Source: Candidatus Nomurabacteria bacterium | Lineage (GTDB): Bacteria > Patescibacteriota > Patescibacteriia > HK-STAS-PATE-3 | Assembly: GCA_023898465.1 (NCBI GenBank) | Contig: CP060223.1 | Coordinates: 192,001-256,000 of the forward strand | Direction of reading: 5' to 3' | Length of the DNA stretch: 64,000 nt | Part shown: positions 1 through 64,000 of the stretch, one piece after another | Position numbering within the stretch: position 1 is the first letter of the stretch | Layout of the letters: each line of letters starts with the position of its first letter | Notes under the pieces: generated by a model | The model's database searches: none | Told to the model about the DNA's origin: nothing | The model's input: the letters and a program-made list of their open reading frames with translations, nothing else | Translations under genes and position numbers: made by a program

Positions 1-256
1 ATATGGGATTTTCGTCCCTAAATAGCGGTTCTTGAGCCTCTAGTACACTGAGGACACGTTGGTGTACTTCGGGGTCTTCTGAAGCCACATTAATATGTAT
101 AATTTGTCCGACATAATAGTAGCCAGCAAATTCAGGCGCAGTAGCTGCAATGTTTAGGAATTTATCATGAATAGAATCTTGGAAAAAGGCAGTACATGGG
201 AACAATAAAATAATAGCTAGGCTAAATAGTCCGCTTTTAAAAATCTTTTTTTGCAT
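1..256 (-). CDS. Partial CDS (N-terminal ~85 aa), signal-peptide/lipoprotein-like secreted protein; gene continues beyond window start
   Basis: Open frame on minus strand from ATG at 256-254 to position 1 with no stop (MQKKIFKSGLFSLAIILLFPCTAFFQDS...); hydrophobic N-terminus followed by Cys (LFPC, lipobox-like). Not in ORF track because truncated by window edge. Confidence 0.35.
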   Translation of the reverse strand, partial: MQKKIFKSGLFSLAIILLFPCTAFFQDSIHDKFLNIAATAPEFAGYYYVGQIIHINVASEDPEVHQRVLSVLEAQEPLFRDENPI

Positions 257-287
257 AGTCGCAGTCCCTTTATTAAAACACCTGCGT

Positions 288-785
288 TTATTCTATCCTT
301 ATCACCTTACACGTAACCGTTTTAGCTCCTGATTGATAAGTGATACTTTCTCCTACTCGATGACTCATCAGGGCGGAGCCAATAGGTGAATTCTGTGAAA
401 TTATTCCTTGGCTTGGATTTGCTTCGGCGGAACCGAGAATCTGATAAGTTTTTTGTTGACCCTCAATCTCAATGGTGACATGATGACCGAGCTGTATTTC
501 AGAAGTGTTTCTTGGCGTTCTGATAATTTCTGCACGCTTTAGTTGATCCTCAAGCTCAAGTATTCTTTGATTCATTCCGCGCAAACGCCCTTTAGCCATT
601 GCATACCCGGCATTTTCAGAAAAATCACCGCCCTCACTAAGTACCTTAACTTCCTCAGCTAAGCGTGCGCGAGTGTTTTTGATCTTTTGCAAAGTTTCTT
701 GCAGTTCGGTGTGTTTTGCTTCTGTGAGACGAGTGTCTGGTACGGCCTGTGCGTATGTGCTTGGTTTTCGTTTTGGAATTCGCAT
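288..785 (-). CDS. greA: Transcription elongation factor GreA
   Basis: 165 aa; N-terminal coiled-coil and C-terminal FKBP-like domain with typical GreA motifs (…RARLAEEVKVLSEGGDFSENAGY… / …SPIGSALMSHRVGE…). Confidence 0.9.
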   Translation of the reverse strand: MRIPKRKPSTYAQAVPDTRLTEAKHTELQETLQKIKNTRARLAEEVKVLSEGGDFSENAGYAMAKGRLRGMNQRILELEDQLKRAEIIRTPRNTSEIQLGHHVTIEIEGQQKTYQILGSAEANPSQGIISQNSPIGSALMSHRVGESITYQSGAKTVTCKVIRIE

Positions 786-926
786 GGCGCTTGTTATATG
801 TTGAGGTGTGTAGAATAACGAGACACAAGGGTTAAGTGCCGTGTATCCATCGATATAGCTGACTGTCGCGACATTATTATATTTAGAATTCGTTACTGTA
901 ATTAACCAATTATTATTTGTGTCTGT

Positions 927-1430
927 CTAACGAATTTCAAAAGTGTGTAGAGAGGAGCTTAATATAGGCATATTTTGTCCTTGGTATAAAAAGCCCTGGA
1001 TTGTATATACTCCCGGCGTTGAAGGAATAGGAATATCGGGGTAGGAGTTTGGAAGAGGATTCCAAAGATATTTGTCTAATCTTGTTTCGTATATTACTTC
1101 TTCTCCAGAACTAAAAGTTTTTGAGCTGAGGGAAAGATCATGAACCGCCCGAGAATCCCACAGTTGCTTTCCATTCATATCCGATATTACAAACGCATGT
1201 GCGGGATTCCCTCCAAGCTCTATAGTAATAGCTTGATCGCTAGAATTTTTAACATGCAGTTTTAGTGTGACTTCTTCACCAACCCTAATTGAAGCGGGAA
1301 CATCTAGAGTAAGTTCGAGTAATTTAGCGGAATTCTGTGGAAGGCTGATACGGAGAACTAGATAGGTCCCTATTATTCCAATTAAGACAATCAAGAGAAT
1401 AAATATCGACTTTTGTGTTGCTAGTTTCAT
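927..1430 (-). CDS. Hypothetical membrane-anchored exported protein, possibly BsuPI-like (intracellular proteinase inhibitor fold)
   Basis: 167 aa, N-terminal TM helix (IFILLIVLIGIIGTYLV); beta-rich domain (…ASIRVGEEVTLKLHVKNSSDQAITIELGGNPAHAFVISDMNGKQLWDS…) resembling BsuPI family; assignment by recall only. Confidence 0.4.
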   Translation of the reverse strand: MKLATQKSIFILLIVLIGIIGTYLVLRISLPQNSAKLLELTLDVPASIRVGEEVTLKLHVKNSSDQAITIELGGNPAHAFVISDMNGKQLWDSRAVHDLSLSSKTFSSGEEVIYETRLDKYLWNPLPNSYPDIPIPSTPGVYTIQGFLYQGQNMPILSSSLHTFEIR

Positions 1431-1594
1431 AGTAGAAAAAATGTACTAGCTGTGCTGGCGGAGAGGGTGGGATTCTGCTCCCCCGAGCCATTCACGGAGC
1501 TCATGGCTCTCCTCCGCAGCCGGGCGGCCTCGCTGCATCCCTTACGGGCGCTCGGCTCGCCTTCGAATGCAATTATTTTGCCACGCTCAGAGCG

Positions 1595-1684
1595 TGGCGG
1601 AGAGGGTGGGATTCGAACCCACGGAGCCCTTTCGAGCTCAACACATTAGCAGTGTGCTGCTTTCGACCACTCAGCCACCTCTCC
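1595..1684 (-). tRNA. tRNA-Ser (anticodon GCU), class II with long variable arm
   Basis: Reverse complement GGAGAGGTGGCTGAGTGGTCGAAAGCAGCACACTGCTAATGTGTTGAGCTCGAAAGGGCTCCGTGGGTTCGAATCCCACCCTCTCCGCCA folds as cloverleaf: 7-bp acceptor, 3-bp D-stem, anticodon loop CTGCTAA (GCT), 6-bp variable stem with GAAA loop, T-loop TTCGAAT, encoded CCA. Confidence 0.85.
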
Positions 1685-1798
1685 ATGTAGTATTGCAAAA
1701 GTTTTAAAATGACCCAACTCTACACTTCTTCGTTTTATTTTTTTACTCGTCCGCCACGGCTAGACCCTAGGCGTGGCGGGCGGGCCACCTCTCCAAAA

Positions 1799-2512
1799 TT
1801 ACTTGTCAGTGTTTTTAAGGCCTTTCGCGAATACAAGACCCCACACACGCTTGGCACCGGCCTGTTTACAGACCTGGGCCGCGGCCGCTAAGGTTGCGCC
1901 TGTAGTGAACACATCGTCGATGAGTATAACAGATTTTTCCGCGAAATCAAGGCCTGGACGGATTTGAAATGCATTGGCCAAATTTCGGATTCGATCGCTT
2001 GCCTGCAATCTGGCCTGCTGTTGCGTGGCTTTCACTCGGAGAAGCGCATCTGTGCTTATTAAGTTCGTTTCCTCAGCTACTACCCGGCTGAGATAAGCAC
2101 TTTGATTAAAGCCGCGAAAACGTAAGCGTGAAGAATGCAGAGGGATAGGGACGAGTATCGCGTTAGGTAAAGTCGGTTGATGCTCAGTCAGGCTGCGCGC
2201 CATGTGTTTACCGAGGAAGGGATATATTCCTTTCCAGAATTTGAATTTATATCCGTGAATAATTTCATGGACAAGGGGAGCTTGGTAGCTAGTGACCGCG
2301 ATCAAAGCATCGAGAGCTTTTTCTTTTTGGCACGCGTCGCAGGTAGTATTCATCTTATTCGCTTGATGACAAAAAGGACAGACGCGGGGAGCTGCTGGAA
2401 ATACATTACACTTTTCACATAACCATTCACCTTCGCGTCCGCAACCTAAACACTCGATCGGAAAAAGGAGATCGAGAAGTAGGGTAAAAAGTTTTTGGAG
2501 CTGAATTGGCAT
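1799..2512 (-). CDS. comFC: ComF family protein (ComFC/GntX-like): double zinc ribbon + phosphoribosyltransferase domain
   Basis: 237 aa; N-terminal CxxC…CxxC pairs (CLGCGREGEWLCEKC / CPFCHQ…CDAC) and C-terminal PRTase motif VILIDDVFTTGATL. Confidence 0.85.
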   Translation of the reverse strand: MPIQLQKLFTLLLDLLFPIECLGCGREGEWLCEKCNVFPAAPRVCPFCHQANKMNTTCDACQKEKALDALIAVTSYQAPLVHEIIHGYKFKFWKGIYPFLGKHMARSLTEHQPTLPNAILVPIPLHSSRLRFRGFNQSAYLSRVVAEETNLISTDALLRVKATQQQARLQASDRIRNLANAFQIRPGLDFAEKSVILIDDVFTTGATLAAAAQVCKQAGAKRVWGLVFAKGLKNTDK

Positions 2513-2566
2513 AGTAGCGTATCATTATCCCGTGAGGGATGATCGCCACCATGTCTAGAATACGGG

Positions 2567-5086
2567 TCAGGTCGTAAAGGTGAGTTGGCCGTTACGAGCA
2601 CCTACTGTTACTTTAGCGCCAGCCTGAATTGATCCATCGAGCAATTTAGCCGCTAATGCATTTTCAATATGCTCTTGAATGACGCGACGAACTGCCCGTG
2701 CGCCAAATTCTGGCTTAAATCCTGTTTGCGCAATAAATTCTTCAGCGCCACGAGTGAGCTTGATGCTGATATGTTGTTCCTCAAGTCGTTGACGTAACTC
2801 CTTCATCTGCAAGCGAACGATCTCGATAACCTGCTCAGGATTTAATGGACGGAACACGATAATCTCATCAAGTCGATTCAGGAACTCCGGTCGAAATTCT
2901 CGCTCCACTTCATGCAGCACCTGTTCTTTAATGCGTTGATACTCAGTCTCAAAGTCTGAGCTCTTTTCCTCTTTTGCTGAGGTTGCGAAACCTAGACTGG
3001 CTGCTCGCTGCAATTCGGCAATGCCAATATTCGAGGTCATGATGATAATGGTATTTTTGAAGTTCACCCGGCGACCGCTGGCATCGGTTAGGTGGCCATC
3101 ATCCAATACTTGCAAGAAGACATTAAAAATATCCGGATGCGCTTTTTCAATTTCATCGAGTAATAAGACCGAATACGGTTTACGTCTGATTTGATCTGTT
3201 AGGGTGTTTTGATCTTTGTAGCCCACATAACCGGCCGGTGCGCCAAGCAACTTTGAAGTATTAAAACTTTCGCCGTATTCCGACATATCAATGCGAATAA
3301 GCGCCTTTGGATCTTTAAAAACTATTTCAGCAATCTTTTTCGCAGTTTCCGTTTTACCAATACCGGAGGGACCCAGGAAAAGGAAAGAGGCAATCGGCCT
3401 GCTTGGATGACTTAAGCCAACTCGTGAGCGACGGATAAAACTGGAGACTGACTTGATCGCCTCGTCCTGGCCGACGATGTGTTCTTTCAGTAGCGCTTCC
3501 AGGTTTAAGAGGCGTTCTTTTTCCTCTTTCACCAAATCCTCCAGCGGGATGCCGGTAGCGCGTGAAATAACTTCAGCGATTTTTTGCGTATCAACCGTGC
3601 CTTCGTAGCGTGATTCCTCGAGGCGAATTTTTTCCTGCAGTTTTTCTAAACGCTTGCGCAGTTGTAATTCTTCATTGCGTGCCTTGACTGCTTCGGCAAA
3701 GTTTTCTGATTGTACAGAAGCATTTTTTACCTGCTCTAATTCCTGCAGCCGATTTTCAATTTCCTCGTACTGCTGCATCAACGGACTTTTCTTACGCAGC
3801 ACTTTTTGCTTCGAAGCCGCTTCATCAATCAAATCAATTGCCTTGTCCGGCAGGAATTTATCTTGGATATAGCGCACACTCATTTGTACGGCAGCTTGTA
3901 CCGCATCGTCAGTGATGTGCACCCGATGATACTGTTCATAATAACGCTTGATGCCCTGCAGTATTTTAATTGTTTCCTCAGGGGTAGGTTCATCTACAAT
4001 AATAGGCTGGAAACGTCGCTCTAGGGCCGCGTCAGCTTCAATATGCTTACGATATTCATCGAGTGTGGTGGCGCCAATGCAGCGGACATTCCCTTTTGCC
4101 AGGGCGGGCTTCAAAATATTTGCCGCATCCATAGAGCCAGAAGCTGAGCCGGTGCCGACGATGGTGTGCAGCTCATCAATAAAGAGGATGATATTAGGAT
4201 CAGCTTTAATCTCTTCAATAACCTGACGGAGACGACTTTCAAATTCGCCGCGATACATTGTCCCGGCTACTAGGAGACTCATATCTAAGCTCAAGAGTCG
4301 CTTGTTGCGCAGCGCGTCGGGCACTTGTTTTTCCATAATTTTCTTGGCCAGACCCTCCACAATTGCTGTTTTTCCGACTCCCGGGTCTCCAATCAACACA
4401 GGATTATTTTTTGTGCGTCGAGAAAGGATATTCATTAAACGATCAATTTCACCCTCTCGGCCGATTACTGGGTCAATACCTTTTTGTAGCGAGGAATTGG
4501 TTAATTCGGTGGTGAAAAATTCGAGCGCCGATCCTTTTTGTTGATTTGGGTCACCCATAATACCCGCCTCGAGTGCCTCCTCTTTACCTACCTCAAAGAA
4601 ACCAGTCAGGTCAGGGAATTTGGTGGTGCTACGGAGGACGACATACACTTGGCGCTGAATCTCTTTCAATTTTATCGCGTGCTCATTGAAGTAGCGTTCT
4701 AAGGTGGGATCATTGAGTTGCAATAAACCTAGGAGCAGATGTTCAGTGCCAATATACTTATGTCCGTGCTCTTTTGCGATCAAGGCAGCTTTTTCGGTTG
4801 CTCTCTTAGCTGGCAAAGAAAATTTTACCTGCTCTTTGGTAAAATGAAGATCAGGGGAAAGAGGTTCATTCCGCTCAATAATAAAACTCTTGAGTATTTC
4901 AGCTTCCACACCCGCCTTGTTTAATATTTCTGCAGCAATACCTCCGCGGCTTTCGAGTAAGCCATAGAGCAAATGTTCAGGGTTTAAAAAGACGTGGCGT
5001 AGATCAGCTGATAAACGCGAAGCCTGCTCAAAGGTGGCCTTGAGATGGGTAGTAAATTTTTGTGCTAGAGGTGGTTTCTTCTCCAT
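2567..5086 (-). CDS. clpC: ATP-dependent Clp protease ATP-binding subunit (ClpC-type AAA+ unfoldase)
   Basis: 839 aa; Clp_N repeats, two AAA+ modules with Walker [16 protein letters not shown] and [13 protein letters not shown], short middle coiled-coil, ClpP-docking-like loop (…SLGFAT…). Confidence 0.85.
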
Positions 5087-5172
5087 GAGAAGTAGATTGA
5101 AGATACAAAAATGTTCGCTTTATGTCAATCTCTGAAGTCAGAGCTTAGCACGTTGAGCGAGAGATACAAGGC

Positions 5173-5955
5173 CTATGCTAGTGACTTTTTACTGCGCGTT
5201 TCTGCGTAAAGAGTGCCAAGCAGAGAAGTGATAGCCGGCAAGGTGATTAAGATGAGTATACCTCGCAGCCAGACGTTTAATCCGTCGAGTTCAGTAGAGA
5301 TAACGAAGCAAAGTACAATCAGTACGGCAAAGAGCGCAAAAAGTCGCAAACGTGATTGCCGGGCGTAGTCTCGACTAATGCTTAGGGCCTGCGTCCCTTT
5401 TTTCTCCTCCCAGATAACAATGAATGGAGTGTAGGCAAACCATAGAGTAAAGAGAGCCAGGAAGAAGAAGGTAAGCAGGAGGATAGGCAGGACTCCGCCG
5501 AAGTACCAGCGACTAATAGCATAGGCTAGCGCAATGCCACTCACCAGTATTGCGCAAAGCGTAATCAAGGCGGGTAGTGAGATAAGGAGTACGCCAGTGT
5601 AGCGCTTCCAAAGTGAGATAATTTTCTCTTCACCGCCGAGTATGGCACGATGCAGGATAGAGGTCATCCAGGTAACAAAAAAACCATTCAGCGCAAAGTA
5701 GAGCAGGGCAAATCCGATAATGGTAAATGGATCTCCTAAAATATTTACGCTGGCTCGTATGATTCCTGACAGGCTAGAAATAGAAAAGAGTGATCCAAAA
5801 TCAGGCTTCAGATAGCTTAGCGCAAAGTAAAGCACGGTATTACACGCTACTAACAACAAGGTCACAGCGAAGAGGCCAAACCAAGCATGTTGGAGGTCAC
5901 GAATCCACCAGCGGCGAAAACTACGAATGTTATTGGGTGTTGTTTTCTCTGGCAT
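5173..5955 (-). CDS. Hypothetical polytopic membrane protein (paralog of upstream gene)
   Basis: 260 aa, multiple predicted TM helices; similar architecture to 5930-6664; overlaps it by 26 nt in a different frame. Confidence 0.5.
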   Translation of the reverse strand: MPEKTTPNNIRSFRRWWIRDLQHAWFGLFAVTLLLVACNTVLYFALSYLKPDFGSLFSISSLSGIIRASVNILGDPFTIIGFALLYFALNGFFVTWMTSILHRAILGGEEKIISLWKRYTGVLLISLPALITLCAILVSGIALAYAISRWYFGGVLPILLLTFFFLALFTLWFAYTPFIVIWEEKKGTQALSISRDYARQSRLRLFALFAVLIVLCFVISTELDGLNVWLRGILILITLPAITSLLGTLYAETRSKKSLA

Positions 5956-6664
5956 GGAAATGAATCAGCTCAGTATAGAGCGAGTAGATGAACACAACAG
6001 TGAAAGGCCACAGCAAAATATCACTTGCCAAGGGTCCAAAAACCGGAATAGTGCTAATGGTAGCCGATAGTGCGGCAAGTAAAATAAACCCAAGTAGCGT
6101 AATGAGCAGGACAGACCAAAATTTCCCCTTTACTAAACCATTACCTCTTTTTAATGCATCAATCGCAGATTTATTTTCAACAACAACTACCGTTGGCGCA
6201 AACATGAACCATATACCTAAGACAATGCCTGGAATAATAAAGAGTATAATTCCGCCCAAGACGGCGAGAGTACCAAGGAATCCAGCTATGAGCAGTGGAA
6301 GTGTTTTAGGCAGTACTGCGCGTATTTCATTGGCAATGTTTCGAGAGGAGTTATGGAGTATGCTGATAATGACTCCGGAACCCAGTGTCGTGAAGATGCC
6401 GTTTAACAGAATAACCAGAGAGGTAAATGATACCCTCAGCGTAGAAGTAAATTGTTCAGGATTATTAAATGGATCAATAAGGCCGAGATTAGCTTTCACC
6501 TGATCAAGACCGCCATTGAGATAGGTGAGTGTCATGGTAATAATGGTTACCAATGCAGAGACAGCGATAATTTGATTTGAGTAGGTCCAGAAGCGCTCCC
6601 AGCTCTTTTGGATGATGGTGAAGAGGTTAAAGGAGTTTGTTGCTTGTACCGGTGGATTATCCAT
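5930..6664 (-). CDS. Hypothetical polytopic membrane protein
   Basis: 244 aa, multiple TM helices; tandem paralog of 5173-5955. Confidence 0.5.
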   Translation of the reverse strand: MDNPPVQATNSFNLFTIIQKSWERFWTYSNQIIAVSALVTIITMTLTYLNGGLDQVKANLGLIDPFNNPEQFTSTLRVSFTSLVILLNGIFTTLGSGVIISILHNSSRNIANEIRAVLPKTLPLLIAGFLGTLAVLGGIILFIIPGIVLGIWFMFAPTVVVVENKSAIDALKRGNGLVKGKFWSVLLITLLGFILLAALSATISTIPVFGPLASDILLWPFTVVFIYSLYTELIHFHARENNTQ

Positions 6665-7565
6665 GATGTTGGCCGCCCATTTCTCTTAATGCTTGAATAC
6701 GTTTTTCAATTGGAGGATGAGTAGAGAACACACCTGAGATGTTCTTAGCTACTGTACCGAAAGGATTCGCAATGTACAAATGCGCTGTAGCATTTGAGGC
6801 TCGTTGTAATTTCGATGACCGGGATATTTTTTGCAAAGCCGAAGCAAGTCCATCAGGATAGCGAGTAAGCAGCGCACCCGAAGCATCCGCCAGATATTCG
6901 CGACGACGGGATACAGCAAATTTAATCAATTGTGCAATGATTGGCGAGAGAATAATGAGCACCAATCCAAGTATGGCAAAAACTGCATTTCCAGAAGATC
7001 GATCGCGATTTCCCCGAAAGCTCCTAAGCATCGAGCCCCGGATGAACATGTCCGAGATAATCGCGACCATACCGACCAGCACCGTTACTAGGGTCATGAA
7101 TCGAATATCATAGTTTCCAATGTGGGAGAGTTCATGCGCCAGCACGCCTTCGAGCTCCTCATTTTCCAAATGCTCCAATAAGCCGCTTGTCACGGCCAGT
7201 GAAGCGTGTTTTGGGTCCCGACCAGTAGCAAAGGCGTTCATTGCCTGATCAGGGATAATGTAGATCTGAGGAAGGGGTAGTCCTGATGTGATGCAGAGAT
7301 TCTCAACCATCCGGTAAAGATAGGGGTTATCTTCCTTGCGAATCGGACGAGCGCCTGATGACCAGAGCGCGACTTTATCCCCAGCAAAGTAGCCGCCTAT
7401 ACTCATGGTAATAGCCAAAAATAGGGCAATACCAAGGAAGAAGACACCGGAATCAGACCACGCGTCGATGGAATAACCCAGAGCTACAATGAAAACGAGG
7501 AAGAATACCATCAGTAGCACTGATCGGCGCTTATTTGCGGCAATATGCGTGTAGGTTGTCGCCAT
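6657..7565 (-). CDS. htpX: Zinc metalloprotease HtpX (M48 family)
   Basis: 302 aa; TM helices plus HELSH zinc-binding motif (…LAHELSHIGNYD…), typical HtpX layout. Confidence 0.85.
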   Translation of the reverse strand: MATTYTHIAANKRRSVLLMVFFLVFIVALGYSIDAWSDSGVFFLGIALFLAITMSIGGYFAGDKVALWSSGARPIRKEDNPYLYRMVENLCITSGLPLPQIYIIPDQAMNAFATGRDPKHASLAVTSGLLEHLENEELEGVLAHELSHIGNYDIRFMTLVTVLVGMVAIISDMFIRGSMLRSFRGNRDRSSGNAVFAILGLVLIILSPIIAQLIKFAVSRRREYLADASGALLTRYPDGLASALQKISRSSKLQRASNATAHLYIANPFGTVAKNISGVFSTHPPIEKRIQALREMGGQHHG

Positions 7566-7581
7566 GTATCCTTGAGCGCGA

Positions 7582-8136
7582 CTAGAATTTTACCTGAACG
7601 TTTTCTCGCTCGCTTGGTTCTTCGATCTCAAAGAATTCGCGAGTCTTGAAGCCAAACATTCCGGCGATCAAGTTGGTTGGGAAAACCTGCAACTTTGTGT
7701 TCAGATCTCGTACGTTACCATTAAAGAAGCGACGAGATGCTTGAATCTTGTTTTCCGTGTCAGAGAGCTCGTCCTGTAGTTTGGCAAAGTTTTCTGAAGA
7801 ACGTAGCTGTGGATAATTTTCCGACACAGCAAAAAGGCTTTTTAAAGCACCAGAGAGAGCGTTTTCTGCCTGTGCTTTTGCCTCAGTTCCCTGGGCGCTA
7901 ATTGCTTGAGCTCGAGCCTCGGTGACTTTAATAAAGACATTCTGCTCTTGCTGCGCATAACCTTTCACCGTTTCAACGAGATTGGGGATAAGGTCGTGTC
8001 GTCGCTTTAACTGAACGTCAATATCTGACCATGCTTCATCAGTGCGGTTGCGTAGACTAATAAGACCGTTGTAGGTTCCCCAGAACCAGAGCGCAATCAG
8101 AGCGATAAGTGCGAGTACAATCCAAAGATATAACAT
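7582..8136 (-). CDS. lemA: LemA family protein
   Basis: 184 aa; N-terminal TM helix then conserved LemA region (…GTYNGLISLRNRTDEAWSDIDVQLKRRHDLIPNLVETVKGYA…ENYPQLRSSENF…). Confidence 0.85.
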   Translation of the reverse strand: MLYLWIVLALIALIALWFWGTYNGLISLRNRTDEAWSDIDVQLKRRHDLIPNLVETVKGYAQQEQNVFIKVTEARAQAISAQGTEAKAQAENALSGALKSLFAVSENYPQLRSSENFAKLQDELSDTENKIQASRRFFNGNVRDLNTKLQVFPTNLIAGMFGFKTREFFEIEEPSERENVQVKF

Positions 8137-8159
8137 AATAGAGTTGCTTAGAAGTTAAA

Positions 8160-8678
8160 TTATTGCGAAAGGACTATTTTTTGAGCTGTACCTTTATTTA
8201 CTTGTCCAGCAGTATTTTTCGCTAATACTTGTATTTTATCACCAACTGATAGGGAAGAGATAGTAATGCTTTCCTCAGTGGCTGGAGCCGCATCAGTATA
8301 GTAGATTGTCCGTACAATAGCAGTATTTTCCTCAATCGTAAGGGTAATTTCTTCTCCATTTTCACCCTGCATAATGAGGGAATTACCTTGAATTCGTGCA
8401 ATAGTGCCACTAATTCCGATCATTTGACGAGCTTCATCGGAAATTTGCGATCCGGAAAGCCTTTCCAGCGCTCCCATACCTGTTACTTCATTTCCATTCG
8501 TGTCACTTTCATTTTGCTGTTGGCCCGGGAACACTAAGACGAGGACGGTAAGAATAGTCAGCACAATAGTAACGCCAATAACTGAACGCATAACCCTAAT
8601 CCAAGGGTCGTGCGCGTGTTGTCCTAGCTCGGTCTTTCGTATAATGTTTTGTGTCAGACCTGGAGTTTGTTTAGGCAT
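8160..8678 (-). CDS. Hypothetical membrane-anchored periplasmic/extracytoplasmic protein
   Basis: 172 aa; single N-terminal TM helix (VIGVTIVLTILTVLVLVF) followed by soluble beta-rich domain; no recognisable catalytic motif. Confidence 0.45.
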   Translation of the reverse strand: MPKQTPGLTQNIIRKTELGQHAHDPWIRVMRSVIGVTIVLTILTVLVLVFPGQQQNESDTNGNEVTGMGALERLSGSQISDEARQMIGISGTIARIQGNSLIMQGENGEEITLTIEENTAIVRTIYYTDAAPATEESITISSLSVGDKIQVLAKNTAGQVNKGTAQKIVLSQ

Positions 8679-8687
8679 GGGATTTTG

Positions 8688-8716
8688 TTGACGCTAGGTC
8701 GAGAAAGTGGTAGAAT
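8688..8716 (+). promoter_or_regulatory. Candidate sigma70 promoter for the surface-protein operon (TTGACG-17-TAGAAT)
   Basis: -35 TTGACG at 8688-8693, 17-nt spacer, -10 TAGAAT at 8711-8716; ~135 nt upstream of first operon ATG (8853), SD-like GGGGGAG at 8834-8840. Confidence 0.45.
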
Positions 8717-8852
8717 TTTTTTGTATTTTTTGGACGAGTGTAATTCGACCATCTGACCTACTCTATGATAGTATAGGTGTGTCGACAAGGCTCTGTCAAA
8801 GCCATTTTCCTTACTACAACAAAATTGTGCTACATCGGGGGAGTACATATTG

Positions 8853-9881
8853 ATGCGAATAAATAGTAATTCGCGTCGAAAAAAGCATATTAGTCTGCTC
8901 GTCATTCTTGGAGTGACGATGCTGTTTTTTGGTGTTTCCCAAGCATTTGCGTATTGGACTGAGCCTGATTTACCAGCCCCTGATTCCAGCGTGGGATATC
9001 CGATTTTCCAGGGCAGTGCAAGTGATATTTCTAGCCTTCTCAGTCAAACTAAGACCGGTGGACTCACTATTGGTCCTCCTGGAACTTTAGATATATCAGG
9101 TGGATTAAACACCAGCACTGTTTCTAGCACCTCAAATGTGGTTGTGGACAGTGGCCAGCTCTGTTTAAACGGTTTGTGTATTAGCTCATGGGGTGCGATT
9201 GCGGGAGGATATGTCCATCTGAGCCCTATTTCGGCTGATGCGGGTACGCTTTGGGTGCAGAGTAACAGTTCTGACCCGGCGCTAAACTCAAAGATTATTC
9301 CTAAAAGCAACTTCTTTGGAGTCCGCAGTATTGCCGCAGAGCCAAGTCCAGCTGCTCAGACTGCTGGAATAGCAGGTGATAGTTCAGATCAAGCCTCACC
9401 ACCCGGAGACACTCCCACCTATGGTATCGGTGGCGTGGCGGTTAACATCTCCTTCTGTGTTGGTGGAAGTAACGCCGGCGAGGTGTGTACGGCAAATAGC
9501 GATTGTACTTCAAATGTTTGTACGCCATACGATAAGAGTACGGGTGTATGGGGCTCAAATGGTGGAAATGCGAATGCCTGGGCTGGACGTTTCGATGGTC
9601 GGGTCGGTGTAGAAGGCGAACTTTGTATTAACGGCGATTGTCGCGATGTTTCAAACTGGGGCCCACCTGGTGGGTATAACGATTATGTGCGGGTACAAGA
9701 CAGCGGTGATCCTATTTTCCAAAGCGGTTTGGTAAAAATTCAAGGTACAGTGAAGAGTGGTCAGTTTGTTTTAGGTGCGCCGACTGCCTCCACCTCAATT
9801 TTGTTGACCTGCGGCGATAATCTTTGTAATTACGGTGAAAATGGCGAAAATATTGTAAATTGCGCGGAGGATTGTTCCTAA
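8853..9881 (+). CDS. Secreted Cys-containing surface protein, paralog A (N-domain + CGDG-type Cys knot)
   Basis: Signal peptide (…VSQAFA|YWTEPD); shares N-terminal module (QTKTG, ICLNGxC, YVxLS, AxAGxFxGxV) with 9883 and 15005 genes; ends with LTCGDNLCNYGENGENIVNCAEDCS knot. Confidence 0.6.
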   Translation: MRINSNSRRKKHISLLVILGVTMLFFGVSQAFAYWTEPDLPAPDSSVGYPIFQGSASDISSLLSQTKTGGLTIGPPGTLDISGGLNTSTVSSTSNVVVDSGQLCLNGLCISSWGAIAGGYVHLSPISADAGTLWVQSNSSDPALNSKIIPKSNFFGVRSIAAEPSPAAQTAGIAGDSSDQASPPGDTPTYGIGGVAVNISFCVGGSNAGEVCTANSDCTSNVCTPYDKSTGVWGSNGGNANAWAGRFDGRVGVEGELCINGDCRDVSNWGPPGGYNDYVRVQDSGDPIFQSGLVKIQGTVKSGQFVLGAPTASTSILLTCGDNLCNYGENGENIVNCAEDCS

Positions 9882-9882
9882 T

Positions 9883-11511
9883 ATGCGACATCTTTCCTCC
9901 ATTGGAACGCTGCTTCTCCTCATCATACTAGGGACGACTAATGCTTTGCCTGTGCATGCACAATGGGTCGAACCTGATACTGGTGAATTTCCTACCACCG
10001 GAGGAAGCACGCAAGCGCCTTTAAATACTTCCAACGTAGATCAAACAAAGACTGGATCATTCTTTTTACAGCGCGGCTTAACAGCGGAGAATGGAGTGAG
10101 TTCAAGCGGCGTACTCACGGTACAAAATGGTAATTTGCGTGTTACGCCAGACGGCGGCGGTCAAATTTGTCTCAACGGTGTATGTAAAAGCTCGTTAGAA
10201 ACAAGCTCGGATAACTATGTACGTTTGTCTGCGATTGATCCTGACCTCGGCTTTGTGCTACTCGGTGATGGCTCAACTAACGAAGGTTATTTAGACATTA
10301 GTTCGACCGAAACAATTGGCTTATACGGTATTGCCGGTGATCCTATAACAAAAAACACCTACGGTTTATTGGGTATTGCTGGTGCTGATGATGCTCCGTG
10401 GCCTAATTTTTCAGCCGGTGTTTTTGGTGAGGCTGGTGCAAATACAAGTCAATCGATTGGTTTATCTGGTGTGAGTCCCGATCCAGACGGCCCTGCCTAT
10501 GCAGCCTACTTTAAGGGGCGAGTGAATATTGTGGGATGTCTTGAGTGGAATGGAGGCACTTGCTTAAATGCGTGGCCAAGTGGATTACCAAGCGGTGAGT
10601 ATGTTGCGCTTCTTGAAGATGACGATGAGCCGCAAATAGGAAATATTGATTTATCGACCAGCTCGACAACAGTTTTTACTAGCGTTGTGTTAGGCGATGA
10701 CCCCTCGGGCTTAAGTTTACCTGTGACCTGTGGAGACGGTATTTGCAACAATAGCGAGAGTGGGCTTACTTGTGCGATCGATTGTTTCACCATTATCAAC
10801 CTCCAAGTTACCAATATTACGGATGGCAGTGCTACCGTTACCTGGCGTACGCTGATCAATGCTGATTCATATGTTGAGTATGGATTGACCAGCGATTTTG
10901 GTAGTGATGTATATGATGCCTCGATGGTGACGATGCACTCTTTGCAAATACATAGCTTGAATCATGATACGCATTACTATTTCCGGGTCCGCACAACGAC
11001 CGGCTCGGGCATTTCTCAAACCAGCTCGATACAATCATTCACAACCCTACTTGATCAGACAGCACCTAATGTGCCGGCTAATTTGCGAACTACAACCCCA
11101 GCACCAGATCGAGTGCCATTAGCGTGGTTCCACTCTCAGCTTGATAATCCGGGTGGATCTGGTTTTAAAGAGTTCATTGTTTATCGTGATGGATCACCCT
11201 ACGACACTACCGGTAATACCTACTATGTAGATTATTTCCCAGATCCTGGATATGACCACGTCTATTGGGTGACTGCTGTGGATAATCGTAACAATGAGTC
11301 AGAGGCTTCAAATCCACTTATCGTGCATGTACCAACTCCGTGTATTAGCGACCTTGACTGTACTGATCCGCAGTATCCAGTTTGTTATGGTGCATTGGGG
11401 TGTGGCACACCTCCGCCCGGAGGCTCGCCAGTCATGCTTAAAGAAATTCCCTTAGAGTATTCCCAATATCAGGATCCAGGTGGTTGGGATGAAGGAGGTG
11501 GCTGGTACTAA
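9883..11511 (+). CDS. Secreted surface protein, paralog B (N-domain + CGDG Cys knot + 2 FN3 domains + Cys-rich C-terminal tail)
   Basis: Signal peptide (…PVHA|QWVEPD); TCGDGICNNSESGLTCAIDC; FN3-like regions (…VTNITDGSATVTWRT… and …ANLRTTTPAPDRVPLAWF…YWVTAVDNRNNESEAS…); tail C…C…C…GGSPVMLKE. Confidence 0.6.
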   Translation: MRHLSSIGTLLLLIILGTTNALPVHAQWVEPDTGEFPTTGGSTQAPLNTSNVDQTKTGSFFLQRGLTAENGVSSSGVLTVQNGNLRVTPDGGGQICLNGVCKSSLETSSDNYVRLSAIDPDLGFVLLGDGSTNEGYLDISSTETIGLYGIAGDPITKNTYGLLGIAGADDAPWPNFSAGVFGEAGANTSQSIGLSGVSPDPDGPAYAAYFKGRVNIVGCLEWNGGTCLNAWPSGLPSGEYVALLEDDDEPQIGNIDLSTSSTTVFTSVVLGDDPSGLSLPVTCGDGICNNSESGLTCAIDCFTIINLQVTNITDGSATVTWRTLINADSYVEYGLTSDFGSDVYDASMVTMHSLQIHSLNHDTHYYFRVRTTTGSGISQTSSIQSFTTLLDQTAPNVPANLRTTTPAPDRVPLAWFHSQLDNPGGSGFKEFIVYRDGSPYDTTGNTYYVDYFPDPGYDHVYWVTAVDNRNNESEASNPLIVHVPTPCISDLDCTDPQYPVCYGALGCGTPPPGGSPVMLKEIPLEYSQYQDPGGWDEGGGWY

Positions 11512-14500
11512 TGCGCTATTTCCAACTTCATTTACGTAAACGTTTAACAAATCTGGTGACTTTTGGATTAGCCGTACTTATGCTCGGCGTACTTATGATT
11601 GCTAGCCGTTTCGTAGGTAACGCAAATGCAGAATTTGGACTGACACCACGGTGGTCAACTGAGCCTCATGTGGGAGATAGTTCAGTCTACATTGGTCCAT
11701 GGTCAGCACCGATACAAAACTCTGCTTCCAGTCGACTCTTTGTATATACCGATGATATTCCTGGCGGGGATCGCAATAATTACGTGTTCCGTGTGAACGA
11801 TGATGGTAGCTCAGTGTTAGGAACCAAACTCACTCCAGCGCTAAATGTGGGAACAAACCAGGGAAATAATTTTGGCTTTGTCTCAGATGGTATCGGCGGC
11901 GCTTACGTTGGTTGGACCTCTAACGTTATTGGGGTGGGGTATAACAACGTCATTGCTCGAGTAGGTTCAAGTGGTAATTTGCAGTGGGTGCGTGCAAACA
12001 ATGATGCCGTGGGTGTATCTGAAGTAAACTGGGGACAGTATTTAGCCTCAGACACGAGTGGCAATGCGCTTATTACTTACTTTAAGGGTAGTTCTGTGTG
12101 TGCGATGAAGCTTAGTCGAGCAACTGGTGTGAGTCAGTGGTCATCATCAGCCAATTGTACCGTGGGAGCTCGATCTGCCCGTGAAATTTATCACTCTAGT
12201 TCAAATGCCATTGTGCGAGGCATGATTTCTGATCAACAGGGCGGCATGATTGTGCTACATCGCGATGGCGCAGGAAGCATTTTGCATGCCACTCGAGTAA
12301 ATAGTACTGGTACCGTACTCTGGACAGTAAGCATTACCGATGCTACTGGTGGTTCTCCAACTGGATTAGAATTATTTGCCAAGACTCCAGATACTTTTTA
12401 TGCGATTTGGCGTAAGAGCTCATCAAACTTTATTCAAGCTTTTCACACCTCAGATGGAAGTGCTGCCTGGGTTAACCCCCTCCTCTTTGCTGAATCGAAT
12501 AGCTATGATCCATCAAGTCAATTTGATCGAGCAAAGTTTGTTTGGAGTGGAGCCGATGAGTTGGCCACCGCTTGGCGGCGAACATCTGATAGCGCCCTGG
12601 TAACGAATCGCATTAATGTGGAAACGGGCGCGAAGCGTTGGGCTTCCGACGTTGTAGTGACGACCGAAGCTGAGGATAATAACTATAAAGTGGCAGGGAC
12701 GGCTCAGGGAGTCACCTTCTTTGCCTATTGTCATGATAATGTGCCATCTGATTCAGCACTTTGTGAAATGCAGGGAGTGAGTGCGGGCGGAGCGCTTGTC
12801 TTTTCTGCTGACGGAGTTGATGTTCGACGGAGTAAACCAGATGACATGCAATTCGGTCTGCACACCGTTACTTCATCGACAAGTAACACATATTGTTTGG
12901 ATGAGGGCTTCCGACGTATTGGAGAATCTGTTGGTGCACAAAGTTATTGTCTGAATAGTTTACCTACAGTTTCAGATCCGATTTGTAGTATTGATAACGG
13001 TAGTAATTTTGTACTTTGTTCTGATGCACAACAGGGTTCAACGGTGAGTCACGTGCAAGTAACCTGTGACCCAGGAGATTTTGTCCCACTTTCAGAAGGT
13101 ATGGTAGCAAATACTAGTGGAGTGCACGAGGATTCTGCCTTTATTGAGGGTCGCTATGTGGTATATCGCTATCTTGACTCCGGTCCTCGATGGAAAGTGT
13201 ACGCGTACGATTTAGGTCCTGATCAGCAGTTTGGTACGGGTGATGACCTAGGCACAAAAATTTTGGTGGATGAGGGGAGTATTGATACCTACCCACAAGA
13301 TATTAAGAATGGAAGAATTTTATATTGGCGTTCAGCTGGTGGCACGGCCTCTTTGCGTTTTTATAACCTCAGTGATGACTCGATAGATCCAGGCACCTTA
13401 ACGAGCGTCGCCTTTTCTTCAATTTCTGGCTACGATGGACGCTACTTAGTCTATGCACCTAGCGGCACAACCAACTTGAGTGTGAAAGATTTAGGTGTGG
13501 ACGAGGTGCTCGGTACGGCTGATGACGGGGGAAGCACTCAGCTTAATTCGACGCCCATGGCAAACTATGCCCGGGTGAGTGGACGTTATGCAGTTGGGCA
13601 CTCCACCGGTGGTTTAGATGATATCTATCTCTTCGATCTTACTTCGATTACACAAACACCTGTATATAGCAATGCTTCGGTGCAAGCTGATGTGCCAGAT
13701 ATCCAAGGACGATATATTGCTTGGATGGATTTTCGTAATGATCCAAATGGGTACGATGATGGCAGCGGCACCAGCAATGGCGACATCTTCATTTATGACA
13801 TGGGTCCAGATGAACAATACGGCACCTCTGATGATATCGGTGAATCACAAATCAGCGCCTCGGCGAAAAAAGATAGCTCACCGCGGATTGCCGGTACAAA
13901 GATTCTCTGGCATCAAACACAGAATGGCGGCGCGTCCGATGCAAATCAAAACGTTATGATGTACGACCTCGGACCGGATGGTGAATATGGTACGGCCGAC
14001 GATACTTCAGAAACCCAATTAACCAATAGTCTTAATAATGAATACTGGCCACGCGGAGATGGTGAGAACATTGTTTGGTTAAGCGATCAAAACGGTCCAG
14101 CAAATACCGATATTTTTATTACACCAGCTGGAATTGGTGCTGCATCAATAAGCGAAGTTCGCTTCACTATGACTGCGCCATCTGGTACGCGTTATGTTGA
14201 TCAAGTAGCTGGTGAGGTGAATGCTTCAACGTATACTCTTTATTACCCTGAGCTCATTGACGAAGAGGGGCAGTGGACGGTACAAGCCACTTGTGAAGAT
14301 GTGGCTGGACAAACAGTGCAGCGTGAAAGTATTTGGGATGTTGGACCTTGGCCTTTTAGTGATCAGCAAAAACTTTCTGTCTACGACGGAGTAGCGCAAA
14401 TTTCTAAGAATTCCGGTGATACGATGGAGATAGGTAATGCTGGACGCGATATTACCTCGAATGGAAATATTTACATCCGCCCGAATAACAGTTACGCGGG

Positions 14501-15020
14501 AGCGTACTTCGAAGGCGTAGCTTCAACTGGATCGCAGCGACTCCATCTACCCTATGGTGTGCCAGGTCAACACACTGTCTTTGCCAAGGGCACAGGTACG
14601 GTAAATAGCGCAGATGGTGCGAGTGGAATTGCAGGAATTTTTACAGGACTCTCTAATAATGCAGGTGGCAGTGGGGTTTACGGTGATGTAATGAGTTGTG
14701 CAAGCAGCGGTGGATGTGCCGCAGGGTATTTCCAGGGTGGAGATCAGATTGGCCTCTACGCCTCGACAAACAATGCCTCTTTACCAGCCCTACGAGCAGA
14801 AAACGCTGCCACACCAAATGCATCTACGCTGAATATGTCCGCACTCTTTACGGGTAAGGTGCAAGTGAGTCAGGACCTCTCCGGTTCATTTAGCCCTGAT
14901 GCCTGTGTATGGGTGACGGTAGACGTGGGCGATACTGTGTGTCCAAACGAAGGCTTTGTCTTTGGTTACGATAGCACCAGTTTCGGAGTAGCTGATAAAC
15001 TTTATTGTTGCGGAAACTAA
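11511..15020 (+). CDS. Large secreted surface protein, paralog C (PQQ-like beta-propeller + repeated GPD/GTxDD blades + Ig-like modules + conserved C-terminal CC domain)
   Basis: 1169 aa; signal peptide; PQQ-like repeats (…SGNLQWVRANND…, …GTVLWTVSITD…); four YDLGPDxxYGTxDD repeats; C-terminal ~210 aa homologous to 16671 and 17461 genes, ending …KLYCCGN. Confidence 0.6.
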   Translation: MRYFQLHLRKRLTNLVTFGLAVLMLGVLMIASRFVGNANAEFGLTPRWSTEPHVGDSSVYIGPWSAPIQNSASSRLFVYTDDIPGGDRNNYVFRVNDDGSSVLGTKLTPALNVGTNQGNNFGFVSDGIGGAYVGWTSNVIGVGYNNVIARVGSSGNLQWVRANNDAVGVSEVNWGQYLASDTSGNALITYFKGSSVCAMKLSRATGVSQWSSSANCTVGARSAREIYHSSSNAIVRGMISDQQGGMIVLHRDGAGSILHATRVNSTGTVLWTVSITDATGGSPTGLELFAKTPDTFYAIWRKSSSNFIQAFHTSDGSAAWVNPLLFAESNSYDPSSQFDRAKFVWSGADELATAWRRTSDSALVTNRINVETGAKRWASDVVVTTEAEDNNYKVAGTAQGVTFFAYCHDNVPSDSALCEMQGVSAGGALVFSADGVDVRRSKPDDMQFGLHTVTSSTSNTYCLDEGFRRIGESVGAQSYCLNSLPTVSDPICSIDNGSNFVLCSDAQQGSTVSHVQVTCDPGDFVPLSEGMVANTSGVHEDSAFIEGRYVVYRYLDSGPRWKVYAYDLGPDQQFGTGDDLGTKILVDEGSIDTYPQDIKNGRILYWRSAGGTASLRFYNLSDDSIDPGTLTSVAFSSISGYDGRYLVYAPSGTTNLSVKDLGVDEVLGTADDGGSTQLNSTPMANYARVSGRYAVGHSTGGLDDIYLFDLTSITQTPVYSNASVQADVPDIQGRYIAWMDFRNDPNGYDDGSGTSNGDIFIYDMGPDEQYGTSDDIGESQISASAKKDSSPRIAGTKILWHQTQNGGASDANQNVMMYDLGPDGEYGTADDTSETQLTNSLNNEYWPRGDGENIVWLSDQNGPANTDIFITPAGIGAASISEVRFTMTAPSGTRYVDQVAGEVNASTYTLYYPELIDEEGQWTVQATCEDVAGQTVQRESIWDVGPWPFSDQQKLSVYDGVAQISKNSGDTMEIGNAGRDITSNGNIYIRPNNSYAGAYFEGVASTGSQRLHLPYGVPGQHTVFAKGTGTVNSADGASGIAGIFTGLSNNAGGSGVYGDVMSCASSGGCAAGYFQGGDQIGLYASTNNASLPALRAENAATPNASTLNMSALFTGKVQVSQDLSGSFSPDACVWVTVDVGDTVCPNEGFVFGYDSTSFGVADKLYCCGN

Positions 15021-16681
15021 TGCATTCAAAACTACGCATCTCAATTTTCTTTCTCGCTACAATCATTGTAGGAACCTTTGCTTTCAGGGCGATGGCTTTT
15101 ATCGAGCCGGATGATTTCCCGCCCAGTGATACAACGAGCGCACCAGTATTGACTGGTCCACAGGATCAGACTCGTCAGGGACCCCTGACAGTGCAAGGCA
15201 ACGTTAGCGCTTCCGGACCTTTAATTACTCGTGATAGTGAAATCGTTACCTCCGGTGATGTTACGGTGAGCGGTGGTGCTTCAATTTGTTTGAATGGAGA
15301 TTGTATTAACGCATGGACAGCGGCACTTGGTGATTTTGTTCGTCTCTCGCCACCGTCATCTGACGACGGATATATTCACTTGCAAGGTGGGGCTACTTTC
15401 CAAGCTGCCACTGACGCTGACTTTGCTCTATATTCTCGCGCCATTGCTCCGACAGCTAGTGCGAGTTATGGCTTTTATGGCAAGTCTTGGACTGGTCCAG
15501 TTACGAATAACTATAGCTACGGCGTACTTGGAGTGGCAGCTCATGAGGGAATAAATCCCGGAGCCCTAGCTTATGGCATTTTTGGCTGGAATGGAGATAA
15601 CCTCAATGCCTATGCAGGCTATTTCACTGGGAATGTTCAGTTAGTGAATAACTCGGAACTTTGTCTGACTGATGGTTTCACTATTGACTGTCGAACCACT
15701 TGGCCAAATGGAGCACCGGGCGAAGAATTTCTCCTCTTACAAAATACTTGGCCTACTTCAAGTCAGATTGGAAACACCGCGGTGAGTGGAAATGCGCAAT
15801 TTGCGAATGCGCTGTTGGGTGATCCGGGCGCCGGCACTCTTACCTGTGGCGACGGATTTTGTTCCGAGGATGCGATCAGTTGTCCAATTGACTGCCCGAC
15901 GATAACGAACATCGATGCGGAGTGGCTGACCTCTAGCAGCGCCCAGTTTACCTGGACTTCAAATACGACGATGACCTCAGTAGTTCAGTTTGGTCTTTCA
16001 GATCTCTATGGTGGACAAGACATTGACGGTTCATATGTCACAAGTCATTCAATCACCATTGAGGGCCTAGATAGCGATCAGGATTATCATTACCGCGTTG
16101 GTGGTCTGACGGAAAATTCTGGTGCAGCTGTGTTTTCCTCAGATCAAATATTGTCAGCCAGCGTGGTTGATATTGATCCTCCGCCAGTTCCGAGTGGATT
16201 AGTACTTGATGTGCATATTCCACCTCCATCTCCAACAGAAATCATCGACTTAACCTGGGCTCATGATTTGAGCGATAACCCAGTGGGTGGAAGTGGTTTT
16301 AAAGAATTTCATATCTATCGATTAGACTGGTCAGTTGGTCCTCCCTTTGTAATGATTGGCACCACCACCGATTTGAATTTCATTGATGATTCAGGGGATT
16401 TGAGTCAGACAAATGATTATACCTATAGTGTCACTGCAGTGGATAATAATGGCAATGAGTCAGATCCTTTCGAGCGAGCAGTGCACATTCCAGCGAGGTG
16501 TTCTTTTGATGTGGAATGTGGCGTTGATCCGGGATATCCTTTCTGCTGTACATGGAATGAAGGTGATAAAGCCTGTAGCGCAACTTCTTGTAAAGGAGGC
16601 GGGTCTCCAATTATGTTGAAGGAAGACCCTCCGCCATTAGGGCCACCTCCATGTAACGGTCCTGATTGTTATGGACCATAA
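15005..16681 (+). CDS. Secreted surface protein, paralog D (N-domain + CGDG knot + 2 FN3 + Cys-rich tail)
   Basis: Signal peptide (…FRAMA|FIEPDD); ICLNGDC, TCGDGFCSEDAISCPIDC, FN3 regions, tail …CCTWNEGDKACSATSCKGGGSPIMLKE…; alternative start at 15020 overlapping upstream stop. Confidence 0.6.
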   Translation: MLRKLMHSKLRISIFFLATIIVGTFAFRAMAFIEPDDFPPSDTTSAPVLTGPQDQTRQGPLTVQGNVSASGPLITRDSEIVTSGDVTVSGGASICLNGDCINAWTAALGDFVRLSPPSSDDGYIHLQGGATFQAATDADFALYSRAIAPTASASYGFYGKSWTGPVTNNYSYGVLGVAAHEGINPGALAYGIFGWNGDNLNAYAGYFTGNVQLVNNSELCLTDGFTIDCRTTWPNGAPGEEFLLLQNTWPTSSQIGNTAVSGNAQFANALLGDPGAGTLTCGDGFCSEDAISCPIDCPTITNIDAEWLTSSSAQFTWTSNTTMTSVVQFGLSDLYGGQDIDGSYVTSHSITIEGLDSDQDYHYRVGGLTENSGAAVFSSDQILSASVVDIDPPPVPSGLVLDVHIPPPSPTEIIDLTWAHDLSDNPVGGSGFKEFHIYRLDWSVGPPFVMIGTTTDLNFIDDSGDLSQTNDYTYSVTAVDNNGNESDPFERAVHIPARCSFDVECGVDPGYPFCCTWNEGDKACSATSCKGGGSPIMLKEDPPPLGPPPCNGPDCYGP

Positions 16682-17459
16682 GTATATGCAAATGCAAAAA
16701 CATCAATTCGTACTAATATTTGGAACTGTGCTTTTCTCTGCTCTCTTCCTGGTCAGTAGTGCCTTGCCTGAAAAAGGGTATGCGGCTACACCTTTTGGAG
16801 GAAACAGCAATAAGCGCTTGTCTATTTATAATGGTACTTTATTACTTGATGGTAGCGCACAATTGCGCTTAGGTAATGCCGGTCGCGATATTCAAGCAAG
16901 CGGGACTCTGTATCTGCGTCCTGATGGAAGCGCGCGTGGCTCCTTCTTCAGCGGTGTTACCAATGATGTTGGTCAGCGCCTTTCATTAACTGGCGGCATT
17001 AGTGGCAGTGATACTATCCAAGCCTCCTGGATCGGAACGAATGGAGTAGACGAAACTCGAGGCGCGGTCACTGGTTATTTCCACGGCGCTCCTGATAGTG
17101 CGGTTGGTGCCGCAATTTTTGGTGAAGTACAATCATGTGGTGTTGGGCAAACCTGTTACGCTGGTTACTTTGCCGGTGGCCAAAGCACAGGAGTGCAAAC
17201 GTATACGGCGACAAATCCAAACGGTGGAGCTACTCCTGCTTTGCAAGTATTAAATGCTGATGCAAATGGCGTAGCCGCTTCCTTTACCGGTAATGTGCAG
17301 ACAAATCGGCTTATTCTCGATAATAATACTCGTTCTGCGTGTACCTGGGAGTCGGTAAGCGGTGCAGAATTAGTCTGCCCTAGCGGAAAATTATTAGCCG
17401 GTGTCCGAGCGAGTAATACAGACCCAGTCATTTCTGATATTTATTGTTGTGAGCTGTAA
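16671..17459 (+). CDS. Secreted protein E: signal peptide + stand-alone copy of the conserved C-terminal 'CC' domain
   Basis: 262 aa; aligns over its whole mature length to C-termini of 11511 and 17461 genes (LGNAGRDI…, …SCGVGQTCYAGYF…, …CTW…VCPSG…IYCCEL). Confidence 0.6.
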   Translation: MDHKYMQMQKHQFVLIFGTVLFSALFLVSSALPEKGYAATPFGGNSNKRLSIYNGTLLLDGSAQLRLGNAGRDIQASGTLYLRPDGSARGSFFSGVTNDVGQRLSLTGGISGSDTIQASWIGTNGVDETRGAVTGYFHGAPDSAVGAAIFGEVQSCGVGQTCYAGYFAGGQSTGVQTYTATNPNGGATPALQVLNADANGVAASFTGNVQTNRLILDNNTRSACTWESVSGAELVCPSGKLLAGVRASNTDPVISDIYCCEL

Positions 17460-17460
17460 T

Positions 17461-19716
17461 ATGCAATTCCCGCGATTACATAAACTACACATTTTAAGCG
17501 CGATGTTCATCGCAGTGCTTGGTTTAGGTGTCGCAGTTGGTGCCTACACCTATTCAAACTGGACTCGACAGCAAAAAGGAGCCGAGAATACGAGCGCTAG
17601 TACTGATAATGGTCCAACCGCGAACGTGGTGCAGGGGACGGTGTCGGGTTGTGTAAGCGGTACCACGCAAACGGTTGATTGGACGATGGTACGAGATGGA
17701 GAGCTTATCGTTGTTGCACATTCTGAGTCACAGGAAAAACTTTGCATTTATGATTATAACAGCGTTGCCACTTCACCGATTCGACAATATGACATGACTC
17801 AATCCGAGCGAAGTCCGGTTGTGGTAGGGGATGTGCTCTATCGAGTCAAAAAAGGCTTAAGTCCAATTCAAGTAGAGGCACGTTCACTCATCGATGGATC
17901 AGTGCTGTGGACAAAAACGATTAGCTCAACTGCGGTGGGTAGTACTTACAATGTAATAACCGCAGCTAATGGCAATCTCTATATCGGAGCGAAATTTAAT
18001 GGATCCGAGCAGAGAGTGCTCGCACTGCAGCAGATTGATGGTCAGCTGTTATGGATGCGCACTATTGAGCCAAGCTTTGGCTTTTCGACCAGCGTTGAAC
18101 AGCTTGGCGCCTTAGCAGTTAGTAGTGATCAAGTGTTTATCCAATTTGTTGAAGGTTCGCTGTCTGATGGTCGGGTTGGTTATCGTGCGCTTAATGCGAG
18201 TACTGGAGCCGTGAACTGGACTGCCGGTCCTTATGGTTCCGGAGTGATTCGGACCAGAGCGTCACTAATTTACGCTGATAATGCTATTTATGCTGCGCCT
18301 GATGCATATATTTCTCTCAGTTCAGCTACTGGAAATCAAACCTGGAATCAAGCAATGGCAGCTACGAATGAGGCCTTAAGTATCGCCTATAGCAGCACTA
18401 AGGTGTACTACTCCGAGCGACGAAGCACGCAATACGCCTATCTCGCTCGAAGTGCTATAAACGGCGGTTTGTCATGGACAGCTGGAAATTATAACGGCTC
18501 TATTGGTGATGGTCCCCTTGTCGTAGTAAATAACAACTTCCTATATCACTGCGCAAATAGTACCTTGCGAGGCATTTCCACTGTGACTGGTTTTGTTACG
18601 TTCACGGGAGTTGCGCCCACCTTCTGCAATGCCGCTGCAGTATATAATGGAATATTGTATGTGAATGGTAATGCCGGCTCAGTAGACCAAGGTAAAGTGC
18701 GTTTAATCGCAAATACTTTGCCCGCAAGCGCTACAACAACAGTTGGTGTGCCGACATGTAGCATTGATAATGGTTCTAATTACGTTGATTGCGCGAACTT
18801 ACAATATGGCGCGATTGTGACACATGCTCGGACAACCTGTACGAGTACTGCAGGAGTAAAAGAGGTGCAGTTCACCTTAACAGGGCCCGCCGGTACACAA
18901 TACTCCTCAGTAAAAGCACAAACAGTCGTCGGTGCTACCTATACTACACATGCGCCGGGAACGCTCGTAGGTAGTGGGCAATGGACCCTGACGGCAAAGT
19001 GCGTGAATAGCATTAATGAGAGTACATCGAATCAAAAGATTTGGACTGTTGGATCTGCTCCAAGTGAAGGATCTCAGAAGCTTTCTATTTACGAAGGAAG
19101 CGCTCGCTTTACTGATGGTGAGACTATGGAAGCGGGTGCGCTCAGCGGAGATGCAAATATCGACTGGATTGGCTCTGATAGTATTTATGTTCGTCCAAAC
19201 ACTTCAAACGGTTCTTCATTCTTCCAAGGTGTTTCAGCACTTGATCGGCAAAGCCTCTATTTAAGCGGCGGCATTAATGCGAAACCAAGCTTGGAAGCAG
19301 TTGGTTTAGGACAAAATGGAGTACCGTACCTAGGCTCTGCTATTGCCTCAACTTTTGATGGGGCTAGTTTTTCCTCCGGTGGCGGTGCAATTTACGGAGG
19401 AGTGAGTAGTTGCGGGGCAGGGAAAACTTGCTACGCAGGATACTTCAATAACAGCTCCGAAACTGGCTATGGTATTCTCGTTACGAATAACTCCGCGTCG
19501 CAACCTACGCTTCGGGCGGAAAATTTAGCCGGTGGCACTGCAGCCAATTTCGTGGGCGTAGCTAAGGTGAGTGGCGATCTACAGGCAGATAATAATACGG
19601 TGAATAGTTGTACCTGGACACCAGTGAGTGCAAAAGAATGTCCGGCTGGGACTGTCGCCTCTGGTATGCGATTTAGCGGAGGAGTGGTGAGCGAATATAA
19701 TTGTTGTAGTCTCTAA
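17461..19716 (+). CDS. Large secreted surface protein, paralog F (PQQ-like beta-propeller + Ig-like modules + C-terminal CC domain)
   Basis: Start taken at ATG 17461 just after upstream stop (ORF track begins 17401); PQQ-like repeats (…DGSVLWTKTISS…, …DGQLLWMRTIEP…); Ig-like modules paralogous to 11511 gene (CSIDNGSNYVDC…); tail …EYNCCSL. Confidence 0.6.
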   Translation: MQFPRLHKLHILSAMFIAVLGLGVAVGAYTYSNWTRQQKGAENTSASTDNGPTANVVQGTVSGCVSGTTQTVDWTMVRDGELIVVAHSESQEKLCIYDYNSVATSPIRQYDMTQSERSPVVVGDVLYRVKKGLSPIQVEARSLIDGSVLWTKTISSTAVGSTYNVITAANGNLYIGAKFNGSEQRVLALQQIDGQLLWMRTIEPSFGFSTSVEQLGALAVSSDQVFIQFVEGSLSDGRVGYRALNASTGAVNWTAGPYGSGVIRTRASLIYADNAIYAAPDAYISLSSATGNQTWNQAMAATNEALSIAYSSTKVYYSERRSTQYAYLARSAINGGLSWTAGNYNGSIGDGPLVVVNNNFLYHCANSTLRGISTVTGFVTFTGVAPTFCNAAAVYNGILYVNGNAGSVDQGKVRLIANTLPASATTTVGVPTCSIDNGSNYVDCANLQYGAIVTHARTTCTSTAGVKEVQFTLTGPAGTQYSSVKAQTVVGATYTTHAPGTLVGSGQWTLTAKCVNSINESTSNQKIWTVGSAPSEGSQKLSIYEGSARFTDGETMEAGALSGDANIDWIGSDSIYVRPNTSNGSSFFQGVSALDRQSLYLSGGINAKPSLEAVGLGQNGVPYLGSAIASTFDGASFSSGGGAIYGGVSSCGAGKTCYAGYFNNSSETGYGILVTNNSASQPTLRAENLAGGTAANFVGVAKVSGDLQADNNTVNSCTWTPVSAKECPAGTVASGMRFSGGVVSEYNCCSL

Positions 19717-19717
19717 T

Positions 19718-22700
19718 ATGGCATTTGTACAACGACATTCACGAGCACTATTTATCAGTATATTCGCAACACTTGTTATAGTGGCTGCTGGACTTCTTAT
19801 TGCAAAGGTTAGTTTTGCTGGGCTCGAGTGGGAGCCGCAAAAACCTCCAGAAGTATATCAGAATAACAGTAGCATCGACTTCTATAAAGTTGATTTCCAA
19901 CAAAACCCCAGCGATAATAAATACTATGGTTGGGTGGTAGGTGAGGACTTAAGCGGTAAACAATCAAGCCTCCTTTACTTTAATGGCGCTTTTTGGAAAT
20001 CAATTACCGACGACGGTTTGGGTGCGGGGTCGACATCGGACCTCTTTGATGTTTCCGCTGTTTGGAATTCAGATATTGATCAGTATCTTGTTTGGGCAGT
20101 AGGGGAAAATCAAGCGCTCTGGTATTTAACTGACAGCGAGACTGTGTGTAATAGTGAAGCTATCCCATGTCCTGATAGTCCAGCTGGAGCTGTGACTTTA
20201 AATTCGGTTGAAGGTGCTTGGTATAGCGGAGATGATAAAGTTGCCTTTTTTGTAGGTGATAACGGGCACATTTATCATGCAGTGGCTGATGATTACCAAA
20301 GCGCATTCGCCTACACCGCAGCATTTGCTACGAGCGGGACCATCCGCGATATTGATTCTTTTGACGCTGCACATACTTGGGCAGTATCAAGTGATGGCAA
20401 GATATATTTTAATAGCGATTATCTGACAAACTCGTGGGTGCAACAAGCCTCTTTCCCAGGCATTGATTTTACAGGAGTGTCAGCGGCAGATGCCAGCCAC
20501 GTATGGGCTTCGGCAATTAACGGCACAAAAGGTCAAATTTATTTTTACGACGGGTCCACCTGGTCGCTCCAATTCACTACAGTGCTTGATATTCCGCTTC
20601 ATGATGTGAGTGCATTTTATAATCCTACTTTATCTATTTATAATGCCTTTGCGGTTGGTGATATTGATTCCTCTACAGGCAACGGAGGTGTTTATCAATA
20701 TAATGGTACAATTTGGGAACGGCAGGATTCAAATAATAATGGTGAAGTATTACGCGGCATTTCTGCTGCCAGCCTTATTGAGATACGAGCCGTTGGTGCG
20801 AACACCACACTCTTAACCAGCTCACCGGGAAATATATTTGGTTGGATTTGGCTAGGATCAAGCACAAGTAATGGAAGTGGCGATGCGCTGGGATGGGGAA
20901 GCGGAAGCTGCGCTAATCTTGATAGTTGTGAAAGTGCTGGCTTTACTTACGGCGTAAACATCCGCCGCAGTGGCACCAGTCAAGGTGCTTTGTCTGGTTA
21001 CTTTTGGCTAGGGAATGCTGATCCGGATGCTTATATTCCAAATGACTGTGACACCGATCCAGGCGTCGAAGCTTGTCAATCTAATTCGAGCATTAGCTGC
21101 ACTACTGATTTTGAATGTCGTTGCGCTATTAATTCAGCAGCTTGTTTTTCAACTGGTTGGATGTCGTTTAACAAAAAAGGCTCGGATGGTGTGACTGATG
21201 AGGCTGGCACACCTCCAGCTGCACCGTACAATGATGGTGCGCAAAACTATATTGCTCGATTTGATGCAAAGACGGGTAAGGTAACTGGCTGGGCTCGTTT
21301 ACTTTCCTTATACGAAGATCCAAGCACTGGTGGCTGGATTCGTTTGCGAGGGAATGCAGTTACTCCGAATGTAGGTGACTTACCAGTCCGAGACTGTAAA
21401 AATTGTGGCAAATTCTGCAGTCTCGACACTACGTATAAGTGTACAGTTGACGCTGACTGTAATGTAGACGCAGACGGTGATGGAACAGATGAAAACTACG
21501 GCCCGTGTAATGTGAGTGTTTGTAAGATTTGTAATGCTTTAAATGATGAAACAATCGTTTCTGCAAACATGTGCTCAAATACCGGCGGCACCTCATGTAC
21601 GCGACGTTGTGAGCTTAACAACAGTATTACCTGTACCGATGATGCAGATTGTATAGGATTTGGCTCATGTGTGAATGAGACTTTTTGTGATTCTTGTGTG
21701 ACCTATGACCAATATGGTGTAGCGATTGATGACGCAACTGGTAAGATTACCGGCTATGCTTGGAGTGGCGCGTCTACTACATATGGTCAACTTGGCTGGA
21801 TTGATTTTAATCGAGCAAACTATTATAGCCAGGCTTGGTTACAGACCCAATTTGGGAATATCTACGCTCAAGCTGATATCGGTAGCGTTGGTACGCCAGC
21901 TGCTCCAGAGGGTAAATGTAATGCGACATACGTGATTAGTGCAGCTGGTACCATCACTAACTTCTGTTCGCGCTACGAAGAAATCGATCCAACCGCCCCG
22001 CCAGGGGACTACACCACTCGCCCCTTCATCCAGCAAAACTACGATGAAATTTATTATCCAACCGAGGCAAATAACTATACGAACGTCCTAGGAAAATTGG
22101 ATCCAGATGCTCTGGTGCAGGATGTGGGCGCTGGAAAAAATAAATATGGCGATGAAATCATTACGGTAAACAGCGATGCTGATTTACTTGACCTTGGCTT
22201 GTGTGATGCTGACGGAGTAACGCTTGATGGCAAGGTATATCATGTGGTTGGAAATCTCAGTATCGGTGTCTGTAATCCTGGTAGCGGTGATGTTACTGAA
22301 TTGATTATTAAGAATTCTTCACTCGCCAGTGGGTCAGGGACAATAGTGGTTGATGGTAATCTCACCATTGATATGAATATAAGCTACGAACAAAGTTCAA
22401 TCTCTAATATTAGAGATTTGGCCTCCCTGGGTGTGATGGTGAAGAAAAATATGATAGTGACTGGTGATGTAGATTCAATCGTCGGCTCCTATATCGTCTT
22501 TGGAACCGATGAGACAGAAGCTAATAAATTTAGTGGAATTAAGATTGAAAACTCCTTAATCGAACGCTCCTTTAGTGCGCAAGGTCTCATGATCGCCCGA
22601 GGCTTCAAATTCGAGCGCACATATCGTGGCACCTTAATCGATCCACAACCAGCTGAGCAGGTGGTATACGATGGACGGGTGATTGCAAATACGCCGCCAG

Positions 22701-22756
22701 GATTCCGTGATTTTGCGAAAGTCTTACCAGTTATTCGAGAAACCATACCTTTTTAA
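19718..22756 (+). CDS. Large membrane-anchored/secreted surface protein G (BNR/Ycf48-like beta-propeller, Cys-rich repeats, beta-helix-like C-terminus)
   Basis: 1012 aa; N-terminal TM/signal (…AKVSFA|GLEWEPQ); repeats of type YxxWAVGxxG; Cys-dense region with repeated DxxTGK[VI]TG[WY]A units; no catalytic motif recognised. Confidence 0.55.
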   Translation: MAFVQRHSRALFISIFATLVIVAAGLLIAKVSFAGLEWEPQKPPEVYQNNSSIDFYKVDFQQNPSDNKYYGWVVGEDLSGKQSSLLYFNGAFWKSITDDGLGAGSTSDLFDVSAVWNSDIDQYLVWAVGENQALWYLTDSETVCNSEAIPCPDSPAGAVTLNSVEGAWYSGDDKVAFFVGDNGHIYHAVADDYQSAFAYTAAFATSGTIRDIDSFDAAHTWAVSSDGKIYFNSDYLTNSWVQQASFPGIDFTGVSAADASHVWASAINGTKGQIYFYDGSTWSLQFTTVLDIPLHDVSAFYNPTLSIYNAFAVGDIDSSTGNGGVYQYNGTIWERQDSNNNGEVLRGISAASLIEIRAVGANTTLLTSSPGNIFGWIWLGSSTSNGSGDALGWGSGSCANLDSCESAGFTYGVNIRRSGTSQGALSGYFWLGNADPDAYIPNDCDTDPGVEACQSNSSISCTTDFECRCAINSAACFSTGWMSFNKKGSDGVTDEAGTPPAAPYNDGAQNYIARFDAKTGKVTGWARLLSLYEDPSTGGWIRLRGNAVTPNVGDLPVRDCKNCGKFCSLDTTYKCTVDADCNVDADGDGTDENYGPCNVSVCKICNALNDETIVSANMCSNTGGTSCTRRCELNNSITCTDDADCIGFGSCVNETFCDSCVTYDQYGVAIDDATGKITGYAWSGASTTYGQLGWIDFNRANYYSQAWLQTQFGNIYAQADIGSVGTPAAPEGKCNATYVISAAGTITNFCSRYEEIDPTAPPGDYTTRPFIQQNYDEIYYPTEANNYTNVLGKLDPDALVQDVGAGKNKYGDEIITVNSDADLLDLGLCDADGVTLDGKVYHVVGNLSIGVCNPGSGDVTELIIKNSSLASGSGTIVVDGNLTIDMNISYEQSSISNIRDLASLGVMVKKNMIVTGDVDSIVGSYIVFGTDETEANKFSGIKIENSLIERSFSAQGLMIARGFKFERTYRGTLIDPQPAEQVVYDGRVIANTPPGFRDFAKVLPVIRETIPF

Positions 22757-22762
22757 GGTTTC

Positions 22763-22791
22763 TTGCGACAGAGTAAGAAAAATGCTATAAT
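22763..22791 (+). promoter_or_regulatory. Candidate sigma70 promoter of the pilM operon (TTGCGA-17-TATAAT)
   Basis: -35 TTGCGA 22763-22768, 17-nt spacer, -10 TATAAT 22786-22791, 47 nt upstream of pilM ATG. Confidence 0.45.
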
Positions 22792-22838
22792 TGATCGAGT
22801 TCATACACGTTTTTTCTAAATGATTAGGACGCTGGGGG

Positions 22839-23927
22839 ATGGGTTTATTTAACAAAAAAGAAAGCTATCTCGGGATTGATATCGGCACTTCTAGTATTAA
22901 AGTGTCTGAATTCAGAAACGAAGAAGGTCGTCCGCGCTTGTTAAGTTATGGCTTTGTCGAGCAACCAAGCGAGGTTTTAAAAAGCGATTCACCCGAAGCA
23001 ATCCAGCAAGTGGTGACTACCTTGTTAGGTGTGTTTAAAAAGGGCCATATGCAAAGCCGCAAAGTGGTTTCGGCTCTGCCTAGCTACGCAGTTTTCACAT
23101 CGATTTTGAGCTTGCCAGTAATGCCGAAGAAGGATTTATACTCGGCAATTCGCTGGGAGGCAAAAAAAATCGTCCCAATGTCCCTCGATGAAATGGTGCT
23201 AGACTGGCGCTTACTCCATGACCCAGAAGAGGCGACTGATGAAAAAGGTAAAAAGAGCAAAAAGGATCAAATAAGCAGTGGAGGTCCTAAAAATACCCGT
23301 GTGCTCATTACGGCAGCTCCAAAAAACTTAGTTAAACGTTACATTGATATATTTAAACTGGCTGAGCTCGAAATCGTCAGCCTAGAAACCGAGTCATTTG
23401 CCCTTGTTCGTTCACTTCTTGGACGAGATAATTCCACAGTGATGGTGGTGGATATCGGGGCAATTGCCACGGAAATAAGCGTTATACTCGATGGTATACC
23501 TTTTCTCAATCGAAGTATCGACGTAGGGGGAGAAACTATTACGAAATCAATAGCCAATAGTCTCAATATTGATGCAGAACGCGCTGAGCAAATTAAGCGC
23601 GACTTTGGCGTTATGAGTGGGCCGAGCACGAGTCAGATTCCTCGGGTTATTGAATTTGTCATGCAGAATATCGTGAATGAGATTCGCTATATTTTATCGA
23701 TGTATCAAAATCAGGGCGAAAAGCCAATTGAAAAAATTGTGTTGTCTGGTGGATCAGCCTTCCTGCCCAATTTGCCTAGCTATCTCGAGCAGATGATTAA
23801 GCTCAAATGCTATATTGGAGATCCGTGGGCTCGAGTAGTCTACCCAGTAGAATTAAAGCCAGTGCTAGATGAGATTGGACCACGCTTTGCCGTGGCAAAT
23901 GGTCTAGCCATGCGTGAAATTGTGTAA
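22839..23927 (+). CDS. pilM: Type IV pilus assembly protein PilM (actin-like ATPase fold)
   Basis: 362 aa; N-terminal LGIDIGTSSIKVSEF and overall PilM/FtsA-like architecture. Confidence 0.85.
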   Translation: MGLFNKKESYLGIDIGTSSIKVSEFRNEEGRPRLLSYGFVEQPSEVLKSDSPEAIQQVVTTLLGVFKKGHMQSRKVVSALPSYAVFTSILSLPVMPKKDLYSAIRWEAKKIVPMSLDEMVLDWRLLHDPEEATDEKGKKSKKDQISSGGPKNTRVLITAAPKNLVKRYIDIFKLAELEIVSLETESFALVRSLLGRDNSTVMVVDIGAIATEISVILDGIPFLNRSIDVGGETITKSIANSLNIDAERAEQIKRDFGVMSGPSTSQIPRVIEFVMQNIVNEIRYILSMYQNQGEKPIEKIVLSGGSAFLPNLPSYLEQMIKLKCYIGDPWARVVYPVELKPVLDEIGPRFAVANGLAMREIV

Positions 23928-23930
23928 TCT

Positions 23931-25244
23931 ATGGATATTAATCTCCTAAAAGATACTCAGCGATCTGAGGACCAGAAGAAAAAACAGTTGAACTCAACTG
24001 GTAATCAGGAGATGACAAATCCAGACAAGCTCCCGCCCGCTAAACCGGAGCCAAAGCTGCCTTCACGCTTTAGCACCTGGCTACAATCCCTCCGTGGTAA
24101 AAAAAATCCTAAAGAAATGCAAGAGGAAGAAATTATTCAAGAACCAATAAAAGCCCCAAAAAGTCCAACATTTGATGAGAGCGCTCGACCCAAGACCGAG
24201 GATATTTTTGCTGACCTCGACACACCCTCTTCTCAGCCTGAGTCAAATCCAGAGCCAATCATGTCAGATGAAGAGTCTTTACAAACCTTTACGCCGCCAG
24301 AGCCTAAGAAAAAGCAAGCAATGCCCAATGCGGTGAAACCCCCACGCTTCACTCAGAAGATGGAAGAAATTAAAATGACGCCTCCGCCAGAGTTACCCAA
24401 GAAAAAGGTAAAGCAGCCAAAAATTTCCTCATCGCGCGACCAATCCTTTTTGGTAAACTTGCTGCCAACTGAGTTTCAGCGATCAATTGACCCCCGTTCG
24501 AAATTAATCAGCCTGGGAATTACCGTTTTAATCACCGCCTTAGTGATTGGAGCTGCCTATGGAGCGTTGACGCTCTACCGCACCTCTATTTTAGAGCAGA
24601 TTCAGAGTCTACGTACGGAGCGCTCGGTTGTAGAAAGTACTATTAGCGATTTGCGCCCGAGTCAGCGTGAGGCGATTACCACAAAAGAGCGGACTGAATT
24701 GGTAAAGACCTTACTTGACCAGCACGTGTATTGGACAAGGTTTTTTGAAAAGCTTGAGGAATATACCATTGATGACGTGTATTACATTGGTGCCTTTAAT
24801 GGAAGTCTGGGTGGTCAAATTACGCTTTCGGCAGTTGGCACTTCCTTTAGTGCTCCGGCGCGCCAGTTAATTGCTTTTCAACAAGCCAGCGACTTTGTTT
24901 CCAGCGTGCGAATTACCTCAGCCCGTTCGGCTGATTCAGCCACTGGAACCACCGTCGGCAGCACCGGCACTGAGCAGATTTCTTTTTCGGTAACACTAAG
25001 CCTACTGCCTGACCTTTTCTATTATGATGCTTCTACCTTCCCCTTAGAGCGAATCGGCAATGTAACAACACCTTTGCCCGGTGACACTTCGCTCTTACCT
25101 GGTGCAACCGGAGTACCGGACTTAGGGACATCCACCAATACCAATACTTCAGGAGCTACAAATACGAACACCTCGACAAATACTAATTCAAGTACGAATA
25201 CCAACACCAGCACGACGCTTAATAGCAATATCTCGAACCCATGA
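23931..25244 (+). CDS. pilN: PilN-like pilus assembly protein with long disordered K/E/P-rich N-terminal region and Thr/Asn-rich C-terminal tail
   Basis: 437 aa; single TM helix (LISLGITVLITALVIGAAYGALTLY) then PilN-like periplasmic region; C-terminal low-complexity TNTNTS… tail. Confidence 0.55.
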   Translation: MDINLLKDTQRSEDQKKKQLNSTGNQEMTNPDKLPPAKPEPKLPSRFSTWLQSLRGKKNPKEMQEEEIIQEPIKAPKSPTFDESARPKTEDIFADLDTPSSQPESNPEPIMSDEESLQTFTPPEPKKKQAMPNAVKPPRFTQKMEEIKMTPPPELPKKKVKQPKISSSRDQSFLVNLLPTEFQRSIDPRSKLISLGITVLITALVIGAAYGALTLYRTSILEQIQSLRTERSVVESTISDLRPSQREAITTKERTELVKTLLDQHVYWTRFFEKLEEYTIDDVYYIGAFNGSLGGQITLSAVGTSFSAPARQLIAFQQASDFVSSVRITSARSADSATGTTVGSTGTEQISFSVTLSLLPDLFYYDASTFPLERIGNVTTPLPGDTSLLPGATGVPDLGTSTNTNTSGATNTNTSTNTNSSTNTNTSTTLNSNISNP

Positions 25245-25909
25245 AAATCTTCGGCAAAAGCTTCACTGAATTCTTAATTGAGCAATACCGCTATGTATTA
25301 GTGGCGGTTGCGCTTATACTTGCTTTGGTCGGCTATCTGGTGTTTATTGGACCGGAATTGCAAGAAGTCCGTCGTTTCGGTACAGCTGACTTAAAAGATG
25401 AGAAATCGAAATTAGAAGATCGGAAAACCTATTTGACTCGTTTACAGGGCATGCTTGATGCCTATAGTACGCTGAATCAAAATAGTTTAAGCGAGTTAGA
25501 GGGGGTGCTACCGACCTATGAAGATATCCCTGACCTCTTCATTATTGTAGAGGACTTGGCCAAGCAGAGTGGCTTATCACTCAGTTCTGTTTCTATTAAT
25601 CCGGCGAATTTAGAATCCGAATCAAGCGCAGCCGGTGCAAGTACAACATCGCTGAGTCAGTTGGCTAAATCAAAGAACTTAAAAGCCTTTGACATCTCAG
25701 TGACGGCTATTAATGGTACTTCATACGAAGATTTCAAAGACTTTATTACGAATATCGAAAATAGCAACCGCCTGTTTGATGTGCGATCTATGCAGTTTAC
25801 GCCGGAGCCGCGTCAGTCAGCTGACCGTACGAGTGAGACCTCAGCTGCTACGACTCCGTACTCAATCAACTTGCGCACTTATTATATTGACGGTGAGGAG
25901 GCTTCCTAA
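25241..25909 (+). CDS. pilO: PilO-like pilus assembly protein
   Basis: 222 aa; N-terminal TM helix, coiled-coil, then PilO-like domain; position between pilN and pilB. Confidence 0.5.
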   Translation: MKIFGKSFTEFLIEQYRYVLVAVALILALVGYLVFIGPELQEVRRFGTADLKDEKSKLEDRKTYLTRLQGMLDAYSTLNQNSLSELEGVLPTYEDIPDLFIIVEDLAKQSGLSLSSVSINPANLESESSAAGASTTSLSQLAKSKNLKAFDISVTAINGTSYEDFKDFITNIENSNRLFDVRSMQFTPEPRQSADRTSETSAATTPYSINLRTYYIDGEEAS

Positions 25910-25912
25910 GCT

Positions 25913-26206
25913 ATGGCACTGGTACAGAAAAGCAATAAAAAGAGCGTCACTATTTTACTCAGCGTCCTGGTCGGTGTCACGGTGATTGGTTTACTTGTGT
26001 ATTTCCTGGTTATCGCTCCACCGGATGTTGATCCAAATGTGAATACCTCCAATAATATTGTGCAGAGAGATTTGCCAATCTACACTACCTTTGGCGAAGA
26101 CTTGTTTGATGATCCGCGTTTCCGCGCCCTCGTGCCCTATGGTGATCTGCCGGTTGATCTAGGTGACGTGGGGAGGACTAACCCATTTGAGAAGCCATCC
26201 CCATGA
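25913..26206 (+). CDS. Small membrane protein of unknown function in pilus operon
   Basis: 97 aa; single TM helix (VTILLSVLVGVTVIGLLVYFLVIA); no motif recognised. Confidence 0.4.
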   Translation: MALVQKSNKKSVTILLSVLVGVTVIGLLVYFLVIAPPDVDPNVNTSNNIVQRDLPIYTTFGEDLFDDPRFRALVPYGDLPVDLGDVGRTNPFEKPSP

Positions 26207-27984
26207 GCGCTGCCCGACGTAGCAGCTCGGTTCAGGACGATTCCGTCTTAGGCATGCCTAGGGCGATTATTAATGACTTGGAAGAACGGGGATTAATCAG
26301 CGAGGAAACTCTAGCTCAATATGTAGAGCAGGCTAAAGCAAAGAAGTTTACCCTCGAACGGATTCTCTTAGATACTCGAGCAGTGAGGGAAGAGGATATC
26401 ACCAAAGCAAAGGGCAAGCTTTTTAACGTGCCCTATGTTGAGCTATTTGGAAAAATAGTACGCGCTGAGGTGCTGAATCTAATACCACAGGAGTTAGCGC
26501 AAAACTACAGCATGGTAGCCTTTAGCCGAGATGCTGATGAGCTATCTGTGGCAATGGTGAATCCATCTGACTTTAAGGCGCTAGAAGCAATTGAATTCAT
26601 TGCTCGTAAAAATCGCCTCAAATTAAAGTATTTCATTGCCTCGGAAACAGGCGTGAAGCACATATTGCAGCAATACGAGAGTCTTTCCGCTGAAGTTGAA
26701 GAAGCGCTCAAGGATACAGAGTCAGAAGGCGACGCAGAGGTAAAGTTAAACATTGCCGAGCCGGGCATGGAGGAGGTAATCCGCCAAGCTCCGGTTTCAA
26801 AGATGGTTTCGGTTATTATGCGACACGCAGTAGAGGGTAAAGCTTCTGACGTGCACATCGAGCCAGTCGGCAATGAATCTCGCATTCGCTATCGTATTGA
26901 TGGTGTGCTGCATACCTCGCTTGTGTTGCCAAAGCATGTCCATGCCTCAATCGTTGCGCGCATTAAGGTGCTGTCTAATTTGAAGATTGATGAAACGCGT
27001 GTGCCGCAAGATGGTCGCTTCCGCATGAATATTGACGGGAGAGATGTTGACTATCGTGTTTCTACACTGCCGCTCGTCAACCAAGAAAAAGTCGTGATGC
27101 GTATTCTCGACACTAGTGGCGCCATGACTGATTTGCAGGATTTGGGTTTCGACGGGCGCAATTACGAAATTATTCAGGAGAACATTGATAAATCCCACGG
27201 AATGATTTTAGTCACTGGTCCGACCGGTTCTGGTAAGTCAACCACCCTCTATGCCATTATGAGTCGCTTGAATGAGGAATCTGTGAATATTGTGACGCTG
27301 GAAGATCCGGTTGAATATTATATGAAAGGAGTAAACCAGTCACAAATTAATCCTGACGTTGGACTTACCTTTGCAGCAGGTTTGCGCTCCATCTTACGTC
27401 AGGACCCTGACATCGTCATGGTTGGAGAAATTCGGGATACTGAAACTGCAGATTTGGGTGTGCACGCCTCATTGACTGGTCACGTGGTACTCTCAACGCT
27501 TCACACCAACGACGCTTTTGGAGCAATACCGCGTTTTATTGACATGAAGATCGAACCATTCTTACTTGCTTCATCGCTCAATGTTGTCATTGCCCAACGC
27601 CTGGTCCGTCGTATTTGTCAGCATTGTACGACCACGATGGAGATACCGGCCGCCTTGCAAAAAGAGGTACAAGAGGGCTTAAAAGAATTAAAGCCTGAGC
27701 AGTTACCAAAAGGTATTAGTCTAAATTCGCCTAAGTTTTATCGAGGTAAAGGTTGTGTACGCTGTGAAAATACCGGCTATAAAGGCCGTGTTGCTATTGC
27801 TGAGGTGCTAGATATGACTGAAAATTTGAAGAAGGTGATCACTGGTGAACAGGCGAGAATTTTAGAGAACATTCACGAAGAATTTAATAGACAGGGCCTA
27901 TTAACCATGAAGCAGGATGGCTTACTGAAGGCTCTGCGCGGCTTAACCACCATTGAAGAGGTGTGGGACGCTACCCGAGAATAA
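26203..27984 (+). CDS. pilB: Type IV pilus assembly ATPase PilB (GspE family) with N-terminal T2SSE_N domain
   Basis: 593 aa; Walker A GPTGSGKSTT, Asp box DPDIVMVGEIRDTETA, His box TGHVVLSTLHTNDA, C-terminal tetracysteine CQHC…CVRC. Confidence 0.9.
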   Translation: MSAARRSSSVQDDSVLGMPRAIINDLEERGLISEETLAQYVEQAKAKKFTLERILLDTRAVREEDITKAKGKLFNVPYVELFGKIVRAEVLNLIPQELAQNYSMVAFSRDADELSVAMVNPSDFKALEAIEFIARKNRLKLKYFIASETGVKHILQQYESLSAEVEEALKDTESEGDAEVKLNIAEPGMEEVIRQAPVSKMVSVIMRHAVEGKASDVHIEPVGNESRIRYRIDGVLHTSLVLPKHVHASIVARIKVLSNLKIDETRVPQDGRFRMNIDGRDVDYRVSTLPLVNQEKVVMRILDTSGAMTDLQDLGFDGRNYEIIQENIDKSHGMILVTGPTGSGKSTTLYAIMSRLNEESVNIVTLEDPVEYYMKGVNQSQINPDVGLTFAAGLRSILRQDPDIVMVGEIRDTETADLGVHASLTGHVVLSTLHTNDAFGAIPRFIDMKIEPFLLASSLNVVIAQRLVRRICQHCTTTMEIPAALQKEVQEGLKELKPEQLPKGISLNSPKFYRGKGCVRCENTGYKGRVAIAEVLDMTENLKKVITGEQARILENIHEEFNRQGLLTMKQDGLLKALRGLTTIEEVWDATRE

Positions 27985-28008
27985 TTTTGCCAATAATTTT
28001 ATTACGCC

Positions 28009-28420
28009 TATGACAAAGGCAACAAGTAGTGCAAAAGAGCAGTCAAAAAAGAAGAATCCCCAAGTGCTTATTGTGGAGGATGATACCTTCCTGTCTGGAA
28101 TGTACGTCACCAAACTTGAGCTAGAGGGGATTGATGTAGAGTTGGCCAGTGATGGTCAGCAGGCTATTAATGTCGTGCAGAAGAGGAGACCAGATGTCAT
28201 CCTGCTCGATGTGGTGATGCCTAAGATGTCGGGATTCGATGTCTTGACTTGGTTAAAAAAGACCAAAGAGACAAAAGATATCCCGGTTATCTTATTAACC
28301 AATTTGGGAGAGAAAGAAGACGTACAAAAAGGCTTGAAGCTTGGCGCTGTCGATTATCTCATCAAAGCACATTTCTTGCCATCAGAAGTGGTAGAAAAGA
28401 TTAAGCGTATTGTTCGCTAG
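28009..28420 (+). CDS. Stand-alone response-regulator receiver (CheY-like REC) protein
   Basis: REC signature (…VLIVEDD…, …DVILLDVVMPKMSGFDV…, …PVILLTNLG…); start chosen at ATG 28009 (ORF track starts 27953 inside pilB); paralog of 42883 gene. Confidence 0.75.
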
Positions 28421-28421
28421 C

Positions 28422-29498
28422 ATGCCCTCATCCGACACTATAGCTATTCAGAAAATTTTGGCCTCGGCGGCTGATTATGGAGCCTCTGATATTCACATTG
28501 TGCCAGGTAATCCACCGACCCTGCGCGTGGACGGTAAATTAGTGCCTTTAGAGAATGAAGTAGTGGTCACGCCGGACCTGATGACCGCTTTAGAAGAACT
28601 TTTACTTACCCCTGAGCAACGTGAGCGTTTCCATGCTGACAAGGAGCTTGTCACAGCAACCAGCTTAGAGAATCGCCAACGTTTTAAAGCCAGCTTTTTT
28701 TACCAAAAGGGTTTACCAGCCAGTTCGCTCCGTTTAATTGCCAGCCGACCAAAGTCTGTCCGAGATTTAGGCTTACCGGATAATATTGAGGACCTCGCCC
28801 GTTTGTCATCTGGACTCGTGGTTATTTCAGGTCCCTACGGATCAGGACGGTCTTCAACGGTGTCCGCCTTACTCCAAACAATTAATCAGCAGCGCGCCGC
28901 TCATGTGGTTACGATTGAGTGGCCGATTGAGCATCTGTTTGTCAACGAGAAGAGTATGATAGAGCAGCGTGAAGTAGGTCGTGACACACAATCGTTTACC
29001 AAGGCGATTGAAACGGCAACTCGAGAAGATGTGGATGTGGTGATGGTGTCTGAGATGGAGGATCCAAATGTGGTGCAGTCAGTGTTGCAAATTGCCTCGA
29101 CTGATCGTTTAGTCGTGAGTATGTTATTAGCCGATTCGGTGCCGCAAACGGTAGAAAAAATCCTTGACGCATATCCGGCTGAGGAACAGGAGCAGGCTCG
29201 ACGTATTTTTGCCGAACATCTGGGTGGTATCGTGTGTCAGCGTCTCTTACCGCGTGTGGGCGGCGGGCGCATTGTGGTAGCAGAAATCCTGCTGCCCACT
29301 GATCCGGTGCGCGCCCTTATTCGCGATGGGCAGATTGGTCAGCTCAAGACTATGCTACAAAGCTCCCAAGAGGAGGGATTAGTTTCTTTTGATCGTTATT
29401 TAGCCGCTTTAGTACGTAATGGTGAAATATTAGTTGATGATGCATTAGCCAATGCAAATGATCGGGCCGAGCTCTCAGCCGCCCTACGAGGACGATAA
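28422..29498 (+). CDS. pilT: PilT-like retraction ATPase homolog with degenerate catalytic motifs (predicted pseudo-ATPase)
   Basis: Aligns along full length to canonical PilT but Walker A is GPYGSGRSST (Lys to Arg), EDPIE box is EWPIE, Asp-box Arg replaced (VSEMED), His box TGHLVFGTLHT replaced by TDRLVVSMLLA. Confidence 0.8.
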   Translation: MPSSDTIAIQKILASAADYGASDIHIVPGNPPTLRVDGKLVPLENEVVVTPDLMTALEELLLTPEQRERFHADKELVTATSLENRQRFKASFFYQKGLPASSLRLIASRPKSVRDLGLPDNIEDLARLSSGLVVISGPYGSGRSSTVSALLQTINQQRAAHVVTIEWPIEHLFVNEKSMIEQREVGRDTQSFTKAIETATREDVDVVMVSEMEDPNVVQSVLQIASTDRLVVSMLLADSVPQTVEKILDAYPAEEQEQARRIFAEHLGGIVCQRLLPRVGGGRIVVAEILLPTDPVRALIRDGQIGQLKTMLQSSQEEGLVSFDRYLAALVRNGEILVDDALANANDRAELSAALRGR

Positions 29499-29504
29499 TT
29501 ACTT

Positions 29505-30713
29505 ATGCCAAATTTTGAATATACTGCACGAGATAGTCAGGGAAATACCAGTACAGGTATTGTTGAAGCGCCAACTGAGAGCATAGCGCAGGATGTTTTG
29601 CGTGAACGCGGTTTGATAGTGACCGGTATTAGCGAGCGTCAGCGCAAAGCGCTTTTTCAAACCTCGCTGAACATATTTAATCGCGTGCCTCGTCGTGATG
29701 TCACTATTTTTTCACGGCAGCTGGCAGTGATGATTTCGGCCACGGTACCGATTGTGCAGGCTTTGCGTATCCTCGTGAAGCAGACAGAAAACGTAGCTTT
29801 TAAGATTATTATCTCAGAGGTTGCTGATGAGGTTGACGGTGGATCAAAGCTTTCCGCCACTTTAGGGAAGTATCCTCATGTGTTCAATGATTTCTTTGTG
29901 CACATGATTCGATCTGGTGAAACCACGGGTAAGTTGGATGAAACGCTCAACTATTTAGCTGATCAGCAGGAAAAAGACTACGATTTGATCTCTAAGATCA
30001 AAGGCTCGATGACCTATCCGGTCTTTATTCTGGGTGCTTTGGTGGCTGTCGGTATCCTTATGATGATTTTTGTGATTCCACAGCTGACCGATATCCTGAC
30101 AGCTGGTGGGCAAGAGCTGCCGATTATGACGCGAGCTTTAATCGCTACCTCGGCATTTTTGCAGACAAAGTGGTGGGTGTTGCTTATTGTGATTGCGCTT
30201 TTGTACGCGGCATATCGCTTTGTGGAGCGGTCTGAGCAAGGTCAAGACGTGATTGATCGCTTGAAGCTGCACTTCCCAATTTTTGGACAAATTTTTCAGC
30301 GTATTTACCTTGTCCGTTTCGCGCGCAGCTTATCAACCTTAATCTCCAGCGGCGTGCCAATTACTCGCTCACTCGAGATTGTGGCTGATGTGATTGATAA
30401 CCGTCTCTATCGTAAGTTAACCAAAGAGACTATTGAAGCAATTGAGGGAGGTAAATCTATCTCCTATGTCTTTGCGCAAAATAAAGATATCCCTCCTATG
30501 TTGACGCAGATGATGAGCATTGGTGAATCAACTGGTAAGCTTGATTTCATTTTAGAAAAGCTGGCAAATTTCTACAGTCGTGAGCTAGAAAACAACGTAG
30601 CAAACCTGGTTAGCCTGATCGAACCTTTGATTCTGGTGGTTATGGGTGTGGCAGTTGCCTTCCTCGTTATCGCTATTCTCTTGCCGATGTATAATTTGTC
30701 ATCAGCCATTTAG
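29505..30713 (+). CDS. pilC: Type IV pilus inner-membrane platform protein PilC (GspF family)
   Basis: 402 aa; two GspF repeats, three TM segments; conserved …QLAVMISATVPIVQAL… and …RFARSLSTLISSGVPI…. Confidence 0.85.
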   Translation: MPNFEYTARDSQGNTSTGIVEAPTESIAQDVLRERGLIVTGISERQRKALFQTSLNIFNRVPRRDVTIFSRQLAVMISATVPIVQALRILVKQTENVAFKIIISEVADEVDGGSKLSATLGKYPHVFNDFFVHMIRSGETTGKLDETLNYLADQQEKDYDLISKIKGSMTYPVFILGALVAVGILMMIFVIPQLTDILTAGGQELPIMTRALIATSAFLQTKWWVLLIVIALLYAAYRFVERSEQGQDVIDRLKLHFPIFGQIFQRIYLVRFARSLSTLISSGVPITRSLEIVADVIDNRLYRKLTKETIEAIEGGKSISYVFAQNKDIPPMLTQMMSIGESTGKLDFILEKLANFYSRELENNVANLVSLIEPLILVVMGVAVAFLVIAILLPMYNLSSAI

Positions 30714-30892
30714 CTAAAGTTAGCCGAAAAAGTAGGGGATTTGTTGTCGAATGTGGAAAAGTAAGAACACTTGTTCGGTATTTGCAAAAATGGTACACTA
30801 CAACTGTACAAATTGCGTACACTAAAAGCCTCGGCATATTTCACGCGTGAAGTATGTACAACGGCAAAATGAAAGGGGGTGAGACAGAAAGA

Positions 30893-31459
30893 ATGAAAAA
30901 AGGATTCACACTTATTGAGCTCTTGGTCGTGATCGCGATCATCGGTATTTTGTCTGCAATTGGGCTCGTCTCACTAAACGGTGCACGTGAAAAGGCCCGT
31001 GACGCCCAAGCCAAGTCTGACCTTGGTCAGATGCGCACTGCGTTGACCTTGTTTGCTGATGATAACGGTGGAAGCTTTGTTGGAGTGCAGGTAGCAGGCG
31101 CAAGTAATACGCCTGATTGTTCTGGTGACACAAACGACGCCGGATCGACCGCAGCTGGTAATGATTAAGTGTGGGATAGCAACGACGGTTACCGATTATC
31201 TCTCAACCTATCTAAATTCACCACGAGCTTGGTTACTGGCGCGGACGCGTGCGAAGGTCGTTATGGTTATGTGGCAAATGAATTCAGCTGCTACCGTAAA
31301 CGACGCTGATGATTATGTGTTGTTCTATAGACCGAAACAGGTGATGGACAAAACTACTACAAGCTTAGCGCTGACGGGCAGTCGGTTGATTATTCAGATA
31401 ATGAAACAGGTGTTCCTACCTGTCCAAACACGGGTGCGGCTTGTACGCTAAATCCGTAA
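30893..31459 (+). pseudogene. Type IV pilin paralog 1 (promoter-proximal copy), disrupted by in-frame stops and frameshifts
   Basis: MKKG|FTLIELLVV… N-terminus is identical to paralog 3; ORF stops after 91 aa (TAA 31166-31168). Pilin-like sequence then continues in the same frame (…GADACEGRYGYVANEFS), shifts frame (…DDYVLFYRPKQV) and returns (…GDGQNYYKLSADGQSVDYSDNETGVPTCPNTGAACTLNP*), with further in-frame TGA/TGA/TAG at 31307-31330. Confidence 0.55.
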
Positions 31460-31470
31460 GGTTGATAAAC

Positions 31471-31503
31471 AAAAAAGGGGTGCTAGTTGACCCCTTTTTT
31501 GTT
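31471..31503 (+). terminator. Rho-independent terminator after pilin 1
   Basis: AAAAAAGGGG-tgctagttga-CCCCTTTTTTT hairpin plus T-run. Confidence 0.6.
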
Positions 31504-31552
31504 TATTGTGCTATACTTACCGCATTGAAGCTTAAGTTAAAGGGGGTAGTTA

Positions 31553-32074
31553 ATGAAAAAAGGATTCACACTTATTGAGCTCCTAGTTGTTATCGCGATT
31601 ATTGGAGTACTTTCTGCTATTGGGCTCGTCTCACTAAACGGTGCACGTGAAAAGGCCCGTGACGCCCAAGCCAAGTCTGACCTTGGTCAGATGCGTACAG
31701 CATTAACTTTATTTGCTGACGATAGCGGTGGATATTATCCAGATGTACAAAGTGATAGTCCTGGTGTGCCAGATGAGAGCGCTCCCAATTTAACTGAGGG
31801 CGGTATTTGGGATGGCACCGGTGGGTCAATAATTCCAAGTTATCTATCAGCAGAACTTGAATCCGGCTCAAGTACTCCTTACGGTTATGTATCGAATGGA
31901 CTAGATGCTACTCCAAATGTATCTAGCGATTATGGGCTCTATTACTTGTTAGAATCTGGCGATGGAGCGCGCTACTACGTGCTTACTGCCAATGGAACAG
32001 TGTATGATTATGATGCTAATATTGGAGCGCCACCGCTTTGTATCGATGAAAGTCTGCCTTGTGAAGTAAGCTAA
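31553..32074 (+). CDS. Type IV major pilin paralog 2
   Basis: 173 aa; prepilin leader MKKG|FTLIELLVVIAIIG; conserved N-terminal 70 aa shared with paralogs 1 and 3; C-terminal Cys pair (…PPLCIDESLPCEVS); own extended -10 promoter TGcTATACT upstream. Confidence 0.8.
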   Translation: MKKGFTLIELLVVIAIIGVLSAIGLVSLNGAREKARDAQAKSDLGQMRTALTLFADDSGGYYPDVQSDSPGVPDESAPNLTEGGIWDGTGGSIIPSYLSAELESGSSTPYGYVSNGLDATPNVSSDYGLYYLLESGDGARYYVLTANGTVYDYDANIGAPPLCIDESLPCEVS

Positions 32075-32110
32075 TTACAAAATGGAAATGAAAGGGGGTG
32101 AGACAGAAAG

Positions 32111-32666
32111 AATGAAAAAAGGATTCACACTTATTGAGCTCTTGGTCGTGATCGCGATCATCGGTATTTTGTCTGCAATTGGGCTCGTCTCACTAAACGG
32201 TGCACGTGAAAAGGCCCGTGACGCCCAAGCCAAGTCTGACCTTGGTCAGATGCGAACTGCTTTGACCTTGTTTGCTGATGATAATGGTGGAGAGTATCCG
32301 GGAGAAGGTACAAACGGACAGCCAGATGCTAGCGGCACGGGATCTGGCGGAGGGCTTGGTGTATGGGCTGCCAGTGGGGCAATAATAGGCCCGTATCTTA
32401 GTTCTGAACTAGAGTCACCTTCGAGCACTAGCTATAGTTATCTCTCAAACAGCGGAGCTGCACCTGACACTACAGGAACGGATTTCGTTTTGTATTATCA
32501 GTTAGAGTCAGGCGCAGGTGATCATATCTACTCACTTTTAGCTGATGGTACTGTTCGAGACTACGATGACGGGGACACTAACTTACCTTGTTGTCAGAAT
32601 GATGCGCTTTGCCACTATAATGACCCTGACCCGTTGCCGACAGATGCTTCTTGCGATGGAAGCTAG
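32111..32666 (+). CDS. Type IV major pilin paralog 3
   Basis: Start at MKKGFTL (ORF track begins 32082); 5' ~230 bp incl. RBS identical to paralog 1; divergent C-terminal domain with Cys-rich end (…LPCCQNDALCHYNDP…ASCDGS). Confidence 0.8.
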
Positions 32667-32693
32667 TTAGTCAAACACTATGTGTAAGAATCA

Positions 32694-32720
32694 AAAAAGA
32701 GCAGAAATGCTCTTTTTTGA
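32694..32720 (+). terminator. Rho-independent terminator after pilin 3
   Basis: AAAAAAGAGCA-gaaa-TGCTCTTTTTTG hairpin plus T-run. Confidence 0.55.
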
Positions 32721-32813
32721 ATTTGGTGTAGCAGGTAGTTCCGGGAGTTTAAGTTATGTAATGCAAGGTGGTTGCCTTGGTGATTTTCGCTATTTCTTGT
32801 ATAATAATACTAC

Positions 32814-33404
32814 ATGTCGAATTCGCTTTATCACGGTTTGCTTAGTCTGATCTTGCTTGCTCCCTACATTGCGACTGTCCAATGGCGGAAAGCGATGAGT
32901 CGTAAGATTTTTATTTGGTCAGTCAGCGGTATCATTGTTCTGATGTGTATACAAATGAGTATTCAGAGTGTCCAACTTTGGAATGAATACTCTAACGATC
33001 CGGTTGCCGCCTATTTACTACCACCTCATTCGAATGTCGTTTATTCGCATATTCTGAGATTAGGACAGCCGATACTTGTAGCAGTTATTACCGCACTAGT
33101 TACCTTTTCTGTTCTTTACTTTGCAAAAAAATACTTCCGACTCGGACAGTATGATGCTGAGGATATTCGCTGGTTGAGTTTGTCAGCTCTCTTGAGTTCT
33201 TGGCCAGGCGTCCTTATTACTTTTGTAAGCATATTTCTCATTGCTGTGTTGGCTCAGATAGTACGGGTGCTCATGGCAATGCGTAGTTCAGCTGAGCCAC
33301 CTCGACTTGTCCTCACCCCCTTTGTCGCCCCTGTCACCATTTTTATCCTCTGGTTTCTCCCAGATATTCTCCATGTTACCGGACTTGAAAAAATCCGATT
33401 CTAG
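32814..33404 (+). CDS. Hypothetical polytopic membrane protein within pilin cluster
   Basis: 196 aa; 4-5 predicted TM helices; overlaps start of downstream pilin by ~30 nt. Confidence 0.45.
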   Translation: MSNSLYHGLLSLILLAPYIATVQWRKAMSRKIFIWSVSGIIVLMCIQMSIQSVQLWNEYSNDPVAAYLLPPHSNVVYSHILRLGQPILVAVITALVTFSVLYFAKKYFRLGQYDAEDIRWLSLSALLSSWPGVLITFVSIFLIAVLAQIVRVLMAMRSSAEPPRLVLTPFVAPVTIFILWFLPDILHVTGLEKIRF

Positions 33405-33897
33405 AAAAGGATTTACCCTAATCGAATTATTAGTAGTGATTGCAATTATCGGCATACTTTCGGGTATTGGTATTACACAATTTAATAAGTCGCGCGAAAA
33501 AGCACGTGATGCACAACGTAAATCAGACCTGGCGAATATTAGATCCGCACTATTGCTTTATTATGATGATTACGATTTTCTTTATCCAACAACCGTGACT
33601 GTAGGTGCACCGGACGCTTCCTTAGACGGCGTAGGTGTATTTGATGCGGATGAGGGCAATAATCCAATAGTACCCGAATATCTTGCGTCTGTGATATTAC
33701 CAAAAACTGACGACACCAATCATGAGTATTGGTATGACGCGACTGATGATGGGAGTGCGTATCTTCTGTATACTCATTTAGAGGGAGCTGATACAGACTG
33801 GTATTGGCTTGATTCTAACGGCAAAAACGGTGTTGAGTTAAATGCCAATACCCATACGGCAGATAATTGCAATGCAGGAACTAGCTGTACGTGGTAA
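33373..33897 (+). CDS. Type IV pilin paralog 4
   Basis: Prepilin leader …SRKG|FTLIELLVVIAIIGILSGIG…; start chosen at internal ATG 33373 (ORF track 33307). Confidence 0.7.
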   Translation: MLPDLKKSDSRKGFTLIELLVVIAIIGILSGIGITQFNKSREKARDAQRKSDLANIRSALLLYYDDYDFLYPTTVTVGAPDASLDGVGVFDADEGNNPIVPEYLASVILPKTDDTNHEYWYDATDDGSAYLLYTHLEGADTDWYWLDSNGKNGVELNANTHTADNCNAGTSCTW

Positions 33898-33906
33898 AAT
33901 ACATAT

Positions 33907-34326
33907 ATGGAAAACGCTAAGCAAAAAGGATTAGGACTAATTGAGCTCATTATCATTATCGGCCTTTTTGGCTTATTGATCGTGCTTGGCGTGATAATGT
34001 TAGGGAACGAGCGGGCTCGGACGCGGGATAGCCAGCGTTTGGCTGATATGACACGGGTGCAGGCAGCTTTTCAGCTGCTCTATTACACACAGGCAAGCTA
34101 CGCCGAGGCAGCGGATGGCTGTGATGAGGTGGGGACTGCGGTGGCTGCGTGTGGATTAGATCGCTACCTGAACGGAATTGGTACTTTGCAAGATCCGGGG
34201 TCTTTCTCTTACCGCATTGCCAAAGTGCCGGATGAGCACGGCTACGCGGTTGAGTTTACCTTAGAGCGCGGATATGGCACCCTAGCCCCGGGGTCGCATT
34301 TCTTGACTGAGCAGGGGATTCAATAA
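33907..34326 (+). CDS. Pseudopilin / minor pilin (prepilin-type N-terminus)
   Basis: 139 aa; …QKG|LGLIELIIIIGLFGLLIVLGV… with Glu at +5. Confidence 0.6.
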   Translation: MENAKQKGLGLIELIIIIGLFGLLIVLGVIMLGNERARTRDSQRLADMTRVQAAFQLLYYTQASYAEAADGCDEVGTAVAACGLDRYLNGIGTLQDPGSFSYRIAKVPDEHGYAVEFTLERGYGTLAPGSHFLTEQGIQ

Positions 34327-34334
34327 CGATTCAG

Positions 34335-35099
34335 ATGGGGGATATGGACCAAAGCATCGCACTCATTGGCGCTATTGCGGTAGCTGTCTTTGGTTTGATT
34401 ATTGGCAGCTTTTTAAATGCAGCGCTCTGGCGGATGCGGGTACGGCGCTCTTTAGTAAGCGATCGTTCGCGATGTCCACATTGCAAGCACGTGCTTGGTC
34501 CAGCTGAACTCATCCCAGTGTTTAGTTTTTTCTGGCAGCGTGGTCGCTGTCGGCACTGCCGCCGCAAAATTTCCTGGTGGTATCCCGGCATAGAGCTGGC
34601 AACAGCGGCAGTGTTTTGCGTGAACTGGTTTCGTTTTGGTTTATCAACTGAGTTTTTTTACGTCACTGTTATTTCCGCTTTCCTCATTGTCATTTTCGTC
34701 TATGATGCGCGCTACAGTTTAATTCTCGATCGAGTTTCTTTGCCAGGCGCGGCATTGGCCTTCATCGGCAGTTTGTTACTTGGTGTGCCTTTTTGGGACG
34801 TGCTGCTCGGCGCGCTGATTGGTGGAGGATTCTTTTTCCTGCAGTATGTCATTTCCCGTGGTCGCTGGATTGGCGGAGGTGATATGCGTCTCGGGCTGCT
34901 GCTTGGTGCCTTCTTAGCCTGGCCGGAAATTGTCTTTGCACTGTGCCTCGCCTATATATTGGGATCGTTATATGGCATTGGTCTGGTTTTGAGTAAGAAG
35001 AAGTCTTGGCAAAGCGCTATTCCCTTCGGCACCTTTTTGAGTTTAGCAGCATACATTTTTTATTTAATGAGCGATCGTGTCCTTCCATACCTCACCTAA
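34335..35099 (+). CDS. pilD: Prepilin peptidase PilD (A24 family) with N-terminal zinc-binding Cys pairs
   Basis: 254 aa; …IGSFLNAALWRM…CPHCKHVL…CRHCRRKI…; multiple TM helices; conserved Asp-containing loops (…GGGDMRLGLLLGAFL…). Confidence 0.85.
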   Translation: MGDMDQSIALIGAIAVAVFGLIIGSFLNAALWRMRVRRSLVSDRSRCPHCKHVLGPAELIPVFSFFWQRGRCRHCRRKISWWYPGIELATAAVFCVNWFRFGLSTEFFYVTVISAFLIVIFVYDARYSLILDRVSLPGAALAFIGSLLLGVPFWDVLLGALIGGGFFFLQYVISRGRWIGGGDMRLGLLLGAFLAWPEIVFALCLAYILGSLYGIGLVLSKKKSWQSAIPFGTFLSLAAYIFYLMSDRVLPYLT

Positions 35100-35751
35100 A
35101 AAATCGCAGCACGGTTTCACAATGATTGAGCTAGTTGTCTCAATCGCAATTTTTGGCATACTCGCCGGGATTCTTGGTTGGAATTTTAGCCGCTTCCGAG
35201 AAAATGATGATTTACGTCTAGCCGCTGAACAGCTGATGACTGATCTTCGTACTGCGCAAAATACTGCCATGACCGGTCAGGTGATTGATGATCCAGGACC
35301 AGGAGATCCAGCCGTGCCAATTGGCGGCTATGGCATTCATTTTAATCTCAACATAGGCAACAACGAATATTGGATGTTTGCGGATCGAGAGAGTTACAGT
35401 GGGACAACTTGTGTTCCTGTACGCAACGAGCGCTTTGATCAATTAGTAGCCGACCCTCCGAGCACGTGTATGACTGATGGGGTGAATGATGATTTAGATG
35501 CAGCGCCTAATCCGGTACAATTACCCGGCGATGTGATTATTGAAGCCTTGCGAGTAGATGGAACACAAAGCATTACCGACGTGGCCTTTTTGCCTCCTAA
35601 ACCACTCCCTTATGTAGCTTACGGCGATCTGACAAATGCCGCCGTAGCTGGGAAAACTATTGAGATTGACCTCCGTCATACCGTGACAAACCAGCTCCGA
35701 AGGGTTACTGTAGTAGGAGCATCAGGTCAAATAAGTGTCAGCACACCATAA
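35077..35751 (+). CDS. Minor pilin, FimT/GspH-like
   Basis: 224 aa; prepilin N-terminus …QHG|FTMIELVVSIAIFGILAGI…. Confidence 0.65.
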   Translation: MSFHTSPKKSQHGFTMIELVVSIAIFGILAGILGWNFSRFRENDDLRLAAEQLMTDLRTAQNTAMTGQVIDDPGPGDPAVPIGGYGIHFNLNIGNNEYWMFADRESYSGTTCVPVRNERFDQLVADPPSTCMTDGVNDDLDAAPNPVQLPGDVIIEALRVDGTQSITDVAFLPPKPLPYVAYGDLTNAAVAGKTIEIDLRHTVTNQLRRVTVVGASGQISVSTP

Positions 35752-35757
35752 TTATCT

Positions 35758-36342
35758 ATGCATCGATTTTCACACAATCAAGAAGGTCAAACCCTGGTCG
35801 AGGTGATTATCGCGGTTTCGATTCTCTTGGCTGGTATTGTTACCTCCTTAACCCTTGGCATTGTGACGGTGCGGGCTGGTCAAGTGTCCCAAAACCGTAC
35901 GATTGCAGATAATCTAGCTCGGGAGGGTTTAGAGTTGGTGCGTACTATGCGCGATACCAATTGGCTGCAGGATAATGTATGGGACCAGGGCTTATGTGCC
36001 TCTGATGACACTACTGCTATTCCAGATTTTTTACCGGATGTAAATGCGTGGAGTCTTGATTTCAGCGTAGATGATTTTGCGGACGCCAATGCACAGGTCT
36101 TATATAGAGAAGATCGAGAAAATTCACTTCGCCCGCTTGATTACTACATGCAAACAGCTGGACCTCGACCGGACGGATCAACGCCGAGTCGCTTCCGTCG
36201 TTTATTAACGATTAGTTCTGATGACGGTAGCTGTGTCGATGCTGATGTCTCGTATACAGTGAAGTCAGAAGTGCAGTGGGATGAGGGTGGAACAACCCAT
36301 TCCTCAATAGTAGAAGAGCGACTCTTTGATTGGAGGACATGA
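35758..36342 (+). CDS. Minor pilin, PilV-like
   Basis: 194 aa; …EG|QTLVEVIIAVSILLAGIVT…. Confidence 0.6.
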   Translation: MHRFSHNQEGQTLVEVIIAVSILLAGIVTSLTLGIVTVRAGQVSQNRTIADNLAREGLELVRTMRDTNWLQDNVWDQGLCASDDTTAIPDFLPDVNAWSLDFSVDDFADANAQVLYREDRENSLRPLDYYMQTAGPRPDGSTPSRFRRLLTISSDDGSCVDADVSYTVKSEVQWDEGGTTHSSIVEERLFDWRT

Positions 36343-37175
36343 TGAGGTTGCGACGCTTATTGTATAAGAAAATATTTGCCCGAGAAGAAAAAGGATTCAC
36401 CTTGGTGGAAATTCTCATGGTGCTCGGCATTTTCTCAACCGCACTACTTATGGTGGTGAATATTTTTGTTACCTCGACTCGTTTGCAGCAGCGCACACTG
36501 ACTGCCCAGCGCCTGAGTGCTGATGCGCGATTTACTTTAGAGACCATGGCCCGGGCAATTCGAAGTGGTACGGTTGACTATGATTTTTATCACGCACGAA
36601 CGCCATACGTTTCAACAGAGTACGAGATGAAGATTACCGACCCTAGCTATCCTCTGCATGTGTTGTCAGTTATTGATCCGGATGGAAACCGTACGATTTT
36701 TCGCCGTCAGAGTCTGGATCCGGTAAATGACCCCTGGGGGAATGATAAGAGTGGCGGATTTGAAAAAGTTGGAGACAAGCTAGAAGTATGTTTAGAGAGC
36801 AACCTTTGTATAGATCCAACAGATTATGAGGGTTCCTCAAAAACGCTTTGCAACTCTGACAGTGAGTGCGGAGAGACTGGTGAATCTTGTTTGCTTTCCT
36901 GTAATTACCAAGGTGCTTGGAGCGACATTACTCCAGAGGGCGTCCGTTTAACCGGTGGATCACAACATCCCACCGAGCCCTATGGCTTTAAGGTAACCTT
37001 GACCCCCCCGTATAGTCCTTTCTTAATTCAGAATAATGAAACTGGCGAATATAAAGCTGATGAGCAGCCCCGGGTTTCCATACTCATGATAACCAAGGGC
37101 AATGGCAATGACCAAGATGAGCTGAAAGAAGTGAAATTACAAACAACCGTAAGTACGCGTGTGTATGGACGTTAA
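36330..37175 (+). CDS. Minor pilin, PilW-like
   Basis: 281 aa; …EKG|FTLVEILMVLGIFSTALLMVVNIF…. Confidence 0.6.
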   Translation: MEDMMRLRRLLYKKIFAREEKGFTLVEILMVLGIFSTALLMVVNIFVTSTRLQQRTLTAQRLSADARFTLETMARAIRSGTVDYDFYHARTPYVSTEYEMKITDPSYPLHVLSVIDPDGNRTIFRRQSLDPVNDPWGNDKSGGFEKVGDKLEVCLESNLCIDPTDYEGSSKTLCNSDSECGETGESCLLSCNYQGAWSDITPEGVRLTGGSQHPTEPYGFKVTLTPPYSPFLIQNNETGEYKADEQPRVSILMITKGNGNDQDELKEVKLQTTVSTRVYGR

Positions 37176-38034
37176 GCAATTTTCACATTCGCAAAAAGAT
37201 GAACGCGGTATCGTGATGCTTTTGTCTTTACTCGTATTAAGCGCCTTAACTGCGGTAGCGATTGGCACCTCGGTGCTGATTATTAAAGAAGTCCAACAGT
37301 CTTCAAACATTGATCGTTCTCTGATGGCCTACTACGCAGCAGAAACGGGAATTGAAAAAGGACTCTACACCGTTAAGATTGGTCGACAGACGAATCAAGA
37401 GCTTGCTGATATTCTCAATGATCTGAATGACGGCGGCGCCATGAGCAATGGAGCAAGCTGGTCAACGGATGAGAGTACCACCAGCGAGGAATATTCCCTC
37501 AGCTCGCTAAAGGAAAATCAATCAACCGTGCTTGATCTCTACGATCCTCTCGATCCAACTGAAGGTGGTTATGAGAGCTTTGGTGTTGAGGCGCTTGATG
37601 CAAAGCCGCTCCAAAATCCAGCTTGGTTGGAAATCAGTTATTTCCCTTGGACTATAAACGGCGGCTTACTTGATTGGGACGATGATAATGTGGAGAAGCG
37701 TCTCCGCTCAGTATATGAAACCCAGCCAAATGTGCCGGCCATCTTTGACCTCTTACCAAATCAAAATTATCGCATCCGCGTGCGGGCGCTCTATGATGAT
37801 CTGCGTAATGTGCGCATTACTGCTTTCACCGAAGATGACCCGACAGATACTGATGTATGTAATCCGGCCTATAGCTGCATAAAGTCGATTCCAAATCGAG
37901 TGTTGATTCGCTCGCTTGGTGCCTCGGGCGGTAACCAGAGTGCCTTATCAGCCTCAGTGCCATATCAAGCGCCAGCCTCTGGTATCTTTGACTTCGTGCT
38001 CTTCAGTGAGCAGACGATTGATAAGAGGACCTAG
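37159..38034 (+). CDS. Minor pilin, PilX-like
   Basis: 291 aa; N-terminal …ERGIVMLLSLLVLSALTAVAIGTSVLIIKEVQQSSN…AYYAAETGIEKGLY… typical of PilX. Confidence 0.6.
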   Translation: MCMDVKQFSHSQKDERGIVMLLSLLVLSALTAVAIGTSVLIIKEVQQSSNIDRSLMAYYAAETGIEKGLYTVKIGRQTNQELADILNDLNDGGAMSNGASWSTDESTTSEEYSLSSLKENQSTVLDLYDPLDPTEGGYESFGVEALDAKPLQNPAWLEISYFPWTINGGLLDWDDDNVEKRLRSVYETQPNVPAIFDLLPNQNYRIRVRALYDDLRNVRITAFTEDDPTDTDVCNPAYSCIKSIPNRVLIRSLGASGGNQSALSASVPYQAPASGIFDFVLFSEQTIDKRT

Positions 38035-38113
38035 GTTAAGGAAATCTGAAATAAGAATATCGAAACACTAGACAATTTTGAAATTGGCTATTACTTCGAT
38101 TTTCGGAATACGT

Positions 38114-41035
<2,922 letters not shown>

Positions 41036-41076
41036 GCATAGCGACAGCTGGGACGAACTTTGCTAGACTAGCCTAT

Positions 41077-41376
41077 ATGTCATCGAAATATGCAAAAATC
41101 GACCTCTTAGCTGATATGGCAAAGATTGCCCTGACTGATGAGGAGCAGAAAAAACTAGAAAAAGAACTGCAAAGCATCTTAGCCTATGTGCAGGTCCTTG
41201 ATAAGGTTGATACTTCGAGTACACCGCCTACGCGTCATGTCAGCGGTCTCATCAATCAGACAAGAGAGGATAAGATTGTCCCTTCTGATCATGCGAGTGA
41301 GATTACTCGTCAATCCCCACGACGTTCAGGATTTGAGATTCCTTCGGTACGTAGCTTATGGACTTCAAAGAAATAA
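41077..41376 (+). CDS. gatC: Glu-tRNA(Gln)/Asp-tRNA(Asn) amidotransferase subunit C
   Basis: 99 aa; GatC-like (…IALTDEEQKKLEKELQSILAYVQVLDKVDTS…) immediately upstream of gatA. Confidence 0.8.
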   Translation: MSSKYAKIDLLADMAKIALTDEEQKKLEKELQSILAYVQVLDKVDTSSTPPTRHVSGLINQTREDKIVPSDHASEITRQSPRRSGFEIPSVRSLWTSKK

Positions 41377-42818
41377 CCCTTAGCCGAGCTCTGGAGGGAT
41401 TACGCTCGGGAGAATATAGCGCGATTGAGTTGACGCAAAGTTTGCTAGAACGCAGTGCTCAACTTAACCCCAAACTCAACGCCTACATTTCCATTCATGC
41501 TGAGCAGGCTATGGCCGCAGCCCAAGAGGCTGATGCCAAACTTTCTCGGGGTGAGGACATTGGACCCTTAACTGGCATCCCAATAGCAGTGAAGGATGGA
41601 ATTGTGACGAAGGGCCCATCAACGGCCGGCTCTCACATGCTTGAGCATTTTAGCGCTACGTATAATGCCAGTGTGGTGGAGCGATTACAGCAGGCCGGCG
41701 CTATTATCTTAGGCAAGACAAACTGCGATGAATTTGCTTTTGGCGTATCAGGTGAGTACTCAGCTTTTGGGCCAAGTCGTAACCCATGGGACACTGAGCG
41801 AGTGCCAGGTGGTTCATCATCCGGCTCAGCTGTTGCGGTTGCCGCAGGCTTAGCGCTTGGGTCACTTGGTAGTGATACCGGCGGATCAGTTCGTCAGCCG
41901 GCGAGCATGACTAATCTTGTCGGTATCCGCCCGAGTTATGGACGAGTAAGTCGATATGGTTTAATCGGCACCGCTTCCTCGCTTGATACGATTGGCGTCT
42001 TTGGTCGTAACGTTGAGGATGCCGTGCGCATCTTCCAGGCAATAGCCGGACATGATACTAAGGACGCAACTTCGTTGCCTGATGCAGTGCCGGACTATTT
42101 AGCGCTTATGCAGGAAAAAAATCGTAAACTGCGTATTGGTATACCAAAGGAATATTTTAGCGACGCCTTACGAGATGATGTGCGTGCAGTGGTAGAGCAG
42201 GCGATTATGACTTTGCGGCAGCTTGGTCACGAGCCAGTGGAGATTTCTTTGCCGCACACCGAGGAGTCGCTGGCAGTCTATTACATTCTCAACCCTTCTG
42301 AATCATCTTCCAACCTCGCACGCTTTGATGGCATTCGTTACGGACACTCAGCGCTGGAGAAAAATGAGAAAGCGCCGCTAGGTGAAGTGTTTGCGAAAAG
42401 TCGTGATGAGGGTTTTGGTCCAGAAGCAAAGCGACGCATTTTACTCGGCACCTTTGCCTTATCCAGCGGCTATGCAGCGAAATATTATGTGAAGGCGCAG
42501 CAAGTTCGCACTTTAGTAAAAGAGGACTTCACAAATGCCTTTCAATCGGTTGACCTGATTGTTACCCCGACTGTACCAGAGCCAGCCTGGAAAATCGGCG
42601 AAGTGCAAGATCCTTTGAAGCTCTATCTGGCTGATATTTTCATGACGGCGACCAGCTTAGCCGGACTGCCAGCCATTTCCGTTCCTGCTGGCTTTGTCGA
42701 CGGATTACCCGTTGGTATGCAGATTATTGGCAAGTCATTAGCCGAAGCAGAAATATTTGCCCTGGCTCAGCAATATGAGAATTCAAGTGAATGGGTAAAG
42801 CAATTTCCCAAACTTTAG
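41358..42818 (+). CDS. gatA: Glu-tRNA(Gln)/Asp-tRNA(Asn) amidotransferase subunit A (amidase)
   Basis: 486 aa; amidase signature GGSSSGSAVAVAAG…SDTGGSVRQPAS. Confidence 0.9.
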   Translation: MDFKEITLSRALEGLRSGEYSAIELTQSLLERSAQLNPKLNAYISIHAEQAMAAAQEADAKLSRGEDIGPLTGIPIAVKDGIVTKGPSTAGSHMLEHFSATYNASVVERLQQAGAIILGKTNCDEFAFGVSGEYSAFGPSRNPWDTERVPGGSSSGSAVAVAAGLALGSLGSDTGGSVRQPASMTNLVGIRPSYGRVSRYGLIGTASSLDTIGVFGRNVEDAVRIFQAIAGHDTKDATSLPDAVPDYLALMQEKNRKLRIGIPKEYFSDALRDDVRAVVEQAIMTLRQLGHEPVEISLPHTEESLAVYYILNPSESSSNLARFDGIRYGHSALEKNEKAPLGEVFAKSRDEGFGPEAKRRILLGTFALSSGYAAKYYVKAQQVRTLVKEDFTNAFQSVDLIVTPTVPEPAWKIGEVQDPLKLYLADIFMTATSLAGLPAISVPAGFVDGLPVGMQIIGKSLAEAEIFALAQQYENSSEWVKQFPKL

Positions 42819-42882
42819 CACTTGTCAAAAGTCACTTTTTATTGTAGACTTATCGCGTTCCTAATCTGAAATCGCAGTAACT

Positions 42883-43260
42883 ATGGCGGAAAAAAAGACC
42901 AAGGTCCTTATTGTAGAAGACGAGAAAATGCTCGCCGATATGTATGGGACGAAATTCAGTATGGAGGGGTATGAAGTAGAAAAGGCGAATGATGGTGCGG
43001 CTGGTTTAGAAAAAGCAAAAACCATGCAGCCGGATATCATTCTCTTGGATGTTATTATGCCAAAGATGGACGGTTTTACCGTGCTTAAGGCGCTGAAAGA
43101 AGAGTCAAGGTTAAAAGATACCCCAGTCATCTTGTTGACCAATCTAGGTCAGGACGATGATGTAAAAAAAGGGAAAGAGCTCGGAGCAAATGATTATTAT
43201 GTGAAATCAAATCACAGTCCTTCCGAGATCGTCGAAAAAGTAAAACAAGTTATTCAGTAA
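42883..43260 (+). CDS. Stand-alone response-regulator receiver (REC) protein, paralog of 28009 gene
   Basis: 125 aa; …KVLIVEDE…, …DIILLDVIMPKMDGFTV…, …PVILLTNLG…; ~50% identical to the REC in the pilus operon. Confidence 0.75.
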   Translation: MAEKKTKVLIVEDEKMLADMYGTKFSMEGYEVEKANDGAAGLEKAKTMQPDIILLDVIMPKMDGFTVLKALKEESRLKDTPVILLTNLGQDDDVKKGKELGANDYYVKSNHSPSEIVEKVKQVIQ

Positions 43261-43284
43261 GATATTTTAATTTATCAAACGCGC

Positions 43285-43890
43285 ATGTCAGAGACACAGC
43301 CGAATTTTATCGAACGCACCGTTGTCTTGGTGAAACCAGATGGTGTGAAGCGGGGATTAGTCGGGGAAATAATTGGCCGATTTGAAAAGACCGGCTTAAA
43401 AATAGTCGGAATGAAAATGATCTGGGTTGATAAAGAGCTGGTGGCTAAGCACTACCCAGAATCACGCACCGAATTGCTGCGAGGTATCGGTGAAAAAACT
43501 TTGAAGACCTATCAAGAGTACGGCATGGATCCAAACGAGCAATTGGGAACTATGGATCCGCTGGAAATTGGTAAGATGGTGAATAACTGGAATATTGATT
43601 TCCTCACCTCAGGTCCAGTTATGGCTATGGTGCTCGAAGGTCTGCACGCCATTTCTAACGTACGACAAATAGTTGGTAATACTTTACCGGTCTTTGCTGA
43701 TCCAGGTACCATTCGTGGTGATTACTCACTGGATTCTCCGGCTATGGCCAATCAACAGAAGCGAACGGTCCGTAACCTGATTCACGCTTCAGGTAACGCT
43801 GAAGAAGCAAAGTATGAAGTTGAGCTATGGTTCCGTGAGAACGAGCTCTATACCTACAAGCGCAGCGACGAAGCGGTGATGTACGAGTAG
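43285..43890 (+). CDS. ndk: Nucleoside diphosphate kinase (long form)
   Basis: 201 aa; …ERTVVLVKPDGVKRGLVGEIIGRFEK… and active-site His region …NLIHASGNAEEA…. Confidence 0.85.
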   Translation: MSETQPNFIERTVVLVKPDGVKRGLVGEIIGRFEKTGLKIVGMKMIWVDKELVAKHYPESRTELLRGIGEKTLKTYQEYGMDPNEQLGTMDPLEIGKMVNNWNIDFLTSGPVMAMVLEGLHAISNVRQIVGNTLPVFADPGTIRGDYSLDSPAMANQQKRTVRNLIHASGNAEEAKYEVELWFRENELYTYKRSDEAVMYE

Positions 43891-43903
43891 TTTATTCTCT
43901 GAA

Positions 43904-43939
43904 GCAAAAAAAAGACCGGGCCACGTGCCCGGTTTTTTA
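43904..43939. terminator. Bidirectional rho-independent terminator between ndk (+) and the minus-strand hypothetical
   Basis: AAAAAAAAGACCGGGCcacgtGCCCGGTTTTTTAAA; A-run and T-run flank a GC stem. Confidence 0.6.
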
Positions 43940-44569
43940 AATGTGTTCTTTCGCTAGCCGTTTAAGTTTTTGGCCCGCAGAGGTTGTTGTAATTTTATTT
44001 GTAATGGCGAGTCCGTGCTTTAATTGGCTCACTGTTTTTTCAGGGGCATATGAATGCGGTGAGTCTGCAAACTTATCTAAAAAGTTTTCTTTTAGTGTTT
44101 TAAATTTTTGCTCATCAAATTTGTTAGAGTTACGATCGTAGCTGAGTTCATAAATTGTCGCTAGTTTGTCTTGATATACTTCAGCTCTATGTTCTGTTGT
44201 TACCCAAAAGAAATCATTATCTTTTTTTGAGGATTCTTGCATTGCTTCACATTGGCTATAAAAAACACTTATTTCTTGTAGTTCATCTTGATCAAAGTCC
44301 GCAGCAAAAAGATACGAGAAGTCTCTCCAGCTATTATTAGGTAAAATATGAGGAAAATCTTTTGCACCTCTCTCCACTAAGCCTCGTATTTCTTCGATCC
44401 TTTGTTCAGCGTTACGAATTTCGGTTAATAATATTCGCGCTACATCAGTTTTTTTATCTTTTCTCTGACGTCGATATAATATTAACGTAGATAGTCCAAG
44501 TAGGCCGACTAGAAATGTAGAGAACGCTTCAACGTGATCGATAAATAAGTAAGAAATAATATGATTCAT
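43937..44569 (-). CDS. Hypothetical membrane-anchored protein, AT-rich gene adjacent to tRNA-Pro
   Basis: 210 aa; N-terminal TM helix; no motif recognised; appears AT-rich compared with neighbours. Confidence 0.45.
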   Translation of the reverse strand: MNHIISYLFIDHVEAFSTFLVGLLGLSTLILYRRQRKDKKTDVARILLTEIRNAEQRIEEIRGLVERGAKDFPHILPNNSWRDFSYLFAADFDQDELQEISVFYSQCEAMQESSKKDNDFFWVTTEHRAEVYQDKLATIYELSYDRNSNKFDEQKFKTLKENFLDKFADSPHSYAPEKTVSQLKHGLAITNKITTTSAGQKLKRLAKEHI

Positions 44570-44590
44570 ATAGAGTATTAGTTATTTGTA

Positions 44591-44667
44591 TGGTCGGGGT
44601 GGCGGGACTTGAACCCACGACCTCATGCACCCCATGCATGCGCGCTAGCCAACTGCGCCACACCCCG
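44591..44667 (-). tRNA. tRNA-Pro (anticodon GGG)
   Basis: Reverse complement CGGGGTGTGGCGCAGTTGGCTAGCGCGCATGCATGGGGTGCATGAGGTCGTGGGTTCAAGTCCCGCCACCCCGACCA folds as cloverleaf: anticodon stem CATGC/GCATG, loop ATGGGGT (GGG), T-loop TTCAAGT, encoded CCA. Confidence 0.8.
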
Positions 44668-44742
44668 ACGGCGGCATAACCTTAGCACCTAGGGGAATGT
44701 CTCGTAAAGCGCTATACTGAGCTTGTAATAGGGTATGGGTAT

Positions 44743-45348
44743 ATGCGCATTCGTCAATGGATAATTGGCATTCTCGTGCTCGCCACTGGACTGACAGTGT
44801 CTATTCAAGCTGGTAACTTTGTGTCGAATCATTGGGCTACTCATCCCAGCGTGCATGACATTGTGCTTGAGCATATTCCTTATGTGAATTTATTTTTTAT
44901 AGGCGAGATGTTGTACTGGCTAGTGCTGGCTACATATTTGCTTTTGTATATTCGTTATCAACGCGCACAGATTCCTTACATTCTTTGCTTGGTCGGCATC
45001 TATTATCTCTTGCGTTCTCTCTTCCTTATTCTTTTACCCATTGGTCATCCGTTTAGTGCGCCAGAGTATGGAGAACGCTGGAGTGCCTATCCGCAATTTG
45101 CTTATTTTCCCAGCGGTCACCTTGGCTTCCTCACCATCATCACGCTTGGCTTAGGGCCGATTCGTTTTCACCGTTGGTTTTGGTTGCTCGTACTTTTCTT
45201 TGGTGTAGGCATGATCGTCACGCGGGCACATTACACTGTGGATATACTTGGAGCAGTGGTTATTGCGTATGCCGTGTACGCGTTTGCGGAACAACATTTA
45301 CGTTCGCGTTGGTTTGCAAAAAACACTCAGCCGGCGCTGGGCAAATAA
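44743..45348 (+). CDS. PAP2-superfamily membrane protein (phosphatidic acid phosphatase type 2-like)
   Basis: 201 aa; polytopic; PSGH and (T)RAHYTVD motifs resembling PAP2 motifs II/III. Confidence 0.5.
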   Translation: MRIRQWIIGILVLATGLTVSIQAGNFVSNHWATHPSVHDIVLEHIPYVNLFFIGEMLYWLVLATYLLLYIRYQRAQIPYILCLVGIYYLLRSLFLILLPIGHPFSAPEYGERWSAYPQFAYFPSGHLGFLTIITLGLGPIRFHRWFWLLVLFFGVGMIVTRAHYTVDILGAVVIAYAVYAFAEQHLRSRWFAKNTQPALGK

Positions 45349-45361
45349 TTTTTCCTAGTGC

Positions 45362-46024
45362 TTATCTCAACCCTTCACTAAGCACCGCGTCTAAATCCCA
45401 ACGCACTCGGCGACGCTCTGGCTTGGCAAAAATATATTCAAAAACTTTTTGCATAAATCCAAACACTGCAGATCTCAATGAAAAGTCAGTTGGGCCAAGG
45501 AGTTTTTCACGCTCGCTGTTATTCAGTGGTCGGGCGCCAGCACTTTGTCTCAGCTCATCAAAGGCCTCATCGCCAATTTTTTGGTGTAAGGCATCCATAA
45601 AGCGGCGGAGCAATTTTCTTGCCCGCGCATAATCACGCAGATTCCAATCAGGGTTAAAAAAGAGCGAGAGGGTGCGCACGGCATGCTCCTCATTTGTCAT
45701 ACCCTGATGTACTGCCAGGTCTTGAATAAGGTGGATAGCAAAACCCAGCCAGACTAATCGCTCAGAGCTAGGGCTGTGTTGTATTTGCGCTATGTATTCT
45801 TTTAGCTGCGCACTGGTTGCTTGAGAGGCGAGCTTCGGGTCGGTAGGTTCGCCGTACTCAGTAGTACTCGGAGTTGCTGCATTTGGGATGCATTTATTCC
45901 AGCGGTGCCAATCAGTCCACTGGGCACTTTGGCCTAGGATGCCAGCAGTTTCTTTGCTAAAGCCGTATTCACGCGCTACAGCCATTGCTTGTCGTTTATG
46001 GAGGTAGGGGATCATGTTCTCCAT
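45362..46024 (-). CDS. Hypothetical protein, possibly zinc-dependent phospholipase C-like fold
   Basis: 220 aa; His/Asp-rich pattern (…WTDWHRW…, …HLIQDLAVHQGMTNEEH…) reminiscent of Zn-PLC / P1-nuclease metal ligands; weak. Confidence 0.4.
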   Translation of the reverse strand: MENMIPYLHKRQAMAVAREYGFSKETAGILGQSAQWTDWHRWNKCIPNAATPSTTEYGEPTDPKLASQATSAQLKEYIAQIQHSPSSERLVWLGFAIHLIQDLAVHQGMTNEEHAVRTLSLFFNPDWNLRDYARARKLLRRFMDALHQKIGDEAFDELRQSAGARPLNNSEREKLLGPTDFSLRSAVFGFMQKVFEYIFAKPERRRVRWDLDAVLSEGLR

Positions 46025-46061
46025 AGTAGCCTGAAAAACTGAGTAAAGCGAATGGATATAC

Positions 46062-46090
46062 TTGACAAATTATATAATTAGTAGTATAAT
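46062..46090 (+). promoter_or_regulatory. Consensus sigma70 promoter (TTGACA-17-TATAAT) driving the GC-rich islet
   Basis: -35 TTGACA 46062-46067; 17-nt spacer; -10 TATAAT 46085-46090; followed by ~170-nt structured leader and SD GGGGGAAG before ATG 46266. Confidence 0.55.
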
Positions 46091-46265
46091 ACTCAGTTCT
46101 ACGCTAAAAATAGCGAAATTTGTCAAGCGTATGAACCCCCTCCGTATTGGCCTCGGACAAAATCGAGGTCAGTGCGGAGGGGCGCACATTGAGAATTCAT
46201 CTCGTGTATGTTACTCCGGCTTGCTTCGACGGAAGTAGGTCTAGACCAAACGTTTGGGGGAAGAA

Positions 46266-47516
46266 ATGCAAAGCAAGGGTTTCTGGTTCACGTTGATCAT
46301 GACCAGCTTGGTCATGTTGCTTCTCTCCGCGGCTATGGCGCAAGCCACGTCGCAACCGATGATTCCGAGGAGCCTCCTGGCAACCCCTTGGCACACTGCC
46401 GAGGACGCGAGTGGCGATCTCATCGTCACTACCCAGGATTCCGACATCAACGGTATCTGGTCTTCGTCTCACGCAGACTCGTCTGCCGAGGCCGTGGCTA
46501 TGTGGGCGGACATCGTCGCCTACAACAAGCAGCATGGAATGACTGGGAAGGACTTCACCCGGATGATTCCGGGCGAGACCACCTACCGTGTGCCTGTCTG
46601 GCGGGCGGAGCAGTTCAAAGCGTGGTACAAGTCTCGCAACAACGTGCCGACGGCCACGTCTGCAATCGAGTCTGCTCCGGAATCGACCAACCCTGGTCGC
46701 GGATTCCCAGGCTTCCTCGGCGGTCTACTGGCTGCTGGAGCTCTGGTCGGTGCGACTACTCTCGGAACCCGGCAACGGAGGCGCTTGCTTCAACCGTCCA
46801 ACGCAAACCCGATGCGGCAAAGCCCGCTCGAGAATGTCGAGGACGCGGCGACAGAGGTTCGGGAGCAGATCCTGGCCTTCAGTCGTCTCAACCCCACGTC
46901 TCCGGAATCTCTGGTGAATCCGGAGGAATGGACCATCGTCAGCGCTGTCCGTGGCCTCGGTAACGGGGCGGTCGAGTCCCACTTCAGCAACGGTTCCACG
47001 AGGAAGGAGAACTTCCACAACGAGCCGTGCTACGAAGTGACGGCGCGCAACACTTCGGGTGAGGAGCGCAAGTTCTACATCCGGATCAAGTGCGCGAACC
47101 AGCTCACCGGCCTGACGGGTCAGTTCGGGCTCGACGACTTCACCTTCACTCCTGGAGGCGATGCAGTCGAGCTGAACATGCCTTTCGTACCCGCCGCTGA
47201 CCCCACCCCCGCCACCACTGCTACCGCTGACTCGACTCCGGCTGCTACTTCGACCGAAAGCGCTCCTGCGCCGACGGACGAAGCTGCTCCGACCGAGGCT
47301 GCTCAGGTTCCGGCCGAGACCGAGGCAGATCTTGACCTGGTCAAGATCGAGGCTCTGGGCGAGGGTCAGTTCCGGATCACGCGATCTGGACAGCCCCTCG
47401 AAGTGAATGGTGACTACATCACCATTACTAGCTGGAAGGGCTTCAGCTTCTTTCATCGGGGGAATGAGACCCTGGTGATTCCGCCGAAGTCCACCGACAC
47501 CACCCCGCAGGCCTAA
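46266..47516 (+). CDS. Hypothetical secreted/membrane protein encoded in GC-rich (~60%) foreign-looking DNA
   Basis: Start at ATG 46266 after SD (ORF track starts at TTG 46254). Signal peptide (MQSKGFWFTLIMTSLVMLLLSAAMAQA), internal TM followed by RRR (GFPGFLGGLLAAGALVGATTLGTRQRRR), Pro/Thr/Ala-rich linker (PAADPTPATTATADSTPAATSTESAPAPTDEAAPTEAAQVPAETE). GC-rich codon third positions unlike rest of window. Confidence 0.6.
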   Translation: MQSKGFWFTLIMTSLVMLLLSAAMAQATSQPMIPRSLLATPWHTAEDASGDLIVTTQDSDINGIWSSSHADSSAEAVAMWADIVAYNKQHGMTGKDFTRMIPGETTYRVPVWRAEQFKAWYKSRNNVPTATSAIESAPESTNPGRGFPGFLGGLLAAGALVGATTLGTRQRRRLLQPSNANPMRQSPLENVEDAATEVREQILAFSRLNPTSPESLVNPEEWTIVSAVRGLGNGAVESHFSNGSTRKENFHNEPCYEVTARNTSGEERKFYIRIKCANQLTGLTGQFGLDDFTFTPGGDAVELNMPFVPAADPTPATTATADSTPAATSTESAPAPTDEAAPTEAAQVPAETEADLDLVKIEALGEGQFRITRSGQPLEVNGDYITITSWKGFSFFHRGNETLVIPPKSTDTTPQA

Positions 47517-47542
47517 GAGCCTAGCGGACACGAGATGAACCC

Positions 47543-47580
47543 GAGCCCCGTTTGCTACATGCAGCGGGGCTCTTTTCTTT
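47543..47580 (+). terminator. Rho-independent terminator after 46266-47516 gene
   Basis: GAGCCCCG-tttgctacatgcag-CGGGGCTC followed by TTTTCTTT. Confidence 0.6.
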
Positions 47581-47619
47581 GCTATACTGTACATAGACGT
47601 GCTTACACAGGAGGGAGTC

Positions 47620-47904
47620 ATGTCAGACGCTCATTGCAACGGTACTGCACAGGGAGTTCCTGAGATTCGCGAGGTGCAGATTGGACTTCACGAAGGGGTG
47701 GTACGTGCGCATCTGCTGCACGGGACTGGTCCTTTTGATCATGTAGAGCTCAAGGATGCCGGTAACTGCCTCTTGGTGACCGCTGATGGCACCGTGCTAT
47801 CGCTCACGCTTGCTTCGGAGACCATCATGGCTGCTACCTGGCATGGGCGACTTCAATCAGTGCAGGAAGCTGCTGAACGAGGTAGCGATGTGCCGCAGCA
47901 GTGA
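47620..47904 (+). CDS. Small hypothetical protein (GC-rich islet)
   Basis: AGGAGGGA SD then ATG 47620 (MSDAHCNGTAQGVPEIREVQ…); ORF track variant begins 47599; high GC; no motif recognised. Confidence 0.4.
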   Translation: MSDAHCNGTAQGVPEIREVQIGLHEGVVRAHLLHGTGPFDHVELKDAGNCLLVTADGTVLSLTLASETIMAATWHGRLQSVQEAAERGSDVPQQ

Positions 47905-47968
47905 GACAAACACAATCAATATCCCACCTGCCTAGGTTTCATTACGAGACATGGGCAGGTTTCACATG

Positions 47969-47997
47969 TTGACAGCTTTTAGGGGATTCTCTAGAAT
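47969..47997 (+). promoter_or_regulatory. Consensus-like sigma70 promoter (TTGACA-17-TAGAAT)
   Basis: -35 TTGACA 47969-47974; 17-nt spacer; -10 TAGAAT 47992-47997; upstream of 48030 ORF. Confidence 0.5.
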
Positions 47998-48029
47998 CGA
48001 ACAGTCTTACTGGCTAAATAGAAAAACAC

Positions 48030-48344
48030 ATGCGCGAAAGCGAAGGATTCTCCCCAGAATTTATGGAAAACGAAAGCGACAGTGCGATGAGCGCTGAAGC
48101 GGCCGAAGCAAATTTCATTGATGAGGGAGCCCAACAGTGCGTGGTGATTGAGCCAGGCAATATTGACGTACAAACTGTCACCCAATTTGCCACAGAGCAG
48201 GGAGCGCTCATCGAGGACGAAGACGGTGGCAATCAGGATCGTTATGTGATTCGTTTCCCCGAGGGTGAACAGCAAGCGCTGACCTACGAGGAATTACGCG
48301 ACCAGATCGAAGTACATGCCCAGGAATGGGCCGAGGCAGCCTAG
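48030..48344 (+). CDS. Small acidic hypothetical protein
   Basis: 104 aa, strongly acidic (many E/D); followed by hairpin+T-run terminator at ~48352-48395 (GCGCAGCTCTTG…CAAGAGTGCGCTTTTCTATT). Confidence 0.45.
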   Translation: MRESEGFSPEFMENESDSAMSAEAAEANFIDEGAQQCVVIEPGNIDVQTVTQFATEQGALIEDEDGGNQDRYVIRFPEGEQQALTYEELRDQIEVHAQEWAEAA

Positions 48345-48717
48345 CCTAAAGAACGCAGCTCTTGTGCCCTAATGAGCAAGAGTGCGCTTTTCTATTGGGC
48401 GAAGTTTTAGTACAATGCAAAAACCGGCGACATGTCTTGCCTAGTACCGGTCTTTCCACTTACGCTTTCTGCTTCTGGTTGTGGGTTCGGATGCAAGAAG
48501 TGCAAGCCTTTACGCGCTTGCCATCAACCAGCAAGGTCTGCAAATTCACATGCTGCTTGCGCTTCGTAGCGATATTTGAGTGGCTGCGGCTGACTGCATT
48601 CATAGCTCCTCGACCGCAGATTGTACATGTCCGTGCCATACTGGCCTTTCCTTATTTCCAACAAGTAGTAACGCACCATAGACTAGCAGTCGACCCTAGT
48701 CTGGTCAAGTCCTTCCT

Positions 48718-49344
48718 ATGATTCTCGACCTCCTTTTCACCGATCCAGCCATATTCCTCATCTACCTAGGGGCAATAATCGTGCCAATTGCTTTGCATGA
48801 GTTTGCGCACGCGTTATCAGCCACGATGCAGGGCGATCCAACCCCAAAGGCTATGGGACGCCTGACCTTCAACCCATTGGCGCATATTGACCCCATGGGC
48901 ATCCTGCTCCTCCTTATTGCGGGATTTGGATGGGGGAAGCCAACCCCATTTAACCCAATAAACCTTAAAAATCCGCGTTTGGGTACGGTTTGGGTGGCCT
49001 TAGCCGGTCCTTTGTCAAACCTTATCCAGATCATAGTTTTTGGTATTTTCTTGAAATTTGTAGCGTTTTTAGGGCCAAGCAACTACCTGGTGATTTTCTT
49101 AGCCGCCTTGTTACAAATTAATATTATTCTCATGCTCTTTAACCTTATTCCCATTCCGCCTTTGGATGGATCAAAAGTACTTTTTGGTTTTTTGCCTCCC
49201 TCTACCTTGGAATTTCAAGCAAGATTTGAGCGTATTGGGCCGCTGGTGTTGCTGGGGATTATTATCGTAGATCAGTTTACCGGAATTGGAGTCTTTCACT
49301 GGATATTTAGCGGAATAACCAACGCAATCTTTTCATTTTTTTAA
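48718..49344 (+). CDS. Site-2 protease family zinc metalloprotease (M50, SpoIVFB-like)
   Basis: 208 aa; polytopic; HExxH (LHEFAHAL) in first TM region and …NLIPIPPLDGSKV… typical of S2P. Confidence 0.7.
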   Translation: MILDLLFTDPAIFLIYLGAIIVPIALHEFAHALSATMQGDPTPKAMGRLTFNPLAHIDPMGILLLLIAGFGWGKPTPFNPINLKNPRLGTVWVALAGPLSNLIQIIVFGIFLKFVAFLGPSNYLVIFLAALLQINIILMLFNLIPIPPLDGSKVLFGFLPPSTLEFQARFERIGPLVLLGIIIVDQFTGIGVFHWIFSGITNAIFSFF

Positions 49345-49490
49345 AGAAAAGCACCTGAAGCGCAAAAAAGCCTCGTCGGCTTGACGAAGTGCCATGCTCA
49401 TGGTACCGTGCTCGTCGTTACACCCGATTTTCCGGTTGCAGCAATGTACGCGACTTTGGAAGCCAATCTGGTGCTGAATGAAGAATTTTT

Positions 49491-49907
49491 ATGCCTACAA
49501 CTAGCCAACTTGTCCGCAAAGGACGCAAACGAGAGCAAACGAAGTCAAAGACTCCGGCGCTCGAAACTACCTTAAACGCCTTGAAGCGCAAACGCACCTA
49601 CCTGAAGAAGGGTAGTCCTTTTAAGCGTGGTGTATGCGTGAAGGTAACGACTACTACCCCTAAAAAGCCAAACTCAGCTTTGCGCAAAATTGCTCGTGTA
49701 CGTCTTTCGAACGGCATGGAAGTGACTGCGTACATCCCGGGCATGGGTCATAATCTCCAAGAACACTCTGTGGTATTGATTCGTGGCGGTCGTGTCAAAG
49801 ACCTTCCAGGTGTCCGTTATCACATCGTCCGTGGCGTCTATGACACCCAGGGAGTAGCTGAACGGAAGCAAAGCCGCAGTATTTATGGAGCTAAGAAAGG
49901 AAAATAA
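49491..49907 (+). CDS. rpsL: 30S ribosomal protein S12
   Basis: 138 aa; …[13 protein letters not shown]…[30 protein letters not shown]…; ~13-aa insertion after the N-terminal region. Confidence 0.9.
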
Positions 49908-50371
49908 TGCGAGGAAAGCGAGCACCAAAGCGTACCATTGCCCCTGACGCACGTTACCAAAACGTCATGTTGGCAAAGTTTATCAATTTGATTATGGAGC
50001 GCGGTAAGAAGAGCGTAGCTACTCGAATCGTCTACGGCGCTTTTGATGTGATTAAGGAAAAGACTGAGCAAGATCCTATCGAGGTATTTGATCTCGCTAT
50101 CCGCAATGTCGCTCCAGTATTAGAAGTGAAATCAAAACGCGTTGGTGGTGCAAACTACCAAGTGCCGATTGAAGTCCGTGGTGATCGCCGCATTGGTTTA
50201 GCTATGCGTTGGATTATCGCTGCCGCCCAAGGCAAAAAAGGACAGCCAATGCACGTGAAATTGGCCGAAGAGCTCATTGCTGGCTCCAAAAAAGAGGGTG
50301 AAGCCATGAAGAAGCGAGAAGATGTGCATCGCATGGCCGAAGCAAACCGCGCCTTCGCTCACTTCGCGTAG
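49907..50371 (+). CDS. rpsG: 30S ribosomal protein S7
   Basis: 154 aa; typical S7 sequence; start overlaps rpsL stop. Confidence 0.9.
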
Positions 50372-50462
50372 GGGAATGTCACATTTAAAAATGCACATTA
50401 CCCACTTGCATCTCTTGTAGATACTAGCCTTTTCAATTTTACCGCCTTAATTTTTTACCACC

Positions 50463-52550
50463 TTGCCACGAGAATATAGCCTAAATAACACCCGAAATAT
50501 TGGAATTATTGCGCACATTGACGCTGGTAAGACCACCGTGAGTGAGCGTATTTTGTATTACACCGGTAAGAAGCATAAAATCGGCGAGGTGCACGAGGGT
50601 GAAGCAGAAATGGACTGGATGGAGCAGGAGCGGGAACGTGGTATTACTATTACCGCTGCGGCTACCACCTGTTTCTGGAAAGACCATCGCATCAACATTA
50701 TCGATACCCCAGGTCACATTGACTTCACCGTAGAAGTACAGCGCTCTTTGCGCGTGCTTGATGGCGGTGTGGTGGTTTTTGATGGCGTGGCCGGTGTGGA
50801 ACCTCAGTCTGAAACTGTATGGAACCAAGCTGAGAAATTTGGCGTGCCTCGCATCTGTTTTGTGAACAAGATGGACCGCATGGGCGCAGATTTTTACAAA
50901 GACCTTGATTCAATTCATGAACGTCTTACCAAGAGCGCTCACCCGGTGCAGCTCCCAATTGGTGCTGCAGAAACCTTCCAAGGCATTATCGACCTCTTTA
51001 CCCGGACTGCTCGTGTATACACCGACGATATGGGTAAGGAATGGACAGATCAAGAAGTTCCGGAAGACATGAAAGAGCAGGTTGAGCAATATCGCAGCCA
51101 ACTCATTGAAGCAATTGTCGAGCACGATGAAGTATTGATGAATGCATACTTAGAAGGTAACGAACCTTCCATCGAAGATTTGCAAAAGACTCTCCGCAAA
51201 GCCTGCATTGCTAACCAATTAGTGCCGGTGCTTTGTGGCTCTGCTTTGAAGAACAAAGGCGTTCAGTTCTTAATGGATGCCGTAAACACGTACCTCCCAT
51301 CACCATTGGATGTGCCACCAGTGACCGGTACTGACCCGAAGACTGAACAGGAAGTGCAGCGAGAAACAGCTGATACTGCACCATTCTCAGCCTTAGCTTT
51401 CAAAATTGCTGCTGACCCATTTGTTGGTAAGCTTGCTTTCTTCCGTGTGTACTCTGGAATGATTAAGTCTGGCTCCTACATATACAATTCTACTACAGGA
51501 AATAAAGAGCGCATCGGTCGTATTGTTCGCTTGCACGCAAATCACCGAGAAGAAGTAGATGAGGTCTACGCCGGTGACATTGCCGCGGCCGTGGGATTAA
51601 AAGAAACAAAGACTGGTGACACGCTTTGCGATGAAGAGCACCCAATCGTGCTTGAATCCATTACCTTCCCAGCACCAGTTATCTCAGTGGCTATTGAGCC
51701 AAAAACCAAGGCTGACCAAGAAAAAATGGGTGTGGCGCTCGGTCGTTTGGCTGAAGAGGACCCAACTTTCCAGGTGAAATCTGACACTGAAACCGGTCAA
51801 ACCATTATTGCTGGTATGGGTGAACTTCACCTTGACATTATTGTCGATCGCATGAAGCGCGAGTTTAAAGTAGAAGCAAATGTTGGTAAGCCGCAGGTTG
51901 CCTACCGCGAAACCGTTACTGCCATGGCCGAGGGTGAAGGTAAATACATCCGTCAGTCAGGTGGACGCGGACAATATGGTCACTGTAAATTACGCGTCGA
52001 GCCTTTGGAACGCGGTACCGGCGTTGAGTTTGTTGACGCAGTAAAGGGCGGTAATATTCCTCGAGAGTACATCCCAGCTATTGAAAAAGGTATTCGCGAA
52101 GCGGCTGATAACGGTGTGTTGGCTGGTTATCCCTATGTTGACTTCCGAGCTACTGTACTTGATGGTAGTTATCACGAAGTCGACTCTTCAGAAGCGGCTT
52201 TCAAAATCGCTGGTTCTATGGGTTTGAAAGATGCCACTAAAAAGGCAAAGCCGGTTATTCTTGAGCCTGTTATGAAGATCGAAGTAGTAACTCCAGAAGA
52301 ATTCATGGGCGATGTGATTGGTGACCTGAACTCCAAGCGGGCAACTATTAAAGAAATGCGTGATCGAGCAAACACCAAAGTGATTGATGCTGATGTACCT
52401 TTGGCGGAAATGTTTGGCTATGCAACCGCACTTCGCTCCATGTCACAGGGCCGCGCTTCTTACTCTATGGAATTCTCACACTATGAGATTGTGCCACAGC
52501 ATGTTGCTGATACCATCATCGGTGAAAAGGCCAAAGCAAAAGCTGAATAG
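50463..52550 (+). CDS. fusA: Elongation factor G
   Basis: 695 aa; G1 [21 protein letters not shown]; all five EF-G domains. Confidence 0.95.
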
Positions 52551-52626
52551 GTAAAGAAATACTTAAGAAAATATGAAGCGTTCGTGATGGACAATCACGG
52601 GCGCTTTTGGTTATAGTGATGACGGT

Positions 52627-53961
52627 ATGAAAAAGCAACTCGGGCCCCTGAGGTCACAAGGCGCAGCCCAGCGCGGTAACATACGGATTTTTGGTACCGT
52701 GCTTTTTGTTGTAGTGACTATCGCAATGAGCGTTCTTTTACTACGGTTGCCAGAAAAAAAGAATGGCAAAATTGCTGACTTGCCCTTTACTCCAGCTGAA
52801 AGAGTTGCCACACAGCCTCAAGAAGTGTTAGGAGCAAGTGATTTACCAGCAGGCAAGATAGTGCTTGCGCAACGAAGCGTTGTGGCAATTGACGGACAGG
52901 GCAATAATGCTTACCAATACGCCTTCTTTCTCAGCGATTTTACTGGGCAGCATCGTTTTACTTTTGCAAAAAGAGACGACCTACTTTACGAGGCAATGCA
53001 AGTTGTCGGCGGCGCATATTTAGCTGTATACGACGACAGCGGAGTGGGCACTAAAGACGTGTTCCGCTTTGATGGACAAGATCCATCATCCACCTTTGTT
53101 CCTCCATATCAGCCTGAAGGCGCTCTTTTTAGCGAGGATGGAAGCCAAATGGCATATGTGGAGAGTGATGAAATAGGTGATATGACGGTTATCGTGCGGA
53201 ATATGTCCACAAATGAGGTAGAGGAGTATGCCTCATCTGCGTTTTCCACAGACCCTGACGCTTCGCTGCTCCTCCAACCTTTAGCCTTTAGTATGGATAA
53301 TCAGGAGCTTTACATTGAGGCGATGCAGGATATTGGGCTCACTACTTCGCCCTATGTGCTTTATCGGGTCCAACTGTCTGATGCGTCAGTCACAACTGTA
53401 TTTCAGCAGGGTGAAGATGAGGTCAATACGCATTTTAAGCAGTTAGTAGGCCTTTTTTCCGATATGAATATGGCACTTTTTGAATCCCTCGATTATGGGG
53501 CTGCCAGTACGGCAATTGATAATGTGAATGTAAAAACCACTTTTACGACGCTCGATTTGACTACATTGGAGCAAAATGAATGGTTTCAGTATGAAAATGT
53601 AGCCTCACCCCTTGCGCACCAATACGCTTCTTTGAGTCCGGATCGGCAGTGGCTAGCCTTGGAATCGCTTGATCAGACAAATCCAGGAGTACTTCTTTGG
53701 AATACCGAGGATAAGTCATTCCGACGCTTAACAGCTACTGGTTCCTTCTTAGCCTGGAGTCCAGATAGTCGCTTTGTACTGACCGAGCAGGTGACTTTTG
53801 ATAATTCCGGGGCCTACACCTTGAGCTCAATTGACTTACAGAGCGGTAAGGAATATGTGATTTTTCAGCAAAGTGACCTAAGTGAAGGCACGGGTTTGAA
53901 TCAAATAGGCGATAGCTTTAGCTTGTTCTTGGGTATTGCCAGTGACTTATCCACAATCTAG
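52627..53961 (+). CDS. Membrane-anchored PD40/TolB-like beta-propeller protein inserted between fusA and tuf
   Basis: 444 aa; N-terminal TM (IRIFGTVLFVVVTIAMSVLLL); PD40-like blades (…YASLSPDRQWLALES…, …LAWSPDSRFVLTEQ…). Confidence 0.55.
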   Translation: MKKQLGPLRSQGAAQRGNIRIFGTVLFVVVTIAMSVLLLRLPEKKNGKIADLPFTPAERVATQPQEVLGASDLPAGKIVLAQRSVVAIDGQGNNAYQYAFFLSDFTGQHRFTFAKRDDLLYEAMQVVGGAYLAVYDDSGVGTKDVFRFDGQDPSSTFVPPYQPEGALFSEDGSQMAYVESDEIGDMTVIVRNMSTNEVEEYASSAFSTDPDASLLLQPLAFSMDNQELYIEAMQDIGLTTSPYVLYRVQLSDASVTTVFQQGEDEVNTHFKQLVGLFSDMNMALFESLDYGAASTAIDNVNVKTTFTTLDLTTLEQNEWFQYENVASPLAHQYASLSPDRQWLALESLDQTNPGVLLWNTEDKSFRRLTATGSFLAWSPDSRFVLTEQVTFDNSGAYTLSSIDLQSGKEYVIFQQSDLSEGTGLNQIGDSFSLFLGIASDLSTI

Positions 53962-54045
53962 GTTTTTGGATAAAAGACTGCTAAAAACTTAATTTGGCTA
54001 ATATTAGCAAAATTTATTTTATCTTGAAAAACTAGGCCTAAACCC

Positions 54046-54074
54046 TTGCCAGGACAAAACAAGCCTGCTATACT
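54046..54074 (+). promoter_or_regulatory. Candidate sigma70 promoter of tuf (TTGCCA-17-TATACT)
   Basis: -35 TTGCCA 54046-54051, 17-nt spacer, -10 TATACT 54069-54074, ~70 nt upstream of tuf ATG. Confidence 0.5.
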
Positions 54075-54144
54075 CGCCAGTGCATTCTGTCAAAGAATGC
54101 GCCAATAATCATTGAATTTAATTGCAAATTAATCTCTAGAGAAC

Positions 54145-55329
54145 ATGGCAGAAAATTTTGAACGCTCGAAACCTCACAAGAACGTCGGTACTATTGGTCA
54201 CGTAGACCATGGTAAGACGACTTTAACTGCAGCAATCCTGAAGACATTGACTGACGCTGGTATGAAAGCGTCCAATCGTTCTGTCGATGAGATTGATAGC
54301 GCGCCTGAAGAAAAGGCACGCGGTATTACTATTGCTACTGCGCACGTTGAGTATGAGACTGAAAAGTATCACTATGCGCACGTTGACTGTCCTGGTCACG
54401 CTGACTATGTGAAAAACATGATCACCGGTGCCGCACAGATGGACGGTGCTATCTTGGTGGTGTCAGCAACTGACGGTCCTATGCCTCAGACTCGCGAACA
54501 CATTCTCTTGGCCTACCAGGTTGGTGTGCCAAAGATTGTCGTTTTCTTGAACAAAATTGACCAAGTCCAAGACCAAGAGCTTATTGAATTGGTTGAAGTT
54601 GAAATTCGCGATCTCTTGAAGAAGTACGAATATCCTGGCGATGAAGTGCCGATTATTCGCGGTTCAGCTTTGAAGGCCTTAGAAGGCGACGAAGAAGCTA
54701 AGAAATCCATCATGGAGCTTATGAAGGCTGTTGATGAGTATATTCCTGAGCCTGTTCGTGAAACAGAAAAGTCCTTCCTCATGCCTGTAGAAGATATCTT
54801 CTCCATTGAAGGTCGTGGTACCGTGGTTACCGGTCGTATTGAGAGCGGTATCATCAAGGTAAACGAAGAAGTTGAAATCGTCGGTATCCGAGACACCCAG
54901 AAGACTGTGGTGACCGGAGTAGAAATGTTCAACAAGACTTTGGACGAAGGTCGCGCTGGCGATAACGCCGGTCTCTTGATCCGCGGTTTGAAAAAGGAAG
55001 ATGTGGAGCGCGGACAAGTCTTGGCCAAGCCGGGTACTATCACCCCGCACACTGAATTTGAATGTGAAGTCTATATCTTAACCAAGGATGAAGGTGGTCG
55101 ACACACTCCATTCTTCAAGGGATATAAACCACAGTTCTACATTCGTACGACTGATGTGACCGGTGAAGTGATTCTTCCAGAAAACACTGAAATGGTTATG
55201 CCTGGCGACACCGTCAACATCAAGGTTACTCTCCAGAGTCCGATTGCCTTAACCGAGCAGCAGCGCTTCGCCATCCGCGAAGGCGGCCACACGGTCGGCG
55301 CCGGAGTCGTCACTAAGATTCTTAAGTAA
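54145..55329 (+). CDS. tuf: Elongation factor Tu
   Basis: 394 aa; [22 protein letters not shown]; unmistakable EF-Tu. Confidence 0.95.
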
Positions 55330-55407
55330 GTGCTTATCCGCCTCTCCTCACGGGACACCCAAGGACACGAGGCGGATTTGTAAAGCGATTCGATCATTCA
55401 ATCCACA

Positions 55408-55761
55408 ATGGCTGACAAGGAACACAAGGAAGCACCGAACAACGAAAGCGAAGCGCCATCGCAGCGTATTCGCATCAAGATTCGTGCATACGATCACAAG
55501 ATTGTAGACCAGTCGACTCGGACGATTATTGAAACTGCGCAGAAGTCTGGTGCAGCGGTAAAAGGACCAGTTCCTTTACCAACTGAGAAGACAAAGTACA
55601 CCGTACTGAAATCTTCCTTTGTGCATAAGAATGCTCGAGATCAATATGAAATGCGAGTGCACAAGCGCTTGCTGGACATTGTTGATCCGACACCAAAGAC
55701 TGTTGATGCATTGATGAGTTTGAGTCTACCAGCCGGTGTCGATATCGAAATTAAGATGTAA
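55408..55761 (+). CDS. rpsJ: 30S ribosomal protein S10 (with ~15-aa N-terminal extension)
   Basis: 117 aa; …[41 protein letters not shown]…. Confidence 0.9.
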
Positions 55762-55990
55762 GTATGTCGATTGGTCAGTATATCTTACTTAATTTGCTGC
55801 CACTGATCGATTACCTTAAGTCTCTGTTTACTTAACACCTCGGTAATTGCGTTCTCGGGATGACAAGACTCGTAACGGTATAGCGTTAATCCCTAGATAA
55901 CCTTTTGCCAGCAAGCATCTCACCAACCGTGGTCATCAGGCCTCGTTCGGAAGTGATTGTCTGGCCTTCACGGTATTTTTGTGCAAGTGT

Positions 55991-56806
55991 ATGAAATTCA
56001 TTCTCGGTAAAAAACTTGGCATGTCTCAGCGCTTTCGACCTGACGGTACGAGAGTGTCAGTCACCCACGTGCAAGCCACTCCAATGGTTGTCACGCAGGT
56101 AAAGACAGCGGAAAAAGACGGCTATACTGCCGTCCAGCTTGGTATGACTGGCAAGCGTAATCTATCCAAGCCAGTTCAGCAGCACCTGAAGGATTTACCA
56201 CAAGTTGCCGAGCTGCATGAATTTCGCATGGACGACACTGCTAAATTCGAACGCGGTCAAACCTATACTGTACAGACTTTCACGCCAGGCGATGCCGTAA
56301 AGGTAACTGGAATTTCCAAAGGTAAAGGTTTCGCCGGTGTGGTAAAGCGTCATGGATTCGGCGGTAGTCCTAAAACACACGGTCATAAAGATCAACTTCG
56401 CATGCCTGGTTCCATTGGTGCAACAGACGCACAACGCGTTATGAAAGGTAAGCGCATGGCTGGTCGCATGGGCGCCGAACAAGTAACTATTCGCAATCTT
56501 GAAATCGTTGACATTGATGCCGAACATAATGAGCTCCTTATTTCCGGAGCAGTGCCTGGCGCGCGTCATGGATTGTTAATCATCACTGCTGAAGGAGATA
56601 TGCCTGAGCCAGTCCAAGAGCAAAAGCAGGAAGCTCCAGCAGAAGAGGTAAACAAGGTTGAGGAAGTTGCCAAGCCAGAAAATCCTGAAACTGAAGTAAA
56701 GGCAGAAGCGAGTGACGAAAAAACCGAAACCCCAGCAGCTGAAGTAACTCCAGAAAAGGCTGAAGAGAAAACTGAGGAAAATACCGAAGCGAAAAAGGAA
56801 GCCTAG
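55991..56806 (+). CDS. rplC: 50S ribosomal protein L3 with ~75-aa Glu/Lys-rich C-terminal extension
   Basis: Start at MKFILGKKLGMSQ (ORF track begins 55979); conserved L3 core; C-terminal tail …EPVQEQKQEAPAEEVNKVEEVAKPENPETEVKAEASDEKTETPAAEVTPEKAEEKTEENTEAKKEA. Confidence 0.9.
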   Translation: MKFILGKKLGMSQRFRPDGTRVSVTHVQATPMVVTQVKTAEKDGYTAVQLGMTGKRNLSKPVQQHLKDLPQVAELHEFRMDDTAKFERGQTYTVQTFTPGDAVKVTGISKGKGFAGVVKRHGFGGSPKTHGHKDQLRMPGSIGATDAQRVMKGKRMAGRMGAEQVTIRNLEIVDIDAEHNELLISGAVPGARHGLLIITAEGDMPEPVQEQKQEAPAEEVNKVEEVAKPENPETEVKAEASDEKTETPAAEVTPEKAEEKTEENTEAKKEA

Positions 56807-56808
56807 GT

Positions 56809-57159
56809 ATGAAGAAACGGGGGCAGACCTATAACAAGCTAGTCCGCGATCTCATCCCCGAGATTATCGCCGAAGACGGTTATCACGCTGAGATCAGGGT
56901 GCTCGATGAAGTAGAGTATCTCAAAGCCCTTCGAGAAAAACTTTTCGAAGAAGCTAAAGAACTTGCCGAGGCTCCTGATGTCACCGCGATAACCAATGAA
57001 CTCATTGATCTTTATGAAGTGCTCGCCGCCTTTGAAAAGGCCTATGGACTCCGTCACAGCGAAGTGATCGAGCTCCAGGAAAAGAAGCGAGCTGAGCGCG
57101 GTGGATTCAAGAAACGCCTCTTCCTAGTTCGCACAGAGCTGGATGAGGATGAAGAATAA
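56809..57159 (+). CDS. MazG-like all-alpha NTP pyrophosphohydrolase family protein inserted between rplC and rplD
   Basis: 116 aa; KLVRDLIPEII…EEAKELAEA…ELIDLYEVLAAF… pattern typical of MazG/HisE-like house-cleaning NTP-PPases. Confidence 0.55.
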   Translation: MKKRGQTYNKLVRDLIPEIIAEDGYHAEIRVLDEVEYLKALREKLFEEAKELAEAPDVTAITNELIDLYEVLAAFEKAYGLRHSEVIELQEKKRAERGGFKKRLFLVRTELDEDEE

Positions 57160-57802
57160 TTTCATGGAAAAAGTACAGACAACAATTCATGGTAAAGACG
57201 GCGCAGCTGCCGGAAATCTCGACCTCGACCCTTCAGTTTTCGGGATTGAGTGGAACGACGGATTAATCTATCAGGTCGTTCGCGTGCAGCAGCTTAATCG
57301 TCGACAGCCAGTGGCTCATACCAAAACTCGCGCAGAGGTGAGTGGTGGTGGTAAGAAGCCATGGCGTCAAAAAGGTACCGGTCGAGCCCGTCATGGTTCG
57401 ATTCGCTCGCCAATTTGGGTCGGTGGTGGTGTAGCCTTTGGTCCGCGCAATACTCGCGTGTATGCCTTAAAGGTGAACACCAAGGCCCGTCGTAAAGCGA
57501 TTCGTATGGCCTTGAGCGCCAAGTTACAGCACGATCAGATGTATGTGATTGATGATTTGCAGCTTGATCCAATGAAGACAAAGACCTTAGCTGACCTACT
57601 GAAGACGCATAAGTTAAAGAAGGTAACTCTGGTTCCTCCACAGCATATGCCTGAGCTGCGACGTATCGCAAAGAATATGCCTAATGTAAATGTTATCCGA
57701 GCTGACAGCTTAAATACCGTTGACATTCTGAACTCCAGCGTGTTATTGATGCCGAAGCAATCAGTCGAGGTAATTGAAAAAACTTTTCGTCCAAAAGAGT
57801 AA
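57143..57802 (+). CDS. rplD: 50S ribosomal protein L4
   Basis: 219 aa; …VSGGGKKPWRQKGTGRARHGSIRSPIWVGGGVAFGP…; alternative start MEKVQTT at 57164. Confidence 0.9.
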   Translation: MRMKNNFMEKVQTTIHGKDGAAAGNLDLDPSVFGIEWNDGLIYQVVRVQQLNRRQPVAHTKTRAEVSGGGKKPWRQKGTGRARHGSIRSPIWVGGGVAFGPRNTRVYALKVNTKARRKAIRMALSAKLQHDQMYVIDDLQLDPMKTKTLADLLKTHKLKKVTLVPPQHMPELRRIAKNMPNVNVIRADSLNTVDILNSSVLLMPKQSVEVIEKTFRPKE

Positions 57803-57808
57803 TCCATC

Positions 57809-58330
57809 ATGGGAATTTTTGACCGCTTCACTCAGAAGCAAGACAAGAAAACACTGCAGGAAAAAGCCTCTCGTTCTGAGCGTCAGAAGGAGACAGTGAA
57901 GGCTGCAGCCAAGCGAGCTGAGGAAGAAAAGAAAAAGTCTTTTCAGTCAGTCCCGGCAGCTGGTAAAAAATCTGAAGTAAAGGAAGAGAAGAAGGAAGTG
58001 GAAAAGACAAGTGCAGCTGCACCGGTCAAAGCTAAGAAGACTGACACTGCGGCAGCTGATACTGTGCTGGTAAGGCCGATTATTACTGAAAAAGCCGGAT
58101 ATCTCAGCGCTAAGCATCAATACATTTTCGAGGTGCATCCTCAAGCAAATAAGATCATGATTCAGAAGGCGATTGAAGCAAATTATGGCGTACGGCCAAT
58201 CCGGGTAAATATTATCACGGTAGCTGGTCGAGAAGTTCGTTACGGACGCACCACTGGCCGCACAAATTTCTGGAAAAAAGCAATTGTGACATTACCAAAA
58301 GATAAGACTATTGACGTGTACGAGGTCTAA
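57809..58330 (+). CDS. rplW: 50S ribosomal protein L23 with ~75-aa Lys/Glu-rich N-terminal extension
   Basis: 173 aa; conserved L23 core from …LVRPIITEKAGYLS… onward; N-terminal basic/acidic extension. Confidence 0.85.
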   Translation: MGIFDRFTQKQDKKTLQEKASRSERQKETVKAAAKRAEEEKKKSFQSVPAAGKKSEVKEEKKEVEKTSAAAPVKAKKTDTAAADTVLVRPIITEKAGYLSAKHQYIFEVHPQANKIMIQKAIEANYGVRPIRVNIITVAGREVRYGRTTGRTNFWKKAIVTLPKDKTIDVYEV

Positions 58331-58332
58331 GT

Positions 58333-59172
58333 ATGGCATTGAAGAAATACAAGCCAACCACACCTGGACGACGAGCCTCCTCAGTCGTCGATACCTCGTA
58401 TCTGACAAAGAAGCGTCCAGAGAAAAAGTTAATCTTCCGAGTGAAGAAGACGGGCGGACGTAACAGTCAGGGTAAAATTACTGTGCGTCACCGCGGCGGT
58501 GGCGAAAAGCGATTTTATCGCATGGTAGATTTTTTGCAGAATCGCTATGACGATGCAGCAAGCGTCATCGCGCTTGAGTATGATCCAAACCGCAGCGCTC
58601 ACATTGCATTGATCGAATTCCCTGATAAAGAGCGACGTTATATTCTCGCTCCACAAGGTTTGCAAGTTGGCGATACAGTTACTTCAGCTAAAGAGAAGAC
58701 TGCCATCCAAACCGGTAATCGCATGCCGATCGAGTTTATTCCAACTGGACTTTTCCTTCACAATATTGAATTGAAGCCGGGTGCAGGTGGGAAGCTTGTT
58801 CGTTCAGCTGGTATGCAGGCGAGCCTCATGGCCATCGATGGTGACTATGCGCAGATTAAGATGCCATCAGGTGAAGTACGAAAGTTTTCTAAAAAAGTGC
58901 ACGCGTCCATCGGTCAAATTGGAAATGTTGATCACGGTAATGTCCGCATTGGTAAGGCCGGTCGCGTACGCCGCATGGGTTTCCGTCCATCAGTTCGTGG
59001 TAAGGCCATGAACCCAGTTGATCACCCACACGGTGGTGGAGAAGGAAATCAGCCAATTGGTTTGAAGCATCCGAAGACCCCATGGGGCAAACCAGCCCTT
59101 GGCGTCCGTACTCGACGTCGTAAAGCGAGTGATGCATTGATTCTTCAACGTCGTAAAACTAAGAAGAGGTAA
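58333..59172 (+). CDS. rplB: 50S ribosomal protein L2
   Basis: 279 aa; …GRNSQGKITVRHRGGGEKR…, …HPHGGGEGNQPIG…. Confidence 0.95.
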   Translation: MALKKYKPTTPGRRASSVVDTSYLTKKRPEKKLIFRVKKTGGRNSQGKITVRHRGGGEKRFYRMVDFLQNRYDDAASVIALEYDPNRSAHIALIEFPDKERRYILAPQGLQVGDTVTSAKEKTAIQTGNRMPIEFIPTGLFLHNIELKPGAGGKLVRSAGMQASLMAIDGDYAQIKMPSGEVRKFSKKVHASIGQIGNVDHGNVRIGKAGRVRRMGFRPSVRGKAMNPVDHPHGGGEGNQPIGLKHPKTPWGKPALGVRTRRRKASDALILQRRKTKKR

Positions 59173-59175
59173 GCT

Positions 59176-59511
59176 ATGTCACGAAGTCTAAAAAAAGGAC
59201 CATGGACTGACCCAAAGCTTCTCAAAAAGCTGGAGAAGTTTAAGAAGGGCGATCGCACGGTTATCAAAACTTGGTCACGCGATTCAGTTATTACGCCTGA
59301 AATGGTTGGATTCACCTTCGGTGTGCACAATGGCAAAGATCATATTTCAGTATTCGTGGTAGAAAATATGGTAGGACATCGCTTAGGTGAATTCTCCCCA
59401 TCACGTAAATTTGTTCGACACGGTGGACGTATGCAAAAAGAGGCTGAGCAAGCCGCTGCTGCAGCTCAGAAAAAGCAGACTGAGGCAGCTCAAACACCCG
59501 CCAAAAAATAA
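59176..59511 (+). CDS. rpsS: 30S ribosomal protein S19 (with ~20-aa C-terminal extension)
   Basis: 111 aa; …[15 protein letters not shown]…[13 protein letters not shown]…. Confidence 0.9.
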
Positions 59512-59516
59512 TAACT

Positions 59517-60020
59517 ATGGAATTTCGAGCTCACATTTCTTATTTGCGCATTGCCCCTCGTAAGGTTCGCTTAGTAGCCGGACTCTTGCGTGGTAAGCGT
59601 GTCGATCAAGCGCTGCACCAGCTGCAGATTCTTCGTAAGGGTTCTACTAGCCCCTTACGCAAACTCTTGCTCTCGGCAGTAGCAAATGCAGCAAAGCAAG
59701 ATAAAAAGGCTGAAGATTTGTATGTTGCCACATTAGTGGTAAACGAAGGACCTCGCTTAAAGCGTTACCGCCCACGAGCCTTTGGTCGAGCTGCAGTTAT
59801 TCTGAAACGATCTTCTCACATCACCCTTACCTTGACAGATCAGCAAAAGGGTGGCAAAAAGAGCAAGTTATCTGCAAAAGAAGAAGCAAAGTCTGCTGAA
59901 GCGACTGAAGTGAAGAAAGAAGAGAAAAAGGCAGAGACAAGTAAAGCTGCGGCCCCTAAAAAGACTGCAACAAAGAAAGCTACTACTTCAACGGTAAAAA
60001 AGCCTCGCGCTAAGAAATAG
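59517..60020 (+). CDS. rplV: 50S ribosomal protein L22 with Lys/Ala-rich C-terminal extension
   Basis: 167 aa; conserved L22 core (…ISYLRIAPRKVRLVAGLLRGKRVDQAL…); C-terminal K/A/E-rich ~50 aa. Confidence 0.9.
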   Translation: MEFRAHISYLRIAPRKVRLVAGLLRGKRVDQALHQLQILRKGSTSPLRKLLLSAVANAAKQDKKAEDLYVATLVVNEGPRLKRYRPRAFGRAAVILKRSSHITLTLTDQQKGGKKSKLSAKEEAKSAEATEVKKEEKKAETSKAAAPKKTATKKATTSTVKKPRAKK

Positions 60021-60021
60021 T

Positions 60022-60705
60022 ATGGGACAAAAAGTTCATCCAATTGGTTTTCGACTGGGTATTAATCGGAATTGGAATTCCCGATGGTTCTCAGCTCGTG
60101 CATATCGCGAATATCTGAAGCAGGATGTAAACATTCGTAAGCACATTACGAATAAGCTGAAAAATTCAGGTATTTCTCGCATCGACATCGAGCGTTCATC
60201 CGGCAGTATGACTGTCACCATTCATACCTCTAAGCCTGGCTTAGTGATCGGTCGTGGTGGCGCTGCTAGCGAAGAGTTGCGCGTTGAGATCCGCCGAAAA
60301 TTCATCCGAGACCCAAAGCTCCAACTGAAGTTGAGCATTCAAGAAATTACCCGCCCGGAAGTTGATGCAAATATCGTTGTCCAAAACGTTATTGAGCAAT
60401 TAGAAAAGCGTATGCCTTTCCGCCGCGTATTAAAGACCACGATTGAGTCAGTCAAGCGCGCAGGTGCTGAAGGTGTTAAAGTCATGGTAGCAGGTCGCCT
60501 CAACGGCGCAGAAATTGCTCGAACAGAATACTTAACCTGGGGCAAACTTCCTCTGCAAACCATTCGCGCGAACATTGATTACAGTCGCGGTGTGGCTCGA
60601 ACTATTTACGGCGCAATTGGCGTAAAGGTCTGGATTTATAAGGGTGAAGTCTTTGCTAAAGAGCAGGGCAATACTGAAGAAGAGCCTCTTGGAACGGTTC
60701 TCTAA
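60022..60705 (+). CDS. rpsC: 30S ribosomal protein S3
   Basis: 227 aa; KH domain and conserved …MGQKVHPIGFRLG…. Confidence 0.95.
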   Translation: MGQKVHPIGFRLGINRNWNSRWFSARAYREYLKQDVNIRKHITNKLKNSGISRIDIERSSGSMTVTIHTSKPGLVIGRGGAASEELRVEIRRKFIRDPKLQLKLSIQEITRPEVDANIVVQNVIEQLEKRMPFRRVLKTTIESVKRAGAEGVKVMVAGRLNGAEIARTEYLTWGKLPLQTIRANIDYSRGVARTIYGAIGVKVWIYKGEVFAKEQGNTEEEPLGTVL

Positions 60706-60720
60706 GCCAACAATTTTTCT

Positions 60721-61137
60721 ATGTTAACTCCACGTAAAGTAAAGCATCGTAAATGGCATCGCGGCCGAGTCCGCGGTAAAGCGCAGCGCAAAATCGCGTT
60801 GAGCTTCGGCCAATACGGCATCAAGGCGCAGAGCTCGGCTTGGATGACAGCTCGTCAAATTGAAGCAGCCCGCCGTGCCATCACTCGTTTTATGCAAAAA
60901 GGTGGTAAAGTCTGGATTCGCATTTTCCCTGATAAGCCAGTGACGATTAAAGGTAATGAAATCCGCATGGGTGGAGGTAAAGGTTCAGTTGATCACTATG
61001 TTGCCGTAGTGAAGCCAGGTACAGTACTCTTTGAGATCAGCGGTGTTGATCGCGATACGGCAAAAGAAGCACTTCGGCTCGCTTCCTACAAGCTGCCGGT
61101 GCAAACACGATTTATTGAAAAAGTACACGTCGCATGA
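60721..61137 (+). CDS. rplP: 50S ribosomal protein L16
   Basis: 138 aa; …[16 protein letters not shown]…[13 protein letters not shown]…. Confidence 0.95.
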
Positions 61138-61340
61138 AACAGCAGGAATTACAAAATAAGACTGCGGCTGAGCTACAAAAAATTCTGGCTGAGAAGCGAG
61201 CTGAGTTGCGTGAATTACGTTTCAAGGTTGCGAATGGTCAGCTCAAAGACGTGCGTGATGTACGAACAGTCCGTAAGACTATTGCCCGTGTGCTGACTAT
61301 GTTGCACACTATGAAGTCAAAAGCAACGTCAAACTCCTAA
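61134..61340 (+). CDS. rpmC: 50S ribosomal protein L29
   Basis: 68 aa; …ELRELRFKVANGQLKD…; position between rplP and rpsQ. Confidence 0.85.
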   Translation: MKQQELQNKTAAELQKILAEKRAELRELRFKVANGQLKDVRDVRTVRKTIARVLTMLHTMKSKATSNS

Positions 61341-61344
61341 TTTT

Positions 61345-61608
61345 ATGAACGAAGCATCATCAAAAAAAGTGCAGCAACGAACCCTGGAAGGTACTGTCGT
61401 ATCAACCAGCATGGATAAAACGCTTGTGGTTCGAGTAGAGCGCACAAAGCTCCATCCTAAATACGACAAGCGCTATATCACCACAAAGAAATTCTTGGTG
61501 CATGATCCAAAAAATAGCCATAAAGTCGGTGATAAAGTGCGCTTTGTTGCTTCACGTCCGATTTCCAAGCGGAAGCGATGGCTGGTTGTTGAGGAGAAAA
61601 GCTCATGA
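61345..61608 (+). CDS. rpsQ: 30S ribosomal protein S17
   Basis: 87 aa; …[22 protein letters not shown]…HPKYDKRY…. Confidence 0.9.
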
Positions 61609-61976
61609 TTCAACCTCGCACACTTCTCGTATTAGCTGATAACTCCGGCGCCCGCCGACTCCGCTGCATTAAAGTGCTTGGTGGTTACAAGAAGCGTTAT
61701 GCTCGCTTAGGCGATATCATCACTGCTTCAGTCATTGAAGCAACTCCGCACTCAGCAGTGAAGAAGGGTGAAGTCGTCCACGCGGTTATCGTACGCACTC
61801 GTAAAGAAACATTGCGCAAGGACGGATCCACTATTCGATTTGACGATAATGCCGCGGTATTAGTTGATCAAAAGAGTAAAGAACCTCGTGCCACTCGTAT
61901 TTTCGGACCAATTGGCCGTGAAATTAAGCAGCTGGGATTTGCAAAGATCGCATCTCTCGCTCCTGAAGTTTTGTAA
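61605..61976 (+). CDS. rplN: 50S ribosomal protein L14
   Basis: 123 aa; [17 protein letters not shown]…. Confidence 0.95.
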
Positions 61977-61981
61977 AACGT

Positions 61982-62290
61982 ATGTATATCAAGAAAGGCG
62001 ACAACGTGCAGATGACCACCGGTAAAGACCGGGGAAAAAAGGGTAAAGTCACCCAAGTTTTTCCTAGTGACCAGCGGGTTGTGGTGGAAGGCTTGAATAA
62101 GATGAGTAAGAATGTCCGTGCACGAAACGCAAATGAAAAAGGCCAAGTCGTTGCCTTTGACGCGCCAGTACATATTTCTAATGTTATGTTGCTTTGCCCA
62201 AAGTGTGGTAAGACCACTCGGGTAGCCTATCATGTGGCTGATGACAAAAAGTCTCGCCAGTGCCGTAAATGTAAAGAAGCTTTTGCTTAA
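61982..62290 (+). CDS. rplX: 50S ribosomal protein L24 with C-terminal Cys4 zinc-ribbon extension
   Basis: 102 aa; KOW motif (…KKGDNVQMTTGKDRGKKGKVTQ…) plus CPKCGKTT…CRKCKEAF. Confidence 0.9.
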   Translation: MYIKKGDNVQMTTGKDRGKKGKVTQVFPSDQRVVVEGLNKMSKNVRARNANEKGQVVAFDAPVHISNVMLLCPKCGKTTRVAYHVADDKKSRQCRKCKEAFA

Positions 62291-62296
62291 ATCTCT

Positions 62297-62842
62297 ATGA
62301 CTCGGATTCGTGAACGATATGTAAAGGAAGTTGTTCCAGAGCTCAAAAAAGAGTTTGGATACACCAATGACCTTTCAGTGCCTCGATTGGAAAAAATCGT
62401 GGTAAACGTGGGCGTTGGTCGATCGCTCAAGGATCCGAAGCATATCGAGTTTGTCACGAAGGCACTTGAGCGGATCACTGGTCAGAAGCCATCTCCACGC
62501 AAGGCTCGTCTCTCCATTTCTGGATTCAAGATTCGCAAAGGCATGGTGGTTGGTCTGACTGTTACACTGCGCGGCACACGTATGGATGAATTCTTTGACC
62601 GCTTAGTAAATATCAGCCTGCCACGTGTACGTGACTTCCAAGGCTTAGACGAAAAATCTTTTGGTCAATCTGGCAATTATTCACTTGGATTAAAAGAGCA
62701 CACTGTTTTCCCAGAAACGCAATCAGATGACATTGATCAAACCTTTGGACTCGAAATTACTATTGTAACGACCGCCAAGAATGCGGCCGAAGGGAAAGCA
62801 CTCTTAACTCACTTGGGTTTCCCATTCAAGAAAGACGAGTAG
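62297..62842 (+). CDS. rplE: 50S ribosomal protein L5
   Basis: 181 aa; typical L5 sequence. Confidence 0.95.
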
Positions 62843-62843
62843 T

Positions 62844-63038
62844 ATGGCTAAAGAATCTCAAATCGCAAAGAGTCGTAAGAACAGCAAAAAGGCGAAGTAT
62901 TCAACCCGAATTGTTCGCCGATGCTGGCGCTGTGGTCGCAAACGCGGATACATGCGTAAGTTTGATCTCTGTCGTATTTGTTTCCGTGAGTTAGCCACCC
63001 GAGGTGAGATTCCGGGTGTGAAAAAGTCTTCCTGGTAA
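62844..63038 (+). CDS. rpsN: 30S ribosomal protein S14 type Z (zinc-binding)
   Basis: 64 aa (61 is the usual Z-type length); [23 protein letters not shown] Cys4 motif. Confidence 0.9.
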
Positions 63039-63049
63039 TACCATTTCCT

Positions 63050-63442
63050 ATGAGCATGTCTGACCCAATTTCCGACTTCCTTACTCGACTGCGCAATGCC
63101 GTTTTGGCAGGCCAGTGGCAGCTTGAATCACCATATTCAAAGTTGAAGCTTGCGATACTCGATATCCTCAAGCAGGAAGGTTATGTGGAATCATATAGCA
63201 CCGATGAAGGTCGTGGCGTGGTGACTATCATGCTGCAAAAGGCTGAGAACGGTCATCCAGTACTTCGTTCAATTCGTCGGGTCAGTCGACCTGGACACCG
63301 TATCTATGTGAAGCGTCAAAGTTTGCCACGCGTGGTCAATGATTATGGTATCGCAATTGTCTCTACTTCACAGGGAGTGATGACAAATCGAGAAGCGCGT
63401 AAGCGTTCCCTAGGCGGCGAAGTTATTTGTGAGGTTTCCTAA
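63050..63442 (+). CDS. rpsH: 30S ribosomal protein S8
   Basis: 130 aa; …DPISDFLTRLRNA…. Confidence 0.95.
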   Translation: MSMSDPISDFLTRLRNAVLAGQWQLESPYSKLKLAILDILKQEGYVESYSTDEGRGVVTIMLQKAENGHPVLRSIRRVSRPGHRIYVKRQSLPRVVNDYGIAIVSTSQGVMTNREARKRSLGGEVICEVS

Positions 63443-63450
63443 TATTTCCT

Positions 63451-63996
63451 ATGTCACGTATTGGTAAATTACCCATTGCAATCCCTGACGGCGTAACCGT
63501 AACACTCACTCCTGAGCTGATCACGGTGAAGGGTCCGAAAGGTGAATTACAGCAAGCCCTGCTTGCCAAGGTGCAGGTTACCCAAGAAAACGGTGCAGTG
63601 CAGGTTTCAGTGAAAGATCCTAATGAAAAGCAGCAACGTTCACTTTGGGGCTTATATCAGCGTCTAATTTCCAATATGATTATTGGAGTGACCAAGGGCT
63701 TTACGAAGCAATTGGAAATCAACGGTGTGGGATATCAAGCTGTCATGAAGGGTAAGAATTTGGTGCTGTCAGTTGGATTTTCTCACCCGGTAGAATTTCC
63801 TATTCCAGATGATTTAATTGCCACTGCCGAAAAGAACCAAATTACTATTAGCGGATCTGATAAACAGCGAGTGGGCGAGATAGCCGCGCAGATTCGTCGC
63901 ATCCGTAAGCCAGAACCATATAAAGGTAAGGGTATTAAATACTCTGATGAAATTATCCGCCGTAAGGCCGGTAAACAAGCCAAGGCTGGCGCATAA
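63451..63996 (+). CDS. rplF: 50S ribosomal protein L6
   Basis: 181 aa; MSRIGKLPIAIPDGV…; two L6 alpha/beta repeats. Confidence 0.95.
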   Translation: MSRIGKLPIAIPDGVTVTLTPELITVKGPKGELQQALLAKVQVTQENGAVQVSVKDPNEKQQRSLWGLYQRLISNMIIGVTKGFTKQLEINGVGYQAVMKGKNLVLSVGFSHPVEFPIPDDLIATAEKNQITISGSDKQRVGEIAAQIRRIRKPEPYKGKGIKYSDEIIRRKAGKQAKAGA

Positions 63997-64000
63997 GGTA

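Follow-up and report, generated by a model that had tools for sequence, protein, structure and literature searches.

A rare composite C-terminal module in three secreted paralogs encoded beside type IV pilus genes of Candidatus Nomurabacteria: a possible core for hetero-oligomerisation

Three genes of a single operon, g3, g5 and g6, in the window (the whole stretch of 64,000 nucleotides analysed here) encode paralogous secreted proteins with a common C-terminal module, which is rare and has no existing family annotation. The module is tentatively assigned as a hetero-oligomerisation core that joins the three chains, with a rough probability of 0.4. It would serve as an extracellular, disulfide-stabilised assembly unit, one copy of which is carried by each paralog, and the copies of g3, g5 and g6 would associate mutually, probably at 1:1:1 stoichiometry, into one surface complex. 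To this complex g5 would add a payload-free chain, and g3 and g6 would add beta-propeller arms plus a common segment of about 70 aa just upstream of the module; the arms vary and probably bind ligands.

The g3 ORF (1169 aa) ends with ...KLYCCGN, the g5 ORF (262 aa, or 255 aa from the NCBI start at 16692) with ...IYCCEL, and the g6 ORF (751 aa counted from ATG) with ...EYNCCSL (for positions see Table 1). Identity is 100% between the g5 product and H6760_00875, an NCBI hypothetical protein from a Candidatus Nomurabacteria MAG, and the ATG of g6 at 17461 agrees with P0008, a 751-aa protein identified by the exhaustive search. Pairwise BLASTP aligned g5 with g3 (32% identity over 234 aa, E 3e-33), g5 with g6 (39% over 221 aa, E 7e-35), and g3 with g6 (36% over 297 aa, E 2e-42). 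The preliminary description had aligned the C-termini of g3 and g6 with the whole mature g5 over about 210 aa, and this was confirmed over about 215 aa (E 3e-33 to 2e-42), together with the gene arrangement described there, a stand-alone copy (g5) and fusions to different large proteins (g3, g6). The three-way alignment contains 50 invariant columns, which include all six Cys and the sequence blocks that had been listed as common. The match between g3 and g6 reaches about 70 aa further upstream than the shared module and includes a separate CSIDNGSN block. A search of the 64-kb window with the module profile detected exactly three copies, those of g3, g5 and g6, and none besides.

Table 1. Positions of the operon, the module copies and the sub-modules within the window. 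Approximate boundaries are indicated.
Feature	Position	Strand	Evidence or remark
Operon g1-g7, seven genes, all for secreted proteins	8850..22756	+	gene gaps -16 to +10 nt
g3, whole: N-terminal hydrophobic segment, ~420-aa beta-rich module, Cys block, beta-propeller repeats, ~70-aa g6-shared segment, module	11511..15020	+	
Copy 1, C-terminal ~220 aa of g3, g3-type, YCCGN-stop	14358..15020	+	BLASTP E 3e-33 and 2e-42; profile match at ORF residues 956-1175, 274 bits
g5, whole: signal peptide and module only, g5-type, YCCEL end	16671..17459	+	one N-terminal hydrophobic segment, 6 Cys
Mature module of g5	~16797-17456	+	
Sub-module i in g5, KRLSIYNG..LGNAGRDI..LYLRPDGS..FFSGV	16797..17020 (approximate)	+	profile positions ~4-75
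Sub-module ii in g5, Gly-rich, SCGxGxTCYAGYF Cys loop and FTGNVQ	17021..17309 (approximate)	+	
Sub-module iii in g5, 49-aa four-Cys knob, C-x-W...C-P-x-G...G...YCC-EL	17310..17456	+	four Cys, AF2, hhalign
g6, whole: N-terminal hydrophobic segment, beta-propeller-like region, Cys block, ~70-aa g3-shared segment, module	17461..19716	+	
Copy 3, C-terminal ~217 aa of g6, g6-type, NCCSL-stop	19063..19716	+	BLASTP E 7e-35 and 2e-42; profile match 242 bits
Type IV pilus cluster: PilM, 437-aa ORF, PilO, PilB, response regulator, PilT, PilC, several pilins, prepilin peptidase	22839..37175	+	Pfam

At the sequence level, the module is a composite of three sub-modules, the N-terminal sub-module i, the Gly-rich sub-module ii and the C-terminal knob (sub-module iii), and thus the shared region stands as described but not as one indivisible domain of about 210 aa, because each sub-module is also found apart elsewhere. 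Sub-module i carries the signature KLSxYxG..GNAGRDI..YxRPN, and the corresponding profile positions (about 4-75) alone match dozens of other proteins (P0023-P0074) directly after the signal peptide; the start of the module is proposed to be beta-rich. Within sub-module ii, for which AF2 confidence is low, the motif AGYFxGxVxV forms a repeat in the distant matches P0024, P0031 and P0069, and the Cys pair is lost together in P0021 (C114 and C120). An assignment of the AGYF repeats to phage-type tail fibres found no backing in PHROGs. The knob is 45-50 aa in length, its four Cys are invariant (27/27 sequences), and the AF2 model (pLDDT 82.7) predicts three strands, with the CC within the last beta-strand of a compact fold. 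It is found three times, including the CC, in an internal tandem array of P0064, and it forms the C-terminal tip of P0069, a long fibre-like protein. The whole-module AF2 model from 19 sequences gave a pLDDT of 53.7, too poor for a meaningful fold search, and a fibre or trimer fold is for this reason only putative.

The module is rare. The exhaustive search yielded 17 full-length clusters among 1.84 billion representatives (one further match, P0051, was rejected as a low-complexity artefact), the word-indexed homology search yielded only 4-6 relatives, and the GTDB genome scan with a narrower alignment only two loci. No family of Pfam, NCBIfam or PHROGs covered the module when the operon proteins were searched, Pfam being run additionally on 20 distant matches and PHROGs on three, and the module profile gave only a chance match against PDB sequences (E 0.15). 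An already annotated family, against which the preliminary description was to be checked, was thus not encountered in the HMM and sequence searches of these four collections, and the autonomous module that it proposed is genuine.

Exactly three module copies are located at the same three gene positions in all five complete loci (the window, L002 and the identical L004, L003, L006, and L008), and the truncated loci L009 and L010 are consistent with that order. The copies group by position and not by genome (44-47% identity within a type, 32-34% between types), indicating that an old triplication has been kept as three non-redundant chains. The N-terminal payloads are diverse. The beta-propeller repeats of g3 match TIGR04275 (E 8e-10, under the curated cut-off), while Pfam PQQ_2 is detected in its orthologs, weakly in L006 and L007, L010 being unmarked, and also in a g6 ortholog. 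The g6 payload is absent in L006 and L008, and in P0016 it contains FG-GAP repeats; a g3-type N-terminal module is inserted within the shared module of g6 in L002, and a Kelch-like insertion is present in P0009, an ortholog of g5. The payload-free g5 is kept in four of the five complete loci, L008 being outside this check. The frame is also retained in L005, an operon of more distant Patescibacteria, where three chains again share sub-modules i and ii but end in a different C-terminal domain. As read from the gene sequences, therefore, the payloads vary and the module is constant.

This pattern suggests hetero-oligomerisation on several grounds: the three copies recur at the same three positions in five complete loci, the payload-free g5 is retained while other payloads vary, three chains sharing sub-modules i and ii are found again in L005, long fibre-like proteins elsewhere end in the knob (P0069), and each of the seven operon proteins has an even Cys count and a single hydrophobic segment, at the N-terminus. 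The genes overlap or lie 1-10 nt apart, as is usual for the subunits of one complex. Of the roles offered in the preliminary description (anchoring, sorting or oligomerisation), oligomerisation gives the best fit to the rule of three paralogs per operon, and sorting is not supported. A familiar heteromer in which a C-terminal domain common to three paralogous chains holds them together is complement C1q (A, B and C), which is likewise made from three conserved, non-redundant paralogs encoded together, each with one copy of the domain. It differs in showing no relation in sequence or fold, so that the likeness is one of logic alone, and assembly of the present proteins is putative. Three binding specificities that are independent of one another would account equally well for the three copies per operon, as considered below.

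The proposed complex would be produced by the tight seven-gene operon that heads the type IV pilus cluster, lying directly upstream of pilMNO-pilB-pilT-pilC; the 437-aa ORF between PilM and PilO is without a Pfam match and is a candidate PilN by position only. The gene order of the operon is the same in L002/L004, L003, L006 and L008, and also in the contig-truncated L009 and L010, and this synteny with pilus genes may be partly due to genome relatedness. The operon proteins g1, g2 and g4 have in common an N-terminal region of about 340 aa. A promoter-like site was noted at 8688-8716, and the promoter and terminator scans performed no better than shuffles. The class III signal peptide with N-terminal methylation motif that marks type IV pilins and minor pilins was not detected in the products of g1-g7 (no N_methyl match in Pfam), whereas six downstream genes have one. 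The complex presumably acts together with the pilus on the cell surface, and may for instance help this episymbiont-type bacterium to attach.

Type IV pili have so far been the only well-supported players in host recognition and attachment by the ultra-small Patescibacteria (for instance PMC12206443), and neither that report nor the other literature searched describes this gene block. The conserved operon of secreted proteins at the head of the pilus cluster offers concrete candidates for a pilus-associated attachment complex, to which the constant three-chain module with swappable beta-propeller payloads adds a further candidate, and the module profile can be used to define a new domain family.

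The fixed position of the operon beside pilMNO and the presence of one constant module under different payloads would also be expected if the module were a non-covalent cell-envelope anchor to the wall, S-layer or pilus machinery, holding the beta-propeller payloads as SLH and CWB2 do in other monoderm bacteria. Other means of retention would then be needed, since LPxTG and a second transmembrane segment are both absent. An anchor of this kind is considered unlikely, because it does not readily account for a cargo-less anchor such as g5, kept in most complete loci, because sub-module i is normally located at the mature N-terminus elsewhere and the knob at the far end of fibre-like proteins, and no likeness to known wall-binding families was detected in Pfam or NCBIfam.

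The terminal CC of the module is probably structural, since the Cys counts are all even and the knob is repeated in tandem inside one distant protein (P0064). Each of the two adjacent Cys would be bonded to one of the two upstream Cys of the knob, a connectivity that is inferred solely from the invariance of the four Cys and from the location of the CC in a strand, and the chain would end two residues past the CC because the last strand ends there. In full-length members the module does lie at the extreme C-terminus, with CC-x2 (once CC-x3) as its end, a constancy that the preliminary description had proposed to check, but in P0064 the knob is internal. That full-length members stop two to three residues past the CC would also agree with a C-terminal signal for sorting, lipidation or crosslinking, read by a dedicated enzyme. 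Such a signal is highly improbable: its carriers would be three per locus, with the 17 clusters described above, the CC is internal and repeated in P0064, and in the compact AF2 model the CC belongs to the last beta-strand. No NCBIfam sorting-domain model was matched either. The free terminal CC for lipidation or crosslinking that had been raised is further disfavoured by the even number of Cys in every one of the seven operon proteins, by the four Cys of the knob that are invariant in 27 sequences, and by the paired loss of Cys in P0021. The analogy to CTD-type sorting domains likewise lacks support. The likeness to C-terminal sorting domains (LPXTG/sortase, T9SS CTD, PEP-CTERM, GlyGly-CTERM, MYXO-CTERM) is a conserved element at the extreme C-terminus of otherwise unlike secreted proteins; the module differs in that it lacks the motif-helix-basic tail, has three carriers per locus and not many cargoes, and can be internal. 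No C-terminal hydrophobic segment or basic tail is present in the operon proteins, no sorting-domain model of NCBIfam or Pfam matches them, and a regex search of all seven for LPxTG-like motifs found none, in agreement with the preliminary description. Taken at this level, a sorting or lipidation role is not supported.

The claim of novelty holds for annotation, yet the last 45 aa of the module remotely resemble the central repeat of dermatopontin (DPT), an adhesive protein of the matrix with invertebrate relatives that serve as agglutinins. The alignment by hhalign of 27 knobs with human DPT (residues 86-134) gave a probability of 64% (E 6.4e-5), and that with 19 vertebrate DPTs a probability of 56% (E 1.1e-4, 42 columns), both remote and too low for a claim of homology. 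The score of 27.3 was reached by none of 200 column shuffles (10.6 +/- 2.3, maximum 17.8). The knob and the repeat show the same four-Cys pattern, C-x-W ... C-[SP]-x-x-G-[LF]-[VI]-x-G ... (Y)CC, with equal spacing, and DPT and the window proteins are both secreted. They differ in that each window copy has a single unit, the DPT domain consisting of three units in about 150 aa, the D-R-E/Q-W motif is lacking in the window copies, and the other 165 aa or so of the module have no DPT counterpart. The Pfam DERM model (PF14704), which detected human DPT at 144.7 bits, misses the window proteins and their distant relatives, with no match at E <= 1 for g3, g5, g6, P0064, P0052, P0053 and P0072; the comparison of the three tandem knob units of P0064 with DERM was not significant (probability 2.5%), and no solved relative of dermatopontin was found by sequence. 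If true, the link would provide a bacterial relative for an animal matrix-protein repeat.

This resemblance, with its four Cys in register and its score above shuffles, bears on the possibility that the copies act separately as adhesive or lectin-like heads, in each of which a ligand of the host cell or matrix would be bound by the knob together with the module before it, giving three specificities without a joint complex. The position of the knob at the tip of fibre-like P0069, its tandem arrangement in P0064, as is often the case for binding modules, and weak structural echoes of phage tail-fibre proteins are in line with such heads. They are nevertheless regarded as somewhat doubtful, because adhesin tips usually vary fastest whereas here conservation is higher in the module than in the payloads, independent adhesins would not be expected to form a strict set of three types with one of them bare, and membership in DERM is not established in view of the PF14704 result. 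Hetero-oligomerisation is tentatively preferred. A bolder extension, rather unlikely at present, is that the seven-gene block encodes a surface organelle new to science, associated with the pilus of Patescibacteria and made of two heterotrimer sets (g1/g2/g4 via the N-terminal 340 aa or so, g3/g5/g6 via the C-terminal module), in which the variable beta-propeller arms would be host-recognition devices and the prokaryotic knob would be truly related to the dermatopontin repeat of Metazoa.

Among the structural comparisons of the knob, that with resistin was not significant, several tail-fibre proteins of BFVD were matched at a TM of 0.6-0.73 over about 42 residues, likewise not significant, and no tail-fibre family of PHROGs was matched. 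The likeness to phage tail-fibre tips and the resistin head is that of a small beta-rich C-terminal cap following a repetitive Gly-rich segment, which for resistin is also disulfide-rich.

Three products of a seven-gene operon (g1-g7) of a Candidatus Nomurabacteria (Patescibacteria/CPR) MAG share a homologous module, which makes up the C-terminal ~220 aa of g3, the C-terminal ~217 aa of g6 and the entire mature g5 protein. Pairwise BLASTP among the three copies gave E-values of 3e-33, 7e-35 and 2e-42 with 32-39% identity, the three-way alignment contains 50 invariant columns including six Cys, and a profile search of the window detected the three copies and no fourth. The C-terminal region of ~210 aa which the preliminary description had assigned to g3, g6 and the stand-alone g5 was thus confirmed, in place, by BLASTP, alignment and profile. 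Upstream of this module, g3 and g6 have ~70 more residues in common, together with a Cys block, CSIDNGSN. The g5 protein is identical (100%) to the NCBI hypothetical protein H6760_00875, and the contig is 1.08 Mb in length.

Genes of the operon and other features of the window
Feature	Position	Strand	Length	Cys
g1	8850-9881	+	343 aa	12
g2	9883-11511	+	542 aa	12
g3	11511-15020	+	1169 aa	16
g4	15005-16681	+	558 aa	16
g5	16671-17459	+	262 aa (255 from annotated start)	6
g6	17461-19716	+	751 aa	14
g7	19718-22756	+	1012 aa	30
response-regulator receiver gene	27953-28420			
tRNA	44594-44667			
GC-rich segment	46001-48000			

No match to the module was found in Pfam, NCBIfam and PHROGs, nor among PDB sequences searched with its profile. 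An exhaustive HMM search over 1.84 billion cluster representatives yielded a total of 70 matches, only 17 of which combined E < 1e-30 with coverage of the whole or a large part of the profile, and the family is therefore both unannotated and very rare. The fully covering matches are proteins of 250-1208 aa, in which the alignment runs to the C-terminus. The module is real, rare, composite, extracellular and unannotated by any family database, and belongs to the kind of disulfide-stabilised modules known from the C-termini of surface and fibre proteins.

The seven ORFs are separated by intergenic gaps of -16 to +10 nt, and each protein carries one N-terminal hydrophobic segment; an LPxTG-like motif is absent from all seven. 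A complete type IV pilus cluster starts 82 bases 3' of the operon, encoding PilM, a 437-aa ORF without Pfam match (assigned to PilN by position only), PilO, PilB, a response regulator, PilT, PilC, six N_methyl pilins and a prepilin peptidase. The response-regulator receiver gene lies between pilB and pilT, and at the same place in one other locus (L006). Farther downstream, the GC-rich segment (GC 0.569 versus about 0.46 elsewhere) carries long ORFs overlapping on both strands; the sole Rfam match nearby is the tRNA.

The interest of the module rests mainly on the conservation of this pilus-linked operon in Patescibacteria. The same operon was identified on other Patescibacteria contigs (L002/L004, L003, L006 and L008; truncated in L009 and L010), preceded on the opposite strand by genes for an M48 peptidase, LemA and a ~170-aa ORF, and followed by pilM, an unassigned ORF (PilN by position) and pilO. 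Exactly three module copies were detected by profile search in all five complete loci, at g3, g5 and g6, and in a neighbour-joining tree the 15 copies formed clades by position, each including all genomes, with 44-47% identity within a type versus 32-34% between types. The payloads vary by genome: g6 is bare (~260 aa) in L006 and L008, and includes FG-GAP repeats in the profile match P0016. In the more distant genome L005 (7853-11504), the same operon frame holds three adjacent chains of 252, 685 and 283 aa, sharing only the first two parts of the module and ending in a different ~110-aa domain (VVQTSxG..ESPDARFxDYG...RKGY).

The module stays constant while the payloads vary, three non-redundant types are retained, one member is free of cargo and the genes are tightly packed. 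These observations are best fitted by a reading in which the three copies would bind one another, joining g3, g5 and g6 in one extracellular complex that may act beside the type IV pilus. We infer the interaction, its stoichiometry and the pilus link, and give this reading a probability of about 0.4. Two other explanations compete for the same arrangement: that the copies serve as independent adhesive heads, which is unlikely though credible, and that the module is a non-covalent envelope anchor, which is rather improbable. Among the roles of anchoring, sorting and oligomerisation suggested beforehand, oligomerisation through a putative mutual contact is the best current explanation; the analogy with sorting domains finds no support.

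Partial profile matches delimit three parts of the module. In dozens of other proteins, part i (profile positions about 4-75, KLSxYxG..LEIGNAGRDIxSTGxIYLRPNxSxAGSxF) occurs alone, immediately behind the signal peptide. Part ii is Gly-rich and bears SCGxGxTCYAGYF; its AGYFxGxVxV element is found as a repeat in P0024, P0031 and P0069. Part iii, the knob, comprises the last 45-50 aa, C-x-W-x(8-14)-C-P-x-G-x(5)-G-x(10-15)-(Y)CC-x2, and forms by itself the C-terminus of the otherwise unrelated P0052, P0053, P0072 and the fibre-like P0069 (1265 aa). The boundaries are marked by two insertions. In the L002 g6 ortholog (12949-14391), parts ii and iii are separated by a copy, ~420 aa long, of the N-terminal module of g3 type (35% identity, E 4e-79); in P0009, the g5 ortholog of L010 (7098-8924), a ~350-aa Kelch/DUF5122-like propeller lies between knob Cys1 and Cys2. 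AF2 prediction was unreliable for the whole module (pLDDT 53.7); the knob alone (pLDDT 82.7) was confidently predicted as three beta-strands, with the CC within the last strand.

Most full-length members end in CC-x2 (CCEL, CCG[NTQ], CC[SKTN]L) and one in CC-x3; the ending looks like a domain boundary. The preliminary description had considered a CTD-type sorting role and a CC free for lipidation. We argue instead that the CC belongs to two structural disulfides of putative connectivity and is neither free nor lipidated nor a sorting element, because Cys counts are even in all seven operon proteins, the four knob Cys are invariant (27 sequences), the CC sits within a strand and is internal and repeated in P0064, and the short-loop Cys of part ii are both missing in P0021, as expected of a disulfide pair. 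A sorting or lipidation signal is accordingly very improbable. P0064 is a small secreted protein (203 aa) composed of three internal knobs in tandem, each of which reads C..W..CP.G..CC, and its Ala/Leu-rich signal peptide is not Patescibacterial in look.

The knob is similar to the central repeat of dermatopontin (DPT). The 27-knob profile was aligned by hhalign with human DPT, confirmed as a DERM member (PF14704, 144.7 bits), at 64% probability (E 6.4e-5), the 42 aligned columns including all four Cys, and with 19 vertebrate dermatopontins at 56% (E 1.1e-4); the knob-DPT score was 27.3 versus 10.6 +/- 2.3 (maximum 17.8) for 200 column shuffles of the knob alignment. The single unit per copy and the missing DRxW motif, however, count against DERM membership, the Pfam DERM model did not match the module-bearing proteins, and comparison of P0064 with DERM was not significant.

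The other operon members include another set of three paralogs, g1, g2 and g4, with a common ~340-aa N-terminal region (34-36% identity; mature N-terminus W/F-x-EPD, QTKxG, CLNGxC..W, AYAGYFxGxV, TCGDGxC..E..C..DC), which is bare in g1 and carries an fn3-containing extension in g2 and g4. Near the C-termini of g2 (about 11400-11511) and g4 (16590-16681), and in their L002 and L003 orthologs, C..GGSP[VI][MV]LKE is conserved. The secreted g7 has no family match and is conserved as the last gene of the operon at every locus, among them L005, in which it is 1567 aa in length and has the same C-terminal motif, YDGRVxANxPPGF.

Follow-up and report, generated by a model that had tools for sequence, protein, structure and literature searches.

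A type IV pilus operon of a Candidatus Nomurabacteria bacterium, a member of the Patescibacteria or candidate phyla radiation (CPR), encodes a PilT-derived protein in which the catalytic residues are substituted, here named pseudo-PilT. The protein retains homology to the PilT family and the predicted PilT fold, its substitutions are conserved among its relatives and its gene is under purifying selection; it very probably represents a clade of PilT that selection maintains as a pseudo-ATPase. As judged from sequence comparisons, this clade is a monophyletic subfamily of the Patescibacteria with at least 117 members, descended from the operon-encoded retraction ATPase PilT. It is new as a pseudo-ATPase subfamily, within a family that is already known; the papers found in the full-text literature searched, the journal coverage of which is incomplete, describe neither a naturally degenerate PilT nor a degenerate CPR PilT. 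The window referred to below is the whole stretch of 64,000 nucleotides that was analysed.

Organization of the pilus operon

Pseudo-PilT is encoded within a type IV pilus operon of Gram-positive style, which is complete and extends from pilM to the minor pilins (Table 1). The open reading frame of pseudo-PilT presents no internal stops in translation and starts with an ATG located 1 nt past the stop of the receiver gene, and pilC begins 6 nt past the stop of pseudo-pilT. The 97-aa membrane protein has homologues in the same position in loci L001-L004, L006 and L025 and in several metagenome loci. In the translation of the stand-alone receiver (REC) gene, EDD can be recognized as the acidic pocket and the Asp of LLDVVMP as the phospho-acceptor, together with the Thr of LLTNLG and the Lys of DYLIKA. 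PilB had been predicted to retain the motifs that are altered in its neighbour, and all four are indeed intact in its translation: GPTGSGKSTT, TLEDPVEY, VGEIRD and LTGHVVLSTLHT. A whole-window Rfam scan returned two tRNAs and nothing else.

Table 1. Features of the pilus operon and downstream genes in the window, with the evidence for each assignment.
Feature	Coordinates	Strand	Evidence or remark
pilM	22839..23927	+	Pfam PilM_2, E 1e-45
pilN-like membrane protein	23931..25244	+	No Pfam match; position, and homologue at the same place in the loci of relatives
pilO	25241..25909	+	Pfam PilO, E 1.4e-5; syntenic in related loci
Small conserved membrane protein (97 aa), between pilO and pilB	25913..26206	+	No Pfam match
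pilB, extension ATPase	26203..27984	+	T2SSE, E 3e-128, and MshEN; TIGR02538, 563 bits
Stand-alone receiver (REC) protein, between pilB and pseudo-pilT	28010..28420	+	Pfam Response_reg, E 1e-26; ATG at 28010
pseudo-pilT (358 aa)	28422..29498	+	PilT-derived, catalytic residues substituted; translation, TIGR01420, alignment, AF2/Foldseek, clade bootstrap
pilC, platform protein	29505..30713	+	Pfam T2SSF, E 2e-62, two repeats
Type IV pilin gene cluster	30854..34326	+	Class III signal peptide KGFTLIELLVV; repeated 5' ends
pilD, prepilin peptidase	34335..35099	+	Pfam A24_N_bact and Peptidase_A24
Minor-pilin-like genes, downstream of pilD	35077..37175	+	Pilin-type hydrophobic N-terminal segments
ligA	39011-41035		Downstream of the pilus operon
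gatA	41358-42818		Downstream of the pilus operon

Family assignment and predicted fold

The alignment of pseudo-PilT with canonical PilT runs end to end, as originally predicted: residues 7-357 align with residues 13-364 of Aquifex PilT (2EWV; phmmer, E 8e-77) with one gap of a single residue near the C-terminus, and the alignment with PilT 6OJX is also near-ungapped. Because this gap is the only one in the alignment with 2EWV, the motifs of pseudo-PilT are substituted and not shifted. The canonical proteins of Aquifex aeolicus (2EWV/2GSZ), Geobacter metallireducens (PilT4, 6OJX) and Pseudomonas aeruginosa (3JVV) have the same length and two-domain fold, are 34-38% identical to pseudo-PilT in near-ungapped alignments, and share its operon position beside pilB and pilC.

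The TIGR01420 (pilT_fam) model is passed marginally, with 319.9 bits against a cutoff of 319.1 (residues 9-350, model positions 2-343). Pseudo-PilT is closer to PilT (262 bits to 2EWV) than to PilU (192 bits to 9N32), lacks a C-terminal extension and has degenerate motifs, and is not assigned to PilU. The AF2 model built from the clade alignment has a pLDDT of 92.5 and superimposes on ATP-bound PilT4 with a TM score of 0.94 and an rmsd of 1.4 A, and the best Foldseek matches are all PilT; the predicted fold is the intact two-domain fold of PilT, composed of N2D and a RecA-like CTD.

Substitution of the catalytic motifs

The catalytic motifs of PilT carry substitutions in pseudo-PilT. Walker A changes from GPTGSGKSTT to GPYGSGRSST, with Arg in place of Lys (position 143) and Tyr in place of the Thr equivalent to T133; the Asp box changes from TIEDPIEY to TIEWPIEH, with Asp replaced by Trp and both Glu maintained. 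The Walker B region, DPDVIFVGEMRD in canonical PilT, is DVDVVMVSEMED, in which Gly is replaced by Ser and Arg by Glu; the catalytic Glu is present in its SEMED, and the replaced residues are its flanking Gly and Arg, each of them 100% conserved among intact PilTs. In the His box, ETGHLVFGTLHT becomes STDRLVVSMLLA, with the first His changed to Arg and the second to Leu. A remnant of the AIRNLIRE helix is seen as PVRALIRD, with Arg, Ile and Arg kept and Asn lost.

The substitutions named in the original prediction (Lys to Arg, Asp to Trp, Arg to Glu and the loss of both His) are therefore real and in register, and only the placement of one of them has to be corrected, since the Arg to Glu change of VSEMED, assigned there to the Asp box, follows the Walker B catalytic Glu. 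The description of every key catalytic motif as degenerated is too broad, as pseudo-PilT still shares with canonical PilT the catalytic Glu (E211, equivalent to PaPilT E204), the Asp-box pair E166 and E170, the P-loop glycines and T146. What sets it apart from canonical PilT is the replacement of the Lys of Walker A, the Asp of the Asp box, both His of the His box, and the Gly and Arg next to the catalytic Glu. Residue numbers are those of the window protein, and subtracting 6 gives the PilT-Gm residue.

The substitutions reach residues that the literature describes as essential. In PilT, T133, T221 and H230 have been proposed to form a proton shuttle, with H230 coordinating the gamma-phosphate, and in P. 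aeruginosa the substitutions E204A and H229A each abolish twitching. The equivalents of T133, T221 and H230 are all replaced in pseudo-PilT; in the clade at large, unlike in canonical PilT, those of T133 and T221 are replaced, and usually also that of Gm Arg-83, which is Lys in 68% of the members. By analogy with the mutations in canonical PilT, pseudo-PilT would have no catalysis at motor rates, and the residues of the pocket itself likewise make motor-rate ATP hydrolysis unlikely.

In a set of 59 intact PilTs, 83 positions reach a conservation of at least 90%; of these, the degenerate clade keeps 44 and has lost 14 (positions 77, 78, 143, 167, 210, 213, 223, 227, 229, 235, 236, 238, 242 and 246), and the losses are concentrated around Walker A, the Asp box, Walker B and the His box. 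The residues kept include G137, G140, G142, T146, E166, E170, Q182-R183-E184, D188, D203 and R87, and the catalytic Glu E211 is kept in 73-84% of the clade. Some of the new residues are themselves conserved (R143, S210, R229 and D238): Arg occupies position 143 in 73-82% of the members (Lys in 17-27%) and position 229 in 81-87%; the position of the Asp-box Asp is occupied by K, Q or R. Furthermore, the charge pair 167/213 is inverted from -/+ to +/- in 54 of the 117 members (odds ratio 6.6, uncorrected for phylogeny), a swap which argues for a pocket that was remodelled rather than decayed. The pocket of pseudo-PilT, seemingly remodelled in this way, may still hold nucleotide, and the combination of the Walker A Arg with the retained catalytic Glu could permit slow hydrolysis. 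In RecA-type ATPases, a change of the Walker A Lys to Arg classically leaves ATP binding in place and nearly abolishes hydrolysis.

The same features could be those of an enzyme still at work with a non-canonical chemistry, acting as the retraction motor of the operon with Arg for the P-loop Lys, Arg or Lys for the His-box His, and Lys for the Asp-box Asp, compensated by a Glu where the Arg used to be. The non-random replacements at 143 and 229, the frequent retention of the catalytic Glu and the charge swap are what such an enzyme would present. However, single substitutions (E204A, H229A and K136A) abolish PilT function, all three proposed proton-shuttle residues are gone, and the degenerate clade evolves faster than intact PilTs. 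In addition, the catalytic Glu is lost in some sub-branches and some representatives at 50% identity are eroded further; erosion of that extent suggests that selection acts on something other than catalysis. We consider a working ATPase quite improbable.

Conservation of the degenerate clade and selection

Around 110 of the best 120 homologues of pseudo-PilT, which have 41-63% identity and come from Patescibacteria where named, share its substitutions, so the degeneracy is no strain-specific lesion. The degenerate consensus is GPFGSGRTAT, TIE[KQR]PIE, DVDV..VSEM[ED][ED] and ESSRLVISTMNT, and intact PilTs appear among these 120 homologues only at 41-46% identity. The same degeneracy was found in at least 19 loci of species-representative genomes and, using a DNA pattern specific for the degenerate P-loop and Asp box, in at least 49 metagenome contigs.

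Proteins with at most 4 of the 8 canonical catalytic residues were taken as degenerate. In a tree of 176 sequences (less than 90% identical; homologues sampled as the best matches listed), built by neighbour-joining on corrected p-distances, the 117 degenerate proteins were grouped in one clade that includes no intact member, with a bootstrap of 100/100, and the same value was obtained with all four motif regions removed. When only the first His was used to define the degenerate set, the split was not clean (0/100); some few members of the clade have regained His at that position. A profile search in 1.84 billion representatives (50% identity) recovered around 55 degenerate clusters among the best 150, some of them eroded far beyond pseudo-PilT. 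The sub-branches that have also lost the catalytic Glu are L016, L024, L026, L013, L014 and L023.

The dN/dS of pseudo-pilT in the two closest pairs, with dS near saturation, was 0.034 and 0.055, and the same pairs gave 0.039 and 0.044 for pilB, 0.051 and 0.059 for pilC, and 0.039 and 0.065 for pilM. The estimates come from a few close pairs, dS being saturated in most comparisons, and in those pairs the purifying selection on pseudo-pilT is indistinguishable from that on pilB, pilC and pilM. In deeper comparisons, the amino-acid change in pseudo-PilT is about 1.5-2 times that in PilB or PilC, and the root-to-tip distances are 1.1-1.5 for the degenerate clade versus 0.8-1.0 for intact PilTs.

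The window protein is unusually divergent within its clade, with a Trp at position 167 of the Asp box and a Leu at the second His (position 236) that are not shared by other members. These two residues would suit a decaying relic, a lesion of the strain, or an error of sequencing or assembly. Nevertheless, the reading frame is intact and full-length, and the sequence matches, with 100% identity, the NCBI entry 'MAG: PilT/PilU family type 4a pilus ATPase [Candidatus Nomurabacteria bacterium]'; more than 100 distinct homologues share the degeneracy, the dN/dS lies at 0.03-0.06 and the fold is predicted with confidence. An explanation by relic or error is refuted by the data on conservation and selection, and we attach almost no probability to it. 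Taken together, the conserved substitutions and the purifying selection make the structural or regulatory role suggested originally, in place of a motor function, a sensible reading.

Positional orthology with intact PilT

The degenerate loci present the gene order pilM-N-O-(97 aa)-pilB-REC-pseudo-pilT-pilC-pilins-pilD, as in the window. An intact PilT occupies the corresponding slot (pilB-REC-pilT-pilC) in loci L018, L021, L022, L029, L032, L039, L040, L046, L048, L076 and L077, and the context of another intact PilT, P0111, is pilB-pilT-pilC. The intact PilTs of Paceibacterota P0115 and P0117 are followed by genes similar to those downstream in the window (pilT-pilC-pilin-pilD-...-ligA-gatC-gatA). 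In a three-group tree, obtained by simple neighbour-joining, the degenerate clade joined the in-operon CPR PilTs in 69/100 replicates and the orphan PilTs described below in 0/100.

Since an intact PilT fills the same slot in other Patescibacteria, pseudo-PilT is the positional orthologue of the operon PilT and not an added paralogue. The view of a conserved dead paralog placed between pilB and pilC thus stands as regards conservation and substitution, but not as regards an extra gene copy. The receiver gene is kept at this position beside both degenerate and intact operon PilTs. A different arrangement is found in the sub-branch of L007 and L020, where pseudo-pilT and pilM form two-gene units.

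Orphan intact PilT in related genomes

Locus L063 (Falkowbacteria) encodes an intact PilT with no pilus genes as neighbours. When this orphan was used as query, the best 120 matches listed were from Patescibacteria, with 340-350 aa and mostly 55-60% identity, and all eight canonical catalytic residues were present in 120/120 of these orphan-type PilTs. They form a clade of their own (bootstrap 100/100). The orphan is PilT-like, with 352 bits to PilT-4 versus 279 to PilU, has no PilU-like C-terminal extension and is often followed by a cNMP-binding/GAF protein.

The degenerate operon and an orphan PilT were found on the same contig, 100-140 kb apart, in CAZAMC010000003.1 (operon at 51-72 kb, orphan at 160-181 kb), JBDRMK010000017.1 (34-55 kb and 157-170 kb) and JBFOMN010000215.1 (83-90 kb and 220-227 kb). 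Three more co-occurrences are putative, being matched by identical contig size only (608,530, 277,403 and 467,981 bp); for P0321 and P0272, the contigs recovered were others than those of 608,530 and 467,981 bp. The pair P0313/L012, both of 12,304 bp, was rejected as a coincidence, L012 being wholly filled by the operon. The six cases span several degenerate sub-branches, including one next to that of the window, and as counts from the best matches listed they do not represent a frequency across the clade.

Apart from pseudo-PilT and PilB themselves, the 64-kb window contains no PilT or PilB homologue by tblastn, which agrees with the original remark that no active PilT is present there, but this absence does not hold for those relatives in which a degenerate operon PilT is accompanied by a canonical orphan. 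None of the usual neighbours of the orphan (HU, YmdB, RNase Y, PPDK and the cNMP-binding protein) was found within the window. Judging from the relatives, the genome from which the window derives probably carries an orphan intact PilT as well. The presence of this canonical protein beside a degenerate operon PilT suggests that the pilus system is probably not retraction-less.

Proposed role of pseudo-PilT

With modest confidence, we propose that pseudo-PilT is a non-hydrolysing, PilT-derived ring that docks at the base of the pilus and works with, or gates, active motors. The protein has kept the predicted fold and much of the scaffold of the nucleotide pocket, and the residues for ATP hydrolysis and gamma-phosphate sensing have been replaced; it would still form a PilT-like ring on the PilC/PilM base and at most bind nucleotide, with no turnover at motor rates. 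The formation of a hexamer and the binding to PilC or PilM are suggested by the conservation of the modelled fold. Such a ring would act in docking or gating, and it would compete with PilB for the platform, possibly under the control of the adjacent receiver protein. As the likeliest single mechanism, although a tentative one, it would serve as an adaptor that bridges or admits the active orphan PilT.

The adaptor is drawn by analogy with Vibrio cholerae, in which PilT(K136A) remains stably on the PilC platform and bridges PilU to PilC, PilU powering the retraction. As in that case, the related genomes combine a dead PilT in the operon with an active paralogue of the same family; unlike the V. 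cholerae protein, which is a laboratory mutant, the state of pseudo-PilT is natural, fixed and ancient. Proteins composed of a degenerate half fused to an intact PilT half (P0351, on a 2.7-kb contig, and P0401) fit a physical partnership, and the pseudo-pilT-pilM units of L007 and L020 fit a role in binding to the platform. On the other hand, the PilU element that contacts PilT in V. cholerae is its C-terminal extension, and the candidate partner of pseudo-PilT appears, from its sequence, to be a PilT-like protein that differs from PilU in lacking it, which argues against an adaptor.

Pseudo-PilT might instead be a brake or clutch, in line with the braking or tuning of PilB put forward in the original prediction: a dead ring that competes with PilB for PilC/PilM, ends or pauses the extension, and locks the pilus or permits a slow, motor-independent retraction; its occupancy would be switched by phosphorylation of the receiver, and no second PilT partner would be needed. 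The stable residence of ATPase-dead PilT on the V. cholerae platform, the receiver gene that invariably adjoins pseudo-pilT, and the pairing with pilM alone in L007 and L020, which suggests a direct link to the platform, all agree with a brake, and motor-independent retraction is documented in other systems. However, the receiver gene is also found beside intact operon PilTs and hence is not specific to the dead form, and the orphan intact PilT of the six related long contigs with pseudo-pilT (three of them matched by equal size only) has to be counted as incidental. A brake is also compatible with the adaptor and does not exclude it; taken as the explanation, we regard it as unlikely.

The docking ring proposed here may be part of a wider arrangement, possible but rather doubtful, in which the two jobs of PilT would be split between genes in a large part of the Patescibacteria. 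Pseudo-PilT would dock or gate at PilC/PilM and the orphan would hydrolyse ATP, giving a motor of two stacked or exchanging rings controlled by the receiver.

Comparison with known systems and significance

Geobacter (PilT1-4), Myxococcus (PilT and four paralogues) and organisms with PilU also have several PilT-family proteins in one genome, among which the labour is divided. Unlike in pseudo-PilT, all four motifs (Walker A, Asp box, Walker B and His box) are preserved in every paralogue described in Geobacter and Myxococcus. The pilus locus 1 of Saccharibacteria (TM7x) resembles the window in being a Patescibacteria operon with pilB, pilT, pilC, pilM/N/O, pilD and pilins, but the Walker A and B boxes of its PilT are reported as conserved and a single PilT is described.

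The archaellum offers a functional parallel in FlaH, a RecA/KaiC-like protein whose ATPase site is incomplete; it binds ATP and acts on the motor ATPase FlaI as a modulator, at the base of this type IV filament machine. FlaH belongs to an unrelated subfamily and, unlike pseudo-PilT, is not derived from the motor ATPase itself.

Type IV pili are enriched in CPR bacteria and are thought to be central to the interaction of these ultrasmall bacteria with host cells; in cultivated Saccharibacteria they are needed for episymbiotic binding to the host. Surveys of CPR genomes record PilT merely as present. If the operon PilT is dead in a large share of lineages, predictions of twitching or retraction from gene presence need to be revisited, and the real motor may be an unlinked gene. 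A specialist would find the clade moderately surprising, and it can be tested directly. It would constitute a natural, long-selected separation of the platform docking of PilT from its ATPase role, which so far was seen only in engineered Walker A mutants, and its conserved replacement residues are ready variants for testing the binding of PilT rings to PilC and to partner ATPases.

PilT homologues outside the pilus operon

The intact PilT lineage of Patescibacteria that is encoded outside pilus operons (orphan PilT) has, in three genomes, a gene with a cNMP-binding (plus GAF) product directly after it. The genes of HU, YmdB and RNase Y frequently occur close to the orphan PilT, and in locus L143 a histidine kinase gene and a receiver gene are located immediately upstream of it. 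This neighbourhood suggests that the orphan motor is under signalling control of its own.

Tandem double-PilT proteins of 700-1020 aa were also observed among the homologues (P0344-P0351, P0378, P0401, P0409 and P0441). Some of them present two intact halves; P0351 and P0401 combine a degenerate N-terminal half with a canonical C-terminal half.

The degenerate PilT clade comprises the Patescibacteria homologues that share replaced catalytic motifs, including the PilT-derived protein of the window (pilT*). In one of its sub-branches, represented by L007 and L020, pilT* and pilM form a two-gene unit, and the pilT* product retains the Walker A Lys while its remaining motifs are degenerate. Neither pilB nor pilC occurs within 10 kb of this unit in either locus; in L020, the unit is flanked by pth on one side and by mfd-dprA-topA on the other.

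Features of the window

Directly 5' of pilM there is a series of very large predicted secreted/membrane proteins (542, 1169, 558, 262, 771 and 1012 aa), for which Pfam returned only fn3-like domains, in two of them. Comparably large unannotated genes likewise precede pilM in the related locus L083. Between pilO and pilB, a small membrane protein of 97 aa, with no match in Pfam, keeps its position across many related operons.

Three pilin genes arranged in tandem have their 5' ends in common and diverge in their C-terminal parts, and include a 206-nt repeat with 99% identity. The first copy stops early, and a second ORF, in a different frame, carries a pilin-like C-terminal sequence; together they may represent either a variation cassette or a pilin copy with a frameshift.

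The G+C content reaches a local maximum of 0.57, against ~0.46 elsewhere, at a segment with no rRNA or other Rfam families. The peak coincides with an ORF of 420 aa, without Pfam match, which has a signal/anchor segment and an Ala/Thr/Pro-rich linker. This segment may be acquired DNA.

Coordinates of the features described in the window and in related loci
Feature	Locus	Position
Orphan PilT and cNMP-binding protein gene	L140	6001-8007
Orphan PilT and cNMP-binding protein gene	L141	6001-8089
Orphan PilT and cNMP-binding protein gene	L146	3001-5034
pilT*-pilM unit	L020	10001-12139
pilT*-pilM unit	L007	10001-12141
Large secreted/membrane proteins (predicted)	Window	9883-22756
97-aa membrane protein	Window	25913-26206
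Tandem pilin genes	Window	30854-32666
Pilin copy 1	Window	30854-31168
Pilin repeat	Window	30867-31072 and 32086-32291
Second pilin-like ORF	Window	31125-31451
G+C peak	Window	46001-48000
420-aa ORF	Window	46254-47516

Follow-up and report, generated by a model that had tools for sequence, protein, structure and literature searches.

Three type IV pilin genes are arranged in tandem on the plus strand, immediately 3' of pilC, in the 64-kb stretch of DNA that was analysed here (the window). Genes for PilB, PilT, PilC, the pilins, PilD and minor pilins share one operon context, in which two T2SSE domains, a T2SSF domain and a Peptidase_A24 domain were found. The array appears to be a lineage-specific trio of major-pilin (pilA-type) genes that belongs to the type IV pilus operon of an ultrasmall, Kerfeldbacteria-like member of the Patescibacteria. 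The features of the locus are listed in Table 1. The start positions given for copies 1 and 2 by the initial annotation are correct; the ATG of copy 3 had been placed at 32111 and is off by one. The palindrome at the pilC stop codon recurs 3' of pilC in the relatives L001 and L081.

Table 1. Features of the pilin array and its surroundings (window coordinates)
Feature	Position	Strand	Basis or remark
pilC (T2SSF platform protein)	29505..30713	+	Pfam T2SSF, E = 2.4e-62; identical to NCBI USN53718.1
Short hairpin GCTAA-AG-TTAGC, overlapping the pilC stop codon	30713..30724	+	Read from the sequence
Copy 1 5' module: Shine-Dalgarno leader AAATGAAAGGGGGTGAGACAGAAAGA and codons 1-60 (prepilin leader, alpha-1 helix)	30867..31072	+	
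Copy 1, pilin pseudogene	30893..31459 (ATG 30893)	+	Three-frame translation; profile of intact homologs
Tract of 77 nt, base-perfect in all three copies	30959..31035, 31619-31695, 32178-32254	+	Codon mosaic, permutation
Copy 1, in-frame TAA (lesion 1)	31166..31168	+	Sequence, three-frame translation
Copy 1, first out-of-frame stretch (approximate limits)	31190..31222	+	TVTDYLSTYLNS can be read in the +1 frame only; two compensating indels at its borders
Copy 1, second out-of-frame stretch (approximate limits)	31284..31330	+	NDADDYVLFY can be read in the +1 frame only
Intrinsic terminator hairpin after copy 1 (inverted repeat I1)	31465..31506	+	17-nt perfect arms, T-rich 3' arm; -26.6 kcal/mol, z = -7.1
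Extended -10-like motif TGCTATACT	31509..31517	+	35 nt 5' of the copy 2 ATG; candidate promoter of copies 2 and 3
Copy 2 5' module	31527..31732	+	
Copy 2, intact pilin, 173 aa	31553..32074	+	ORF; Pfam N_methyl and TIGR02532; USN53719.1, identical to P0002
Copy 3 5' module, leader and codons 1-60 as in copy 1	32086..32291	+	
Copy 3, intact pilin, 184 aa	32112..32666	+	USN53720.1
Intrinsic terminator after copy 3	32691..32720	+	13-bp stem, then T run

The three copies had been proposed to be pilin paralogs, and this assignment is confirmed by domain matches, signal motif and operon context. All three begin with MKKG/FTLIE, which consists of a short basic leader ending in Gly followed by the N-methylation motif with Phe+1 and Glu+5. 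This class III prepilin signal, as in major pilins of the T4aP type, was matched by Pfam N_methyl (E ~3e-8) and by TIGR02532 above its cut-off. A long hydrophobic alpha-1 helix precedes a globular beta-sheet head, as in the "lollipop" fold, and the genes are encoded beside the assembly machinery PilB, PilC, PilD and PilT. C161 and C167 are invariant among 45 homologs; all three copies have the C-terminal Cys pair, and a D-region disulfide is predicted. An upstream in-frame ATG (MKGGETER...) was rejected as the true start, because it overlaps the Shine-Dalgarno sequence AAAGGGGGTGA and is missing from copy 2. It is also contradicted by the NCBI proteins USN53719.1 and USN53720.1, which both begin with MKKGF. 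Note that this ATG within the leader leads some gene callers to lengthen the pilin N-terminus.

Tandem pilins after pilC are common among related Patescibacteria. As a guide to the ancestral state, L002 contains a single pilin at this site, and L081 and L082 contain two intact pilins each, all of them preceded by a -10 element of their own and by the same leader. Judged by the site directly after pilC, where relatives have a single pilin, the copies probably encode the main filament subunit. Copy 1 and the first pilin of L081 share a four-Cys pattern, but their strict orthology is unproven; the heads are about 40% identical in every pairing. In L053, an N-masked gap makes the pilin look truncated. 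The Logan contig L087, which stems from an 83%-identical relative, was discarded as evidence for the array, as its first 334 nt are unrelated sequence. The contigs of several relatives break at or just past the pilin 5' module.

Conserved 5' modules and divergent head domains

A 206-nt module (repeat family D1) occurs in each copy in direct orientation, with spacings of 660 and 559 nt. Compared to copy 1, it is 99% identical in copy 3 and 81% identical in copy 2. The shared 5' ends described by the initial annotation are thus real, but copies 1 and 3 are not identical, as had been claimed: their modules differ at three positions (31036, 31042 and 31066). They match perfectly for 169 nt (30867-31035), including 26 nt of leader with the ribosome-binding site. 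Beyond position 31072, DNA homology among the three copies was undetectable by blastn with a word size of 7, in agreement with the complete divergence noted previously. As proteins, the head domains of the three copies are 37-46% identical. Each gene has a conserved 5' module (Shine-Dalgarno leader, MKKG/F signal and alpha-1 helix, about 57 codons) and, 3' of it, a head domain that evolves fast.

The tract that is base-perfect in all copies was analysed by means of a codon mosaic that included copy 2. There are no synonymous differences in codons 23-47, and the flanks are near saturation. Between copies 1 and 2, 25 consecutive third-codon positions are identical (permutation p = 1.6e-4). Within the 77-nt tract, 15-17 synonymous differences are seen in relatives with the same N-terminal peptide, and hence the identity in this genome is the result of recent gene conversion and not of sequence constraint. 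In line with this, the identity of the 5' DNA within genomes is 99% (copies 1 and 3) and 96% (L081, A and B), compared to about 80% between genomes. As judged from these comparisons, the 5' modules were homogenised inside the genome by gene conversion, a process that had been suspected from the repeats. The direct repeats of 169 and 77 nt should also yield occasional deletions or duplications of 1219 or 559 bp in the population.

Lesions in copy 1

The intact 5' part of copy 1 comprises 91 codons, and the head domain is disrupted. The TAA that had been reported at 31166 was read directly. With a profile of intact homologs, the start frame of copy 1 was matched end to end, and two conserved motifs were found only in the +1 frame. 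The initial annotation had counted at least two frameshifts and three additional in-frame stops. The frameshifts are real, but their number was too low: there are four, which form two compensating pairs. The three stops are present as well (TGA TGA and TAG in the start frame), but they are not separate lesions because they all result from the second frameshifted stretch, in which they lie. Two frame-restoring pairs of frameshifts are slightly odd for random decay. The pilin-like reading continues to the stop codon at 31457-31459 after the Cys pair, as had been noted. On the evidence of its sequence, copy 1 is therefore the multiply disrupted pseudogene that had been proposed, whose head has decayed by one nonsense codon and four indels. 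It appears to be a dying paralog, and its 5' end would be pristine because the live copies keep overwriting it by conversion.

For the interval from pilC to copy 2, no protein accession was found in the NCBI deposit; by the depositor's numbering of accessions and locus tags, one gene there is without a protein. The window is 94.6% coding with ORFs of up to 1169 aa, and no other broken gene is visible in its 64 kb. Homopolymer slippage was rejected as the cause of the frameshifts, as the lesion interval contains no run of at least four bases; elsewhere in the window there are 21 homopolymers of at least seven bases, none of which coincides with a visibly broken gene. Since no other gene of the window is visibly broken, homopolymers are absent from the lesions and the depositor's numbering leaves a gene without a protein, sequencing error is an unlikely cause of the lesions.

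Database searches were performed with several queries. For the repaired copy 1, a search of 5.8 billion proteins gave no intact counterpart of near-identical sequence; the best matches were 52-56% identical, which is the level of its own paralogs. The +1-frame nonsense ORF spanning the lesions had no match, and an exact look-up of copy 2, copy 3 (both starts) and the truncated copy 1 ORF in public assemblies gave none either. A metagenome collection, from which the species is absent, was scanned with a copy-1-specific 3' pattern and the shared block and likewise yielded no match. A Logan contig that carries PilB ends before the pilin cassette; run SRR12358675 contains this genome.

Two readings in which copy 1 is not a pseudogene have to be weighed against these data. 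Copy 1 might truly be intact, with lesions that are consensus or assembly errors of the metagenome-assembled genome (MAG), for example a mixed-strain consensus across a hypervariable stretch. The source is indeed a single MAG contig of 1.08 Mb, the lesion stretch is known from one assembly, every indel belongs to a frame-restoring pair, and the pilin of another MAG (L008) also has a lone frameshift. However, one of the lesions is a nonsense codon of the substitution type, and the variable stretch is unique sequence, so that reads map to it unambiguously. Together with the remainder of the window, in which no broken gene is visible, and the harmless long homopolymers, this makes an intact copy 1 highly doubtful. 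Still less credible, and in our opinion very improbable, is a living copy 1 whose product would be a short but functional pilin of 91 aa (the alpha-1 helix plus a 34-residue tail), similar to the truncated PilA-N of Geobacter. The 5' ORF, ribosome-binding site and signal peptide are perfect up to the TAA, and a strong terminator follows copy 1. Gene conversion, however, accounts for the preservation of the 5' end, and the remnant after the TAA is still recognisable as a frameshifted pilin head, which indicates decay and not a designed truncation. Moreover, no comparable truncated protein occurs among the best 120 matches listed for the repaired copy 1 query.

Transcription signals

The initial annotation had assigned a promoter region to copy 1. 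A scan of the spacer between pilC and copy 1 did not find a consensus promoter, and this claim could therefore not be verified. Relatives contain TGCTATAAT or TATAAT 5' of their pilins, at the position that TGCTATACT takes before copy 2; the region 5' of copy 1 lacks their TGCTATAAT motif. In contrast, the claim that copy 2 is located behind a strong terminator and an extended -10-like motif was confirmed by the I1 hairpin and by TGCTATACT, albeit the -35/-10 scan did not pick up the latter motif.

The stop codon of copy 2 is separated from the ATG of copy 3 by 37 nt, and this gap contains no hairpin. The terminators 3' of copies 1 and 3 are unrelated to each other. Based on these motifs, copies 2 and 3 would form a single transcription unit with a promoter of the extended -10 type between two strong terminators, and these two copies would supply the pilus subunits.

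Recombination among the copies and known pilin systems

In Neisseria, the silent pilin copies have neither promoter nor 5' coding end. Variable sequence passes from them into a single expression locus by way of homology blocks on both sides. The initiation of this antigenic variation needs a G4 structure. The present array resembles pilE/pilS in two respects: the product is a type IV major pilin whose N-terminal part is conserved and whose head is hypervariable, and sequence moves non-reciprocally (by gene conversion) between paralogs in one genome. The account of Neisseria pilE/pilS antigenic variation given here draws on general knowledge and on PMC4023411. In contrast to Neisseria, all copies of the array possess the leader and the 5' coding module, and conversion homogenises the constant and not the variable part. 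Homology at the 3' side is lacking, no G4 motif (G3+N1-7 x4) was found on either strand of the whole window, and blastn and tblastn detected no repertoire of promoterless, 5'-truncated silent cassettes or of further head-domain cassettes in the 64 kb.

The switch between the Q and I pilins of Moraxella bovis and M. lacunata, which is driven by the Piv invertase, requires segments in opposite orientation, inverted repeats on their flanks and a site-specific recombinase next to them. Common to both systems are alternative C-terminal pilin parts combined with one constant N-terminal coding segment. Unlike the Moraxella segments, however, all copies of the array are in direct orientation on the plus strand. 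Flanking inverted repeats are absent; only the terminator palindromes and three short ones were found, none of which flank the pilin copies. No recombinase domain was detected among the neighbouring genes scanned.

Tandem major pilins were also compared with PilE1/PilE2 of Streptococcus sanguinis, which form a heteropolymeric pilus, and with PilA4/PilA5 of Thermus thermophilus, which form alternative filaments. Neither co-assembly nor distinct filaments are claimed for the array. We know of no description of a decayed third copy or of base-perfect 5' homogenisation in the two systems. Gene conversion is also known to cause duplicated genes of bacteria to evolve in concert, for example tufA/tufB and the rRNA operons. 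As there, paralogs in the array are closer within the genome than orthologs are between genomes, and perfect-identity tracts form a mosaic. The difference is that conversion in the array is limited to one module, stops sharply at the diversifying domain and keeps the 5' end of a dead gene.

The initial annotation had suggested that the 5' repeats serve to swap the expressed variable domain. The conversion footprints are real, but such a use is not supported, since homology is confined to the 5' side, and silent cassettes in the 64 kb, flanking inverted repeats, a G4 motif and a nearby recombinase were not found. With one-sided homology, deletion or duplication of units (1219 or 559 bp) is possible, whereas reversible cassette exchange is not. 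The only trace of a structural variant is a 700-nt contig (L084) from another, low-coverage assembly of the same strain. It is a closed 559-bp cycle in which the 5' part of copy 3 is joined to the head of copy 2, and the junction falls inside the shared 77-nt tract. In the source assemblies of L084, the contigs of this organism are only about 700-760 nt long, and missing or clipped branches could therefore create a cycle. L084 could stem from true recombination or from an artefact of the assembly graph at low coverage. It hints at recombination that is more active than a simple slow turnover, which speaks against the account preferred below.

Two readings assign a more active role to the repeats. 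In programmed antigenic or phase variation, recombination between 5' repeats would change the expressed head, and copy 1 would be an "off" or reservoir state. With 169 perfect nt shared by copies 1 and 3 and 77 by all copies, RecA-type recombination has ample substrate; the conversion footprints are clear, and the contigs of several relatives end near this module. In addition, the junction of L084 is exactly as expected for crossing-over in the 77-nt tract. Against programmed variation speak the clipped contigs from which the L084 cycle could stem, the one-sided homology, which allows only deletions and duplications, and the absence of more cassettes in the 64 kb, of flanking inverted repeats, of a G4 motif and of a nearby recombinase. 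Furthermore, it is the dead copy 1 that adjoins pilC, and TGCTATAAT is missing from the region 5' of it. Programmed switching is thus not supported, and we consider it quite unlikely. Alternatively, the array might be an actively recombining pilin-diversification locus of an uncultivated bacterium, at which crossing-over and conversion between the 5' modules continually give hybrid, duplicated and deleted units in natural populations. We regard this as unlikely as well. If it were true, L084 would be a direct footprint, either of a 559-bp tandem duplication or of an excised circle, and an episymbiont could vary the surface of its host-binding pilus by a mechanism unlike that of Neisseria pilE/pilS.

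The account that we prefer, and that is probably correct as a whole, combines conversion-homogenised 5' modules, diverged heads, a dying copy 1 and one unit of copies 2 and 3, with no programmed switch. The locus is an ordinary paralog array, which represents an ordinary route of pilin family evolution and not a new mechanism. Its diversity would come from duplication, divergence, unequal crossing-over and decay, and the selective pressure behind it is probably host-surface recognition or phage.

A likely role of these pilins is suggested by analogy with Nanosynbacter lyticus TM7x of the same phylum. There, the cells rely on the type IV major pilins PilA1 and PilA2, which adopt the lollipop fold, to bind hosts and to move (PMC11623550). 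TM7x has two separate type IV pilus systems at different loci, and a tandem array, a pseudogene or recombination are not reported (PMC11623550). The analogy would also indicate the selective pressure on the head domain. For assembly and annotation, the pilin 5' repeats call for caution, as they may explain why some contigs of relatives end at the pilin 5' end. The locus is a clean natural case of module-restricted concerted evolution, in which conversion keeps the constant helix uniform at the DNA level, a dead copy included, and the exposed head is free to diverge. Cultivated Patescibacteria bind hosts and move by means of type IV pili (PMC11623550), and pilin diversification therefore bears on host range and phage escape, a question that concerns a very large uncultivated group.

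The pilin array and its operon

The three pilin genes lie within a complete type IV pilus operon, which also holds two more pilin-like genes behind the conserved membrane protein and further minor pilins with an N-methyl motif. PilC, copy 2 and copy 3 are identical to USN53718.1, USN53719.1 and USN53720.1, encoded on a 1,082,586-bp NCBI MAG contig labelled Candidatus Nomurabacteria. The closest PilC relatives are 78-80% identical at the amino-acid level and mostly carry the label Kerfeldbacteria or Patescibacteria; the nearest lineage-named ones are mostly Kerfeldbacteria, and the MAG label may be imprecise.

Coordinates of pilus genes, repeats and signals in the window
Feature	Position	Strand	Remark
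Run of large ORFs	9883-22756		542, 1169, 558, 262, 771, 1012 aa
Two ORFs with fn3 / purple-acid-phosphatase-N-like domain	9883-11511; 15005-16681		domain at same position
PilB-like ATPase	26203-27984
Small ORF	27953-28420		same-position gene in relative L083: response regulator
PilT-like ATPase	28410-29498
PilC	29505-30713		followed by the three pilins
Palindrome GCTAA..TTAGC	30713-30724		at/just after pilC stop
5' module, copy 1	30867-31072	+	direct repeat, 206 nt
5' module, copy 2	31527-31732	+	direct repeat, 206 nt
5' module, copy 3	32086-32291	+	direct repeat, 206 nt
In-frame leader ATG codons	30869-30892; 32082-32111		overlap Shine-Dalgarno sequence
ATG starts, copies 1/2/3	30893 / 31553 / 32112	+
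TAA, copy 1	31166-31168
Last stop, copy 1	31457-31459
Hairpin	31465-31506
TGCTATACT	31509-31517		precedes copy 2
Membrane protein	32814-33404		196 aa, multi-pass; between array and next pilin
Prepilin peptidase PilD	34335-35099

The membrane protein has no Pfam or NCBIfam match. Its gene overlaps the start of the next pilin with its 3' end and is kept at the same position in the related loci L002, L081/L082 and L087; the protein may represent a T4P accessory component not recognised so far. The large ORFs upstream of the pilus genes have almost no Pfam matches and are probably paralogous surface proteins.

Successive 5' modules are spaced by 660 and 559 nt. Those of copies 1 and 3 have only three mismatches (31036, 31042, 31066), and 30867-31035, including the 26-nt untranslated leader AAATGAAAGGGGGTGAGACAGAAAGA before the ATG, is base-perfect. 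The identity of these two 5' ends claimed in the initial annotation holds for this stretch and not for the whole module. Copy 2 is 81% identical across the module and 89% across the first 171 coding nt. No DNA similarity among the three copies was detectable 3' of the module, even at word size 7. The description of three paralogs with nearly the same 5' ends and unlike 3' ends thus stands, with the start of copy 3 moved one nucleotide from 32111. The TAA and the last stop of copy 1, the hairpin and TGCTATACT were all found as reported initially.

The hairpin terminator after copy 1 (-26.6 kcal/mol, z = -7.1) and TGCTATACT precede copy 2, as originally described. A second strong hairpin terminator lies 3' of copy 3, and the 37-nt spacer from copy 2 to copy 3 shows no folding. 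At the equivalent place, relatives contain TGCTATAAT (L001 and L081 gene A) or TATAAT (L081 gene B), in each case followed by the same AAAGGGGGTGA leader. Upstream of copy 1 the window offers only TGGTACACT, and a consensus scan detected no promoter in the pilC-copy 1 spacer; the promoter region formerly assigned to copy 1 is at most putative. Owing to this placement of motifs, copies 2 and 3 look like the expressed bicistronic unit, in which copy 3 would carry the ancestral leader yet lack a promoter of its own. The palindrome behind pilC recurs in L001 (9207-9225) and L081 (~2320-2335) while the rest of the spacer diverges, and may be a processing or attenuation hairpin. In-frame leader ATGs also occur in the pilin entries P0005, P0009 and P0121. 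Some gene callers therefore lengthen these pilins by 8-20 residues (MKGGETER...), which inflates the apparent signal-peptide length in databases.

Reading frames of copy 1

Judged from its reading frames, copy 1 is a pseudogene. The start frame runs for 91 codons up to the TAA, after which recognisable pilin sequence resumes. A profile of nine intact homologs matches the start frame at positions 1 to 169, whereas the two best-conserved motifs of the head (...DYLS... and ...DYVLFY...) appear in the +1 frame only; in addition to the nonsense codon there are therefore two compensating indel pairs (~31190/31222 and ~31284/31330). The final 43 codons, including the Cys pair, regain the original frame. 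The multiple disruption noted initially is thus real in this sequence, with two compensating pairs in place of at least two frameshifts. Furthermore, the depositor's numbering from PilC to H6760_00955 comprises five locus tags versus four protein accessions, which suggests that one gene here has no protein.

The sole pilin after pilC on the 823-kb Kerfeldbacteria MAG contig L008 (9379-9950) has a single frameshift right after ...YYDD, and its entire head can be read in the +1 frame. Either a further pilin pseudogene or an assembly indel would account for this.

Gene conversion and comparison with relatives

Compared codon by codon, copy 2 equals copies 1 and 3 at codons 1-10, is unlike them at nearly every synonymous site of codons 11-22, shows zero differences at codons 23-47 and differs again at 6/6 of codons 48-53. 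The permutation p for the run of 25 identical third positions is 1.6e-4. The 77-nt tract that is base-perfect in all three copies is free of nucleotide-level constraint, because within it relatives with an identical 57-residue peptide show 15-17 nucleotide differences from the window. Within genomes, 5' coding DNA is 99% (window copies 1-3) or 96% (the two pilins of L081) identical, but only ~80% between these genomes. The L081 paralogs form their own mosaic, with differences concentrated at nt 87-111. Head-domain identity, by contrast, lies at 37-47% in nearly all pairings, whether within or between genomes. The pattern in the 5' DNA is one of concerted evolution of the constant module through intragenomic conversion. 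Conversion from the live copies would best account for the fresh 5' end of copy 1, a gene with five head lesions.

In the 80 loci anchored on PilC, two to four pilins in a row commonly follow this gene, usually with 55-84% identity between their 5' DNA; L047 reaches 91%, and L081 and the copy 1-copy 3 pair of the window have the higher values given above. In both L081 and L082, PilC is followed by two intact pilins, the membrane protein and pilin 4; in L002 a small unrelated gene and a single pilin stand between PilC and the membrane protein, and pilin 4 and PilD come next. Since tandem pilins after PilC are common, the window array is an expansion of a common theme, and stands out by very recent homogenisation and one decayed member.

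Several relatives (L001, L012, L015, L020) have contigs that break off no more than a few hundred bases beyond pilC, in L001 at pilin codon 57, exactly the conserved/variable boundary; repeats or strain variation breaking short-read assemblies would fit. In L083 a Y1-type (IS200/IS605-like) transposase gene (6701-7156) follows the single pilin, and unrelated genes replace the rest of the cluster (membrane protein, PilD, minor pilins). The Logan contig L087 is 83% identical to window 32776-35156; its positions 1-334 have no match to the window, and in their first 270 nt they carry the coding sequence for the C terminus of an unrelated protein, not of a pilin. The contig is either chimeric or shows a rearranged locus in that relative.

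Evolution of the array

The repeats had been proposed to serve for swapping the expressed variable domain. This was not borne out: we found no 3' homology permitting cassette exchange, no inverted repeats flanking the cassettes (all copies are on one strand), no recombinase near the array, no G-quadruplex motif in the whole window and no further silent cassettes within its 64 kb. As homology exists on the 5' side only, recombination can delete 1219 bp between the repeats of copies 1 and 3 or 559 bp between the tracts of copies 2 and 3, or make the reciprocal duplications; none of these changes is reversible. Modular pilin architecture is shared with Neisseria pilE/pilS, Moraxella Piv inversion and the tandem major pilins of S. 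sanguinis and Thermus, and gene conversion with Neisseria. The array fails the tests defining the Neisseria and Moraxella programmed systems, and programmed variation is unlikely. One contig bears on recombination as such. P0121, from the same 90% cluster as copy 2, is encoded on the 700-nt ENA contig L084 (ERZ27309238, k141_753943), a base-perfect mosaic of window 31619-32254. Window 31982-32254, which spans the copy-2 tail, the spacer and the leader and 5' codons of copy 3, is reproduced by its positions 1-273, and 31619-32122 in the copy-2 register by 197-700, so that the crossover falls within the 77-nt tract. As the two ends share exactly 141 nt, the contig closes into a 559-bp cycle. The junction, copy-3 5' end to copy-2 head, is that expected of a tandem duplication or excised circle. 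The same organism's other ENA contigs are only ~756-763 nt long, and missing or clipped branches around the 77-nt repeat at low coverage could produce the same cycle; as a recombination footprint L084 is suggestive only.

That the lesions of copy 1 are assembly artefacts is slightly less probable still than programmed variation. No match confirming them was found in an independent assembly, and none of 5.8 billion proteins searched is an intact near-identical copy 1. The window is 94.6% coding, its intact ORFs reach 1169 aa and no second gene is visibly split; 31160-31340 contains no homopolymer of at least 4 bases, the 21 homopolymers of at least 7 bases elsewhere coincide with no visibly broken gene, and one lesion is a substitution. 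It is very improbable that the 91 codons before the TAA make copy 1 a functional short pilin of 91 aa.

We consider it likely, on balance, that the array is a family of tandem major pilins that would evolve by duplication and subsequent head-domain divergence, with gene conversion limited to the 5' module and loss of copies. Copies 2 and 3 would be the working genes, and copy 1 would be decaying while conversion refreshes its front end. Host binding and motility of cultivated Patescibacteria are mediated by their major pilins (PMC11623550), which is a plausible selective reason for head-domain turnover.

Follow-up and report, generated by a model that had tools for sequence, protein, structure and literature searches.

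A GC-rich gene for a predicted membrane protein in a variable chromosomal slot of Candidatus Nomurabacteria, most likely derived from GC-richer members of its own bacterial group

The locus described here raises the question of why one short segment of a 47%-GC Candidatus Nomurabacteria genome looks like DNA of a much GC-richer organism, and from where it could have come. The window, i.e., the whole stretch of 64,000 nucleotides (64 kb) of contig CP060223.1 that was analysed, has 46.7% GC, with a standard deviation of 2.6% among sliding 1250-bp windows. Two-boundary maximum-likelihood segmentation placed the GC-rich segment at 46325-47899, with 60.3% GC versus 47.2% around it. The sliding-window GC peaked at 61.6% at position 46301 (+5.6 sd), the next peak anywhere in the window being 51.2%. 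Tetranucleotide distance from the window mean gave z = 6.3 for 46201-47800, with a next peak of 2.3, and the base-composition-corrected signature of the same interval showed the lowest correlation with the window (0.21 versus 0.60±0.115). The segment is the sole strong compositional outlier of the 64 kb. An earlier note had described a GC-rich islet with GC-biased third codon positions and spurious long ORFs in several frames, proposing a sliding-window check of GC, GC3 and tetranucleotides, and all of this was borne out; the spurious ORFs in other frames are a product of the GC-rich DNA.

Most of the segment is occupied by the coding sequence of a 416-aa protein, with a GC of 0.609 and a GC3 of 0.731, compared with 0.431±0.056 for the 53 other ORFs (z 5.4). 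GC2 is likewise raised (z 2.1), the amino-acid composition is shifted too, and the sequence deviates at all three codon positions. The first 20 codons have a GC3 of 0.85, which places the onset of the compositional shift at the start codon. The base composition of the coding body corresponds to that of a genome of about 59% GC, unlike the promoter and the 170-nt leader, which are of native GC. At four-fold degenerate sites, T amounts to 0.26 and A to 0.07, while G reaches 0.33 versus 0.13 in the native tuf, fusA and rps genes. Native highly expressed genes favour T- and C-ending codons and shun G-ending ones, whereas the islet gene does the opposite; translational selection was therefore ruled out as the cause of the codon bias.

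The three genes with the highest GC3 of the window are adjacent to each other: the 416-aa gene and two small ORFs of 94 and 104 aa downstream. The second GC-rich ORF that the earlier note had seen is the 94-aa ORF; it exists, but its GC3 is only mildly raised (0.516), and its high GC (0.565) sits in the first codon positions (GC1 0.726). As the same note had stated, there is no integrase or repeat at the borders: no convincing flanking direct or inverted repeats (att-like sites) were found around the islet, and no integrase or transposase domains were detected among the neighbours with Pfam and NCBIfam. The tRNA-Pro gene lies 1.4 kb from the islet with two native genes intervening, there being no tRNA junction, and no paralogue of the 416-aa gene was found elsewhere in the 64-kb window.

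Table 1. Features of the GC-rich locus and its surroundings (positions in the window)
Feature	Position	Strand	Remarks
220-aa gene, H6760_01030	45362-46024	-	divergent neighbour of the GC-rich gene; native GC 0.49, GC3 0.46
Sigma-70 promoter, perfect consensus TTGACA-17-TATAAT	46062-46090	+	only 12/12 site in 64 kb
5' leader, about 170 nt	46097-46265	+	native GC; 3' end GGGGGAAG, Shine-Dalgarno-like; alignable with the L005 and L018 leaders
Leader hairpin, 19 bp, 8-nt loop	46137-46182	+	z = -8.1
Invariant leader block CATTGAGAATTCATCT	46187-46202	+	identical in window, L005 and L018
GC-rich CDS, 416 aa, H6760_01035, USN53738.1	46266-47516	+	reading frame backed by homologues
Predicted signal peptide, aa 1-27, AMA-QA cleavage-type motif	46266-46346	+	hydropathy; recurs in homologues
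Putative LysM-like ectodomain (TsaP/FimV type), aa 28-148	46347-46709	+	family profile and AF2 topology
Transmembrane helix, aa 149-171, then RQRRR	46710-46778	+	hydropathy/AF2; positive cluster family-conserved
Predicted cytoplasmic alpha+beta domain, aa 190-306	46833-47183	+	conserved; G234, C276, N278 nearly invariant
Pro/Thr/Ala-rich disordered linker, aa 307-358	47184-47339	+	pLDDT <50; counterpart in homologues
Small C-terminal beta-rich domain and tail, aa 359-416	47340-47513	+	AF2 strands 360-387, low confidence
Intrinsic terminator (hairpin and T-run)	47543-47580	+	GAGCCCCG ... CGGGGCTC then TTTTCTTT
94-aa ORF, H6760_01040, USN53739.1	47620-47904	+	GGAGGG Shine-Dalgarno; right-hand part of GC-rich segment
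Near-consensus promoter TTGACA-17-TAGAAT	47969-47997	+	33 nt 5' of ATG at 48030
Acidic 104-aa ORF, H6760_01045	48030-48344	+	third slot gene; GC3 0.552, second-highest of the window

The 416-aa gene is an autonomous transcription unit composed of promoter, structured leader, Shine-Dalgarno sequence, CDS and intrinsic terminator, followed by the two small ORFs (Table 1). The terminator had been predicted by the earlier note and was confirmed. Three sites in the 64 kb have at least 11 of 12 promoter matches, and two of them are those at 46062-46090 and 47969-47997. The note had taken these two as promoters bracketing the islet; both exist, but since the second lies 33 nt upstream of the 104-aa gene it is assigned to that gene and is not an islet bracket. 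In the two contigs carrying a homologue at the same locus, L005 and L018, CTTGACAAATT and the -10 position of the first promoter are kept, and the DNA upstream of members of the 416-aa family holds a site with at least 11 of 12 matches at seven of eight loci (10 of 12 at the eighth). The leader folds with -74.2 kcal/mol (z = -5.8). Hairpins of 20-22 bp are found at the same place in the L005 and L018 leaders, with a common CCCC/GGGG base and an interior whose sequence differs yet pairs. No Rfam family matched at gathering scores in the whole window, or at E<=1 in 45.9-48.1 kb. The 16 matches of the CATTGAGAATTCATCT block in viral contigs, without flanking similarity, were discarded as chance.

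The earlier note had described the product as a secreted or membrane protein with a signal peptide, an internal hydrophobic segment followed by arginines and a Pro/Thr/Ala-rich linker of the kind found in secreted proteins. All these parts were found. The 19-residue Kyte-Doolittle average exceeds 1.5 at residues 4-11, and the N-terminal hydrophobic segment with its AQ motif is found again in homologues. However, the linker comes after the transmembrane helix and the positive cluster, which predicts a place in the cytoplasm and not outside the cell; it contains no tandem DNA repeats. Residues 359-416 can be aligned with the C-termini of four homologues (P0005 and P0008-P0010). The 416-aa protein had no match in Pfam, NCBIfam, PHROGs or PADLOC, and its alignment-based AF2 model none in PDB or BFVD by Foldseek.

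For the N-terminal domain, the best PDB matches of the family profile were LysM chains, namely the LysM domain of TsaP (3jc8, E 0.006) and 6ve2_O (E 0.0075), and Kbp, LytE and a phage LysM protein were also matched, the whole range being E 0.006-0.24. The AF2 model of the ectodomain has a beta-alpha-alpha-beta topology compatible with LysM. Pfam LysM (PF01476) did not match the window protein and hit one of 11 family members at E 0.009. The domain after the helix gave weak scores with PepSY proteins (YpeB, YpmB), the LysM-like and PepSY-like assignments both being below family thresholds. PepSY domains are normally extracytoplasmic, whereas a cytoplasmic location is predicted for the candidate domain from its place C-terminal to the transmembrane helix and RQRRR; Foldseek against PDB gave no match for it.

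FimV/HubP proteins consist of a signal peptide, a LysM-type ectodomain, a single transmembrane helix and a long cytoplasmic region with a low-complexity acidic or proline-rich stretch, and the 416-aa protein has its parts in a matching order. Models for FimV/HubP are expected in Pfam and NCBIfam, and neither these nor LysM models matched the window protein. It differs from FimV/HubP in its cytoplasmic domain, a small alpha+beta fold and not a TPR/FimV C-terminal motif, and in its host, a Parcubacteria cell. Overall, the architecture suggests a bitopic membrane protein with a Sec signal peptide, an external LysM-like ectodomain that may bind peptidoglycan, and one transmembrane helix. The cytoplasmic half would comprise the conserved alpha+beta domain, a flexible Pro/Thr/Ala-rich linker and a small beta domain. 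Such a protein could be strongly expressed, be anchored to the wall and serve as a transmembrane scaffold or sensor, whose lineage-variable part would be the exposed domain.

Homologues were searched in libraries of 5.8 billion and 1.84 billion proteins, a check suggested by the earlier note. Only Parcubacteria, unclassified or unnamed metagenome proteins were matched: those with names come from Nomurabacteria, a Parcubacteria-group bacterium and an unclassified "bacterium", the rest being unnamed metagenome proteins, and none of the matches in either library bears an actinobacterial name. The closest homologue is only 50% identical, and no donor sequence for the islet gene was found. The placeable homologues are all Parcubacteria or unclassified MAGs. 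They have the whole architecture in common, including the Pro/Thr/Ala linker. Among the GTDB species-representative genomes, a scan with the single protein gave no match, the source genome apparently not being one of these representatives, and a scan with the family alignment only an unclassified-MAG contig (L007/L009); the first JGI metagenome scan revealed no relative. There is no conserved downstream partner gene across the family.

The gene lies in a conserved Parcubacteria locus with the order tRNA-Pro, PAP2, 220-aa gene, slot, rpmB and M50 peptidase. Relatives of the 220-aa gene are rare, three in 5.8 billion proteins plus L018, and in L005 and L018 it adjoins a 416-aa homologue. The motif HL(I/V)QDLAVHQG is invariant in its family. 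The 220-aa protein could not be assigned to any family, with only sub-threshold, chance-level matches in Pfam, NCBIfam, PHROGs and PADLOC, and its family profile matched no PDB sequence. Regarding the small ORFs of the slot, the 94-aa protein has no match in Pfam, NCBIfam, PHROGs or PADLOC and no homologue was found in related loci, a variant with one amino-acid difference (P0021) being known from another assembly. The 104-aa ORF is missing from L005 and L006, present in the ENA contig L016, and has a weak match to a PHROG of unknown function (E 0.022), the sole PHROG or PADLOC match among the slot genes; its family matches are all sub-threshold and at chance level, as with the 220-aa protein.

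The gene content of the slot, bounded by the 220-aa gene and rpmB/M50, varies. In L006, a syntenic relative of 59% GC with flank identities to the window of 71% (M50) and 80% (L28), the 416-aa homologue is absent and six unrelated genes fill the slot; the mean gene GC3 of L006 is 0.732, compared with 0.731 for the islet gene. In both L005 and L018 a homologue occupies this locus, oriented divergently from the 220-aa gene, and exceeds its neighbours in GC by about 12-15 points. The gene has a GC of 0.65 versus 0.50 for its immediate neighbours in L005, whose native GC is uncertain because the contig itself is compositionally patchy, and 0.61-0.63 versus 0.50 in L018. A comparison of L005 with L018 gives identities of 86.5% for the 215-aa protein, 84.5% for the DNA from the intergenic region up to nucleotide ~132 of the CDS, and only 38.6% for the ectodomain, which is more similar to the window allele (46.5%) and to the homologue P0006 (51.6%). 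The difference between flanks at 84.5% and an ectodomain at about 39% points to allele exchange, an argument based on ~55 residues and one contig pair.

The explanation preferred here, to which we give an even chance of being correct, is that the islet represents an allele of a membrane protein specific to the clade, with a LysM-like ectodomain, that was acquired by lateral exchange from a sister lineage of higher GC. Lineages of this Parcubacteria clade would swap the gene body through homologous recombination, for which the conserved 220-aa gene and the leader would supply the homology on one side. The allele in the 47%-GC genome would be an import from a higher-GC sister lineage, only partly ameliorated, T at four-fold sites having risen to 0.26 and A being still at 0.07. 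Parcubacteria of ~58% GC and a shift of 8.9 GC points inside one genus are on record (PMC11188291). The GC offset also recurs outside the window, at the same locus in the relatives and at other loci in L007 (+14-18 points) and L010 (+9), which speaks against import. A recurring offset needs several imports or a persistent pool of GC-rich alleles, and it fits a gene-specific force equally well.

Horizontal acquisition, as claimed by the earlier note, retains in its favour the foreign-looking composition, the self-contained unit and the variable slot. That note had named equally GC-skewed homologues in related genomes, together with uniform coverage, as the sign of a native gene, and such homologues were found in L005 and L018 at the same locus and in L007 at another; therefore, a simple, recent, one-off event is not the whole story. 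The comparison with compositionally atypical acquired genes (genomic islets) is similarly divided. The islet gene resembles them in its deviation at the three codon positions and in tetranucleotides, in its variable slot, and in its partial drift to host composition at T-ending codons, which relates to the amelioration framework for acquired genes reportedly due to Lawrence and Ochman. Most acquired genes are AT-richer than their host, whereas the islet gene is GC-richer. It also differs in having no integrase, repeats or tRNA junction, in having a same-offset homologue at the same locus in relatives, and in its boundary, a start codon behind a conserved native leader. With regard to absence from the same locus in relatives, a criterion for genomic islands, the slot holds other genes in L006 and the homologue in L005 and L018.

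The alternative that survives best, unlikely though far from negligible, is a native, vertically inherited gene whose CDS is held GC-rich by a gene-specific force. Candidates for it are GC-biased gene conversion (gBGC), if selection for diversity in the surface domain makes the locus recombine unusually often, and selection acting at the mRNA or codon level, given very strong transcription of the gene. The common position and GC offset in the window, L005 and L018, the offsets in L007 and L010, the shift exactly from codon 1 behind a conserved promoter and leader of native GC, the near-consensus promoters throughout the family and the rapid ectodomain divergence between close relatives are all in line with it. 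However, the effect of gBGC on bacterial GC is of a few points, far below the offset of about 30 GC3 points observed here, the codon choice is opposite to that of native highly expressed genes (four-fold G), GC2 and amino-acid composition are shifted too, and the distant members P0008 and P0013 have no or a negative offset. In 11 of 14 bacterial groups, GC3 was found to be higher in recombining genes (PMC4450053), in agreement with a native gene.

A more general picture, which we regard as doubtful, is that Parcubacteria would carry a strongly transcribed family of LysM-like, wall-anchored transmembrane proteins as a recombination-exchanged surface locus, where promoter and hairpin leader stay chromosomal and the coding body is swapped, remaining 10-15 GC points above low-GC hosts through a GC-rich allele pool or biased gene conversion.

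Phage morons are autonomous promoter-gene-terminator units of deviant composition, and the islet is similar in its near-perfect promoter, its terminator and its composition. A moron-like cargo left by a phage, plasmid or other mobile element would also suit the location in a variable slot, but it is very improbable. The islet has no prophage context, its neighbours being PAP2, rpmB and M50, and no phage homologue by sequence or fold: tblastn gave no match in 50,697 phage and 72,556 plasmid records, IMG/VR scans with the 416-aa alignment, the 220-aa alignment and the leader 16-mer returned only chance 16-19-nt matches and no relative, and BFVD contained no similar fold. Neither the 416-aa protein nor the 94-aa ORF matched PHROGs or PADLOC, the 104-aa ORF only reached the E value given above, and integrase and repeats are missing nearby.

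Even more improbable is that an epibiotic cell recently took up the gene from its high-GC Gram-positive (actinobacterial) host, the donor that the earlier note had contemplated on account of the high GC and the Pro/Thr/Ala-rich linker. CPR bacteria are often epibionts, which would agree with it. Against it stand the libraries without any actinobacterial-named match, the GTDB representatives that gave only L007/L009, and the placeable homologues from Parcubacteria or unclassified MAGs. Since the linker recurs in the Parcubacteria homologues with the rest of the architecture, it is not an actinobacterial hallmark. In addition, promoter and leader are conserved with Parcubacteria relatives, and the GC3 of 0.73 equals that of the 59%-GC relative L006 and is well below the expectation for most Actinobacteria.

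That the MAG is chimeric here, a piece of high-GC contaminant having been assembled into it, has a near-zero probability: same-strain short-read contigs do stop at the edges of the GC-rich body (46076, 46209 and 47958), but misassembly is unlikely because the independent Logan contig L001 (SRR12358675) covers 45283-47046 at 100% identity, crossing the left junction and reaching 781 nt into the CDS, Logan contigs (longest 3343 bp) also carry the 104-aa ORF and the one-residue variant of the 94-aa ORF, the gene adjacency is the same in L005 and L018, and the conserved leader runs unbroken into the CDS. Continuity across the islet, which the earlier note had wished to see verified, is thereby established at the left junction, with short-read contigs ending at the positions mentioned. 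A hypervariable Pro-Thr-Asp-repeat gene of a Gracilibacterium, with a locally variable Pro/Thr-rich region, also broke an assembly (PMC6851277). Both cases are alike in that short-read contigs stop at the islet gene and that its exposed domain differs sharply between close relatives. They differ in that the islet gene has no tandem nucleotide repeats and varies between lineages, not within an array, and the comparison made showed no homology between the two genes.

The most likely source of the GC-rich stretch is therefore higher-GC relatives of the same bacterial group and not an actinobacterial host, and the claim of gene capture from such a host is removed. An uncharacterised protein family is defined, with no Pfam, NCBIfam or PDB assignment and a recognisable architecture, accompanied by a partner gene and a structured leader that are both conserved. 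If import of the allele from a higher-GC sister lineage is correct, the locus would be a clean, small case of gene flow between Parcubacteria of very different GC, the exchange occurring at a fixed chromosomal slot and affecting a strongly expressed envelope protein. This would bear on the surface diversification of reduced, probably host-dependent cells, and, if the family is indeed a recombination-exchanged surface locus, it would be a marker for the diversification of cell surface and host interaction in epibiont-like bacteria.

The earlier note's claim of a GC-rich outlier was borne out. Sliding windows of 1250 bp (overall GC 46.7%, sd 2.6%) peaked at 61.6% GC at position 46301, the runner-up anywhere in the window being 51.2%. 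Two-boundary likelihood segmentation placed the GC-rich segment at 46325-47899 (60.3% against 47.2%), in a Parcubacteria (CPR/Patescibacteria) genome of ~47% GC. The same region was the top tetranucleotide outlier (z = 6.3; next peak 2.3) and showed the lowest composition-corrected signature correlation. GC3 of the 416-aa gene is 0.731 versus 0.431±0.056 (z 5.4, about 55 ORFs), and GC2 is likewise elevated (z 2.1). Since GC3 already stands at 0.85 over codons 1-20, the compositional shift starts exactly at the start codon. Just below in GC3 rank the two small downstream ORFs, of 94 aa (0.516) and 104 aa (0.552), and the three highest-GC3 genes of the window all lie in the slot that runs from the 220-aa gene to rpmB; by our own arithmetic on 56 genes, the chance of the top three being adjacent is ~0.002.

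The islet was also said to come with a consensus promoter. This promoter exists, but neither it nor the leader of the GC-rich gene is high in GC. Sites of at least 11/12 number three in the 64 kb, two of them within the islet locus; the third, TTGACA-18-TATACT, is at 8799 on the minus strand. Both promoters described as bracketing the islet are present, but the one at 47969-47997 sits 33 nt upstream of the 104-aa ORF and serves that gene. The terminator, hydrophobic segments, RQRRR and Pro/Thr/Ala stretch were all found as claimed. No family was found in Rfam for the leader or transcription unit.

Features of the islet locus and of the corresponding loci in relatives (L005, L006, L018 and other L-numbers, retrieved contigs)
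Feature	Position	Strand	Remark
Nucleoside diphosphate kinase, 201 aa	43285-43890	+	NDK domain matched at ~10-53 and 101-187
210-aa ORFan	43937-44569	-	32-38% GC; N-terminal transmembrane helix; no family match
tRNA-Pro(GGG)	44591-44667	-	directly adjoined by the 210-aa ORFan
220-aa gene	45362-46024	-	three relatives in 5.8 billion proteins, plus one JGI contig
Promoter TTGACA-17-TATAAT	46062-46090	+	sole 12/12 site in 64 kb
5' leader, ~170 nt	46097-46265	+	-74.2 kcal/mol; z = -5.8 vs shuffled
Leader hairpin, 19 bp	46137-46182	+	z = -8.1
Leader block CATTGAGAATTCATCT	46187-46202	+	3' of leader hairpin
416-aa CDS, H6760_01035	46266-47516	+	product identical to USN53738.1, hypothetical protein of a Candidatus Nomurabacteria bacterium MAG
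GC-rich hairpin and T-run	47543-47580	+	3' of 416-aa CDS
94-aa ORF, H6760_01040	47620-47904	+	GGAGGG Shine-Dalgarno; downstream of terminator
Acidic 104-aa ORF, H6760_01045	48030-48344	+	own promoter; after 94-aa ORF
Homologous leaders	L005:840-1040, L018:303-503	-	window counterpart 46097-46265
Family promoter-like sites	L005:1063, L018:528, L010:7880, L013:334, L015:4, L017:874, L008:~9848, window 46062		
Secreted 418/436-aa protein	L005:1823-3079, L006:4829-6139	-	between 215-aa gene and PAP2
~35%-GC patch and adjoining PycTM gene	L006:7950-9000 and 9269-9736		patch encodes DUF3800 protein
60-65% GC block	L005:7732-11435		other genes of contig ~50% GC

The GC offset was then compared among relatives. 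In L005 the family gene has GC 0.651 and GC3 0.80, next to 215-aa and PAP2 genes of GC 0.50, the native GC of this contig being uncertain because its GC-rich block makes it patchy. That block, in which a 461-aa adenylosuccinate-synthetase-like gene lies between two unknown proteins, may be mobile DNA. The family gene reaches GC 0.61-0.63 in L018 (215-aa gene ~0.50), GC 0.62 and GC3 0.70 in L007 (neighbours GC3 0.44-0.47), and GC3 0.56 in the distant member L010 (upstream neighbours 0.32-0.39). The offset is absent for homologue P0008 (GC 0.57 in a 55%-GC contig) and negative for P0013 (0.41; neighbour 0.50).

In the ~59%-GC syntenic relative L006, the nine genes lying beyond the low-GC patch have a mean GC of 0.588 and a mean GC3 of 0.732, the latter indistinguishable from that of the islet gene. 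Four-fold sites are A.07, C.34, G.33, T.26 in the islet, A.11, C.36, G.41, T.12 in L006, and A.19, C.28, G.13, T.40 in the native tuf, fusA and rps genes. Translational optimisation of a native gene was rejected, the islet spectrum being unlike that of tuf, fusA and rps. Given its L006-like GC3 and its four-fold spectrum, the islet gene resembles one from a high-GC Parcubacteria relative, with T-ending codons starting to rise. Parcubacteria MAGs of ~58% GC are documented, and GC differs by 8.9 points within one genus (PMC11188291). Alternatively, the gene could be native, with a gene-specific force, whether selection or biased gene conversion at a hot spot of recombination, keeping its coding sequence rich in GC; the offset does recur in relatives and coincides exactly with the CDS, but its size and the non-native codon preferences tell against this rival, which is less likely than not.

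No family was found for the 416-aa protein in Pfam, NCBIfam, PHROG or PADLOC. Exhaustive HMMER searching of 1.84 billion representatives gave ten distant relatives (E 2.6e-9 to 5e-4), mostly of 316-410 aa. Most full-length relatives share one architecture: a signal-peptide-like N-terminus with a terminal AQ motif, then an N-domain, a single transmembrane helix with basic residues after it, a conserved domain with almost invariant G234, C276 and N278, a Pro/Thr/Ala-rich linker and a small C-terminal domain. The family N-domain profile matched solved LysM domains (TsaP 3jc8, E 0.006; 6ve2_O, E 0.0075), with further matches to Kbp, LytE and a phage LysM protein, and one member matched Pfam LysM (E 0.009). 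The alignment-based AF2 model (mean pLDDT 62; 80-90 at residues 220-306) has an ectodomain beta-alpha-alpha-beta unit and an alpha+beta sheet domain C-terminal to the transmembrane helix. Membrane-protein topology is predicted by the positive-inside rule, by which the LysM-like domain would be extracellular and the part beyond RQRRR, linker included, cytoplasmic. The protein resembles FimV/HubP in order of parts and TsaP in LysM subtype, but was filed under none of these families, since it matches no curated family model tested.

Searches of phages, plasmids and viral contigs returned no relative of the 416-aa protein, so that a phage or plasmid moron is very improbable. The named homologues are P0011, from a Parcubacteria-group bacterium, and P0005, from an unclassified 'bacterium' MAG, the others being metagenome proteins; with no actinobacterial name among those named, the actinobacterial or host donor put forward in the earlier note is very improbable. 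A chimeric assembly is hardly credible, since Logan contig L001 (SRR12358675), identical (100%) to window 45283-47046, crosses the left junction.

L001 spans the native 220-aa gene, the leader and then 781 nt of the GC-rich CDS. The 94-aa ORF also occurs in Logan and ENA assemblies; for a 1-aa variant of it and for the 104-aa ORF the longest recorded contig is 3343 bp in both cases, which probably captures the right-hand junction in another strain. Same-strain short-read contigs of further data sets (L002, L003/L004, L016) end at 46076, 46209 and 47958, the edges of the GC-rich body, a pattern compatible with low coverage of GC-rich DNA as well as with assembly-graph/strain-level branching at the slot.

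In L005 and the closely related L018, a 215-aa homologue of the 220-aa gene forms a divergent pair with the family gene, and the L005 family protein is 50% identical to that of the window across 229 residues. The motif HL(I/V)QDLAVHQG is invariant in the 220-aa protein, for which the one hint of a family is a weak match to zinc-dependent phospholipase C (E 0.078). L006 is syntenic (identities: M50 peptidase 71%, L28 80%, PAP2 45%, 215-aa protein 44%), with tRNA-Pro at the end as part of the shared locus. Between its 215-aa gene and rpmB are six unrelated small genes and no family member; since other genes occupy the same position, the slot is variable. The comparison of loci draws on four to five that are informative, and in two of them the sequence stops within the gene.

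The secreted 418-aa and 436-aa proteins of L005 and L006 are 30% identical, without Pfam match, and their gene has no counterpart in the window; the L005 copy, at GC 0.60, is also richer in GC than the genes next to it. The DUF3800 gene of L006 and the adjoining PycTM (Pycsar effector-like) gene near tRNA-Pro look like a defence islet. The AT-rich 210-aa ORFan of the window is possibly another acquired gene, and the two-stretch NDK match implies an insertion of ~45 residues.

The intergenic regions of the window, L005 and L018 can be aligned, with CTTGACAAATT, the -10 position and an invariant 16-mer in common. All three contain a hairpin of 19-22 bp on a common CCCC/GGGG base, with an interior that differs yet pairs; 3' of this lineage-variable hairpin, the structured leaders carry the invariant CAUUGAGAAUUCAUCU. 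Possible roles of the conserved leader are mRNA stabilisation, cleavage by RNase III or the binding of a protein. Sigma-70 promoter-like sites of at least 11/12 were found at seven of the eight family loci having upstream DNA (L008, 10/12), with leaders of 50-197 nt, and are scarce in the rest of these contigs (0-4 per 10-15 kb).

Between L005 and L018, DNA identity is 84.5% from the 215-aa gene across the intergenic region to about nt 132 of the CDS, and the 215-aa proteins are 86.5% identical, but identity of the family proteins drops to 38.6% past the signal peptide. There the L018 fragment resembles the window allele (46.5%) and homologue P0006 (51.6%) more closely than it does L005. This suggests, from ~55 residues of sequence, that the gene body was replaced by recombination or that the exposed domain diversified very fast.

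As a phenomenon, the islet gene is like compositionally atypical accessory genes, but it is unusual in being GC-richer than the host, lacking mobility signatures and occupying the same locus in relatives. Among CPR bacteria, local hypervariability of a Pro/Thr-rich gene has a precedent in a Pro-Thr-Asp-repeat gene of Gracilibacteria (PMC6851277), but that gene varies through tandem repeats, which the islet gene lacks. The horizontal acquisition from a high-GC donor proposed earlier survives as a proposed lateral import, with GC3 equal to that of L006, but not with an actinobacterial source. Lateral allele import is the best explanation, at about an even chance, with a native gene under a gene-specific force as the main and less probable rival. 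The islet would then be an allele, exchanged laterally, of an envelope protein specific to the clade, donated by a higher-GC sister lineage to a conserved variable slot, where promoter and leader would stay through homology while the allele comes in.
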